DNA of 29,596 bases from a virus (taxonomy: Duplodnaviria > Heunggongvirae > Uroviricota > Caudoviricetes). The notes beneath the pieces are model-generated. The model made no database searches and was not told the origin of the DNA. It saw only the letters and a list, made by a program, of their open reading frames with translations. The stretch lies in IMG/VR virus record IMGVR_UViG_2541047905_000021. The stretch is one strand, 5' to 3'. The translations under genes and the position numbers were made by a program. This document shows positions 1-29,596 of the stretch, piece by piece; positions within the stretch are counted from its first letter, which is position 1, and the number at the start of each line of letters is the position of its first letter.

Positions 1-981
1 TTATAACGTCACTCCGCCTTTTAGAGGATTCAGCGCGACGGCATTTTGCAGGTAGTCAGGCGCAAGGTGCGCATAGGCCATCGTCTGCTGAATGCTCGCA
101 TGTCCCAGAATCTGTTGCAGTGCGATTATATTGCCCCCATTCATCATGAAATGGCTTGCGAATGTATGCCGCAGGATGTGGGTTGCCTGATTGGGTGGTA
201 TATCTGGCTTCACTCTGCGTAAAATCCCGCAAAACTTCTCATAATCAACTTTGAATAATTTAGCGCTGGCCTCCTCTTTAACTTTTTTCTCCAGTTCCTC
301 AGAAATCGGCACGGTTCGCTTTTTACCGTTTTTGGTTTTCAGGAAGGTAACCCTGCAATTTGTAATCTGTGCTGGTTTTAGCGTGGCAACTTCCGTCCAT
401 CTTCCTCCAGTGCTCAGACATAAAAGTGCGACAAGTAAGTCATCACCATCCAAAACATTTAACAGTTTTTCGATTTCTGCTTTTTCCAGGAACGTCATTT
501 CAGGGTTGGCCTCCGCCAGTGGCGGCAGTCCGTGAATTGGGTGTTGCCCGGAAAATTCATCCAATTGAATTAATTTTGTGAACATGCCGGATAATCGGTA
601 CATGTCACGGTTTATCGTTGCGGCACTGATACCATCACGTAGTCGCATGGAACGATAATCCATCAAAGCTCTTTTGCTCATCCGGCTCACTGGTATATCA
701 CCTATGCCGCTGATGGTTTTGAGCAGATGATTAAACTCTTTTGTTCCATGCTCGTGGTTTTGCCCGTGATATTTCCACCAGATGTCCAGCAACTCACTCA
801 AAGTTCTGCGATCTGCTCGCTGACCTGCCCATTCTTTCTGGCTGGCGTAGGCGATTGTGTATCGCTCAAATGCTACAGCCTCAGCTTTTCTTTCAAATTT
901 CCTGCGGATGCGTTTTCCGTCGCGACCGCGAGGTCTAATGTCCACTTCATAGCGTCCATCATCGAGCTTCTTAATTGACAT
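1..981 (-). CDS. int: Tyrosine integrase, P2 Int family
   Basis: Translation from MSIKKLDDGRYEVDIRP aligns with remembered P2 Int N-terminus (MAIKKLDDGRYEV...) and has the C-terminal catalytic-region motifs HxLRHTFA and LGH...T..YAH. ATG at 981 has a GAGGG Shine-Dalgarno 7 nt upstream; the in-frame ATG at 1011 has none. Confidence 0.9.
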   Translation of the reverse strand: MSIKKLDDGRYEVDIRPRGRDGKRIRRKFERKAEAVAFERYTIAYASQKEWAGQRADRRTLSELLDIWWKYHGQNHEHGTKEFNHLLKTISGIGDIPVSRMSKRALMDYRSMRLRDGISAATINRDMYRLSGMFTKLIQLDEFSGQHPIHGLPPLAEANPEMTFLEKAEIEKLLNVLDGDDLLVALLCLSTGGRWTEVATLKPAQITNCRVTFLKTKNGKKRTVPISEELEKKVKEEASAKLFKVDYEKFCGILRRVKPDIPPNQATHILRHTFASHFMMNGGNIIALQQILGHASIQQTMAYAHLAPDYLQNAVALNPLKGGVTL

Positions 982-1050
982 AAGAAAGCCCTCTGACGCT
1001 GTATTCACCATCTTGGTAACAAATGGTGAAAATGTAATGTTTATAGAGTG

Positions 1051-1344
1051 TTAACCAGTCTGTTTTTCGGAGTGGTCTGATTCTGTTGGTTTTTGCCCAA
1101 TGTGTGCGAGAGCCGGCGCGATCTGACCAGCTTGTGGTGACGTATCACCAGTCATTAACCAGAGCGTATATTTTTTAAATAAAGGCGTATTTGTGACTCG
1201 CATAACGATGCTGAGACCAGGGTCTTTATGCCCACTTTCGTAATTTTTGACTGTTCCTAGAGCTATCCCGCTAATTTCGCTGAATTTCGCCTGTGTTAAG
1301 CCTTCTGCTTTCCTAATCGCTTTCAGTTTTTCGAATGTCTGCAT
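1051..1344 (-). CDS. C: Immunity repressor, P2 C-type, XRE-family helix-turn-helix
   Basis: 97 aa with N-terminal HTH (LTQAKFSEISGIALGTVKNYESG); sits upstream of int on the same strand and divergent from cox, as in P2. Confidence 0.8.
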   Translation of the reverse strand: MQTFEKLKAIRKAEGLTQAKFSEISGIALGTVKNYESGHKDPGLSIVMRVTNTPLFKKYTLWLMTGDTSPQAGQIAPALAHIGQKPTESDHSEKQTG

Positions 1345-1373
1345 TTGACAGTAACCTATTGGTGACTTATATT
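1345..1373 (+). promoter_or_regulatory. Candidate early promoter Pe: -35 TTGACA (1345-1350), 17-bp spacer, -10 TATATT (1368-1373)
   Basis: Near-consensus sigma70 hexamers with optimal spacing read directly from the sequence, oriented toward cox-B-A; the -35 abuts the C start codon. Confidence 0.55.
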
Positions 1374-1400
1374 CCCGTCAAAAGGTTGTGTATTGGTGAC
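1357..1400. promoter_or_regulatory. Candidate C operator: 10-bp direct repeat TATTGGTGAC at 1357-1366 and 1391-1400 flanking the Pe -10
   Basis: Exact direct repeat 34 bp apart straddling the putative -10. P2 C is known to bind direct-repeat operators around the Pe -10; the spacing here differs from what I recall for P2. Confidence 0.4.
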
Positions 1401-1496
1401 CTTTTGGGTGTGTTAGCCAGTCCCTAGAAAGGACAGGGGCGACCTAGAAGGGACTGGATCTAATAAGGGTAACACGAAAGCAAAAAGGGCTAATCA

Positions 1497-1769
1497 ATGG
1501 AAGTCAATGACTATGTGATTCAGTACCCGATTGATGCGGTACATACGGTTAAGTTTGCAGAGTTACTTGGTAAGCCAGAAACGGCTGTAGTAAAGATGGT
1601 AAAAGAGAATAAATTGCCAGTTATTGAGCTTCGTGATCCAAGTAAGCCGAACGCTCGTGTCGGTGAGAAGTGGGTTTTCATTCCAGAGTTTAATCGCGCT
1701 GTACGAGAGGCGTTTTATAACCGACCAGTTGAACAGCGTGATGCATGGCTTTTGTGGATGGGGTTGTGA
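1497..1769 (+). CDS. cox: Cox-like excisionase / early transcriptional regulator
   Basis: 90 aa, first gene of the rightward early operon; resembles remembered P2 Cox (KLPVIELRDP...GEKWVFIPEFN...RDAWLLWMGL). Confidence 0.8.
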   Translation: MEVNDYVIQYPIDAVHTVKFAELLGKPETAVVKMVKENKLPVIELRDPSKPNARVGEKWVFIPEFNRAVREAFYNRPVEQRDAWLLWMGL

Positions 1770-1771
1770 TT

Positions 1772-1942
1772 ATGAGTGAACCGCGTTGTATTGCTCAGTT
1801 ACTGCGTAACGAAAGCCCCAGGGCGATTGACTTCACCATCACCCACGGTAAGGGGCGTAAGGGAATCATTATCCGCACCAAAAAACAGAGTCCGTTAAAA
1901 AAGGCTCTGACCTTTCTGAAAAGCCGGAGGGTCTGGAAATGA
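1772..1942 (+). CDS. Small basic hypothetical protein (early operon)
   Basis: ATG at 1772 directly after the cox stop; 56 aa, Lys/Arg-rich; position corresponds to the small ORF between cox and B in P2. Coding status uncertain. Confidence 0.45.
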   Translation: MSEPRCIAQLLRNESPRAIDFTITHGKGRKGIIIRTKKQSPLKKALTFLKSRRVWK

Positions 1943-2439
1943 CAGTGATGACGCTTAATCTCGTTGAAAAACAGCCAGCAGCTATGCGCCGGATAGTTGG
2001 TAAGCATCTGGCCGTCCCTCGCTGGCAGGAGACATGTGATTATTATAATCAGATGATGGAACGCGAACGGCTAACAGTTTGCTTTCATGCGCAGTTAAAA
2101 CAACGTCACGCAACGATGCGTTTTGAAGAAATGAACGACGTCGAACGTGAACGGCTGGTTTGTGCAATTGATGAACTGCGTGGGGCATTCTCAAAACGCC
2201 GTCAGGTTGGCGCAAGTGAGTATGCATATATTAGTTTTTTAACAGTCAGTCAGCGTCGTACTTTATTTATGCATGCCGGATTGACTGAAAAAGAATTCAA
2301 CCAGCCATACTGGCGAATTAATGAAGAGTCATGTTACTGGCGTGATGCTTTATTCCGTGCATTACGTGAATTATTCAGCCTGTTTGAGTATGCACCGACA
2401 ATTCTGACGTCGGTAAAACCAGAGCAATATCTGCATTAA
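1939..2439 (+). CDS. B: Replication protein B (helicase-loader-like)
   Basis: 166 aa, GGAGG Shine-Dalgarno at 1926-1930; same length and position as P2 gpB. Confidence 0.8.
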   Translation: MTVMTLNLVEKQPAAMRRIVGKHLAVPRWQETCDYYNQMMERERLTVCFHAQLKQRHATMRFEEMNDVERERLVCAIDELRGAFSKRRQVGASEYAYISFLTVSQRRTLFMHAGLTEKEFNQPYWRINEESCYWRDALFRALRELFSLFEYAPTILTSVKPEQYLH

Positions 2440-2502
2440 GTAATTAACCAGAGTTTTTAACGCACTTAATCGTGCGGGGCTTCTTTTTGCCTGGAGAAAG
2501 TT

Positions 2503-2727
2503 ATGCATACAGTTTCTGAAAATCAGTGCGGTATATACGCATTACTGCTGCAACAGGCCAGAACCGAAGCACAGGCCGACGCTGCGACGCGCTTTTCTTC
2601 TCATCTTGATGCCATGATTCGCCACATCACAAAGGCGGAGTTATCCCGCGTGGAGATAGTCGAGCTGCTCAGTCAGGAGTCGGAAAAATTTCACAATATC
2701 GGATTGTCTCGCGGGGAGGTGCTTTGA
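2503..2727 (+). CDS. Hypothetical early protein
   Basis: 74-aa ORF with a Shine-Dalgarno (GGAGAAAG); stop overlaps the next start (translational coupling). Confidence 0.5.
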
Positions 2728-3029
2728 TGTCCTGTTCTCGTTCAGTTGTATTACTGAATAACGCCTTAAAAATCGCCGTTATGAAAAATGGCGATTTGTC
2801 TCTTATTCAACTTGGTCTTGATAAAGAAAAACACGAAATAACTGAGTCTGTTATCGCGATTTATCAGAACGAATTAAACCTCCTGTCTGATGTGGTCAAT
2901 TTACTTGTTAAACGCGCTGTGTTTCACAAGCAAATCTCCTCCGTGGATGAACTGACGAAATTAACGACAGAAATCGCCAGCTATTGCGCTGATGAATTTA
3001 AAAACCTTAACGACAAAAGGAACTGGTAA
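2727..3029 (+). CDS. Hypothetical early protein
   Basis: ATG at 2727 preceded by GGGAGG (2713-2718); 100 aa; the track start at 2724 is a TTG. Confidence 0.5.
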   Translation: MSCSRSVVLLNNALKIAVMKNGDLSLIQLGLDKEKHEITESVIAIYQNELNLLSDVVNLLVKRAVFHKQISSVDELTKLTTEIASYCADEFKNLNDKRNW

Positions 3030-3253
3030 TGCCGGACAACGTAGATTTTATTCAGGAACAACAGGCTGAATTACTGGAGCGCCAGATTAACGCGGCAAGG
3101 GTAAAACATTGCGGTGCTTCTGCGCTGGTTTGCGAAGAGTGTGACGCGCCAATACCTGCTGCCCGTCGTGCGGCTTATCCGTCAGCCACGCGTTGTGTTT
3201 CCTGTCAGTCAGTCTTTGAAGCAAAAAACAAGCATTACCGGAGAATGGCATGA
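3029..3253 (+). CDS. TraR/DksA-family C4 zinc-finger protein
   Basis: 74 aa with CEEC...(17 aa)...CVSC spacing typical of the TraR/DksA zinc finger; P2-like early operons carry such a gene. Confidence 0.65.
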   Translation: MPDNVDFIQEQQAELLERQINAARVKHCGASALVCEECDAPIPAARRAAYPSATRCVSCQSVFEAKNKHYRRMA

Positions 3254-3525
3254 GTATTCGTATCGAAATTGGCGAACGTTATGTCGTTACCAGTGACAGC
3301 TTTCAGTTTATTCTCCACGAGAAAAAGAGAGCGGAAAGCGGTAAAAACGCCGGTCAGGAATGGCTGGCGGTGGTTGGTTATTACCCGAAATTAAGCCAGC
3401 TCGTTTCCGGCCTGATGCATCACGATATTCTGACCGGAAGCGCAAAGTCTTTTGCTGATTTAAACGCGCAGGTTGAGCAACTCAGCAAGCGTTGTTCAGA
3501 GGCTTTTGGCTCATATGGCCGTTAA
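3250..3525 (+). CDS. Hypothetical early protein
   Basis: 91-aa ORF, GGAG Shine-Dalgarno at 3239-3242; its 3' end overlaps the A start. Confidence 0.5.
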   Translation: MSIRIEIGERYVVTSDSFQFILHEKKRAESGKNAGQEWLAVVGYYPKLSQLVSGLMHHDILTGSAKSFADLNAQVEQLSKRCSEAFGSYGR

Positions 3526-5791
3526 AGCCTCCGGGCGTTTTGTCCCTCCGTCAACATTTGCTGCAGGTACCGGTAAGACGTTTACCGGTGCTTATGCATG
3601 GAACGCGCCACGCGAGGCCGTCGGGCGCGAAAGACCCCTTACACGTGACGAGATGCGTCAGGTGCAAGGTGTTTTATCCACGATTAACCGCCTGCCTTAC
3701 TTTTTGCGCTCGCTGTTTACTTCACGCTATGACTACATCCGGCGCAATAAAAGCCCGCTACACGGGTTTTATTTCCTCACATCCACTTTTCAGCGTCGTT
3801 TATGGCCGCGTATTGAGCGCGTTAATCAGCGCCATGAAATGAATACCGACGCGTCGTTGCTGTTTCTGGCAGAGCGTGACCATTATGCGCGCCTGCCTGG
3901 AATGAATGACAAGGAGCTGAAAAAGTTTGCCGCCCGTATCTCATCGCAGCTTTTCATGATGTATGAGGAACTCTGCGATGCCTGGGTGGATGCGCATGGC
4001 GAAAAAGAATCGCTGTTTACGGATGAGGCGCAGGCTCACCTGTATGGTCATGTTGCTGGCGCTGCACGTGCTTTCAATATTTCCCCGCTTTTCTGGAAAA
4101 AATACCGTAAAGGACAGATGACCACGAGGCAGGCATATTCTGCCATTGCCCGCCTGTTTAACGATGAGTGGTGGACTCATCAGCTTAAAGGCCAGCGTAT
4201 GCGCTGGCATGAGGCGTTACTGATTGCTGTCGGGGAGGTCAATAAAGACCGTTCACCTTATGCCAGTAAACATGCCATTCGTGATGTGCGTGCGCGCCGC
4301 CAGGCAAATCTGGAATTTCTTAAATCGTGTGACCTTGAAAACAGGGAAACCGGCGAGCGCATCGACCTTATCAGTAAGGTGATGGGCAGTATTTCTAATC
4401 CTGAAATTCGCCGGATGGAGCTGATGAACACCATCGCCGGTATTGAGCGTTACGCCGCCGCAGAGGGTGATGTGGGGATGTTTATCACGCTTACCGCGCC
4501 GTCAAAGTATCACCCGACACGTCAGGTTGGAAAAGGCGAAAATAAAACCGTCCAGCTTAATCACGGCTGGAATGATGAGGCATTTAATCCAAAGGATGCG
4601 CAGCGTTATCTCTGCCGTATCTGGAGCCTGATGCGCACGGCATTCAAGGATAATGATTTACAGGTCTACGGTTTGCGAGTCGTCGAGCCACACCACGACG
4701 GAACGCCGCACTGGCATATGATGCTTTTTTGTAATCCACGCCAGCGTAACCAGATTATCGAAATCATGCGTCGCTATGCGCTCAAAGAGGATGGCGACGA
4801 AAGAGGAGCCGCGCGAAACCGTTTTCAGGCAAAACACCTTAACCGGGGCGGTGCTGCGGGATATATCGCGAAATACATTTCAAAAAATATCGACGGCTAT
4901 GCACTGGATGGTCAGCTCGATAACGATACCGGCAGACCGCTGAAAGATACTGCGGCGGCTGTTACCGCATGGGCGTCAACGTGGCGCATCCCGCAATTTA
5001 AAACGGTTGGCCTGCCGACAATGGGAGCTTACCGTGAGCTACGTAAATTGCCTCGCGGCGTCAGCATTGCTGATGAATTTGACGAACGCGTGGAGGCTGC
5101 ACGCGCCGCCGCAGACAGTGGCGATTTTGCGCTGTATATCAGCGCGCAGGGCGGGGCAAATGTCCCGCGCGATTGTCAGACTGTCAGGGTTGCCCGTAGC
5201 CCGTCGGATGACGTTAACGAGTACGAGGAAGAAGTCGAGAGAGTGGTCGGCATTTACGCGCCGCATCTCGGCGCGCGTCATATTCATATCACCAGAACGA
5301 CGGACTGGCGCATTGTGCCGAAAGTTCCGGTCGTTGAGCCTTTGACTTTAAAAAGCGGCATCGCCGCGCCTCGGAGTCCTGTCAATAACTGTGGAAAGCT
5401 CACTGGTGGTGATACTTCGTTACCGGCTCCCACACCCTCTGAGCACGCCGTAGCAGTGCTTAATCTGGTTGATGACGGTGTCATCGAATGGAGTGACCCG
5501 GAGGTCGTGAGGACGCTCAGGGATGCATTAAAACACGGCCTGAAAACACCAAATCGTCAGCAAAGAAACGGAAGCCCGTTAAAACCACATGAAATAGCAC
5601 CGTCGGCCAGACTGACCCGGTCGGAACGATTGCAAATTACCCGTATCCGCGTTGACCTCGCTCAGAACGGTATCAGGCCGCAACGATGGGAGCTTGAGGC
5701 GCTGGCGCGTGGCGCGACCGTAAATTATGACGGGAAAAAATTCACGTATCCGGTTGCTGATGAGTGGCCGGGGTTCTCGTTACCCATTTGA
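3515..5791 (+). CDS. A: Replication initiation protein A (HUH rolling-circle endonuclease)
   Basis: Large ORF with HUH motif HWHMMLF (about 4709-4729) and paired-tyrosine active-site motif YIAKYISK (about 4861-4884). The track start at 3473 is a TTG; the first ATG is 3515 (759 aa, close to P2 gpA). Confidence 0.9.
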   Translation: MAVKASGRFVPPSTFAAGTGKTFTGAYAWNAPREAVGRERPLTRDEMRQVQGVLSTINRLPYFLRSLFTSRYDYIRRNKSPLHGFYFLTSTFQRRLWPRIERVNQRHEMNTDASLLFLAERDHYARLPGMNDKELKKFAARISSQLFMMYEELCDAWVDAHGEKESLFTDEAQAHLYGHVAGAARAFNISPLFWKKYRKGQMTTRQAYSAIARLFNDEWWTHQLKGQRMRWHEALLIAVGEVNKDRSPYASKHAIRDVRARRQANLEFLKSCDLENRETGERIDLISKVMGSISNPEIRRMELMNTIAGIERYAAAEGDVGMFITLTAPSKYHPTRQVGKGENKTVQLNHGWNDEAFNPKDAQRYLCRIWSLMRTAFKDNDLQVYGLRVVEPHHDGTPHWHMMLFCNPRQRNQIIEIMRRYALKEDGDERGAARNRFQAKHLNRGGAAGYIAKYISKNIDGYALDGQLDNDTGRPLKDTAAAVTAWASTWRIPQFKTVGLPTMGAYRELRKLPRGVSIADEFDERVEAARAAADSGDFALYISAQGGANVPRDCQTVRVARSPSDDVNEYEEEVERVVGIYAPHLGARHIHITRTTDWRIVPKVPVVEPLTLKSGIAAPRSPVNNCGKLTGGDTSLPAPTPSEHAVAVLNLVDDGVIEWSDPEVVRTLRDALKHGLKTPNRQQRNGSPLKPHEIAPSARLTRSERLQITRIRVDLAQNGIRPQRWELEALARGATVNYDGKKFTYPVADEWPGFSLPI

Positions 5792-6051
5792 GTAAAAATA
5801 CAACGTGATTTGATATGGCATTGAATGGCTTATGCGGAGCAGTTATGGGGCAGCAGAAGGTCAATAGCATGCTGAATTAGAAGGCTAAATGCTATTGAGT
5901 GACTAGCATGTCGGTAAGGACAGCCGTTTGATCCTGGTCATAAAAGGCCATCCATTTAGTCTAATAAAATCATTGCGGGTAACCTTATGTCGACGCATAA
6001 TTCGTCTTGAGCGAAGTCTTGTCAGTCTTTCATCGTATTGATGATGGGCGC

Positions 6052-6081
6052 AAAAAAACCACCCTGGCAGGTGGTTTTTTT
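6052..6081. terminator. Bidirectional intrinsic terminator (A-run, CCACC/GGTGG stem, T-run)
   Basis: aaaaaaaCCACCctggcaGGTGGttttttt: 5-bp GC-rich stem flanked by an A7 and a T7 run, so it reads as a terminator on both strands. Confidence 0.7.
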
Positions 6082-6093
6082 GTTTGAAGCATA

Positions 6094-6207
6094 TTAAAGC
6101 ATAATGCTGACATTGATATTACTGACGTTTACTGACAAACCACTCGGACTACCGTTTGGATAGCCAAAGAGGGCCAGAACGAGAATGCAGTAATAGCATT
6201 TCTTCAT
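6094..6207 (-). CDS. Candidate 37-aa small hydrophobic protein, unknown function
   Basis: ATG at 6207 with AGGAGG 4 nt upstream (short spacing); translation MKKCYYCILVLALFGYPNGSPSGLSVNVSNINVSIML; terminator immediately downstream. It is the internal part of the 88-aa track ORF 6094-6360. Confidence 0.3.
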   Translation of the reverse strand: MKKCYYCILVLALFGYPNGSPSGLSVNVSNINVSIML

Positions 6208-6685
6208 ATTGCCTCCTGTAAGTAGAGGGCAACTTCCACCGGTATATGCGCTTCTTAGGTGGAATGACTTTTGAGCGAAGTCTTGCCCTGAAATAATGCT
6301 CTGTTTAAACGCAAAGTGATTTGGCATATCACCGAACAGAGAGCCGGAAAAACACAACATATAGTATGTCGTTGTTTCTAGACATACATTCTATGTTGTG
6401 TAACAAGGGCTTTGCATTAAACATGTTTGAGATTTTATTGATGTAGCTCAAAGTAAAAAACAGAGACTACGGATGATAAGGTCTTGAAAGCAATGTAAAT
6501 TTTTTAAAGTTGCCAATTGCTTAAAAATGTACAGTTGCGGTATGGCGTACTTAAAAAGCTATGCATGCAACAAGTGAATGTTTTTGCATGCGTTGGGGAT
6601 GTCCGTTCAGGCTGCGTGCGGTCAGGACTGGTGCGGATCCATAGTATCTATGCAACTGCATTAAAACCGCCCCGTGAAGCGGGCG

Positions 6686-6704
6686 GGCGAGGCGGGGAAA
6701 GCAC
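6686..6704. other. cos site (19-nt cohesive-end sequence GGCGAGGCGGGGAAAGCAC)
   Basis: Exact match to the P2 cohesive-end sequence as I recall it, in a GC-rich stretch just right of the A locus and left of Q, where cos lies in P2-like prophages. Confidence 0.6.
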
Positions 6705-6844
6705 TGCGCGCTGGCGGTGGTGCTGATTTTATTTTTTCGGCGTCTCAGCGCGTCGTGATGGCGTTTAGATTGTGTGCCGGGGCGTCGGTGTGTCTGCGGG
6801 CTGTTTTGCGTGGAGGTGAGCGTGTGAGGGCGTGATGACGGGGT

Positions 6845-6868
6845 GTAAAAAAGCCGCCCGCAGGCGGC
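6845..6868 (-). terminator. Intrinsic terminator after Q (leftward operon)
   Basis: On the minus strand: GCCGCC-tgcg-GGCGGC hairpin followed by TTTTTT, directly after the Q stop codon. Confidence 0.5.
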
Positions 6869-6873
6869 GATGT

Positions 6874-7908
6874 TCAGCCGTTGTCAGTGTCCAGTGAGTA
6901 GTTTTTAAAGCGGATGACCTCCTGACCGAGCCAGCCGTTTATCTCGCGGATCCTGTCCTGTAGCGGGATAAGCTCATTGCGGACAAAGACCTTTGCCACT
7001 TTCTCAATATCACCCAACGACCCGACGTTCTCCGGCTTGCCGCCCATCAACTGAAAGGGGATGCGGTGCGCGTCCAGCAGGTCAGTGGCGCTGGCTTTTT
7101 TGATATTAAAAAAATCGTCCTTCGTCGCTACTTCACTGAGGGGGATAATTTTAATGCCGTCAGCTTTCCCCTGTGGCGCATAGAGAAACAGATTTTTAAA
7201 GTTGTTGCGGCCTTTCGACTTAACCATGTTTTCGCGAAGCATTTCGATATCGTTGCGATCCTGCACGGCATCGGTGACGTACATGATGTATCCGGCATGT
7301 GCGCCATTTTCGTAATACTTGCGGCGGAACAGCGTGGCCGACTCATTCAGCCAGGCAGAGTTAAGGGCGCTGAGATATTCCGGCAGGCCGTACAGCTCCT
7401 GATTAATATCCGGCTCCAGCAGGTGAAACACGGAGCCGGGCGCGAAAGGTATCGGCTCGTTGAAGGACGGCACCCACCAGTAAACATCCTCCTCCACGCC
7501 ACGGCGGGTATATTTTGCCGGTGAGGTTTCCAGTCTGATGACCTTACCGGTGGTGCTGTAACGCTTTTCCAGAAACGCATTACCGAACACCAGAAAATCC
7601 AGCACAAAGCGGCTGAAATCCTGCTGGGAAAGCCACGGGTGCGGGATAAATGTCGAGGCCAGAATATTGCGTTTGACGTAAATCGGGGAGCTGTGATGCA
7701 CGGCAGCACGCAGGCTTTTTGCCAGACCGGTAAAGCTGATTGGTGGCTCATACCATCTGCCGTTACTGATGCACTCGACATAATCCAGAATGTCACGGCG
7801 GTCGAGTACCGGCACCGGATCACCAAAGGTGAATGCCTCCATTTTCGGGGCGCTGGCGGTCATTGTTTTTGCCGCAGGTTGCGGTGTTTTCCCTTTTTTC
7901 TTGCTCAT
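6874..7908 (-). CDS. Q: Portal protein
   Basis: 344 aa, same length and position as P2 gpQ; start overlaps the P stop (ATGA). Confidence 0.9.
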   Translation of the reverse strand: MSKKKGKTPQPAAKTMTASAPKMEAFTFGDPVPVLDRRDILDYVECISNGRWYEPPISFTGLAKSLRAAVHHSSPIYVKRNILASTFIPHPWLSQQDFSRFVLDFLVFGNAFLEKRYSTTGKVIRLETSPAKYTRRGVEEDVYWWVPSFNEPIPFAPGSVFHLLEPDINQELYGLPEYLSALNSAWLNESATLFRRKYYENGAHAGYIMYVTDAVQDRNDIEMLRENMVKSKGRNNFKNLFLYAPQGKADGIKIIPLSEVATKDDFFNIKKASATDLLDAHRIPFQLMGGKPENVGSLGDIEKVAKVFVRNELIPLQDRIREINGWLGQEVIRFKNYSLDTDNG

Positions 7909-9680
7909 CAGTAAAACTCCAGAATGGTGGATGTCAGCGGGGTGCTGATACCGGCGGTGAGTGGCTCATTTAACAGAGCGTGCATGGTCGCCCAGGCGAG
8001 GTCGGCGTGGCTGGCTTCCTCGCTGCGGCTGGCCTCATAGGTGGCGCTGCGTCCGCTGCTGGTCATGGTCTTGCGGATAGCCATAAACGAGCTGGTGATG
8101 TCGGTGGCGCTGACGTCATATTCCAGACAGCCACGGCGGATAACGTCTTTTGCCTTGAGCACCATTGCGGTTTTCATTTCCGGTGTGTAGCGGATATCGC
8201 GCGCGGCGGGATAGAACGAGCGCACGAGCTGGAACACGCCGACACCGAGGCCGGTGGCATCAATTCCGATGTATTCGACGTTGTATTTTTCAGTGAGTTT
8301 GCGGATGGATTCAGCCTGAGTGGCAAAGTCCATGCCTTTCCACTGGTGACGCTCAAGTATTCTGAATTTGCCACCGGCCACCACCGGCGGTGCCAGTACC
8401 ACGCATCCGGCGCTGTCGCCACGGTGTGACGGGTCGTAACCAATCCATACCGGGCGGGAGCCGAACGGATTGGCGGCAAACGGCGCATAGTCTTCCCATT
8501 CTTCCAGCGTGTCGACCATGCAGCGTTGCAGCTCCTCGAACGGGAACACCGACGCCTTGTCGTCAACAAATTCACACATGAACAGGTTTTTAAAATCGTC
8601 GGCGCTGTTTTCACGTTTGAGCTGCTCAATGTCGAACAGCGTGCAGCCGCCTTTCAGCGCGTCCTCAATGGTGACAATCTGCCGCCACTGGCCGTCCGCA
8701 CAGAGAAGCCCACCGGCAAGGGCGTTATGACTGACGTCGATTTCCACGCGTTCAGCGGCGCTGGCGCGTCCCCGGTTAAACAGTTCCCCCGACCAGAACG
8801 GGTAGGCGTCGTGCGCCAGCGTGGACGGGGTGGAGAAATAGGTCGAGCGCAGGTGACTCTGTGAGGCCATACCTGATGCCACCTTACGCAGTACCTGAAA
8901 ATTCGGGATCCAGAAAATCTCATCGACGTACAGGTCGCCGTTATGACTCTGTGCGGTGTTGGAGTTGGTGCCGAGAAAAATCAGTTTTGCGCCGTTATTG
9001 CCCAGGACAATCGGGTCACCGGTCAGGTCAACGTCAACCAGCCGGGCAAAGGCGATGATGTATTCACGGAACACATACGCCTGCGTTTTACTGGCCGACA
9101 GAAAAATCTGGTTATGGCCGGTTTTCAGGGCGCGCAGCAGCGCCTCGCGGGAAAAATAAAACGTCGCGCCAATCTGGCGGGATTTCAGGATATCGCGGAT
9201 GCGGTGCTCAAGCCCGGCGCGATACCAGTGCAACTGATAGTCGAAAGACTGCTCAAAGAAAATCTGCTCCAGCTTTTCGATGGCCTCGTCACTGAAAAAA
9301 TTCTTTTTCGGTTTGCGACGCCCGCCTTTGTTGCGGTTAGCGACGTTCGGATTAAGGTCTGCCTCGTTGCCGGTCTGGCTGTAGCGGTTGACCCGTGCCA
9401 GTCGTTCAATCTGGCGTCCCAGCAGGTCAATTTCCTTGAAGTCACCGCCGGTTTTCTGCGGTTTGATGATGAGCTGGGTCAACCGCGCTTCCAGACTCAT
9501 TTCGACACGGCTGATGGGGGCAACGCTGTCCCAGCCGTCGCGCTGTTTCCAGCTCTGCACCGTCGGGCGTTTCATCTGCAACATGGCGGCAATCTGCGGC
9601 ACGGAAAATCCCTGCCAGTACAGCAGCGCCGCCTGACGACGCGGGTCGTGTAAAAGAGTGGTGTCTGTGGTGATGGTCAT
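7908..9680 (-). CDS. P: Terminase large subunit (ATPase/nuclease)
   Basis: ATG at 9680 gives 590 aa starting MTITTDTTLLHDPRRQ; the track start at 9710 adds 10 residues with no ribosome-binding site; position matches P2 gpP. Confidence 0.9.
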   Translation of the reverse strand: MTITTDTTLLHDPRRQAALLYWQGFSVPQIAAMLQMKRPTVQSWKQRDGWDSVAPISRVEMSLEARLTQLIIKPQKTGGDFKEIDLLGRQIERLARVNRYSQTGNEADLNPNVANRNKGGRRKPKKNFFSDEAIEKLEQIFFEQSFDYQLHWYRAGLEHRIRDILKSRQIGATFYFSREALLRALKTGHNQIFLSASKTQAYVFREYIIAFARLVDVDLTGDPIVLGNNGAKLIFLGTNSNTAQSHNGDLYVDEIFWIPNFQVLRKVASGMASQSHLRSTYFSTPSTLAHDAYPFWSGELFNRGRASAAERVEIDVSHNALAGGLLCADGQWRQIVTIEDALKGGCTLFDIEQLKRENSADDFKNLFMCEFVDDKASVFPFEELQRCMVDTLEEWEDYAPFAANPFGSRPVWIGYDPSHRGDSAGCVVLAPPVVAGGKFRILERHQWKGMDFATQAESIRKLTEKYNVEYIGIDATGLGVGVFQLVRSFYPAARDIRYTPEMKTAMVLKAKDVIRRGCLEYDVSATDITSSFMAIRKTMTSSGRSATYEASRSEEASHADLAWATMHALLNEPLTAGISTPLTSTILEFY

Positions 9681-9748
9681 GAATACCTCGCCGTGATGAA
9701 TACACGGCAAGGCTACTGAGTCGCGCCCCGCGATTCGCTAAGGTGCTG

Positions 9749-9770
9749 TTGTGTCAGTGATAAGCCATCC
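9749..9770. promoter_or_regulatory. Candidate Ogr-dependent late-promoter element (imperfect TGT-N12-ACA dyad) between divergent P and O
   Basis: TTGTGtcagtGATaAGCCAtCC; nearly the same motif recurs upstream of FI (21763-21784). Confidence 0.4.
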
Positions 9771-9853
9771 GGGACTGATGGCGGAGGATGCGCATCGTCG
9801 GGAAACTGATGCCGACATGTGACTCCTCTAATCACTATTCAGGACTCCTGACA

Positions 9854-10708
9854 ATGGCAAAAAAAGTCTCAAAATTCTTTCGTATCGGCGTTGAGGGTGA
9901 CACCTGTGACGGGCGTGTCATCAGTGCGCAGGATATTCAGGAAATGGCCGAAACCTTTGACCCGAGAGTCTATGGTTGCCGCATTAACCTGGAACATCTG
10001 CGCGGCATCCTGCCTGACGGTATTTTTAAGCGTTATGGCGATGTGGCCGAACTGAAGGCCGAAAAGATTGACGATGATTCGGCGCTGAAAGGCAAATGGG
10101 CGCTGTTTGCGAAAATCACCCCGACCGATGACCTTATCGCGATGAACAAGGCCGCGCAGAAGGTCTACACCTCAATGGAAATTCAGCCGAACTTTGCCAA
10201 TACCGGCAAATGTTATCTGGTGGGGCTGGCCGTCACCGATGACCCGGCAAGCCTCGGCACGGAATACCTGGAATTCTGCCGCACGGCAAAACACAACCCC
10301 CTGAACCGCTTCAAATTAAGCCCTGAAAACCTGATTTCAGTGGCAACGCCTGTTGAGCTGGAATTTGAAGACCTGCCTGAAACCGTGTTCACCGCCCTGA
10401 CCGAAAAGGTGAAATCCATTTTTGGCCGCAAACAGGCCAGCGATGACGCCCGTCTGAATGACGTGCATGAAGCGGTGACCGCTGTTGCTGAACATGTGCA
10501 GGAAAAACTGAGCGCCACTGAGCAGCGCCTCGCTGAGATGGAAAACGCCTTTTCCGCACTTAAGCAGGATGTGACTGACAGGGCGGATGAAACCAGCCAG
10601 GCATTCACCCGCCTGAAAAACAGTCTCGACCACACCGAAAGTCTGACCCAGCAGCGCCGCAGCAAGGCCACCGGTGGTGGCGGTGACGCCCTGATGACGA
10701 ACTGCTGA
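9854..10708 (+). CDS. O: Capsid scaffolding protein
   Basis: ATG at 9854 (MAKKVSKFF...) gives 284 aa; the track ORF begins 22 codons upstream at 9788. Confidence 0.85.
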   Translation: MAKKVSKFFRIGVEGDTCDGRVISAQDIQEMAETFDPRVYGCRINLEHLRGILPDGIFKRYGDVAELKAEKIDDDSALKGKWALFAKITPTDDLIAMNKAAQKVYTSMEIQPNFANTGKCYLVGLAVTDDPASLGTEYLEFCRTAKHNPLNRFKLSPENLISVATPVELEFEDLPETVFTALTEKVKSIFGRKQASDDARLNDVHEAVTAVAEHVQEKLSATEQRLAEMENAFSALKQDVTDRADETSQAFTRLKNSLDHTESLTQQRRSKATGGGGDALMTNC

Positions 10709-10766
10709 CCGGCGTCAGTCAGTCCGGGAAAACCTTCACGATTAACCCTTAATTTCAGGAAAAACT

Positions 10767-11840
10767 ATGCGCCAGGAAACCCGCTTTAAATTTAATGCTT
10801 ACCTGTCCCGTGTTGCCGAACTGAACGGCATCGACGCCGGTGATGTGTCGAAAAAATTCACTGTTGAACCGTCGGTCACCCAGACCCTGATGAACACCAT
10901 GCAGGAGTCCTCTGACTTTCTGACCCGCATCAACATTGTGCCGGTCAGCGAAATGAAAGGGGAAAAAATTGGCATCGGTGTCACCGGCTCCATCGCCAGC
11001 ACCACCGACACCGCCGGTGGCACCGAGCGTCAGCCGAAGGACTTCTCGAAGCTGGCGTCCAACAAGTACGAATGCGACCAGATTAATTTTGATTTTTATA
11101 TCCGCTACAAAACGCTGGACCTGTGGGCGCGTTATCAGGATTTCCAGCTCCGTATCCGTAACGCCATTATCAAGCGTCAGTCCCTTGATTTCATCATGGC
11201 CGGTTTTAACGGCGTGAAGCGTGCCGAAAACTCTGACCGCAGCAGTAATCCGATGCTGCAGGATGTGGCGGTCGGCTGGCTGCAGAAATACCGCAATGAA
11301 GCCCCGGCGCGCGTGATGAGCAAGGTCACTGACGAGGAAGGTCACACGACCTCTGAGGTCATCCGCGTGGGTAAGGGCGGTGATTATGCCAGCCTTGATG
11401 CACTGGTGATGGATGCGACCAACAACCTGATTGAACCGTGGTATCAGGAAGACCCTGACCTTGTGGTGATTGTGGGTCGTCAGCTACTGGCGGACAAGTA
11501 TTTCCCCATCGTTAACAAGGAACAGGACAACAGCGAAATGCTGGCCGCTGACGTCATCATCAGCCAGAAACGCATCGGTAACCTGCCGGCGGTACGCGTC
11601 CCGTACTTCCCGGCGGATGCGATGCTCATCACGAAGCTGGAAAACCTGTCCATCTACTACATGGATGACAGCCATCGCCGCGTGATTGTGGAAAACCCGA
11701 AACTCGACCGCGTGGAGAACTACGAGTCAATGAACATTGATTACGTGGTGGAAGACTACGCCGCCGGTTGTCTGGTGGAAAAAATTAAGGTCGGTGATTT
11801 CTCCACACCGGCTAAGGCGACCGCAGAGCCGGGAGCGTAA
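10767..11840 (+). CDS. N: Major capsid protein
   Basis: 357 aa, AGGA Shine-Dalgarno at 10757-10760; size and position of P2 gpN. Confidence 0.9.
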   Translation: MRQETRFKFNAYLSRVAELNGIDAGDVSKKFTVEPSVTQTLMNTMQESSDFLTRINIVPVSEMKGEKIGIGVTGSIASTTDTAGGTERQPKDFSKLASNKYECDQINFDFYIRYKTLDLWARYQDFQLRIRNAIIKRQSLDFIMAGFNGVKRAENSDRSSNPMLQDVAVGWLQKYRNEAPARVMSKVTDEEGHTTSEVIRVGKGGDYASLDALVMDATNNLIEPWYQEDPDLVVIVGRQLLADKYFPIVNKEQDNSEMLAADVIISQKRIGNLPAVRVPYFPADAMLITKLENLSIYYMDDSHRRVIVENPKLDRVENYESMNIDYVVEDYAAGCLVEKIKVGDFSTPAKATAEPGA

Positions 11841-11843
11841 CCG

Positions 11844-12587
11844 ATGACGAGTCCCGCACAGCGCCACATGATGCGGGTCTCGGCAGCGATGACCGCGCAG
11901 CGGGAAGCCGCCCCGCTGCGACATGCAACTGTCTATGAGCAGATGCTGGTTAAGCTCGCCGCAGACCAGCGCACACTGAAAGCGATTTACTCAAAAGAGC
12001 TGAAGGCCGCGAAAAAACGCGAACTGCTGCCGTTCTGGTTGCCGTGGGTGAACGGCGTGCTGGAGCAGGGCAAAGGTGCACAGGATGACATTCTGATGAC
12101 GGTCATGCTGTGGCGTCTGGATACCGGCGATATTGCCGGTGCGCTGGAGATTGCCCGTTATGCCCTGAAGTACGGTCTGACCATGCCGGGGAAACACCGC
12201 CGCACCCCGCCGTACATGTTCACCGAGGAGGTGGCGCTTGCGGCCATGCGCGCTCACGCTGCCGGTGAGTCTGTGGATACCCGCCTGCTGACGGACACCC
12301 TCGAACTGACCGCCACGGCTGACATGCCTGATGAAGTGCGCGCAAAGCTGCACAAAATCACCGGTCTGTTTATGCGTGACGGTGGTGATGCCGCCGGTGC
12401 GCTGGCGCACCTGCAACGTGCGACACAGCTCGACTGTCAGGCAGGCGTCAAAAAAGAGATTGAACGACTGGAGCGGGAGCTGAAACCGAAGCCGGAGCCG
12501 CAACCCAAAGCGGCCACCCGTGCCATGCGTAAGACCCGGAGCGTGACACCGGCAAAACGTGGACGCCCGAAAAAGAAAGCCAGTTAA
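11844..12587 (+). CDS. M: Terminase small subunit
   Basis: 247 aa immediately after N; Lys/Arg-rich C-terminal tail. Confidence 0.85.
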   Translation: MTSPAQRHMMRVSAAMTAQREAAPLRHATVYEQMLVKLAADQRTLKAIYSKELKAAKKRELLPFWLPWVNGVLEQGKGAQDDILMTVMLWRLDTGDIAGALEIARYALKYGLTMPGKHRRTPPYMFTEEVALAAMRAHAAGESVDTRLLTDTLELTATADMPDEVRAKLHKITGLFMRDGGDAAGALAHLQRATQLDCQAGVKKEIERLERELKPKPEPQPKAATRAMRKTRSVTPAKRGRPKKKAS

Positions 12588-12686
12588 CAACCGAATGCGC
12601 CCCGCGCCAGGGCGGCACGCCGGTCAGTGAGGGTGAATCACCTGACACTGCACCGGCGTCCACCGCCCGACTTTTCAGAGGTAGTC

Positions 12687-13196
12687 ATGATGACGCTGAT
12701 TATTCCGCGAAAGGAGGCTCCCGTGTCCGGTGAGGGTACGGTGGTCATCCCGCAACCGGCAGGCGACGAGCCGGTGATTAAAAACACGTTCTTTTTTCCC
12801 GATATCGACCCGAAGCGCGTCCGGGAACGTATGCGCCTTGAGCAGACCGTCGCCCCCGCCCGTCTGCGTGAGGCTATCAAGTCAGGCATGGCGGAGACAA
12901 ATGCGGAGCTGTACGAGTATCGCGAACAGAAAATTGCCGCCGGTTTTACGCGTCTGGCGGACGTCCCGGCGGACGACATCGACGGTGAAAGCATCAAAGT
13001 TTTTTACTACGAGCGCGCCGTGTGTGCGATGGCGACCGCGTCGCTTTATGAGCGTTATCGCGGCGTGGATGCCAGTGCGAAAGGCGACAAGAAGGCTGAC
13101 AGCATTGACAGCACCATTGATGAGCTGTGGCGGGATATGCGCTGGGCGGTGGCGCGCATCCAGGGCAAGCCGCGCTGCATCGTGAGTCAAATCTGA
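12687..13196 (+). CDS. L: Head completion/stabilisation protein
   Basis: ATG at 12687 (MMTLIIPRK...) gives 169 aa; the track ORF starts 20 codons earlier at 12627. Confidence 0.8.
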   Translation: MMTLIIPRKEAPVSGEGTVVIPQPAGDEPVIKNTFFFPDIDPKRVRERMRLEQTVAPARLREAIKSGMAETNAELYEYREQKIAAGFTRLADVPADDIDGESIKVFYYERAVCAMATASLYERYRGVDASAKGDKKADSIDSTIDELWRDMRWAVARIQGKPRCIVSQI

Positions 13197-13399
13197 TGAA
13201 GACCTTTGCGCTACAGGGCGACACGCTCGACGCCATTTGTGTCCGGTATTACGGGCGCACTGAGGGCGTGGTCGAAGCCGTGCTCGCCGCAAATCCGGGA
13301 CTGGCTGAACTGGGCGCGGTGCTGCCGCACGGCACCGCCGTCGAACTGCCCGACGTTCAGACCGCGCCCGTGGCTGAAACTGTCAATCTGTGGGAGTAA
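13196..13399 (+). CDS. X: Tail protein X
   Basis: 67 aa (MKTFALQGDTLDAICVRYYGRT...); start overlaps the L stop. Confidence 0.75.
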   Translation: MKTFALQGDTLDAICVRYYGRTEGVVEAVLAANPGLAELGAVLPHGTAVELPDVQTAPVAETVNLWE

Positions 13400-13402
13400 C
13401 GC

Positions 13403-13684
13403 ATGACAGCAGAAGAAAAAAGCGTCCTGTCGCTTTTCATGATTGGGGTGCTGATTGTTGTCGGCAAGGTGCTTGCCGGTGGTGAACCCATCACCCCGCG
13501 TCTGTTTATCGGGCGCATGTTGCTCGGTGGTTTTGTCTCGATGGTTGCCGGTGTTGTTCTGGTGCAGTTTCCTGACCTGTCATTGCCTGCGGTGTGCGGT
13601 ATCGGCTCCATGCTGGGTATCGCCGGTTATCAGGTGATTGAGATTGCCATTCAGCGCCGCTTTAAGGGCAGGGGGAAACCGTAA
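13403..13684 (+). CDS. Y: Holin
   Basis: 93 aa with hydrophobic transmembrane segments and a charged C-terminus; first gene of the lysis cassette. Confidence 0.75.
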   Translation: MTAEEKSVLSLFMIGVLIVVGKVLAGGEPITPRLFIGRMLLGGFVSMVAGVVLVQFPDLSLPAVCGIGSMLGIAGYQVIEIAIQRRFKGRGKP

Positions 13685-14181
13685 TGCCGGTAATTAACAC
13701 GCATCAGAATATCGCCGCCTTTCTCGACATGCTGGCGGTATCCGAAGGGACGGCGAATCATCCGCTGACGAAAAACCGTGGCTATGACGTGATAGTCACC
13801 GGACTGGACGGGAAGCCGGAAATTTTCACCGACTACAGTGACCACCCGTTCGCGCATGGCCGACCGGCGAAGGTGTTTAACCGTCGCGGTGAAAAATCCA
13901 CGGCCTCCGGTCGCTATCAGCAGCTTTACCTGTTCTGGCCGCATTACCGCAAACAGCTTGCCCTGCCGGATTTCAGTCCGTTGTCACAGGACAGACTCGC
14001 CATTCAGTTGATCCGCGAACGCGGTGCGCTGGATGACATCCGGGCGGGACGTATTGAGCGCGCCATTTCACGCTGTCGCAATATCTGGGCGTCCCTGCCG
14101 GGAGCCGGTTACGGTCAGCGTGAGCATTCACTGGAAAAACTGGTCACCGTCTGGCGTACCGCTGGCGGCGTACCGGCTTAA
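13684..14181 (+). CDS. K: Endolysin (lysozyme-like)
   Basis: 165 aa; start overlaps the Y stop; position and size of P2 gpK. Confidence 0.85.
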   Translation: MPVINTHQNIAAFLDMLAVSEGTANHPLTKNRGYDVIVTGLDGKPEIFTDYSDHPFAHGRPAKVFNRRGEKSTASGRYQQLYLFWPHYRKQLALPDFSPLSQDRLAIQLIRERGALDDIRAGRIERAISRCRNIWASLPGAGYGQREHSLEKLVTVWRTAGGVPA

Positions 14182-14195
14182 ACGGAGTAAACACC

Positions 14196-14609
14196 ATGAA
14201 GAAATTATTCCTTTCACTGATGCTGAATGTGTCGCTGGCGCTGTCCCTGATTTACCCGCAGAGCGTGGCCGTCAATTTTGTCGCCGCCTGGGCGATTCTG
14301 GCGACGGTTATCTGTGTGGTTGCCGGTGGTGTCGGCGTGTATGCCACTGAGTATGTACTGGAACGCTACGGGCGGGAGCTGCCGCCGGAATCGCTGGCCG
14401 TGAAGATTGTCACGGCGCTGTTTTTGCAGCCGGTGCCGTGGCGCAGGCGGTCAGTGGCTCTGGTAGTGATGGTGGCGACGTTTATCTCGCTGGTCGCTGC
14501 CGGGTGGATTTTTACTGCGCTGATTTATCTCGTGGCGGCGCTGTTATTCCGGCTGATACATACGGCCTGCCGTCAGCGTCTTGAGGGGCGGGAACCATGT
14601 CAAAGCTGA
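14196..14609 (+). CDS. lysA: Lysis-timing membrane protein LysA
   Basis: 137 aa, strongly hydrophobic; GGAG Shine-Dalgarno at 14184-14187. Confidence 0.65.
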   Translation: MKKLFLSLMLNVSLALSLIYPQSVAVNFVAAWAILATVICVVAGGVGVYATEYVLERYGRELPPESLAVKIVTALFLQPVPWRRRSVALVVMVATFISLVAAGWIFTALIYLVAALLFRLIHTACRQRLEGREPCQS

Positions 14610-15022
14610 TGATTGTACTGGTTGTGTTGTTATCGCTGGCGGTGGCGGGGCTGTTTCTGGCGAAGCATGAAAACGCCAGACTGCGCGCCTCGCTGGGCAG
14701 GGCGAACAACGTCGCCAGTGAACAGCAGGCGACCATCTCCATGCTGAAAAATCAGCTTCATGTTGCGCTCACCAGGGCAGACAAAAACGAGCTGGCGCAG
14801 GTGGCACTGCGTCAGGAACTGGAGAACGCCGCGAAGCGTGAAGCACAGCGCGAGAAAACCATCACGAGGTTACTGAATGAAAACGAAGATTTCCGCCGCT
14901 GGTACGGTGCTGACCTGCCTGATGCTGTGCGCCGGTTGCACCAGCGCCCCGCCTGCACCGACGCCAGTGATTGTCCACAACGCCTGCCCGAAAGTGAGTC
15001 TTTGCCCGATGCCGGGCAGTGA
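14597..15022 (+). CDS. lysB: LysB, Rz-like inner-membrane spanin
   Basis: 141 aa, N-terminal transmembrane helix followed by a coiled-coil-like Ala/Glu/Arg-rich region. Confidence 0.7.
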   Translation: MSKLMIVLVVLLSLAVAGLFLAKHENARLRASLGRANNVASEQQATISMLKNQLHVALTRADKNELAQVALRQELENAAKREAQREKTITRLLNENEDFRRWYGADLPDAVRRLHQRPACTDASDCPQRLPESESLPDAGQ

Positions 15023-15167
15023 CCCGGAGACGAACGGCGATTTAAGTGCCGATATCCGGCAGCTTGAGAACGCGCTGGCACGCTGTGCCAGCCAGGTAAA
15101 AATGATTAAACACTGTCAGGACGAAAACGATGCTCAAACCCGACAGCCTGCGCAGGGCGCTGACTGA
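14877..15167 (+). CDS. lysC: LysC, Rz1-like outer-membrane lipoprotein spanin, out of frame within and beyond lysB
   Basis: 96 aa with signal peptide and lipobox (LMLCAGC); GAGG Shine-Dalgarno at 14866-14869; overlaps the lysB 3' end in another frame. Confidence 0.65.
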   Translation: MKTKISAAGTVLTCLMLCAGCTSAPPAPTPVIVHNACPKVSLCPMPGSDPETNGDLSADIRQLENALARCASQVKMIKHCQDENDAQTRQPAQGAD

Positions 15168-15597
15168 TGCCGTCACGGTGCTGAAAACTAACCCCGATAT
15201 GCTGCGGATATTCGTGGATAACGGGAGTATTGCCTCCACACTGGCGACGTCGCTGTCATTCGAAAAGCGTTACACGCTCAATGTGATTGTGACCGACTTT
15301 ACCGGTGATTTTGACCTGCTCATCGTGCCGGTGCTGGCGTGGCTGCGGGAAAATCAGCCCGACATCATGACCACCGACGAAGGCCAGAAAAAGGGCTTCA
15401 CGTTTTATGCAGACATCAACAATGACAGCAGCTTTGATGTCAGCATCAGCCTGATGCTGACCGAGCGCACGCTGGTCAGTGAGGTCGACGGCGCGCTGCA
15501 TGTGAAGAATATCCCGGAACCCACGCCGCCGGAGCCGGTCACCCGCCCGATGGAGCTTTATATCAATGGCGAACTGGTGAGCAAGTGGGATGAATGA
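15130..15597 (+). CDS. R: Tail completion protein R
   Basis: 155 aa, P2 gpR size and position. Confidence 0.75.
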   Translation: MLKPDSLRRALTDAVTVLKTNPDMLRIFVDNGSIASTLATSLSFEKRYTLNVIVTDFTGDFDLLIVPVLAWLRENQPDIMTTDEGQKKGFTFYADINNDSSFDVSISLMLTERTLVSEVDGALHVKNIPEPTPPEPVTRPMELYINGELVSKWDE

Positions 15598-16042
15598 GTT
15601 TAAGCGTTTTGAAGACCGGCTGGCGGGACTTATTGAATCGCTGTCACCGTCAGGGCGTCGGCGACTGAGCGCCGAACTGGCGAAACGTCTGCGGCAGAGT
15701 CAGCAGCGTCGGGTGATGGCACAGAAAGCCCCGGACGGCACACCCTACGCGCCACGCCAGCAGCAGAGCGCCAGAAAAAAGACTGGTCGTGTTAAGCGAA
15801 AAATGTTTGCGAAACTTATCACCAGTCGTTTTTTGCATATCCGCGCCAGCCCTGAACAGGCATCAATGGAATTTTACGGCGGGAAGTCACCGAAAATCGC
15901 CAGTGTGCATCAGTTCGGTCTGTCGGAAGAAAACCGGAAAGACGGTAAGAAAATTGATTATCCGGCGCGTCCTCTGCTCGGCTTTACCGGTGAGGATGTG
16001 CAGATGATTGAAGAGATTATCCTGGCTCACCTCGACCGTTAG
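15590..16042 (+). CDS. S: Tail completion protein S
   Basis: 150 aa; start overlaps the R 3' end. Confidence 0.75.
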   Translation: MNEFKRFEDRLAGLIESLSPSGRRRLSAELAKRLRQSQQRRVMAQKAPDGTPYAPRQQQSARKKTGRVKRKMFAKLITSRFLHIRASPEQASMEFYGGKSPKIASVHQFGLSEENRKDGKKIDYPARPLLGFTGEDVQMIEEIILAHLDR

Positions 16043-16108
16043 TTGTGCCATTCCCGACACCTCATCGTCACATTGCCGCCGGTATGACCCGGCGGCATCC
16101 TTCCCGTT

Positions 16109-16744
16109 ATGAACACTCTCGCAAATATCCAGGAACTCGCGCGCGCACTGCGCAACATGATCCGCACCGGCATTATCGTCGAAACCGACCTTAACGCCGG
16201 TCGCTGCCGTGTGCAGACCGGCGGCATGTGCACCGACTGGCTTCAGTGGCTGACCCATCGCGCCGGGCGTTCGCGCACATGGTGGGCACCTTCCGTGGGG
16301 GAACAGGTGCTGATTCTGTCCGTGGGCGGTGAACTCGACACGGCGTTCGTTCTGCCGGGGATTTATTCCGGCGATAACCCCGCGCCGTCTGCGTCGGCTG
16401 ATGCCCTGCATATCCGTTTCCCTGACGGGGCGGTGATTGAGTATGAACCCGAAACCAGTGCACTCACGGCAAGCGGAATTAAAACGGCCAGCGTGACGGC
16501 TTCCGGCTCTGTTACTGCCACGGTGCCGGTGGTCACGGTGAAAGCGTCAACCCGTGTCACCCTGGACACACCGGAAGTGGTCTGCACTAACAAACTGACT
16601 ACCGGCACGCTGGAAGTGCAGAAGGGCGGGACGATGCGCGGCAACATCGCGCATACCGGCGGTGAACTCTCATCAAACGGTAAGGTACTGCATACCCATA
16701 AACACCCCGGCGACAGCGGCGGCACAACCGGGAGTCCTTTATGA
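16109..16744 (+). CDS. V: Baseplate spike/assembly protein V
   Basis: 211 aa, P2 gpV size and position. Confidence 0.8.
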   Translation: MNTLANIQELARALRNMIRTGIIVETDLNAGRCRVQTGGMCTDWLQWLTHRAGRSRTWWAPSVGEQVLILSVGGELDTAFVLPGIYSGDNPAPSASADALHIRFPDGAVIEYEPETSALTASGIKTASVTASGSVTATVPVVTVKASTRVTLDTPEVVCTNKLTTGTLEVQKGGTMRGNIAHTGGELSSNGKVLHTHKHPGDSGGTTGSPL

Positions 16745-17088
16745 CAGTGCGTTATCTCGGAATGAATCGCAGTGATGGCCTGACTGTCACTGACCTTGAG
16801 CATATCAGCCAGAGTATCGGCGATATCCTGCGTACACCGGTCGGCTCGCGGGTGATGCGTCGTGATTACGGCTCGTTGCTGGCGTCAATGATTGACCAGC
16901 CGCAGACCCCGGCGCTTGAGTTGCAGATTAAGGTCGCCTGTTACATGGCGGTACTGAAATGGGAACCCCGCGTCACCCTGTCATCCGTCACCACGGCGCG
17001 CAGTTTTGACGGGCGAATGACGGTCACGTTAACCGGCCAGCACAACGACACCGGCCAGCCACTTTCGTTAACCATCCCTGTGAGTTGA
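16741..17088 (+). CDS. W: Baseplate protein W
   Basis: 115 aa; overlaps the V stop. Confidence 0.8.
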   Translation: MTVRYLGMNRSDGLTVTDLEHISQSIGDILRTPVGSRVMRRDYGSLLASMIDQPQTPALELQIKVACYMAVLKWEPRVTLSSVTTARSFDGRMTVTLTGQHNDTGQPLSLTIPVS

Positions 17089-17092
17089 AACC

Positions 17093-18001
17093 ATGCCGAT
17101 TATCGACCTGAACCAGCTACCCGCACCGGATGTGGTCGAGGAGCTGGACTTTGAAACCATTCTTGCCGAACGCAAGGCGACACTGATTTCCCTTTACCCG
17201 GAAGACCAGCAGGAGGCGGTCGCCCGTACCCTGACGCTGGAATCTGAGCCTCTCGTCAAACTGCTGGAGGAAAATGCTTATCGTGAGCTTATCTGGCGTC
17301 AGCGTGTGAATGAGGCCGCACGGGCGGTAATGCTGGCTTGTGCCGCCGGTAATGACCTTGATGTGATTGGTGCCAATTACAACACCACGCGTCTGACTAT
17401 CACCCCGGCAGATGATTCGACTATCCCGCCGACACCGGCAGTGATGGAATCTGATACCGATTATCGTCTGCGTATTCAGCAGGCGTTTGAGGGCTTAAGC
17501 GTCGCCGGGTCGGTGGGAGCCTATCAGTATCATGGTCGCAGTGCCGACGGGCGTGTCGCGGATATCTCTGTCACCAGTCCGTCTCCGGCCTGCGTCACCA
17601 TCTCTGTGCTGTCCCGTGAAAATAACGGTGTCGCATCCGAAGACCTGCTGGCGGTGGTGCGTAACGCCCTTAATGGCGAGGACGTCAGACCGGTGGCCGA
17701 CCGCGTGACCGTGCAGTCTGCCGCCATCGTTGAATACCAGATAAACGCCACGCTTTACCTTTACCCTGGTCCCGAAAGCGAACCCATTCGCGCGGCCGCC
17801 GTGAAAAAGCTGGAAGCGTACATCACGGCACAGCACCGGCTGGGGCGCGACATCCGTCTGTCTGCCATTTATGCCGCTTTGCATGTGGAAGGCGTGCAGC
17901 GTGTCGAACTGACTGCACCGCTGGCCGACATCGTGCTCAACAGTACGCAGGCGTCTTTCTGTACCGAATACCGCGTCGTGACCGGAGGCTCGGATGAGTG
18001 A
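17093..18001 (+). CDS. J: Baseplate protein J
   Basis: 302 aa, P2 gpJ size and position. Confidence 0.85.
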   Translation: MPIIDLNQLPAPDVVEELDFETILAERKATLISLYPEDQQEAVARTLTLESEPLVKLLEENAYRELIWRQRVNEAARAVMLACAAGNDLDVIGANYNTTRLTITPADDSTIPPTPAVMESDTDYRLRIQQAFEGLSVAGSVGAYQYHGRSADGRVADISVTSPSPACVTISVLSRENNGVASEDLLAVVRNALNGEDVRPVADRVTVQSAAIVEYQINATLYLYPGPESEPIRAAAVKKLEAYITAQHRLGRDIRLSAIYAALHVEGVQRVELTAPLADIVLNSTQASFCTEYRVVTGGSDE

Positions 18002-18524
18002 TTCGCGACTGCTGCCGACCGGCTCATCACCGCTTGAAGTTGCTGCCGCAAAAGCCTGTGCGGAAATTGAAAAAACGCCGGTCAGGATTCGTGAACTGTG
18101 GAACCCGGATACCTGTCCGGCAAATCTGCTGCCGTGGCTGGCGTGGGCGTTTTCGGTCGACAGGTGGGATGAAAAGTGGCCGGAAGCGACAAAACGCGCC
18201 GTTATCCGCGATGCCTATTTCATCCACTGTCATAAAGGCACTATAGGCGCAATCCGGCGTGTGGTGGAGCCGCTCGGTTATCTCATTAACGTAAAGGAAT
18301 GGTGGGAGACAAACGACCCGCCCGGAACCTTCCGCCTTGATATCGGCGTACTGGAAAGCGGCATCACGGAGGAGATGTATCTGGAAATGGAACGGCTGAT
18401 TGCCGATGCCAAACCCGCAAGTCGCCACCTTATCGGTCTGAACATTATCCAGGACATTCCCGGCTGTCTGTATACAGGCGGTGTGGTCTGTGATGGTGAT
18501 GTTATTACTGTTTATCCCGGATAA
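17994..18524 (+). CDS. I: Baseplate protein I
   Basis: 176 aa; GGAGG Shine-Dalgarno at 17984-17988. Confidence 0.8.
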   Translation: MSDSRLLPTGSSPLEVAAAKACAEIEKTPVRIRELWNPDTCPANLLPWLAWAFSVDRWDEKWPEATKRAVIRDAYFIHCHKGTIGAIRRVVEPLGYLINVKEWWETNDPPGTFRLDIGVLESGITEEMYLEMERLIADAKPASRHLIGLNIIQDIPGCLYTGGVVCDGDVITVYPG

Positions 18525-18534
18525 GTGAGAAACA

Positions 18535-21144
18535 ATGAGCACGAAATTTAAAACCGTTATCACTACTGCCGGAGCCGCAAAGCTGGCAGCCGCCACTGTC
18601 CCCGGCGGGAAAAAAGTAAACCTGTCTGCAATGGCCGTGGGTGACGGTAATGGCAAATTGCCGGTGCCGGATGCCGGTCAGACGAAGCTGGTGCATGAGG
18701 TCTGGCGTCATGCCCTGAATAAAGTCAGCGTGGATAATAAGAATAAAAACTATATCGTGGCTGAACTGGTTGTTCCGCCAGAAGTGGGCGGCTTCTGGAT
18801 GCGTGAGCTTGGTCTGTATGACGATGCCGGAACACTGATTGCGGTATCCAACATGGCAGAAAGCTATAAGCCAGAACTGGCTGAAGGCTCAGGACGTGCG
18901 CAGACCTGCCGCATGGTTATTATTCTCAGCAACGTGGCGTCCGTTGAGCTGAGTATTGATGCCAGCACAGTGATGGCGACGCAGGATTACGTCGATGACA
19001 AAATCGCAGAGCATGAGCAGTCCCGCCGCCATCCTGACGCCACGCTGACAGAAAAAGGTTTTACTCAGTTAAGCAGTGCAACAAACAGCACCAGTGAAAA
19101 GCTGGCGGCAACGCCAAAAGCGGTCAAGGCAGCAAATGACAACGCAAATTCACGTCTGGCGAAAAATCAGAACGGTGCAGATATCCAGGATAAATCAGCT
19201 TTTCTGGACAATATTGGTGTTACCAGCCTGACGTTTATGAAAAACAACGGCGAAATGCCTGTTGATGCCGACCTGAATACATTTGGTCCTGTTAAGGCTT
19301 ATTCAGGTATCTGGTCTAAAGCAACATCCACCAACGCAACACTGGAGAAAAACTTCCCTGAAGATAATGCTGTCGGTGTGCTTGAGGTTTTTACTGGCGG
19401 CAATTTTGCAGGCACGCAACGCTATACCACACGTGACGGAAATTTGTATATCCGCAAACTCATTGGAACATGGAATGGTAATGATGGACCATGGGGAGCA
19501 TGGCGCCATGTTCAGGCTGTAACGCGAGCTCTAAGTACGACCATTGACCTTAACTCTCTCGGTGGCGCAGAACATTTAGGTCTATGGAGAAACAGCAGTT
19601 CAGCAATAGCTTCTTTTGAACGACATTACCCCGAGCAGGGAGGAGACGCGCAGGGCATTCTGGAAATTTTCGAAGGTGGGCGATATGGACGCACACAGCG
19701 TTATACAACCAGTAACGGGACTATGTATATTCGCGGCCTGACAGCCAAATGGGATGCAGAAAATCCACAGTGGGAAGACTGGATCCAAATTGGTTATCAG
19801 ACCAGTAGTACCTTCTATGAGGATGACCTGGATGATTTGATGTCTCCGGGTATTTACAGTGTGACAGGCAAAGCGACCCACACCCCAATCCAGGGGCAGT
19901 CTGGTTTTCTGGAAGTCATCAGGCGCAAGGATGGTGTCTATGTTTTGCAACGTTACACGACCACAGGAACCAGCGCAGCTACAAAAGACCGTTTATATGA
20001 GCGAGTGTTTCTTGGTGGCTCATTTAACGCGTGGGGGGAGTGGCGACAGATTTATAACTCAAACTCTTTGCCGTTAGAGTTGGGTATCGGTGGCGCAGTG
20101 GCAAAACTCACCAGCCTGGACTGGCAGACATACGATTTTGTGCCGGGCAGTCTGATAACCGTTCGGCTGGATAACATGACCAATATTCCCGACGGTATGG
20201 ACTGGGGCGTCATTGATGGCAACCTGATAAACATCTCAGTCGGTCCGAGTGATGATTCTGGTTCGGGACGCTCAATGCATGTATGGCGCAGCACTGTAAG
20301 TAAAGCCAACTACCGCTTTTTTATGGTGCGTATTTCAGGAAATCCGGGAAGCCGCACGATTACAGCAAGACGAGTACCAATCATTGACGAAGCCCAGACA
20401 TGGGGCGCGAAACAGACATTCAGTGCTGGCCTTTCTGGTGAACTGTCCGGCAATGCGGCGACAGCAACAAAGCTGAAAACGGCAAGGACAATTAACGGCG
20501 TAAAATTTGACGGCTCGGCAAATATTGAAGCGTTTCCGCCAGGTGTTCCGCTGCCGTGGCCATCAGATACACCACCTGCAGGCTATGCAATTATGCAGGG
20601 GCAGACGTTTGATAAGGCAGCATATCCTAAACTGGCTATTGCCTATCCTTCTGGTGTTATTCCAGATATGCGCGGCTGGACAATCAAGGGCAAACCCGCC
20701 AGTGGACGTGCTGTATTGTCACAGGAACAGGACGGGATTAAATCGCATACTCACAGCGCCAGTGCGTCAAATACGGATTTAGGGACGAAAACGACCAGTT
20801 CATTTGATTACGGCACGAAGACAGTCAGTACGTTTAACCATGGCACAAAATCAACGAACAATACGGGCAATCATACGCACACTGTCGGTGGTGTTTATGG
20901 CGGCGACTCTGTCGGTGGAAAACAGCGTGTACAGGCTTCAGGAAACAATCAGGTGTCCAGCACAGCCGGAGCGCACGCCCATACGGTGGATATTGGTCAG
21001 CATAACCACACTGTAGGTATTGGTGCCCATGCACACACTGTAGCATTAGGTGCGCACGGGCACACCATCACGGTAAATGCTACGGGTAATACCGAAAACA
21101 CCGTCAAAAACATCGCATTTAACTATATTGTGAGGCTTGCATAA
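18535..21144 (+). CDS. H: Tail fibre protein (conserved N-terminus, mosaic C-terminus)
   Basis: 869 aa; first ~200 residues match remembered P2 gpH ([19 protein letters not shown]...[16 protein letters not shown]...). The C-terminal part carries three tandem ~55-aa repeats, a tail-collar-like motif and His-x-His repeats. Confidence 0.85.
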
Positions 21145-21722
21145 TGGCTTTCAGAATGAGTGCAGAAGCACAAACTATCCGCGTTTTCAATTTACTTAAT
21201 GGAACCAATGAGTTTATTGGCGAAAGTGATGCATATATTCCGCCGTATACTGGCCTGCCTGCAAACAGTACAGATATTGCACCACCTGATATTCCTGCTG
21301 GTTATGCAGCCGTTTTCAATGCAGATGAAATGAAATGGGAACTGATGGAAGACCATCGCGGAAAGACCGTCTACGAAACGAAAACAGGAGCAGCCATTTA
21401 TATTTCTGAACTTGGCGTATTACCTCCAGACGTGACAGCTATTTCCCCGGAGGGGGATTATCAGAAATGGGACGGAAATGCGTGGGTGAATGATGAGAAT
21501 GCAGAACGTGATGCGCTTGTCAGAGCGGCGGAGTCTCAGAAGAAAGAGCAGATTGCATATGCAGGTGAAATTATTGCCACTCTGCAGGATGCTGTCGATT
21601 TAGATATGGCTACCGAGGAAGAAAAGTTAAGCCTGACACACTGGAAAAAATACCGTGTGCTACTGAATCGCGTTCAGCCGGAAAATGCCCCGGATATTGA
21701 ATGGCCGGAACTACCGCAATAA
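21144..21722 (+). CDS. G: Tail fibre assembly chaperone
   Basis: 192 aa immediately after H with overlapping stop/start, the usual fibre-chaperone arrangement. Confidence 0.7.
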
Positions 21723-21728
21723 ACACAG

Positions 21729-21750
21729 GCGGGCTTATTGTCCGCTTTTT
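21729..21750 (+). terminator. Intrinsic terminator after G
   Basis: GCGGGC-ttatt-GTCCGC hairpin (one G-U pair) followed by TTTTT. Confidence 0.45.
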
Positions 21751-21762
21751 CTTTATCGGTGG

Positions 21763-21784
21763 TTGTGCTGTCGATTAGCCAACC
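21763..21784 (+). promoter_or_regulatory. Candidate Ogr-dependent late-promoter element upstream of FI
   Basis: TTGTGctgtcGATtAGCCAaCC, about 80 bp upstream of the FI ATG; same motif as at 9749-9770. Confidence 0.4.
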
Positions 21785-21854
21785 GGGACAAATAGCCTGA
21801 CATCTCCGGCACAACTGAAAATACCACTCACCCATTAACCACGGAGTTAAACGG

Positions 21855-23045
21855 ATGAGTGACTATCATCACGGCGTGCAGGTGCTGGAGATTAACGACG
21901 GCACCCGCGTCATTTCCACCGTATCTACTGCCATTGTCGGCATGGTCTGCACGGCCAGCGATGCGGATGCGGAAACCTTCCCCCTCAATAAACCGGTGCT
22001 GATTACCAATGTGCAGAGCGCAATTGCAAAGGCTGGTAAAAAAGGCACGCTGGCGGCATCGTTGCAGGCCATCGCCGACCAGTCAAAACCGGTCACCGTT
22101 GTCGTGCGTGTGGAAGACGGCACCGGCGACGACGAGGAAACGAAACTCGCGCAGACCGTTTCCAATATCATCGGCACCACCGACGAAAACGGTCAGTACA
22201 CCGGACTGAAAGCCCTGCTGGCGGCGGAGTCGGTAACCGGTGTTAAACCGCGTATTCTCGGCGTGCCGGGACTGGACACCAAAGAGGTGGCTGTTGCACT
22301 GGCATCAGTCTGTCAGAAGCTGCGCGCTTTCGGGTATATCAGCGCATGGGGCTGTAAAACTATTTCCGAGGTGAAAGCCTACCGCCAGAATTTCAGCCAG
22401 CGTGAGTTGATGGTCATCTGGCCGGATTTCCTCGCATGGGATACGGTCACCAGTACCACCGCCACCGCGTATGCCACCGCCCGTGCGCTGGGTCTGCGCG
22501 CTAAAATCGACCAGGAGCAGGGCTGGCATAAAACACTGTCCAACGTTGGGGTGAACGGTGTTACCGGCATCAGCGCATCTGTATTCTGGGATTTGCAGGA
22601 GTCCGGCACCGATGCTGACCTGCTTAACGAGTCAGGCGTCACAACACTGATTCGCCGTGACGGTTTCCGCTTCTGGGGTAACCGTACCTGCTCTGATGAC
22701 CCGCTGTTCCTCTTTGAAAACTACACCCGCACCGCGCAGGTACTGGCCGACACGATGGCTGAGGCGCACATGTGGGCGGTGGACAAGCCCATCACCGCAA
22801 CGCTGATTCGCGACATCGTTGACGGCATCAATGCCAAATTCCGAGAGCTGAAAACAAACGGCTATATCGTGGATGCGACCTGCTGGTTCAGTGAAGAATC
22901 CAACGATGCGGAAACCCTCAAGGCCGGAAAACTGTATATCGACTACGACTATACCCCGGTGCCTCCTCTTGAAAACCTGACCCTGCGCCAGCGTATTACT
23001 GATAAATACCTGGCAAATCTGGTCACCTCGGTTAACAGCAATTAA
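21855..23045 (+). CDS. FI: Tail sheath protein
   Basis: 396 aa, GGAG Shine-Dalgarno; P2 gpFI size and position. Confidence 0.9.
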   Translation: MSDYHHGVQVLEINDGTRVISTVSTAIVGMVCTASDADAETFPLNKPVLITNVQSAIAKAGKKGTLAASLQAIADQSKPVTVVVRVEDGTGDDEETKLAQTVSNIIGTTDENGQYTGLKALLAAESVTGVKPRILGVPGLDTKEVAVALASVCQKLRAFGYISAWGCKTISEVKAYRQNFSQRELMVIWPDFLAWDTVTSTTATAYATARALGLRAKIDQEQGWHKTLSNVGVNGVTGISASVFWDLQESGTDADLLNESGVTTLIRRDGFRFWGNRTCSDDPLFLFENYTRTAQVLADTMAEAHMWAVDKPITATLIRDIVDGINAKFRELKTNGYIVDATCWFSEESNDAETLKAGKLYIDYDYTPVPPLENLTLRQRITDKYLANLVTSVNSN

Positions 23046-23057
23046 GGAGCCTGACCG

Positions 23058-23576
23058 ATGGCAATGCCGCGCAAACTCAAGTTAATGAACGTCTTTCTGA
23101 ACGGCTACAGCTATCAGGGCGTTGCAAAGTCCGTCACGCTGCCAAAACTGACCCGTAAGCTCGAAAACTATCGCGGTGCGGGGATGAACGGCAGCGCACC
23201 GGTAGACCTCGGCCTTGATGACGATGCGCTGTCAATGGAGTGGTCGCTCGGGGGCTTCCCGGATTCGGTTATCTGGGAGCTTTACGCCGCAACCGGCGTG
23301 GATGCCGTGCCGATTCGTTTTGCAGGCTCTTACCAGCGCGACGATACCGGCGAAACGGTGGCCGTCGAAGTGGTCATGCGTGGACGTCAGAAAGAAATCG
23401 ACACCGGCGAGGGCAAACAGGGAGAAGACACCGAGTCGAAAATCTCCGTGGTCTGCACCTATTTCCGGCTGACGATGGACGGTAAGGAGCTGGTCGAAAT
23501 TGACACCATCAACATGATTGAAAAGGTGAACGGCGTCGACCGGCTGGAGCAACACCGCCGCAATATCGGCCTGTGA
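23058..23576 (+). CDS. FII: Tail tube protein
   Basis: 172 aa, AAGGAG Shine-Dalgarno at 23043-23048. Confidence 0.9.
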   Translation: MAMPRKLKLMNVFLNGYSYQGVAKSVTLPKLTRKLENYRGAGMNGSAPVDLGLDDDALSMEWSLGGFPDSVIWELYAATGVDAVPIRFAGSYQRDDTGETVAVEVVMRGRQKEIDTGEGKQGEDTESKISVVCTYFRLTMDGKELVEIDTINMIEKVNGVDRLEQHRRNIGL

Positions 23577-23632
23577 TTTTCATCCGGTCAGCCTGGCTGG
23601 CCGGTTAACCCTGATTCAGAAGTGAGAAAACC

Positions 23633-23908
23633 ATGAACAAAGAAAATGTCATTACCCTGGACAATCCGGTCAAACGTGGTGAGCAGGTTATCGAACAGGT
23701 CACGCTGATGAAACCCAATGCCGGGACGCTACGCGGTGTCAGTCTGGCTGCGGTTGCAAACTCCGAAGTCGATGCACTGATTAAGGTGCTGCCGCGCATG
23801 ACGGCACCGATGCTGACCGAGCAGGAAGTCGCCGCGCTGGAACTGCCTGACCTTGTGGCGCTGGCCGGTAAGGTGGTCGGTTTTTTGTCGCCGAACTCGG
23901 TGCAGTGA
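23633..23908 (+). CDS. E: Tail assembly chaperone E
   Basis: 91 aa; contains the slippery heptamer T_TTT_TTG (23881-23887) near its 3' end. Confidence 0.8.
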   Translation: MNKENVITLDNPVKRGEQVIEQVTLMKPNAGTLRGVSLAAVANSEVDALIKVLPRMTAPMLTEQEVAALELPDLVALAGKVVGFLSPNSVQ

Positions 23909-24060
23909 CGTTTCCAAAAAATCTCTCGGTCGATGACCTGATGGCGGATGTGGCAGTGATATTTCACTGGCCGCCATCAGAACTGTATCCCATGAGCCTG
24001 ACCGAACTCATCACATGGCGCGAAAAGGCGCTCCGGCGAAGCGGAAACACGAATGAGTAA
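23633..24060 (+). CDS. E: E+E' fusion made by programmed -1 ribosomal frameshift at 23881-23887
   Basis: After a -1 slip on TTTTTTG the frame stays open to TAA at 24058-24060, encoding ...VAELGAVTFPKNLSVDDLMADVAVIFHWPPSELYPMSLTELITWREKALRRSGNTNE; analogous to P2 E/E' and lambda G/GT. Confidence 0.6.
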
Positions 24061-26500
24061 CAATGTAAAATTACAGGTATTGCTCAGGGCTGTTGACCAG
24101 GCATCCCGCCCGTTTAAATCCATCCGCACAGCGAGTAAGTCGCTGTCGGGGGATATCCGGGAAACACAAAAATCACTGCGCGAGCTGAACGGTCACGCAT
24201 CCCGTATTGAGGGATTTCGCAAGACCAGCGCACAGCTTGCCGTGACTGGTCATGCACTTGAAAAGGCACGGCAGGAAGCCGAAGCCCTTGCCACACAGTT
24301 TAAAAACACTGAACGTCCGACCCGTGCTCAGGCGAAAGTGCTGGAATCCGCAAAGCGTGCGGCGGAGGACTTACAGGCGAAATATAACCGCCTGACAGAT
24401 TCCATTAAACGCCAGCAGCGGGAACTGGCCGCTGTGGGAATTAATACCCGCAATCTTGCACATGATGAGCAGGGACTGAAAAACCGTATCAGTGAAACCA
24501 CCGCACAGCTTAACCGTCAGCGTGACGCGCTGGCGCGTGTCAGTGCACAACAGGCAAAACTTAACGCAGTAAAACAGCGTTATCAGGCCGGAAAGGAACT
24601 GGCCGGAAATATGGCCTCAGTGGGCGCTGCCGGTGTGGGGATTGCTGCTGCGGGAACGATGGCCGGAGTTAAGTTGCTGATGCCCGGTTATGAGTTTGCG
24701 CAGAAAAACTCAGAATTGCAGGCTGTGCTCGGTGTGGCAAAAGACTCCGCCGAAATGGCTGCACTACGCAAGCAGGCGCGCCAGCTCGGCGACAATACCG
24801 CAGCCTCGGCAGATGATGCAGCCGGTGCGCAGATTATTATTGCGAAAGCCGGTGGGGATGTTGATGCCATTCAGGCGGCAACGCCGGTCACGCTGAATAT
24901 GGCGCTGGCGAACCGTCGCACGATGGAAGAAAACGCCGCCCTGCTGATGGGGATGAAATCCGCCTTTCAGCTTTCAAACGATAAGGTCGCTCATATCGGG
25001 GATGTTCTCTCCATGACGATGAACAAAACCGCCGCCGATTTTGACGGTATGAGCGATGCGCTGACCTATGCCGCACCAGTGGCAAAAAATGCCGGTGTCA
25101 GCATTGAAGAAACCGCCGCAATGGTCGGGGCGCTGCATGACGCAAAAATTACTGGTTCAATGGCGGGGACGGGAAGCCGTGCCGTGTTAAGCCGCCTGCA
25201 GGCACCGACGGGAAAAGCATGGGATGCACTCAAAGAGCTTGGTGTGAAAACCTCAGACAGCAAGGGAAATACCCGACCAGTATTTACCATTCTGAAAGAA
25301 ATGCAGGCCAGTTTTGAGAAAAACCGGCTCGGTACTGCCCAGCAGGCTGAATACATGAAAACTATTTTCGGGGAGGAGGCCAGCTCAGCCGCCGCCGTGC
25401 TGATGACTGCCGCCTCAACTGGAAAGCTGGACAAACTGACCGCTGCGTTTAAAGCCTCAGACGGGAAGACCGCTGAGCTGGTAAATATCATGCAGGACAA
25501 CCTCGGCGGTGACTTTAAGGAGTTTCAGTCCGCTTATGAGGCGGTGGGGACTGACCTGTTTGACCAGCAGGAAGGCGCACTGCGTAAGCTCACGCAGACG
25601 GCCACAAAGTATGTGTTAAAACTCGACGGCTGGATACAGAAAAACAAATCACTGGCGTCAACCATCGGCATCATTGTCGGTGGTGCACTGGCGCTGATTG
25701 GTGTCATCGGTGCCATTGGCCTCGTAGCCTGGCCGGTTATCACCGGCATCAATGCCATCATCGCGGCAGCAGGCGCAATGGGAGCAATCTTCACGACGGT
25801 TGGCAGTGCTGTTATGACGGCCATCGGGGCGATTAGCTGGCCGGTTGTGGCCGTGGTGGCCGCCATTGTCGCCGGGGCGTTACTTATCCGTAAATACTGG
25901 GAGCCTGTCAGCGCATTCTTTGGCGGTGTGGTTGAAGGGCTGAAAGCGGCATTTGCGCCGGTGGGGGAACTGTTCACGCCACTTAAGCCGGTGTTTGACT
26001 GGCTGGGCGAAAAGTTACAGGCCGCGTGGCAGTGGTTTAAAAACCTGATTGCCCCGGTCAAAGCCACCCGGGACACCCTGAACCGTTGCCGTGATACGGG
26101 CGTCATGTTCGGGCAGGCACTGGCTGACGCGTTGATGCTGCCGCTTAATGCGTTCAACAAACTGCGCAGCGGTATTGACTGGGTACTGGAAAAACTCGGT
26201 GTTATCAACAAAGAGTCAGGCACGCTTGACCAGACCGCCGCCAGAACTCATGCCGCCACGTATGGCACCGGTGGTTATATTCCGGCGACCAGCTCTTATG
26301 CAGGCTATCAGGCTTATCAGCCGGTCACGGCACCGGCTGGCCGCTCTTATGTGGACCAGAGTAAAAACGAATATCACATCAGCCTGACGGGTGGTACTGC
26401 ACCGGGGACACAGCTTGACCGCCAGTTACAGGATGCGCTCGAAAAATACGAGCGGGATAAACGTGCGCGCGCCCGTGCCAGCATGATGCATGACGGTTAA
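24053..26500 (+). CDS. T: Tail tape-measure protein
   Basis: 815 aa, coiled-coil-rich N-terminal half and hydrophobic Gly/Ala-rich segment; start overlaps the E' end. Confidence 0.85.
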   Translation: MSNNVKLQVLLRAVDQASRPFKSIRTASKSLSGDIRETQKSLRELNGHASRIEGFRKTSAQLAVTGHALEKARQEAEALATQFKNTERPTRAQAKVLESAKRAAEDLQAKYNRLTDSIKRQQRELAAVGINTRNLAHDEQGLKNRISETTAQLNRQRDALARVSAQQAKLNAVKQRYQAGKELAGNMASVGAAGVGIAAAGTMAGVKLLMPGYEFAQKNSELQAVLGVAKDSAEMAALRKQARQLGDNTAASADDAAGAQIIIAKAGGDVDAIQAATPVTLNMALANRRTMEENAALLMGMKSAFQLSNDKVAHIGDVLSMTMNKTAADFDGMSDALTYAAPVAKNAGVSIEETAAMVGALHDAKITGSMAGTGSRAVLSRLQAPTGKAWDALKELGVKTSDSKGNTRPVFTILKEMQASFEKNRLGTAQQAEYMKTIFGEEASSAAAVLMTAASTGKLDKLTAAFKASDGKTAELVNIMQDNLGGDFKEFQSAYEAVGTDLFDQQEGALRKLTQTATKYVLKLDGWIQKNKSLASTIGIIVGGALALIGVIGAIGLVAWPVITGINAIIAAAGAMGAIFTTVGSAVMTAIGAISWPVVAVVAAIVAGALLIRKYWEPVSAFFGGVVEGLKAAFAPVGELFTPLKPVFDWLGEKLQAAWQWFKNLIAPVKATRDTLNRCRDTGVMFGQALADALMLPLNAFNKLRSGIDWVLEKLGVINKESGTLDQTAARTHAATYGTGGYIPATSSYAGYQAYQPVTAPAGRSYVDQSKNEYHISLTGGTAPGTQLDRQLQDALEKYERDKRARARASMMHDG

Positions 26501-26514
26501 GGAGGTGACGAAAA

Positions 26515-26994
26515 ATGATGCTCGCGTTAGGTATGTTTGTTTTTATGCGCCAGACGCTGCCACACCAGACCATGCAGCGTGAATCAGATTATCGCTGGCC
26601 GTCAAATTCCCGTATCGGTAAACGGGATGCCTACCAGTTTCTCGGCGTTGGTGAGGAAAACATGACGCTTGCCGGTGTGCTTTATCCCGAACTGACCGGC
26701 GGCAAGCTGACGATGACCACGCTCAGACTGATGGCAGAGGAAGGCCGGGCGTGGCCGTTGCTGGATGGCACCGGCATGATTTACGGCATGTATGTCATCA
26801 GCAAGGTGAGTGAAACAGGGAGTATTTTCTTTGCAGACGGCACACCCCGGAAAATTGATTTTACGCTGTCGCTCACCCGCGTTGATGAATCACTGGCCGC
26901 GCTTTATGGCGATATCGGTAAACAGGCGGAATCGCTCATCGGTAAGGCTGGCAGTATGGCGACTAAATTCACGGGTATGACGGGGGCGGGATAA
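26515..26994 (+). CDS. U: Tail protein U
   Basis: 159 aa; AGGAGG Shine-Dalgarno at 26500-26505. Confidence 0.8.
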   Translation: MMLALGMFVFMRQTLPHQTMQRESDYRWPSNSRIGKRDAYQFLGVGEENMTLAGVLYPELTGGKLTMTTLRLMAEEGRAWPLLDGTGMIYGMYVISKVSETGSIFFADGTPRKIDFTLSLTRVDESLAALYGDIGKQAESLIGKAGSMATKFTGMTGAG

Positions 26995-28157
26995 TGCTGG
27001 ATGCACTGACATTTGATGCAGGCAGTACGCTGACGCCGGATTACATGCTGATGCTCGACAGCAGGGATATTACCGGCAATATCAGCGACCGTCTGATGAG
27101 CATGACCCTGACGGATAACCGGGGCTTTGAGGCTGACCAGCTTGATATTGAACTGAACGATGCCGACGGGCAGGTCGGACTACCGATTCGTGGCGCTGTC
27201 CTGACGGTGTATATCGGCTGGAAAGGTTTTGCCCTGGTATGCAAAGGGAAATTTACCGTTGATGAGGTTGAACACCGGGGCGCACCGGATGTGGTCACCA
27301 TCCGCGCCCGGAGTGCAGATTTTCGCGGGACGCTCAATTCCCGCCGTGAAGGCTCATGGCATGACACCACGCTCGGTGCGATTGTTGAGGCGATAGCCTC
27401 CCGTAACAGGCTGGAAGCCAGTGTCGCTCCGTCACTGGCCGGAATTAAAATCCCGCACATCGACCAGTCGCAGGAGTCTGATGCGAAATTTCTGACCCGT
27501 CTTGCAGAACGCAACGGCGGTGAGGTGTCGGTAAAAATGGGAAAACTGCTGTTTCTCAAAGCGGGGCAGGGGGTGACGGCCAGCGGTAAAAAAATCCCGC
27601 AGGTCACCATCACCCGCAGCGACGGTGACCGCCATCATTTTGCGATTGCTGACCGTGGAGCCTACACCGGCGTAACGGCAAAGTGGTTACACACCAAAGA
27701 CCCGAAGCCGCAAAAGCAGAAGGTAAAACTGAAACGCAAAAAGAAAGAAAAACACCTGCGCGCACTGGAGCACCCGAAAGCAAAACCGGTCAGGCAGAAG
27801 AAAGCGCCAAAAGTACCGGAAGCGCGCGAAGGTGAATACATGGCCGGTGAGGCTGACAACGTTTTTGCCCTGACCACGGTATATGCCACGAAAGCACAGG
27901 CCATGCGTGCCGCTCAGGCGAAGTGGGATAAACTGCAACGGGGCGTTGCGGAGTTCTCCATCAGCCTGGCTACCGGTCGTGCTGATATTTACACGGAAAC
28001 ACCGGTTAAAGTATCAGGCTTTAAGCGCGTCATAGACGAGCAGGACTGGACAATCACTAAGGTGACACATTTTCTGAATAATAGCGGCTTCACGACGTCC
28101 TTAGAGCTTGAGGTCAGGCTTTCTGATGTGGAGTACGAAACAGAAGATGATGAGTGA
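26994..28157 (+). CDS. D: Tail protein D
   Basis: 387 aa; start overlaps the U stop; last gene of the tail operon. Confidence 0.85.
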   Translation: MLDALTFDAGSTLTPDYMLMLDSRDITGNISDRLMSMTLTDNRGFEADQLDIELNDADGQVGLPIRGAVLTVYIGWKGFALVCKGKFTVDEVEHRGAPDVVTIRARSADFRGTLNSRREGSWHDTTLGAIVEAIASRNRLEASVAPSLAGIKIPHIDQSQESDAKFLTRLAERNGGEVSVKMGKLLFLKAGQGVTASGKKIPQVTITRSDGDRHHFAIADRGAYTGVTAKWLHTKDPKPQKQKVKLKRKKKEKHLRALEHPKAKPVRQKKAPKVPEAREGEYMAGEADNVFALTTVYATKAQAMRAAQAKWDKLQRGVAEFSISLATGRADIYTETPVKVSGFKRVIDEQDWTITKVTHFLNNSGFTTSLELEVRLSDVEYETEDDE

Positions 28158-28238
28158 TGTAATTTATTTATCTGTTTGTTTTATAAGGATAAATTAACTA
28201 AAATGGCACTATCAACAAAACCGGAAGAGGTGCTCGCG

Positions 28239-28457
28239 ATGTTTCATTGTCCTTTATGCCAGCATGCCGCACATGCGCGTACAAGCCGCTATATCACTGA
28301 CACGACAAAAGAGCGTTATCACCAGTGTCAGAACGTGAATTGCAGCGCCACGTTCATCACCTATGAGTCGGTACAGAGATACATCGTGAAGCCGGGAGAA
28401 GTCCACGCCGTAAGGCCGCACCCGTTGCCGTCAGGGCAGCAAATTATGTGGATGTGA
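28239..28457 (+). CDS. ogr: Ogr late-gene transcriptional activator (C4 zinc finger)
   Basis: ATG at 28239 with GGAAGAGG upstream gives 72 aa, MFHCPLCQHAAHARTSRYITDTTKERYHQCQNVNC..., matching remembered P2 Ogr almost residue for residue; the track ORF starts 21 codons earlier. Confidence 0.9.
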   Translation: MFHCPLCQHAAHARTSRYITDTTKERYHQCQNVNCSATFITYESVQRYIVKPGEVHAVRPHPLPSGQQIMWM

Positions 28458-28520
28458 TCACAAAAATAGCCCCTCAGTTGAGGGGCTTTATTTATGGTCG
28501 ATGTGGACGCTATGTGGACA
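28445..28520 (+). promoter_or_regulatory. Candidate Int arm-type binding sites in attR (three direct ATGTGGA(C) repeats)
   Basis: ATGTGGA at 28446-28452, ATGTGGAC at 28501-28508, ATGTGGACA at 28512-28520; an IHF-like sequence TATCATcaggTTAG follows at about 28542-28555. Confidence 0.35.
28468..28495 (+). terminator. Intrinsic terminator after ogr
   Basis: AGCCCCTC-agtt-GAGGGGCT hairpin followed by a T-rich tract. Confidence 0.6.
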
Positions 28521-28585
28521 GCGGTTGACATAAATCCATTTATATCATCAGGTTAGGTGCTTTTTTTTGACACCATCCCTGTCTT

Positions 28586-28612
28586 CCCCCACATGCTGTG
28601 GGGGTTTTTTTT
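28586..28612 (+). terminator. Strong intrinsic terminator directly upstream of the fieF promoter region, probably chromosomal
   Basis: CCCCCACA-tgc-TGTGGGGG hairpin followed by T8. Confidence 0.6.
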
Positions 28613-28693
28613 ATCCTCAATTTGCCTGCTGCTTAATGCATTGCAGATGATTTGCTTCCGTTATACTAGCGTCAGTTGATAGCGGGAGTATTT

Positions 28694-29596
28694 ATGAATC
28701 AATCTTATGGACGGCTGGTCAGTCGGGCGGCGATTGCTGCGACGGCGATGGCTTCGCTGCTATTGCTGATTAAAATTTTTGCATGGTGGTATACCGGGTC
28801 GGTGAGTATTCTCGCCGCGCTGGTGGATTCGCTGGTGGATATCGGCGCGTCGTTGACGAATTTATTGGTGGTGCGATATTCCCTGCAACCTGCCGACGAT
28901 AATCACTCGTTTGGTCACGGTAAAGCTGAGTCCCTCGCGGCGCTGGCGCAAAGTATGTTTATCTCCGGTTCGGCACTATTCCTGTTTTTGACGGGTATTC
29001 AACATCTGATATCTCCAACACCGATGACAGATCCAGGCGTCGGGGTTATCGTGACAATTGTGGCGCTAATTTGTACGATTATCCTTGTCTCGTTTCAGCG
29101 TTGGGTGGTGCGGCGGACGCAAAGCCAGGCGGTGCGGGCTGATATGCTACATTACCAGTCTGATGTTATGATGAACGGCGCAATTCTGCTGGCGCTGGGG
29201 TTGTCCTGGTACGGCTGGCATCGCGCCGATGCTCTGTTTGCATTGGGAATCGGCATCTATATTTTATATAGCGCGTTACGCATGGGATATGAGGCGGTAC
29301 AGTCATTACTGGATCGCGCATTGCCTGATGAGGAACGGCAAGAAATTATTGATATCGTGACTTCCTGGCCGGGTGTTAGCGGCGCTCACGATCTTCGCAC
29401 GCGGCAGTCAGGGCCGACCCGCTTTATTCAGATTCATTTGGAAATGGAAGACTCTCTGCCTTTGGTTCAGGCACATATGGTGGCGGATCAGGTAGAGCAG
29501 GCTATTTTACGGCGTTTTCCGGGATCGGATGTAATTATCCATCAGGACCCCTGTTCCGTCGTACCCAGGGAGGGTAAACGGTCTATGCTTTCATAA
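28694..29596 (+). CDS. fieF: Cation-diffusion-facilitator ferrous-iron/zinc efflux transporter FieF (YiiP)
   Basis: 300 aa from [23 protein letters not shown]...; recognised as enterobacterial FieF; GGGAG Shine-Dalgarno at 28684-28688; the track ORF adds 6 upstream codons. Confidence 0.95.

Follow-up and report, generated by a model that had tools for sequence, protein, structure and literature searches.

We predict that positions 5928–6507 of the window (the whole 29,596-nt stretch of viral DNA that was analysed) form an undescribed, self-contained two-gene module of the type I toxin-antitoxin kind, which is likely gated by the regulators NrdR and FNR; this is the reading that we hold to be the probable one. 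The conserved ~580-bp module pairs a minus-strand ORF for a 37-aa hydrophobic peptide with a convergent small RNA (sRNA) of ~80 nt, and it displays two hallmarks of type I systems, namely a gene for a small (<60 aa) hydrophobic protein and a neighbouring antisense RNA complementary to its mRNA, here by way of a covarying seed-target duplex of 13–15 nt. The peptide has no match among the known type I families (Hok, Ldr, TisB, ShoB, Ibs, ZorO, DinQ, TimP), and neither sequence nor covariance-model searches related the RNAs to Sok, IstR, OhsC, OrzO, AgrB or ryfA. If this prediction is correct, the module represents a new and widespread type I toxin-antitoxin family that annotation pipelines have skipped or called 'hypothetical protein'. 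An earlier sequence-only reading had suggested a small undescribed module at this site, and what we find there would indeed combine a hydrophobic peptide gene, an RNA partner and regulatory DNA.

The interval between A and cos and the spread of the module

The interval that houses the module begins after the stop of the A-type replication endonuclease ORF at 5791 (from the ORF list; the same annotation is found in E. coli W) and ends at an exact copy of the 19-nt GGCGAGGCGGGGAAAGCAC at 6686–6704, recovered by a sequence search of the window, which we take to be the P2 cohesive end. Independently, the linear P2-like phage record ON146439.1 terminates precisely at window position 6685, which supports the placement of cos at 6686, and positions 6686–6704 with their flanks have the make-up of a P2-type cos. 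The sequence-only reading had portrayed this interval as a short AT-rich segment free of tin/old-type genes, with a single RBS-driven ORF and dense repeats and hairpins, all of which is borne out. No tin/old-type gene was found between A and cos, and there are no ORFs of more than 88 aa wholly between A and Q; GC content is 0.35–0.44 over 5800–6600 as opposed to 0.50–0.60 in A and Q/P; and the sole short ORF with an AGGAGG Shine-Dalgarno sequence is the minus-strand one for the 37-aa peptide. The repeats and hairpins are beyond chance: there is a 15-nt exact direct repeat (6007–6021 and 6271–6285; we estimate that ~900 bp would contain such a pair by chance with a probability of about 4e-4), a perfect 13-bp stem of a bidirectional terminator (6051–6082) and, in 5700–6900, five terminator-like sites versus 1.2 ± 1.1 in shuffles.

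The composition of the interval is not uniform, with a spacer, the conserved module, a variable junction and cos-flanking DNA following each other. The spacer (5792–5927), directly after the A stop, is AT-rich and fast-evolving, and no conserved feature was found in it; 28% of the sites in 5792–5974 vary among phage lineages, versus 15% at the third codon positions of A. An inverted repeat or hairpin at 5861–5898 was dropped, as sister lineages do not keep the hairpin, and so was a 30-nt, 70% repeat at 5796/6307, which is not conserved or not interpretable. Across 5975–6507, only 8–21% of sites vary per feature (8–12.5% in the RNA and coding parts), in contrast to 28–42% in the flanks. The junction that follows (6508–6560), in which 42% of sites vary, is the first cargo insertion point; it is empty in this prophage and holds 1.6–2.7 kb of genes in relatives (e.g., for an ImmA/IrrE-like protein and a hypothetical protein). 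The last ~130 bp of the interval belong to the GC-rich cos-flanking packaging region and cohesive end (6557–6704), which other P2-like phages and prophages also keep; among 5426 E. coli genomes, 2162 have a match to a 701-bp probe that takes in the cos flank, cos itself and the first part of Q. A second cargo slot, from cos to the end of Q (6710–6895), is likewise empty here; in E. coli W and contigs related to it, about 2–2.4 kb takes its place, the E. coli W insert matching PD-T4-4 A and B. The gpA–gpQ neighbourhood next to cos has been described as a hotspot of anti-phage systems (PMC9122126, PMC13586616) and of lysogenic conversion/defence (PMC9122126). The module is a resident neighbour of the two cargo slots flanking cos, both empty here: the earlier idea that the segment stands 'instead of' cargo does not survive the comparison with relatives, in which the module coexists with cargo before cos or between cos and Q, and the small module suggested for this 0.9-kb segment lies at 5928–6507, the final ~130 bp being ordinary cos-flanking DNA. 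On our reading, 'empty' P2 hotspots would not be empty, and the hotspot has two insertion points, one on either side of cos.

The module is unannotated in RefSeq genomes and is found in only ~150 of the 5426 E. coli genomes, as against the 2162 that match the P2-type cos/Q probe; E. coli W, a natural lysogen, has a copy with 99.6% identity. Diverged homologues that keep the whole architecture are carried by ~400 IncF plasmids of clinical Klebsiella and Salmonella, and these module-bearing plasmids have neither cos nor A; the module is also present in metagenomes. Such a distribution is that of a discrete cassette, a possibility raised by the sequence-only reading, rather than that of packaging or regulatory DNA conserved in most P2-like phages. 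Among P2-named phage genomes, the match extended past the cos part in the P2DC1 record (OU784750/NC_070905) alone; a search of E. coli genomes with the Salmonella-plasmid version came back empty at E ≤ 1e-20; and E. coli core loci showed no DNA similarity to the module apart from nrdD. Our literature search returned nothing on the peptide sequences, on NrdR in conjunction with prophages or toxins, or on type I systems in P2-like phages.

The peptide gene and its nrdDG-like promoter

The 37-aa ORF (MKKCYYCILVLALFGYPNGSPSGLSVNVSNINVSIML) runs on the minus strand from the ATG at 6207 to a stop codon ending at 6094 (6094–6207) and is preceded, 4 nt before the ATG, by the Shine-Dalgarno sequence AGGAGG (6212–6217, read from the sequence), which takes the form GGAGG/GGAGA in other lineages and GGTGG in lineage L045. 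The peptide features a basic N-terminus and a short, signal-peptide-like hydrophobic segment of ~13 residues (hydropathy peaks at 2.5, residues 4–14), which we predict to be signal-anchor-like; a single-sequence AlphaFold model, of low confidence (pLDDT 60), adds only an N-terminal helix (residues 3–14). The C-terminal half, with alternating polar and hydrophobic residues, is conserved as strongly as the hydrophobic segment. The codon-position pattern of variable sites (3/0/9 in the phage lineages and 18/11/28 across the 37-aa subfamily), the length kept in all 16 peptide variants and the stop codons that close the upstream extension in every lineage but the window's own indicate that the ORF is coding and under purifying selection. 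An 88-aa ORF (6094–6360) was rejected, as its extension is open in the window's lineage only and its start lies inside a NrdR box (Box B, see below); homology searches with this frame retrieved only near-identical E. coli entries.

In the protein collection, about 1000 contigs encode the exact peptide and about 1000 its closest sister variant, under the database label 'hypothetical protein' (e.g., ECW_m2278). A degenerate CYYCILVLA pattern yielded just two chance matches in the contigs of 185,579 species representatives, and thus the phage-type peptide motif is absent from all representative genomes scanned. Searches of Pfam, NCBIfam, PHROGs and PADLOC gave no match for the peptide, and no known toxin family matched it in profile database searches. 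By analogy with type I loci, the peptide is probably toxic; its short hydrophobic stretch and conserved C-terminus would be as compatible with a specific contact in the periplasm or membrane as with crude membrane damage.

The promoter of this gene appears to be derived from that of the host nrdDG operon. In all 5426 E. coli genomes, the region between treC and nrdD is 78–80% identical to the minus-strand segment 6406–6507, and sister phage lineages reach 94–95% identity to the nrdDG upstream region over 66 nt. This segment carries two candidate FNR sites: a distal one (TTGAGctacATCAA, 6451→6438, minus strand), which matches at 9/10 positions and is the only FNR-like site in the window under TTGAT-N4-ATCAA scoring, and a degenerate proximal one (TTAATgcaaAGCCC, 6420→6407, minus strand), which matches at 6/10 here and at 8–9/10 in the sister and plasmid lineages compared. 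The spacings from one FNR site to the other and from the FNR sites to the −10 element equal those of nrdDG. The −10 itself, TAGAAT (6393→6388, minus strand), predicts a transcription start at about 6379 and lies inside the first of two candidate NrdR boxes on the minus strand, Box A (ACACAACATAGAATGT, 6386–6401), which an 18-bp linker separates from Box B (ATACTATATGTTGTGT, 6352–6367).

On a scoring matrix derived from the six E. coli NrdR boxes (oligo sequences in PMC12176259), Box B (20.3 bits) and Box A (11.2 bits) are the best two NrdR matches in the window; the sum of the pair is 31.5 versus a maximum of 19.5 in 200 shuffles, and Box B outscores all six boxes from which the matrix was made. 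NrdR boxes are known as two partially palindromic 16-bp elements with conserved C4, A6, A8, T9, T11 and G13 (PMC13584703), and these key positions are matched 6/6 in Box B and 4/6 in Box A. The 18-bp linker of the window's lineage is outside the canonical 15–16 bp (PMC13584703), E. coli NrdR being reported as more spacing-tolerant in vitro (PMC12176259); elsewhere, the linker is 16 bp (sister phage lineages and L045), 15 bp (two of the three Salmonella-type lineages, L043 and L152, the third, L062, being not scorable) or 26 bp (K. variicola type). Box pairs recur in most other lineages, with positional turnover; the plasmid lineage most common in K. pneumoniae has a decayed second box and retains the ORF and the sRNA. 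Taken together, the alignments and scores indicate that the ORF promoter is homologous to that of nrdDG and carries NrdR-box pairs, and we predict that both NrdR and FNR bind it.

The predicted convergent small RNA and its proposed target in the mRNA leader

The sRNA is predicted to arise from a sigma-70 promoter of its own on the plus strand (5973–6001), with a −35 element TTGCGG (5973–5978), a 17-bp spacer and a −10 element CATAAT (5996–6001). No phage or plasmid lineage departs from CATAAT, from the TTG of the −35 or from the 17-bp distance, although the spacer sequences cannot be aligned between lineages. Further upstream, the plus strand carries an FNR-like dyad (TTGATcctgGTCAT, 5928–5941), whose centre lies at about −72 to −74 relative to the predicted start of the sRNA; all 12 diverged lineages compared have a TTGAT/TTGCC-N4-[GA]TCAT dyad at this distance (2 bp closer in one of them), with varying flanks and N4, and FNR is the putative regulator acting on it. 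The sRNA (6009–6089, plus strand; both ends predicted) converges with the peptide gene and comprises a single-stranded 5′ seed (6009–6023), a stem-loop (about 6025–6049) and a terminator hairpin with a U tract. Its predicted fold has a free energy of −28.8 kcal/mol (z = −3.8), and the stem-loop is retained through different sequences, with 6 covarying pairs.

The bidirectional intrinsic terminator (6051–6082) is predicted to serve both the sRNA and the peptide mRNA, the 3′ ends of which would overlap by about 40 nt there; A, too, probably has its first downstream terminator here. The 13-nt arms are 100% complementary and flanked by A7/T7 runs, and the sequence is the same in every lineage except for a single loop base in L044 and changes of A-run length in three lineages. 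An identical terminator stem-loop is found in some ColE1-type origins: among 120 metagenome matches to the terminator pattern, 98 came without the module seed, nearly all of them in one sequence cluster, and the seedless sequences inspected were ColE1-type origins. Rfam has no family for the sRNA or the mRNA (window region searched at E ≤ 1; plasmid and viral copies at gathering scores). Weak Rfam matches to RNAI and the Phe leader were rejected, the terminator being their cause, as was ColE1 RNA I (RF00106), which scored 24.8 bits against a threshold of 47 and has the terminator stem-loop alone in common.

Because of the 15-nt exact repeat, the 5′ end of the sRNA is complementary to the 5′UTR of the ORF, where its target (CAAGACUUCGCUCAA in the mRNA; 6271–6285, minus strand, the exact repeat of 6007–6021) is placed 78–80 nt upstream of the ATG in every lineage, with its 3′ half predicted to be unpaired. 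Across 11 distinct seed-target combinations, 99.4% of the cells of the 15-bp duplex pair, a score matched by none of 500 shuffles, and slid controls remain at ≤47%. Three of the seed pairs have switched on both sides (C-G to U-A, A-U to G-C and C-G to U-A); the covarying positions are 6013, 6017 and 6021 in the seed, with 6281, 6277 and 6273 as their respective partners in the target. Since these double changes are all confined to the Salmonella-type subfamily (other lineages have G·U intermediates), they may stem from a small number of events or from gene conversion between the repeat copies. The patterns of conservation and covariation argue that the sRNA promoter, the shape of the sRNA and the seed-target pairing are under selection.

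The 5′UTR of the peptide mRNA is predicted to be ~172 nt long (6208–6379, minus strand; its start comes from the −10 only) and likely contains, besides the seed target, a conserved stem-loop, SL1 (6341→6299, minus strand), with an invariant UGCCA[A/G] loop, and a hairpin, H2 (6264→6234, minus strand). In SL1 and H2 taken together, 8 pairs have changed on both sides, versus 2.7 ± 1.1 in shuffles, and 95% of cells are paired, versus ≤50% in slid controls; the fold of the whole peptide mRNA has z = −4.9. In the predicted folds, the Shine-Dalgarno sequence is mostly paired, a combination with the structured 5′UTR that type I toxin mRNAs typically show. A switch in which binding of the sRNA frees the anti-Shine-Dalgarno strand found no support, the Shine-Dalgarno sequence being mostly paired either way in constrained folds of 12 lineages. 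A pairing of the Shine-Dalgarno sequence with UGCUUC in the 3′UTR, seen in the predicted fold of the window, was discarded, as it is missing in the plasmid lineages.

Predicted action, rival explanations and related systems

We posit that the peptide is encoded by a minus-strand mRNA of about 330 nt, which would start near 6379, end at the terminator (6082–6051) and be transcribed from a diverged copy of the host nrdDG promoter with FNR sites upstream and a NrdR box pair covering the −10 and the early transcribed region. From the FNR sites and NrdR boxes of this promoter, anaerobic, low-dATP expression is therefore predicted: the mRNA would be made mainly without oxygen and once a low ratio of dATP to ATP makes NrdR leave the DNA. 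The convergent ~80-nt sRNA, made from its own sigma-70 promoter and ending at the common bidirectional terminator, would use its free 5′ 13–15 nt to pair with the 5′UTR 78–80 nt upstream of the start codon and lower peptide synthesis, either by blocking a ribosome standby/entry site or by triggering cleavage. Transcription, the binding of NrdR and FNR, the direction of control by the sRNA and the toxicity of the peptide are here predicted from the sequence, and a benefit of the module might be stress-induced growth arrest, element maintenance or abortive infection. More tentatively, we propose as a possibility that NrdR holds shut the small toxin genes of these prophages and IncF plasmids and that a fall in dATP under anaerobic (gut) conditions unleashes the peptide; such a fall might be brought about by replication stress, or by a lytic phage that drains or reroutes nucleotides, and could lead to growth arrest or abortive infection. 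To our knowledge, NrdR has so far been regarded as essentially specific to ribonucleotide reductase operons; if our reading holds, its regulon would reach beyond reductase genes onto mobile elements, type I toxin-antitoxin systems would gain a new input, and the sensing of nucleotide pools would be tied to toxin activation at an anti-phage locus. For most chromosomal type I toxins, the missing knowledge of a trigger has blocked functional work (PMC11264685), and here the promoter itself would point to one, namely anaerobiosis combined with dATP depletion.

The same architecture could also serve a peptide that is not toxic, i.e., an accessory protein exported or inserted into the membrane under anaerobic, low-dNTP conditions, the level of which is tuned by the sRNA (e.g., a factor for superinfection exclusion, or a peptide that modulates some envelope protein). 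We regard this as unlikely, though deserving of weight: it would account for a C-terminal half as conserved as the hydrophobic segment, for the short signal-peptide-like stretch, for the lack of similarity to any toxin family and for the site in a hotspot of lysogenic conversion/defence (PMC9122126), but the layout, with its tiny ORF, long structured 5′UTR, paired Shine-Dalgarno sequence and dedicated co-evolving sRNA, is that of type I loci, the module also resides on large conjugative plasmids, and TimP, a 38-aa peptide with an uncleaved signal sequence, is a type I toxin (PMC7667032). It is improbable that the NrdR boxes act mainly as a decoy, the multicopy titration of scarce NrdR leading to more host ribonucleotide reductase, with the ORF and sRNA being secondary. 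The score of Box B, above that of every chromosomal E. coli box, and the persistence of box pairs across lineages with positional turnover would suit a decoy, as would the circumstance that P2, as far as we know, encodes no reductase of its own; however, a decoy needs no −10, no FNR sites with nrdDG spacing, no selected ORF and no co-evolving sRNA, and in the commonest Klebsiella plasmid lineage it is the boxes that have decayed and the ORF and sRNA that were kept.

That the segment is non-functional filler, a recombination scar with a captured nrdD promoter in which the 15-nt repeat is a duplication made by the insertion, we consider highly improbable. While it is AT-rich, unannotated and flanked by highly variable junctions, and its repeats bracket a 264-bp unit, the drop in variable sites across 5975–6507 relative to the flanks, the selective codon-position pattern of the ORF, the promoter hexamers and RNA helices kept where other sequence is unalignable and the joint change of both repeat copies all speak for constraint. 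A role in the control of packaging or replication, as part of what P2 needs for its life cycle, would be in line with a position adjoining cos and the end of the replication gene and with a bidirectional terminator that probably ends the early operon; it is hardly credible for DNA that is missing from most genomes with a cos/Q match, that persists on plasmids without cos or A and that is represented in P2-named phages beyond P2DC1 by the cos part only, about 6557–6704 being all that is common to P2-like phages generally.

The favoured reading, a type I toxin-antitoxin-like module, can be placed against several known systems. In SprA1/SprA1AS of Staphylococcus aureus, the two RNAs are convergent, their 3′ ends overlap and the antisense RNA pairs in trans through its non-overlapping 5′ domain. 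The module shares the convergent RNAs, the overlapping 3′ ends and the pairing via the 5′ domain of the sRNA, but the target in SprA1 is the ribosome binding site and that of the module a 5′UTR site ~80 nt upstream, and organism and sequences are unrelated. The primary mRNA of hok/sok is highly folded and translationally closed. With hok/sok, the module has in common the residence on large conjugative plasmids and mobile elements and a peptide that is hydrophobic towards its N-terminus and whose C-terminal part is predicted to be periplasmic; it differs in having no Hok homology and in a 13–15-nt seed that would hit the 5′UTR in trans, whereas sok targets a leader ORF via cis-overlap, and a regulated nrdDG-type promoter is not a hok feature. 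In tisB/istR-1 and dinQ/agrB of E. coli, a dedicated stress-sensing repressor shuts the promoter, the 5′UTR is long and structured, and an sRNA with a promoter of its own pairs with this 5′UTR at a considerable distance before the start codon. Like them, the module has a tiny hydrophobic peptide and an sRNA target in the 5′UTR rather than at the ribosome binding site. Unlike these LexA-controlled loci (tisB has a conserved LexA site; PMC11264685), its predicted repressor is NrdR, a dATP/ATP sensor, together with FNR; its genes are convergent with a common terminator instead of divergent; and it is carried by phages and plasmids, outside the core chromosome, with no similarity in peptide or RNA sequence.

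The timP/timR pair of Salmonella (ryfA locus) encodes a 38-aa inner-membrane toxin with an uncleaved Sec-type signal and a neighbouring sRNA that acts on the 5′UTR (PMC7667032), and thus resembles the module in its small peptide with an N-terminal signal-like segment and in the sRNA directed to the 5′UTR; timPR is, however, divergent and chromosomal, with no NrdR/FNR control described, and the module has no sequence or Rfam (ryfA) match to it. As in the E. coli nrdDG promoter, a pair of 16-bp NrdR boxes surrounds the −10 and the FNR spacings are equal (PMC12176259, PMC2892513), but the promoter of the module drives a 37-aa ORF, its upstream box is shifted by ~10 bp onto the −10, its linker is 18 bp in the window's lineage versus 15 in nrdDG, and its proximal FNR site is weaker. 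With the P2 tin/old cargo of the gpA–gpQ hotspot, the module shares the genomic neighbourhood; unlike tin/old, PARIS and PD-T4-4, it is not a protein-based defence, has no PADLOC match and coexists with cargo, and would constitute a new RNA/peptide occupant of the P2 defence hotspot.

The accessory unit between A and cos

The window is a P2-like prophage in which the ORF of the A-type replication endonuclease (annotated in E. coli W) ends at 5791 and the minus-strand portal gene Q ends at 6874. The 19-nt sequence GGCGAGGCGGGGAAAGCAC at 6686-6704 is the P2 cohesive end, and the linear P2-like phage record ON146439.1 terminates exactly at 6685. The sequence-only reading had described the interval 5792-6685 as an AT-rich gap with one short RBS-led ORF, repeats and hairpins, and this description holds: GC falls to 0.35-0.44 in 5800-6600 versus 0.50-0.60 in the flanking genes, and the AGGAGG-led ORF is accompanied by a 15-nt exact direct repeat (6007-6021 and 6271-6285), an enrichment of terminator-like sites (5 seen vs 1.2 expected) and a bidirectional terminator with a 13-bp perfect stem (6051-6082).

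Alignment with P2-like relatives (E. coli W, the phage record P2DC1, Salmonella phage MET_P1_103_31, E. coli M24FEP and 30-odd viral contigs) revealed a discrete unit: 5792 to ~6555 directly follows the A stop in all compared relatives, in three or four phage lineages that are 85-88% identical. The interval had been treated as one segment, but its last ~130 bp are cos flank. Cargo, where present, sits in two adjoining slots, both empty in the window: the first has its insertion point around 6528-6560, between the unit and cos, and the second, at the packaged genome's left end, is bounded by cos and the end of Q, and cargo there replaces 6710-6895. The earlier idea of a short segment instead of tin/old cargo is right in that no ORF of tin/old size lies between A and cos, but the unit sits beside the cargo slots and does not occupy them. 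The second slot carries a two-gene PD-T4-4 system in E. coli W (L001 4919-7237; A, E=2e-112; B, E=1e-15) and inserts of ~2-2.4 kb in several viral contigs, and the first holds an ImmA/IrrE-like protein and a hypothetical protein in M24FEP-type phages. In the sister lineages, an ImmA/IrrE-type metallopeptidase that matches the PADLOC capP and RmrA models is likewise located between the module and cos (relative loci L005 3415-4566, L002 4136-5312 and L003 4137-5288), next to a partner protein without a match.

The unit is found in ~150 of 5426 E. coli genomes, with the empty, contiguous arrangement of the window in 58, while a 701-bp probe that runs from the end of the unit through the cos flank and cos into the start of Q is matched in 2162. 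Because of this disparity, we regard ~6557-6704 as general P2 packaging DNA and the unit as an accessory element. Across the parts of the unit that encode RNA or peptide, 8-12.5% of sites are variable, compared with 28-42% in its flanks (5792-5974 and 6508-6555).

The peptide gene and its plasmid relatives

The minus-strand ORF of 37 codons runs from the ATG at 6207 to a stop codon whose last base is 6094; it is preceded by a perfect AGGAGG and encodes MKKCYYCILVLALFGYPNGSPSGLSVNVSNINVSIML, a peptide with a basic N-terminus, a ~13-residue hydrophobic stretch and then a half with alternating polar and hydrophobic residues; a low-confidence structure model places a helix at residues 3-14. By codon position, variable sites number 3/0/9 among the phage lineages and 18/11/28 among 16 distinct 37-codon sequences. 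A longer 88-aa frame called by some databases was rejected, as it is open in the window's lineage only. The peptide matched no family in Pfam, NCBIfam, PHROGs or PADLOC, and public databases name it only 'hypothetical protein' (e.g., ECW_m2278). In the E. coli assembly GCA_046452175.1, it is fused into a 68-aa read-through product amidst many split phage genes, which is probably the mark of a frameshift-rich assembly and not biology.

A tblastn search of plasmids with the peptide recovered full-length, uniformly unannotated homologues, 65-68% identical, in ~390 large Klebsiella plasmids, which are mostly conjugative and, where typed, IncFIB/IncFII. Further lineages came from DNA searches and a metagenome scan, among them a 39-aa subfamily carried by Salmonella IncFIB plasmids. 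The layout is common to all lineages and fits into ~600 bp: a promoter region, a long 5'UTR, a Shine-Dalgarno sequence, the short ORF and the same terminator, beyond which a conserved promoter faces back. AgrB is the antitoxin RNA of dinQ; on one Klebsiella plasmid (L038 1569-1656), an Rfam AgrB match of 45 bits lies ~850 bp from the module copy, thus placing two type I-like loci side by side.

Two predicted convergent RNAs and their pairing

The back-facing, plus-strand promoter consists of TTGCGG (5973-5978), a 17-bp spacer and CATAAT (5996-6001), followed by GAGCG at 6009, from which a ~80-nt sRNA (6009-6089) is predicted. CATAAT, TTG and their spacing are invariant across all lineages, and the spacer sequences are unalignable between phage and plasmid copies. 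Upstream of this promoter, an FNR-like dyad, TTGATcctgGTCAT (5928-5941), stands at a fixed distance in 12/12 lineages, one of them having it 2 bp closer. The predicted sRNA fold (z = -3.8) comprises a free 5' end, one stem-loop, which differs in sequence between lineages with six covarying pairs, and the terminator. The terminator stem-loop AAAAACCACCTGCCAGGGTGGTTTTT (6051-6082) recurs unchanged in the RNA I/RNA II terminator region of some ColE1-type plasmid origins, which accounts for a weak Rfam RNAI match. The observation concerns L046 and 98/120 metagenome loci (L047-L166), the inspected ones being ColE1-type origins, and common descent or recombination among small antisense-RNA systems could explain the identity.

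On the minus strand, a -10 element, TAGAAT (6393->6388), predicts a start near 6379. The mRNA would then have a 5'UTR of ~172 nt and, with its end at the shared terminator, a length of ~330 nt, and its predicted 3' end would overlap that of the sRNA by ~40 nt. The mRNA fold is more stable than shuffles (z = -4.9), and two 5'UTR elements on this strand, SL1 (6341->6299) and hairpin H2 (6264->6234), have covariation support, with 8 pairs changed on both sides versus 2.7 +/- 1.1 in shuffles and 95% of cells paired versus <=50% with the register shifted. The Shine-Dalgarno sequence is mostly paired in the predicted ensembles of 11/12 lineages.

Over its first 13-15 nt, the sRNA is the reverse complement of a seed target in the 5'UTR (6285-6271, minus). 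The distance from this target to the downstream ATG is 78-80 nt in all lineages, and the 3' half of the target is predicted to be unpaired. Phage and Klebsiella copies have GCAAGACTTCGCTC in both DNA copies, three separate 39-aa lineages have GTAAGGCTTTGCTC in both, amounting to three coordinated changes, and in other lineages one copy differs, always leaving a G·U pair. Across 11 distinct combinations, 99.4% of the duplex cells are paired, and 3/15 pairs are changed on both sides; 0/500 shuffles reach the observed covariation, and shifted registers pair at <=47%. The double changes, being confined to one clade, may represent few events and may have arisen by gene conversion between the two DNA copies. 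Pairing of the sRNA ~80 nt upstream may lower translation by standby-site blocking or duplex cleavage; a simple anti-Shine-Dalgarno switch is unsupported by folding.

Two further contacts are suggested by the alignments. All lineages, including those with a changed stem, have UGCCA[A/G] as the SL1 loop (6326-6321, minus). This loop is complementary to CUGGCA, the terminator loop of the sRNA (6064-6069, plus), and the two may form a kissing contact preceding seed pairing. RNAalifold also proposes a long-range helix (columns 106-114 with 249-259 of alignment A5; window ~6280-6272 with 6141-6131) joining the seed-target region to ORF codons ~22-25, in which one pair covaries with the seed change; in this model, these codons could be a third partner for the seed-target sequence.

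An nrdDG-type promoter and the predicted role of the module

nrdDG has FNR as its activator and NrdR as its repressor, with the NrdR1 box overlapping an FNR site (PMC2892513), and NrdR boxes are 16 bp long, 15-16 bp apart and have six key positions (PMC13584703). The segment 6406-6507 shares 78-80% identity with the treC-nrdD intergenic region that all 5426 E. coli genomes carry; in sister phage lineages, identity rises to 94-95% over 66 nt, and the viral contig L045 and the Salmonella-type metagenome contig L152 align to nrdDG over ~120 nt, both NrdR boxes included. With a matrix built from the six E. coli NrdR boxes (from oligonucleotides in PMC12176259), the top two scores in the 29.6-kb window are 6352-6367 (20.3 bits, above any chromosomal box) and 6386-6401 (11.2 bits), and their sum of 31.5 compares with a maximum of 19.5 in 200 shuffles. 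A predicted distal FNR site, TTGAGctacATCAA (6451->6438, minus), within the nrdDG-homologous part is the sole match to TTGA[TG]-N4-[AC]TCAA in the window; the proximal site is weakened in the window's lineage. The FNR-to-FNR (31 bp) and FNR-to-(-10) spacings are the same as in nrdDG.

In its predicted anatomy, the module is a type I toxin-antitoxin locus, given the tiny hydrophobic peptide, the long closed 5'UTR and an sRNA dedicated to it, with a seed that co-evolves with the 5'UTR site. What sets the module apart is the promoter, a copy of the nrdDG control region, from which the peptide mRNA is expected in the absence of oxygen and at low dATP. By analogy, its closest functional parallels would be tisB/istR-1 and dinQ/agrB, which share a stress repressor and 5'UTR targeting, and timP/timR, with a 38-aa peptide whose signal sequence is not cleaved (PMC7667032), though none has a sequence relationship to the module. 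The guess of a small undescribed module is supported by a peptide ORF, a predicted antisense sRNA and regulatory DNA, and literature and database searches found no published paper, Rfam family or protein family covering the module; the toxicity that the guess suggested for the peptide stays a prediction. We accordingly propose, from sequence, a type I design representing a new family with a new predicted input, in which peptide toxicity and NrdR/FNR binding are predicted and phage exclusion, maintenance and stress survival are candidate roles.

The NrdR linker measures 16 bp in the sister phage lineages and L045 and 15 bp in the Salmonella-type lineages L043 and L152. In the K. variicola type it has an additional helical turn (26 bp), and in K. 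pneumoniae the second box is missing from the commonest lineage. The window's lineage has a 2-bp insertion in this linker (6386-6367; 18 vs 16 bp) and, compared with its sisters, a weaker proximal FNR site, and its promoter may be regulated differently from theirs, or be leakier.

Follow-up and report, generated by a model that had tools for sequence, protein, structure and literature searches.

The window analysed here, a 29,596-nt stretch of DNA, is a P2-like prophage, and the locus described below lies in its gpA-to-cos/gpQ cargo slot, where RefSeq annotates no gene. This slot usually holds defence genes in P2 (PMC9122126). An initial annotation had pointed out a 37-codon ORF on the minus strand preceded by AGGAGG, a bidirectional terminator, and an exact 15-bp direct repeat bracketing the two. 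The ORF, its AGGAGG, and the terminator, a G+C-rich hairpin between A7 and T7, were confirmed by reading the sequence (Table 1), as were the hydrophobic N-terminal segment and the Ser/Asn-rich polar tail of the encoded peptide. The repeat TTGAGCGAAGTCTTG occurs exactly at 6007–6021 (copy A) and 6271–6285 (copy B), both on the plus strand and separated by 264 nt as claimed, and the complementary stretch amounts to 17 nt when one G:U wobble is allowed. No third copy with up to two mismatches was found on either strand of the window, and shuffled controls gave a mean of 0.10 matches (0 of 100 shuffles reached 2). Since four other exact long-range direct repeats of 16–17 nt (D4, D15, D16, and D17) are present in the window, the 15-mer alone is statistically unremarkable; what makes the pair worthy of notice is not the exact repetition by itself but the proximity of the copies and, above all, their conservation and covariation in homologues.

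Table 1. Positions of the cassette and its observed and predicted features in the 29,596-nt window.
Feature	Position	Strand	Basis or remark
Whole conserved mobile cassette, approximate limits, ~550 bp	5960..6510	.	homology boundaries
Predicted sRNA promoter: -35 TTGCGG (5973-5978), 17-nt spacer, -10 CATAAT (5996-6001)	5973..6001	+	
Repeat copy A, predicted sRNA 5' seed	6007..6021; pairing segment 6009-6023, up to 6025	+	exact copy
Predicted ~76-nt sRNA, putative antitoxin (5' seed, stem-loop 1, terminator and U-tail)	6009..6084	+	
sRNA stem-loop 1	6025..6049	+	pairing kept despite wholly different sequence between homologues
Bidirectional intrinsic terminator, A7-CCACC-CUGGCA-GGUGG-U7, common to both predicted transcripts	6052..6081	both	
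37-codon ORF encoding MKKCYYCILVLALFGYPNGSPSGLSVNVSNINVSIML, stop at 6096-6094	6094..6207	-	read from sequence; purifying selection
Shine-Dalgarno (SD) AGGAGG, 4 nt from ATG	6212..6217	-	read from sequence
Anti-SD segment UUGCCCUCU; alternative partners: SD region or GGGCAA at 6288-6283	6224..6232	-	single-sequence folds
Leader hairpin H2 (UUCCACC...GGUGGAA)	6234..6264	-	covariation CCACC/GGUGG, CCGCC/GGCGG, CCUUCAG/CUGAAGG
Repeat copy B, predicted sRNA target in mRNA leader, 5'-GGCAAGACUUCGCUCAA-3'	6271..6287	-	duplex energy, covariation
Leader compound stem-loop H1: outer CUCUGUU/AACAGAG, inner GGUGAU/AUCACU with one G:U	6299..6341	-	
Predicted mRNA promoter: -35 ATGCAA (6417-6412), 18-nt spacer, -10 TAGAAT (6393-6388)	6388..6417	-	
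A/T-rich conserved block upstream of mRNA promoter	6418..6470	.	kept in the most diverged homologues L044, L053, L054

The cassette was found again at 60–99% identity in P2-like prophages, in an N15-like phage-plasmid (L039), and in more than 400 IncF plasmids (among them L040–L048); by count, 191 of 5426 E. coli genomes and 436 plasmids carry it. The locus of E. coli M15 (NZ_CP185789) is 100% identical to that of the window, and a Klebsiella example on a plasmid is NZ_CP008829 of strain KPNIH1. Homology with L039 and L040–L048 sets in around AATAAA..TTGCG and is gradually lost past about 6500; the P2-like loci differ little between 6007 and 6510 and diverge steeply past 6530. As the functional unit thus spans about 5960 to 6510, the description of the repeats as bracketing it is misleading; both lie inside a larger conserved cassette. 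The cassette is mobile and travels alone, with no partner genes, on plasmids and prophages: it adjoins gpA in P2-like phages whose downstream cargo differs, adjoins RepA in the N15-like phage-plasmid, and lies among unrelated genes and IS elements in the IncF plasmids. In species-representative genomes, scans with a degenerate pattern of the peptide N-terminus and with a conserved 22-mer gave no match, and the cassette was absent from the first 150 kb of pKPN3 in K. pneumoniae MGH 78578 (dRNA-seq study PMC10907235).

Many mobile insertions are flanked by direct repeats, and the other exact 16–17-mers in the window may have arisen by chance or codon bias; the 15-mer pair might likewise be a recombination footprint, as proposed initially, the target-site duplication of a small element, or a coincidence. 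Such an origin is barely credible, and the footprint was rejected. The repeats are situated ~50 and ~225 bp inside the conserved borders, and both copies are retained and co-vary across 30–40% sequence divergence; target-site duplication is further dismissed because the same repeat recurs across the unrelated insertion sites of the P2-like, N15-like, and IncF contexts.

Pairing between the two repeat copies

Alignment of the homologues showed that the two copies are related as pairing RNA segments. Over nine sequence types, the 15 seed–target pairs are 99.3% paired and include four compensatory pairs, a result matched by none of 500 shuffles, whereas controls with a slid partner gave 27–47% pairing. 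In a Salmonella plasmid (L044), three substitutions, which read G5A, U9C, and G13A in the seed, are each carried by both copies. The differences confined to one copy are equally informative, as all seven convert a pair into a G:U wobble (T in copy A with C in copy B, or G in copy A with A in copy B), and all seven would be mismatches in the reverse strand orientation. Because these wobbles are valid solely for an RNA with plus-strand copy A and an RNA with minus-strand copy B, the sRNA is assigned to the plus strand and the mRNA to the minus strand. Further combinations of the two copies were seen in 28 more metagenome loci, none of them disruptive. The predicted seed–target duplex has an energy of -28.4 kcal/mol in the window and -25.6 to -33.3 kcal/mol across nine homologues including this one, as compared with -15 to -19 kcal/mol for shuffled seeds. 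The pairing relationship and the strands involved are thus demonstrated computationally, with independent events modest in number because the homologues share descent and are mostly from Enterobacterales. Given these concerted and wobble-only changes, and the convergent conserved promoters, the sequence and comparative data lend strong support to the shared RNA-pairing site suggested in the initial annotation.

The placement of the copies is also well conserved. From G6009 on, copy A is either conserved or changes jointly with copy B, and the base preceding G6009 is free to vary, in keeping with a transcription start at this position. The distance from the end of copy B to the AUG is 65 nt here and 64–67 nt in all homologues, and the spacing between the copies is nearly constant (263–269 bp). 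This spacing and the overlap of copy A with the predicted transcript start could also be explained if the copies were DNA operators for one DNA-binding protein, acting for example by looping over 264 bp (~25 helical turns). We consider this very improbable: the cassette encodes no DNA-binding protein and its hosts range from Escherichia to Klebsiella and Salmonella, so that a host factor co-evolving with the sites would have to be invoked for the three concerted changes of L044, and the strict G:U-compatible asymmetry is what RNA pairing predicts, unlike recognition by a protein. As a side observation, the seed exists in natural variants, such as GAGCGAAGUCUUG and GAGCAAAGCCUUA, which constitute ready-made specificity controls.

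Predicted transcripts and the encoded peptide

Upstream of copy A, a predicted plus-strand promoter scores at the 99.93rd percentile of the window in the position-weight matrix (PWM) scan. Its TTGCG(G/A/T) and GCATAATT elements are kept in all homologues with a variable spacer sequence, and 7 nt separate the -10 element from the first repeat G, the first paired base, in every homologue. Placed at this fixed distance past a conserved promoter, copy A would form the 5' end of a ~76-nt sRNA, whose existence and ends are deduced from the conserved promoter and terminator. The fold of this putative sRNA has a minimum free energy of -28.8 kcal/mol (z = -4.4), and stem-loop 1 is supported by five covarying pairs in the consensus structure (for example, UCAUC/GAUGA versus CCUAA/UUAGG). 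The terminator is invariant in every full-length cassette examined, even in those ~60% identical elsewhere, except for one loop change in L043.

On the opposite strand, a single minus-strand promoter-like site (score 6.9, 99.87th percentile) is conserved at one alignment column in 10 of 10 diverse homologues, with a spacer fixed in length and variable in sequence; both predicted promoters have weak -35 elements (three of six matches). The A/T-rich block conserved upstream of it is a candidate UP element, second promoter, or regulator site. Transcription would start near 6381 and yield an mRNA of ~330 nt, composed of a structured leader of ~174 nt (161–179 nt among homologues), the 37-codon ORF, and the shared terminator, in which the predicted 3' ends of the two RNAs are fully complementary over ~35 nt. 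The leader helices are established by comparison: H1 and H2 together contain seven pairs in which both partners have changed, whereas shuffles gave 1.7 (none of 500 reached seven), and 97% of the cells are paired, against 41–53% with a slid partner. The excess of G:U cells (20) over A:C cells (1) identifies the RNA as the minus strand. The upstream partner of the anti-SD segment likewise changes in step with it, and an indel is compensated too (GGGCAA/UUGCCC versus GGUGGCA/UGCCGCC versus GGUGGUA/UGCCACC), and the SD is predicted to be mostly base-paired, with a probability of being unpaired of 0.27–0.49 across homologues. A structural switch, in which sRNA binding would free the anti-SD segment and allow the SD hairpin to close, is conceivable but was not borne out by partition-function folding of 10 homologues with the sRNA site blocked, as SD accessibility did not change in any of them.

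The ORF is a coding sequence under purifying selection, with dN/dS of 0.12–0.41 in all informative pairs and 19, 11, and 29 variable sites at codon positions 1, 2, and 3, respectively. Its length is 37 codons in nine sequence types and 38 and 39, respectively, in two others, and it encodes the conserved motif C-I-L-V-L-x-L-F-G-Y-P-x-G-S-x-S-G-x-S. An in-frame extension to 88 codons (6360..6094) was discarded because indels and covariation of the RNA type occur in the leader. The ORF is seldom called as a gene: peptide searches retrieved three proteins from 5.8 billion clusters and seven in a HMMER search of 1.84 billion. No family match was obtained in Pfam (E ≤ 10), NCBIfam, or PADLOC, and the best PHROG hit had E = 0.34; Pfam is expected to include models of the Fst and Ldr toxins. 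Because the peptide matches no known family, its status as a toxin is argued from the design of the cassette alone. The hydrophobic N-terminal segment spans ~13 residues and is followed by a polar, uncharged, strand-like tail, and the AlphaFold model contains a helix at residues 3–14 only, with low confidence (pLDDT 54). The helices of Hok, TisB, and Fst, by comparison, extend over 18–20 residues. The initial suggestion of a type I toxin-like peptide is strongly favoured by sequence and comparative evidence, including the coding signature of the ORF and the covarying leader, although a classical helical membrane toxin would have a longer hydrophobic stretch.

Possible function and relation to known systems

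Altogether, we regard it as likely, at a probability of about 70%, that the locus is an unannotated small-peptide cassette controlled by an antisense RNA, representing a new type I toxin–antitoxin (TA)-like family with a par(Fst)-like architecture. It encodes a hydrophobic peptide of fewer than 60 residues, with a segment shorter than in classical members, and the predicted sRNA is complementary to the mRNA through a 15–17-nt helix and the ~35-nt terminator overlap. In the proposed mechanism, a sigma-70 promoter would produce the ~76-nt sRNA, the first 15–17 nt of which are copy A, and the convergent promoter would produce the peptide mRNA, whose leader would keep the SD sequence largely sequestered. 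The sRNA may bind the upstream leader site, which includes one strand of the long-range helix as well as a GG(U)GGC element resembling an SD, and thereby prevent standby-type ribosome loading and/or trigger cleavage of the duplex, so that the peptide would be made only once the short-lived sRNA is lost. Repression by the sRNA, toxicity of the peptide, and both transcripts are deductions, as is the biological role, which may be addiction, stabilisation of its carrier, or competitor exclusion; these would fit the presence of the cassette on plasmids, on a phage-plasmid, and at the defence hotspot of P2. No prior description of the cassette was retrieved when the literature, within an incomplete coverage, was searched for the peptide and seed sequences and for type I TA systems in P2-like phages or Klebsiella plasmids. 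The P2-like gpA–gpQ slot has been studied as a defence hotspot via protein annotations only, by which a conserved, selected, and mobile module was overlooked, and the same module is unannotated on several hundred large Klebsiella IncF plasmids, which carry resistance genes. Should the module serve addiction, it would contribute to plasmid persistence while being invisible to current TA and defence finders.

The layout matches that of par (Fst/RNA I–RNA II) in Enterococcus faecalis pAD1 as described in PMC7472228: in both, transcription converges (from predicted promoters in the cassette) over direct repeats and a bidirectional terminator, the SD is covered by an intramolecular hairpin, the peptide has ~35 residues, and the location is a plasmid or phage. 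In par, however, the repeats cover the start codon and SD, whereas the target in the cassette lies well upstream of the AUG; the peptide also lacks the Fst/Ldr signature (PXXXG and a charged tail), and the hosts are Enterobacterales in contrast to the Gram-positive hosts of par relatives. The plus-strand terminator loop CUGG fits the YUNR motif, which is thus located in the sRNA terminator loop and not in the toxin RNA as in par. If correct, the present reading would combine a par(pAD1) architecture in Gram-negative bacteria with a distant standby-type target site, and the atypical peptide may broaden the range of type I "toxins".

TisB/IstR-1 and ZorO/OrzO are type I systems of E. coli whose leader is long and whose sRNA site is distant. 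They share with the cassette a structured 5' UTR of ~170 nt, 15–20-nt complementarity far upstream of a sequestered ribosome-binding site, and, probably, a primary transcript that is inert in translation; the distant upstream site typical of standby or leader-processing systems, including DinQ/AgrB, is found on the predicted leader. The sRNA genes of TisB/IstR-1 and ZorO/OrzO are divergent, upstream, and without a shared terminator, their toxins are all-helical and hydrophobic, and tisB and dinQ are under LexA control. The predicted sRNA gene of the cassette is convergent and downstream, unlike those of all three systems, the peptide is unrelated in sequence to TisB/ZorO-type toxins, and no LexA box was found at the mRNA promoter, so that SOS control was rejected.

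The Hok/Sok family is known from R1, F, and IncF plasmids, and also from pKPN3. It resembles the cassette as an addiction-type module borne by plasmids and prophages, and the Cys-rich N-terminal segment C-I-L-V-L-T-L-F-G-Y is somewhat like the transmembrane segment of Hok. The peptide nevertheless has no Hok_Gef match in Pfam or NCBIfam and is 37 residues long against ~50, and the cassette has neither an overlapping mok-like frame, an upstream in-frame extension of this type not being conserved because indels fall in the leader, nor a cis antisense RNA over the translation start. SprA1AS of S. aureus overlaps the 3' end of its target and yet acts via a non-overlapping 5' domain, as we propose for the cassette sRNA, and TimP of Salmonella (TimP/TimR) is a small toxin whose signal peptide can be cleaved off. 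Neither SprA1/SprA1AS nor TimP/TimR is related in sequence to the cassette, and hosts and gene arrangements differ. Rfam includes ryfA/timP-type and other sRNA families; in Rfam 15, no family matched the cassette, the sub-threshold hits RNAI, Phe_leader, and P9 covering the terminator hairpin only.

With the RNA pairing accepted as real, the peptide may still be non-toxic, namely a small envelope or exported peptide regulated by the sRNA, either benign or specialised (phage or plasmid exclusion, signalling), and host mRNAs may be additional targets of the sRNA in trans. The short hydrophobic stretch with its polar tail, the dissimilarity to any known toxin family, the build of the sRNA (5' seed, hairpin, and U-tail) typical of trans-acting Hfq sRNAs, and the defence genes commonly carried in the P2 slot (PMC9122126) would all agree with such a product. 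We judge it unlikely, while deserving of serious consideration, in view of the sequestered SD, dedicated antisense RNA, and shared terminator, a hallmark design for restraining a harmful product, and of the movement of the cassette on plasmids and prophages without partner genes; moreover, no second strong seed target was found within the window. The type I TA-like cassette remains our preferred interpretation.

Also antisense-controlled, but distinct from a helical membrane toxin, would be an exported β-strand effector acting on the envelope and borne by a Sec signal peptide, for which TimP is a precedent; we hold this new class to be quite doubtful. If true, it could act in abortive infection, exclusion, or addiction, both at the defence hotspot of P2 and on IncF plasmids. 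The most conserved part of the peptide, G-Y-P-x-G-S-x-S-G, directly follows a short n-region and h-region (MKK and CYYCILVLALF), a layout resembling the c-region of a Sec signal peptide with a cleavage site at S-x-S/G (the slash marking the cut, between S22 and G23). Cleavage there would free into the periplasm an amphipathic strand peptide of ~15 residues, G-[LW]-S-V-N-V-S-N-I-N-V-S-I-M-L, the alternating pattern of which resembles the C-terminal β-signal of outer-membrane proteins.

Matching of the two repeat copies

The initial annotation described an exact 15-bp direct repeat around a terminator and a small minus-strand ORF. All of these elements were confirmed, both repeat copies lying on one strand, with no third copy at up to two mismatches in the window. 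Four more exact direct repeats of 16–17 nt, widely separated, occur in the window; the length of the 15-mer therefore carries no significance by itself, and the case rests on homologues. Across nine distinct sequence types, copy A (the seed at the 5' end of a predicted small RNA, sRNA) and copy B (the target in the leader of the predicted peptide mRNA) stay matched. For example, both copies read GAGCaAAGcCTTa in a Salmonella plasmid (L044), amounting to three concerted substitutions. At one position, the Klebsiella type carries C in each copy and the diverged cassette L053 carries T in each; the window and an N15-like phage-plasmid (L039) are T/C intermediates there.

Pairing was evaluated by joining the seed to the reverse complement of the target, with shuffles and a slid partner as controls. 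The 15 seed–target pairs were 99.3% paired (27–47% with the slid partner), and four of them were changed on both sides, which was reached in 0/500 shuffles. All one-sided differences (7/7) are T in copy A with C in copy B, or G with A; they give G:U pairs only when plus-strand RNA of copy A meets minus-strand RNA of copy B, and all seven would mismatch in the opposite strand orientation. In nine homologues, the predicted duplex energy ranged from −25.6 to −33.3 kcal/mol, versus −15 to −19 for shuffled seeds. The base preceding the first G of the repeat is free to vary, consistent with transcription starting at G6009. We consider it likely, with a probability of about 0.85, that the repeat represents sRNA–mRNA pairing by which a genuine peptide gene is controlled.

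Homology across all copies covers 5960–6510 approximately, and the unit is therefore an autonomous cassette of ~550 bp with the repeats inside. The repeats flank the ORF and terminator but are not the borders of the unit, which extends beyond both. Because of this internal position and the continued matching of both copies across homologues, a recombination footprint, one of the readings initially offered, was rejected; RNA pairing with a toxin-like peptide gained computational support. Both copies were present in every ORF-retaining homologue with the relevant sequence.

Features of the cassette and its prophage surroundings
Feature	Coordinates	Strand	Remark
Integrase	1..1011	−	
Replication endonuclease gpA	3473..5791	+	
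Predicted sRNA promoter	5973–6001	+	TTGCGG-17-CATAAT; 99.93rd percentile of window
Repeat copy A	6007–6021		seed
Predicted 76-nt sRNA	6009–6084	+	5' seed, stem-loop, terminator with U-tail
Terminator	6052–6081		
37-codon ORF	6207..6094	−	
Shine-Dalgarno (SD) AGGAGG	6217–6212		
Leader element H2	6264–6234	−	
Repeat copy B	6271–6285		target
Leader element H1	6341–6299	−	
Predicted mRNA promoter	6417–6388	−	ATGCAA-18-TA(G/A)AAT
P2 cohesive-end sequence	~6686–6704		matches right end of P2
Portal gene Q	6874..7908	−	

Predicted transcripts and their proposed control

The computational evidence supports two convergent transcription units with a common terminator. The sRNA promoter is kept in all homologues, in which the spacer varies and the first paired G is always 7 nt away. 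The sRNA stem-loop retains its pairing despite replaced sequence, with five covarying pairs. On the minus strand, the mRNA promoter is the sole promoter-like site conserved in 10/10 diverse homologues, which puts the predicted start near 6381 and the predicted leader length at 161–179 nt. H1 and H2 together are 97% paired (41–53% in slid controls) and contain seven compensatory pairs versus 1.7 in shuffles; 20 G:U against 1 A:C cells indicate a structured RNA on the minus strand. A long-range helix of GGGCAA (6288–6283, overlapping the sRNA site) with UUGCCC (6232–6227) also covaries, one of the changes being a compensating indel. The 3' strand of this helix shares bases with the anti-SD segment, which can alternatively pair with AGGAGGCAA, and folding predicts a mostly paired SD. 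All homologues have 64–67 nt between the end of the sRNA site and the AUG. Complementarity of the sRNA 5' end to a fixed site in this structured leader is thus supported, as is, on the basis of the folding models, a probably sequestered SD.

The sRNA may block translation remotely, through occupancy of a standby-like, SD-like site or through induced cleavage; the peptide would be harmful, and the cassette may stabilise or protect its carrier. A flip of the leader to an SD-closed form upon sRNA binding was unsupported by folding with the site blocked.

Upstream of the mRNA promoter, an A/T-rich block (6418–6470; TTTTTACTTTG..ATCAATAAAA..AAACAT..TGATGCAAA), kept down to the most diverged cassettes, contains a second, weaker promoter-like site (TTGAGC-17-AAACAT) and a GAUGCA paired by RNAalifold with UGCAU of codons 7–8, both sides being invariant. 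An imperfect inverted repeat at 6350–6400 (ACACAACATA...TATGTTGTGT) spans the predicted −10 and mRNA start, and may act as an operator or form a 5' hairpin; the inverted repeats at the equivalent position in other homologues differ from it.

The terminator is invariant, including its loop, even where the remaining cassette is only ~60% identical. This invariance suggests an extra role, possibly, by speculative analogy with par (the Fst/RNA I–RNA II system of pAD1), as a first loop–loop contact; the plus-strand loop is CUGG, a YUNR-type motif. The segment 6052–6085 (AAAAAAACCACC-CTGGCA-GGTGGTTTTTTTGTTT) is also very similar to the 3' end of ColE1-type RNA I (hairpin and tail), with 92–97% matches across 33–38 nt in many 2–7-kb plasmids and weak Rfam RNAI matches (E = 0.04–0.06). 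The likeness may come from convergence on a strong terminator, or from common ancestry or function.

The peptide and comparison with known systems

Selection on the peptide is supported by dN/dS values of 0.12–0.41 in all informative pairs, with most variation at the third codon position. The ORF is 37 codons long in nine sequence types, with one further type of 38 codons and one of 39. Conserved are M-[KND]-[KR], C7, and ILVL-x-LFGYP-x-GS-x-SG, after which hydrophobic and polar residues alternate up to the C-terminus; AlphaFold gave a helix at residues 3–14 only, with low confidence. No family match was found in Pfam, NCBIfam, PHROG, or PADLOC, and gene calls amount to a handful among billions of proteins. 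We lean slightly towards the peptide being a TA-type toxin. A 71-aa database protein (P0003) has the peptide's first 16 residues (MKKCYYCILVLALFGY) and diverges completely after them; it probably derives from a copy of the ORF by frameshift or recombination.

The cassette is laid out like par, in which convergent promoters are combined with direct repeats, a bidirectional terminator, and a hairpin that sequesters the SD (PMC7472228). Two features that define par are nevertheless absent: the target here lies off the start codon, and the peptide does not resemble Fst. TisB/IstR-1 and ZorO/OrzO share the distant sRNA site in a long leader, whereas their gene arrangement differs and their toxins are unrelated. 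The cassette has no LexA box, Hok domain, or Rfam family match, and is a member of no named family; no earlier description was found in the searchable, incompletely covered literature.

Distribution and the prophage cargo slot

The cassette, a module of an already known general kind with an unusual peptide, is widespread, unannotated, and clinically placed. The ~770 bp downstream of gpA are present in 191/5426 complete E. coli genomes, as two sequence variants (~99% and ~86% identity), and in P2-like phage records. Among 30 distinct P2-type sequences, diversity per site is 0.13 in 5792–5983, zero in the terminator, ~0.01–0.03 in 6272–6330, and >0.3 beyond 6530. A terminator scan found a ~72% identical cassette in the linear phage-plasmid L039, flanked by a RepA-like gene (1383 aa) and a protelomerase-like gene; matches to this copy were found in 436 plasmids, most of them conjugative IncFIB/IncFII plasmids of Klebsiella, and the peptide matched 395 plasmid records by tblastn. 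Plasmid cassettes have unrelated flanking genes (ABC transporters, IS26, IS1, and Rpn). Protein-anchored look-ups yielded L053 and L054, and 28 metagenome contigs carry further cassettes. One contig (L071, Ga0268256_1001162) has two, at 3412 and 6332, 2.9 kb apart, differing in seed, target, and peptide type, with T/C wobble in one pairing and none in the other; they may exemplify coexisting specificity variants.

The window is a P2-like (Peduovirus) prophage, and the positions of gpA, cos, and gpQ place the cassette in the gpA-to-cos/gpQ slot, which tin and old occupy in P2 and which has been studied as a hotspot of anti-phage cargo (PMC9122126). RefSeq annotates no gene in this slot, either here or in the E. 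coli relatives. In other P2-like prophages, the cassette segment is followed by different cargo (an ImmA/IrrE protein and a hypothetical protein, or a reverse transcriptase); in the window, cos follows directly. In the P2-like prophage of E. coli G3 (L003, 2350–3945), the order is cassette, cos, and a reverse-transcriptase family gene on the gpQ side, so that gpA–gpQ cargo is possible on either side of cos. The region's best plus-strand promoter-like site (6484–6510, TTGAAA-15-TAAAGT; top 0.01% of the window) faces the slot, pointing only at cos in the window. It is kept among P2-like loci with differing downstream cargo, is not kept in plasmid cassettes, and may drive whichever cargo is inserted.

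The ~170 bp from the gpA stop codon to the cassette (5792–5960) are P2-specific, being absent in plasmid and N15-like copies, contain no ORF of note, and differ more between the two E. coli variants than any other part. In at least 10 complete E. coli chromosomes in RefSeq (e.g., NZ_CP185789; L007, 1–2277), base 1 is the P2 gpA start codon, and the match therefore falls at 2278–3126 in each; an assembly-rotation tool seems to have taken the prophage gene for a replication-initiator landmark.

Follow-up and report, generated by a model that had tools for sequence, protein, structure and literature searches.

A WPhi-type prophage next to fieF

The window, by which we mean the whole 29,596-nt stretch of DNA analyzed here, extends from the stop codon of the integrase gene int (position 1) to the stop codon of fieF (29596). 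Comparison with the genome of phage WPhi by blastn places int at the window start and the whole prophage inside the window, with three aligned blocks: window positions 1-5778 correspond to WPhi 22712-28489, positions 6686-19140 to WPhi 1-12466, and positions 21725-28615 to WPhi 15710-22596. The window content is that of a complete WPhi-type prophage minus attL, plus fieF. At the right end, gene D and ogr are followed by a spacer of 236 bp and then by fieF (Table 1). The gene order ogr-attP-int of WPhi and R18C fits an arrangement of attL-int...ogr-attR in the window, and the element encodes its cognate tyrosine integrase beside the att region of the circular form. The closest complete-genome match across ogr, attR and fieF is 99.8% identical, and an identical 95-nt attR occurs in two genomes whose prophages differ in length. 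Taken together with the evidence below, the region from 28445 to 28693 is very probably the attR junction of a WPhi-type P2-like prophage, composed of P arm, core and B' flank.

Table 1. Features at the ends of the window and at the attR junction
Feature	Position	Strand	Remarks
Tyrosine integrase gene, WPhi-type Int	1-981	-	325/326 aa identical to phage WPhi integrase (99.7%)
Gene D	26994-28157		Window right end, before ogr
ogr, late-gene activator	28239-28457	+	Open reading frame; last phage gene before attR; ogrK annotated at the homologous VG48B2 position
Third repeat, ATGTGGA (then T, not C)	28446-28452	+	7-mer in last ogr codons, ATT ATG TGG ATG TGA
ogr terminator hairpin	28468-28487	both	Terminator-like; fold -15.8 kcal/mol, z = -4.5
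Int arm-type site 1 (P arm), ATGTGGAC	28501-28508	+	Exact; consensus tgTGGaCa
Int arm-type site 2 (P arm), ATGTGGAC	28512-28519	+	11 bp after site 1, start to start
IHF-like site, TATCATCAGGTTA	28543-28555	+	One mismatch to WATCARNNNNTTR; between arm sites and core
Sub-threshold Hrs1 matches	28546-28612; intact site L001 1472-1544	-	
Common core, 47 bp (attP = attB)	28569-28615	+	Last 44 nt of CpxQ gene plus ATC, by sequence and position
Candidate 7-bp overlap, CCATCCC	28573-28579	+	Inferred; flanked by GACA/TGTC inverted repeat; loop of first small CpxQ hairpin
CpxQ/cpxP Rho-independent terminator	28586-28612	+	8-bp stem CCCCCACA/TGTGGGGG (28586-28604), 3-nt loop TGC, T8 at 28605-28612
Host cpxP-fieF intergenic DNA, unaltered (fieF upstream region)	28616-28693	+	Identical to empty sites
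fieF, CDF cation efflux transporter	28694-29596	+	

Two parts of the prophage depart from WPhi. Between cos and the replication gene A, a stretch of roughly 900 bp (5779-6685) is without a WPhi match and holds no open reading frame longer than 88 aa; it stands in place of the WPhi cargo genes orf91, orf92, cytosine methylase, gp96 and gp98. The variable cargo locus between gene A and cos, reportedly a hotspot, therefore appears to be empty in this prophage. Further along, at 19141-21854, neither the C-terminal part of the gene H tail fiber nor the assembly gene G (21144-21722) is related to its WPhi counterpart. The gap between G and FI is 132 bp, and this other variable cargo locus is also empty.

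Limits of the att core

A 651-bp junction query was matched on its host side in 5426 of 5426 complete E. coli genomes, and 691 of the 5426 (12.7%) contain the ogr-attR-fieF junction itself. Prophage-free E. coli genomes align only from 28569 rightwards. Free phages (64 phage records, including WPhi, R18C at 99.9% identity, L-413C, fiAA91-ss, Yersinia phages and others) align only up to 28615. Because the phage matches end at 28615 and the empty-site matches start at 28569, the core is 47 bp long. The same block is common to attB, attL, attR and attP, with clean breakpoints on both sides, in a six-way alignment in which the window was set against a K-12-like empty site, both junctions (attL and attR) of strain VG48B2, and the attP regions of R18C and WPhi. 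The core, which the original prediction could not confirm from the window, was thereby resolved through alignment with the prophage-free cpxP-fieF region.

At its left end the core contains GACACCATCCCTGTC, in which a GACA/TGTC inverted repeat surrounds 7 bp. The strong hairpin and T8 run that had been predicted at 28586-28612 were confirmed as an 8-bp stem followed by T8, and the final 44 nt of CpxQ, at 28569-28612, have a folding energy of -16.5 kcal/mol (z = -2.9). The core takes in this whole terminator plus 17 nt upstream, in agreement with the suggestion that it would lie in or next to the terminator. To the right of the terminator, the sequence expected to be the fieF upstream region is indeed host intergenic DNA leading up to the fieF start.

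Arm-type repeats and the IHF-like site

The phage side of the junction holds the ogr terminator, which ends in an imperfect tail (TTATTTAT), followed by two tandem copies of ATGTGGAC. The P2-type arm consensus is tgTGGaCa, with at least two direct repeats per arm (PMC3448106). As a word, ATGTGGAC is expected by chance at ~0.99 copies per window; one further exact copy lies at 26349 of the 29.6-kb window, and at least three copies arose in 7 of 100 shuffles. Given their tandem phasing, their match to the consensus and the matching pair on the int side in relatives, the two copies next to the core are real arm-type sites. The int-side pair forms part of the P' arm, which lies outside the window and was found as GTGTGGACACTATGTGGACAC in attL and attP of relatives. 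Three ATGTGGA(C) repeats had been noted originally and all are present, but only two are credible arm sites. We rejected the third as an arm site: it is a 7-mer only, of a kind with an estimated chance expectation of ~3-4 in the window, it lies within the ogr coding sequence, and it is probably a coincidence.

The IHF-like sequence reported between ogr and the terminator is likewise present, with one mismatch to the consensus. Matches at this level number 43 in the window versus 34 expected, so the site is not significant alone; its position is nonetheless kept in diverged P arms, where it reads TATCAGTAGGTTA (a perfect match), TATCATTATGTTA or TATCAGTGTGTTG. A T8 run separates the IHF-like site from the GACA/TGTC element of the core.

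Since each of these short motifs is, taken alone, weakly or not significant, one could regard the repeats, the IHF-like site and the hairpin as regulatory elements or chance occurrences in the ogr-fieF spacer with no connection to recombination. That explanation has practically no chance of being correct and is refuted by the phage/host homology breakpoints, which fall exactly at 28569 and 28615. It is further contradicted by the same arm-site pair on the int side of the core, by an integrase 99.7% identical to that of WPhi, and by an architecture that agrees with the P2 remnant of K-12 up to the core.

The core as the 3' end of the CpxQ small RNA

CpxQ is a small RNA (sRNA) of ~60 nt that depends on Hfq and is cut by RNase E from the cpxP 3'UTR, of which it makes up almost the whole (PMC9438474, PMC4817254). 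In the empty site, taaaccctgTTTTCCTTGCCATA lies between the cpxP stop codon and the core, which starts 23 nt past the stop. The cpxP 3'UTR to the end of the T8 run measures 67 nt in the empty site, and T8 ends 3 nt before the end of the core. For the 5' end of CpxQ we relied on the position at which it reportedly lies, alongside the ~60-nt length. Given the length of CpxQ and its span of the 3'UTR, together with the position of the core after the cpxP stop codon, the core is, judged from the sequence, the last 44 nt of the ~58-60-nt CpxQ, terminator included, plus ATC. In the fold of the 58-nt CpxQ RNA, a small hairpin, (A)GACA-CCAUCCC-UGUC(U), precedes the terminator.

Rfam 15 gave no match to a CpxQ family. 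The best hit was Hrs1 (RF02628), with 28.8 bits for the fragment in the window and 44.5 bits for intact E. coli CpxQ against a gathering score of 56.4, and on the opposite strand. Hrs1 is an sRNA of Erwinia amylovora encoded between cpxP and fieF on the same strand as cpxP (PMC4070566), and the sequence in the Rfam model seems to be the reverse complement of the actual RNA.

The left junction could be read in four complete lysogens, VG48B2, XH2172, 2014EL-1343-2 and M15, which are relatives of the window prophage and not its own genome. In all four, attL consists of cpxP, the full 3'UTR, the core and the P' arm with GTGTGGACACTATGTGGACAC, followed by int, and the cpxP 3'UTR matches that of the empty site base for base. 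The prophage thus has cpxP as its left neighbor in these strains, as had been anticipated from the K-12 gene order. The proposal that the phage integrated at the 3' end of an sRNA-bearing transcript, in the manner of integration at tRNA and tmRNA genes, also holds in these relatives, in which the CpxQ-bearing 3'UTR is rebuilt at attL. As the window begins at the int stop codon, its own attL lies ~115-165 bp to the left of position 1, and is expected to read from the cpxP stop codon through TAAACCCTGTTTTCCTTGCCATA, the core with A in the terminator loop and the P' arm with GTGTGGACACTATGTGGACAC to the int stop.

The identity block between phage and host ends 3 bp past T8, and the RNA gene is intact at one junction only, attL. 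The attR copy is limited to the final 44 nt of CpxQ, with phage DNA standing where the empty site has the first ~14 nt (UUUUCCUUGCCAUA), and the fragment follows ogr and phage arm DNA, not cpxP, while keeping the Rho-independent hairpin plus U-tail. The attR hairpin is therefore an orphan 3' fragment of CpxQ and not the live end of a cpxP transcript, the functional copy being at attL. The terminator had been taken as a possible 3' end of the upstream host transcript; it is the CpxQ/cpxP terminator, but at attR it is orphaned and lacks the first ~14 nt of the sRNA. For annotation this means that neither a phage gene nor a new sRNA should be assigned to the attR hairpin, which is to be labeled as an orphan CpxQ fragment.

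An orphan with an intact 3' end could conceivably be expressed from attP or attR, for example by read-through from ogr, and act as a truncated CpxQ mimic or an Hfq decoy, in which case the long core would serve the phage beyond restoration of the host gene. The fragment does keep the terminator hairpin and U8 tail, which form an Hfq-binding module, as well as the single-stranded CU-rich stretch upstream of them; the U-rich phage sequence just 5' of it (GGUGCUUUUUUUU) resembles what may be an RNase E-type site, and the imperfect tail of the ogr terminator would favor read-through. On the other hand, that terminator does lie upstream, no promoter for the fragment (sigma-70) was predicted between ogr and the core, and the length of the core is already explained by restoration of the host gene. 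In P2, ogr is a late gene, and it would presumably be silent in lysogens. We consider such a role of the fragment very unlikely.

Position of strand exchange

The window has a C at terminator loop position 28596, where K-12, WPhi and R18C have an A. Positions 28596 (A/C) and 28604 (G/T) are both polymorphic in the host population; of the 56 empty sites sampled in E. coli, five had C in the loop, DETEC-E223 being an empty-site strain that carries it, and all other genera sampled had A. We followed the two positions through a census of 203 core loci drawn from IMG/VR, GTDB representative genomes and metagenomes and sorted by their flanks, with a search pattern that fixed all other core positions, such that variants left of the loop could not show. 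With the alleles written in the order 28596/28604, the E. coli attB sites comprised 50 AG, five CG, one AT and no CT, and the attR sites 39 AG, five CG, one CT and six AT. At attL there were 49 AG and one AT, with no CG or CT. All attP sites were AG (four, plus three of the Salmonella type), with no CG, CT or AT. The difference between attL and attR in the presence of any variant is significant (Fisher p = 0.002; 0.008 with identical contexts de-duplicated), although the samples are not phylogenetically independent. Where attL and attR of the same genome or contig were discordant, the variant was in attR in five of five pairs.

Because host variants go with attR, and almost never with attL or attP, we infer that strand exchange takes place to the left of 28596. 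The census supports a crossover on the 5' side of the identity block, with the 3' part of the gene being element-derived in lysogens. Within this interval strand exchange probably occurs at CCATCCC (28573-28579), where the cleavage positions are putative ones.

The same att site could instead be used with an exchange centered on the terminator hairpin, where CCCCCACA and TGTGGGGG would be the core-type Int sites and the overlap would span the loop. The attL hairpin would then be a host/phage hybrid and not phage-derived. In favor of this, no inverted repeat in the core is longer than that of the hairpin, the 27-bp core of P2 itself sits on the CyaR terminator, and integrases that use tRNA genes are said to cross over often in a stem-loop. 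The allele distribution is difficult to reconcile with this arrangement. Both variants occur in attR and in empty sites, whereas C at 28596 is seen in 0 of 50 attL and 0 of 7 attP and T at 28604 in only 1 of 50 attL, and at the empty-site allele frequency the chance of finding no C among 50 attL is 0.009. Furthermore, an A/C heterology within the overlap would normally inhibit recombination, yet products of A-phage by C-host crosses exist. We judge a hairpin-centered exchange to be unlikely and favor exchange at the left end of the core.

With exchange at the left end, integration may be pictured as follows. The heterobivalent Int (encoded at 1-981) would bind the two arm-type repeats at 28501-28519 with its N-terminal domain, IHF would presumably bend the DNA at 28543-28555, and the core-binding and catalytic domains of Int would act on the core. 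GACA and TGTC would serve as the two core-type half-sites with CCATCCC between them. To the right of the exchange the phage would supply the remaining ~36 bp, so that an intact cpxP-CpxQ-terminator unit is rebuilt at attL beside int. The hairpin of the live CpxQ gene at attL would then be phage-derived, and the original host hairpin and U-tail would be moved ~29 kb away to attR, where they would remain as an orphan fragment downstream of ogr and a second terminator before fieF, with the fieF upstream region left untouched. CpxQ expression would be unchanged in lysogens. The working CpxQ gene of about one E. coli genome in eight probably has a 3' part of phage origin.

Relation to known integration systems

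The WPhi attB is said to have had its primary description in 2006. Since WPhi and L-413C are published to integrate at MG1655 coordinate 4104392 (PMC3448106) and prophage Wphi1 of E. coli W at cpxP-fieF (PMC3032704), the site and its recombinase have already been described, and the feature in the window is the attR of a known phage type at a known site. With 325 of 326 integrase residues identical, the same gene order and the same chromosomal site, the window contains the same system as WPhi, L-413C and R18C. The WPhi attP core equals the window core over the 47 bp except for the host-derived loop base; unlike WPhi, the window prophage is without the gene A-cos cargo and has a different tail-fiber end. 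Both earlier reports (PMC3448106, PMC3032704) were published before CpxQ was discovered in 2016 and describe the site as intergenic, and in the literature searched we found no paper linking CpxQ to P2-like phages, prophages, attL or integrase. What the present analysis adds is the identity of the core as the last 44 nt of CpxQ, as read from sequence and position, the population evidence for a 5'-side crossover, and the parallel between WPhi at CpxQ and P2 at CyaR.

The parallel with P2 can be followed in K-12, in which a cryptic P2 remnant (ogrK-D', beside cyaR; locus L203, 1100-1200) shares the terminator, the arm repeats and the IHF-like site with the window up to ~28548. The P-arm layout is also alike, in the order ogr, terminator, two TGTGGAC-type repeats, IHF-like site and core. 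The 27-bp sequence AAAAAATAAGCCCGTGTAAGGGAGATT of the remnant, which we take to be the P2 core, is the reverse complement of the CyaR 3' terminator (Rfam RF00112 CyaR_RyeE, 100.7 bits, minus strand). P2 differs in the length of its core, 27 bp versus 47 bp, and in its target, CyaR versus CpxQ. In addition, the sRNA is convergent with ogr in P2 and co-directional with it in WPhi, and it follows from this orientation that the intact sRNA is at attR in P2 and at attL in WPhi. P2 and WPhi thus differ by a swapped core module, which in each is the terminator of an Hfq-dependent sRNA. Targeting of sRNA genes by prophages has been published, with ryeE (CyaR) and ryeB as known cases (PMC3603311). With WPhi at CpxQ and P2 at CyaR, two members of one phage family have cores that correspond to Hfq-dependent sRNA terminators, and this pair supports a general rule by which phages prefer to land at the 3' ends of sRNAs, as they do at those of tRNAs.

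Other members of the P2 family integrate at the 3' ends of tRNA or tmRNA genes, namely 186 (tRNA-Ile), HP1 (tRNA-Leu), and Fels-2 and SopEPhi (ssrA). Unlike these, the target here is a regulatory RNA derived from an mRNA 3'UTR and is not tRNA-like. As in the lambda attP paradigm, a heterobivalent tyrosine integrase is combined with sites of the arm and core types, between which a putative IHF site lies here; lambda differs in having a 15-bp intergenic core with no gene to restore, and in using Xis where Cox serves here. The arm sites in the window are P2-type (tgTGGaCa) and not 186-type (PMC3448106).

Possible antisense transcription across attL

In the VG48B2 attL (locus L003, 5397-5512), the stretch from the int stop codon to cpxP has no predicted intrinsic terminator on the int-sense strand. 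The constitutive Pc-C-int transcript of the prophage leaves int in the leftward direction and may continue across attL, where it would be antisense to both CpxQ and cpxP. In the circular phage, by comparison, the two-way ogr terminator at 28468-28487 would lie in the path of this transcript. If so, integration would give the int mRNA a different 3' end and also generate an RNA antisense to CpxQ. Furthermore, if the terminator hairpin of the live CpxQ gene is phage-derived, phage alleles would replace host alleles in the live copy, as with loop A of the phage and C of the host. By these two routes, antisense transcription through CpxQ and cpxP and replacement of the host hairpin alleles, WPhi-type lysogeny would not be neutral for the Cpx envelope-stress response, and the noncoding arm of that response would be modulated by a prophage in ~13% of E. 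coli genomes. We regard this scenario as speculative and rather improbable.

Distribution of the core and of prophage remnants

Among representative genomes, the exact 47 bp are found after cpxP in Salmonella, Citrobacter, Enterobacter, Kluyvera, Yokenella, Pluralibacter, Erwinia, Edwardsiella and several Escherichia species, and several of these loci have an adjacent int and TGTGGAC repeats. The identity of the core as part of CpxQ explains how the same site can serve across genera. It also explains the unusual length of the core, which has to restore both a conserved regulatory RNA and the terminator of that RNA. Right flanks reading AGGCACTTAG or AATAACTTAG in Salmonella and Citrobacter were considered as a sign of a second, unrelated element family on the same core, and this was rejected. 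One Salmonella locus (L060) has, beside the core, a gene for a 326-aa homolog of WPhi Int. In Citrobacter amalonaticus (L065, 1092-2990), a 1.9-kb islet between the core and fieF contains open reading frames of 339 and 154 aa and no integrase. The islet starts with AATAACTTAG; given the similarity of this sequence to the beginning of the phage P' arm (AAT[CTA]ACTTAC), the islet is probably a decayed prophage end.

Degraded WPhi-type prophages, with both cores at cpxP and fieF, were also seen in strain XH2172 (L002, ~16 kb) and in a contig from a food metagenome (L162, 13.5 kb). As these are still bounded by the core, the site gathers remnants as well as intact phages.
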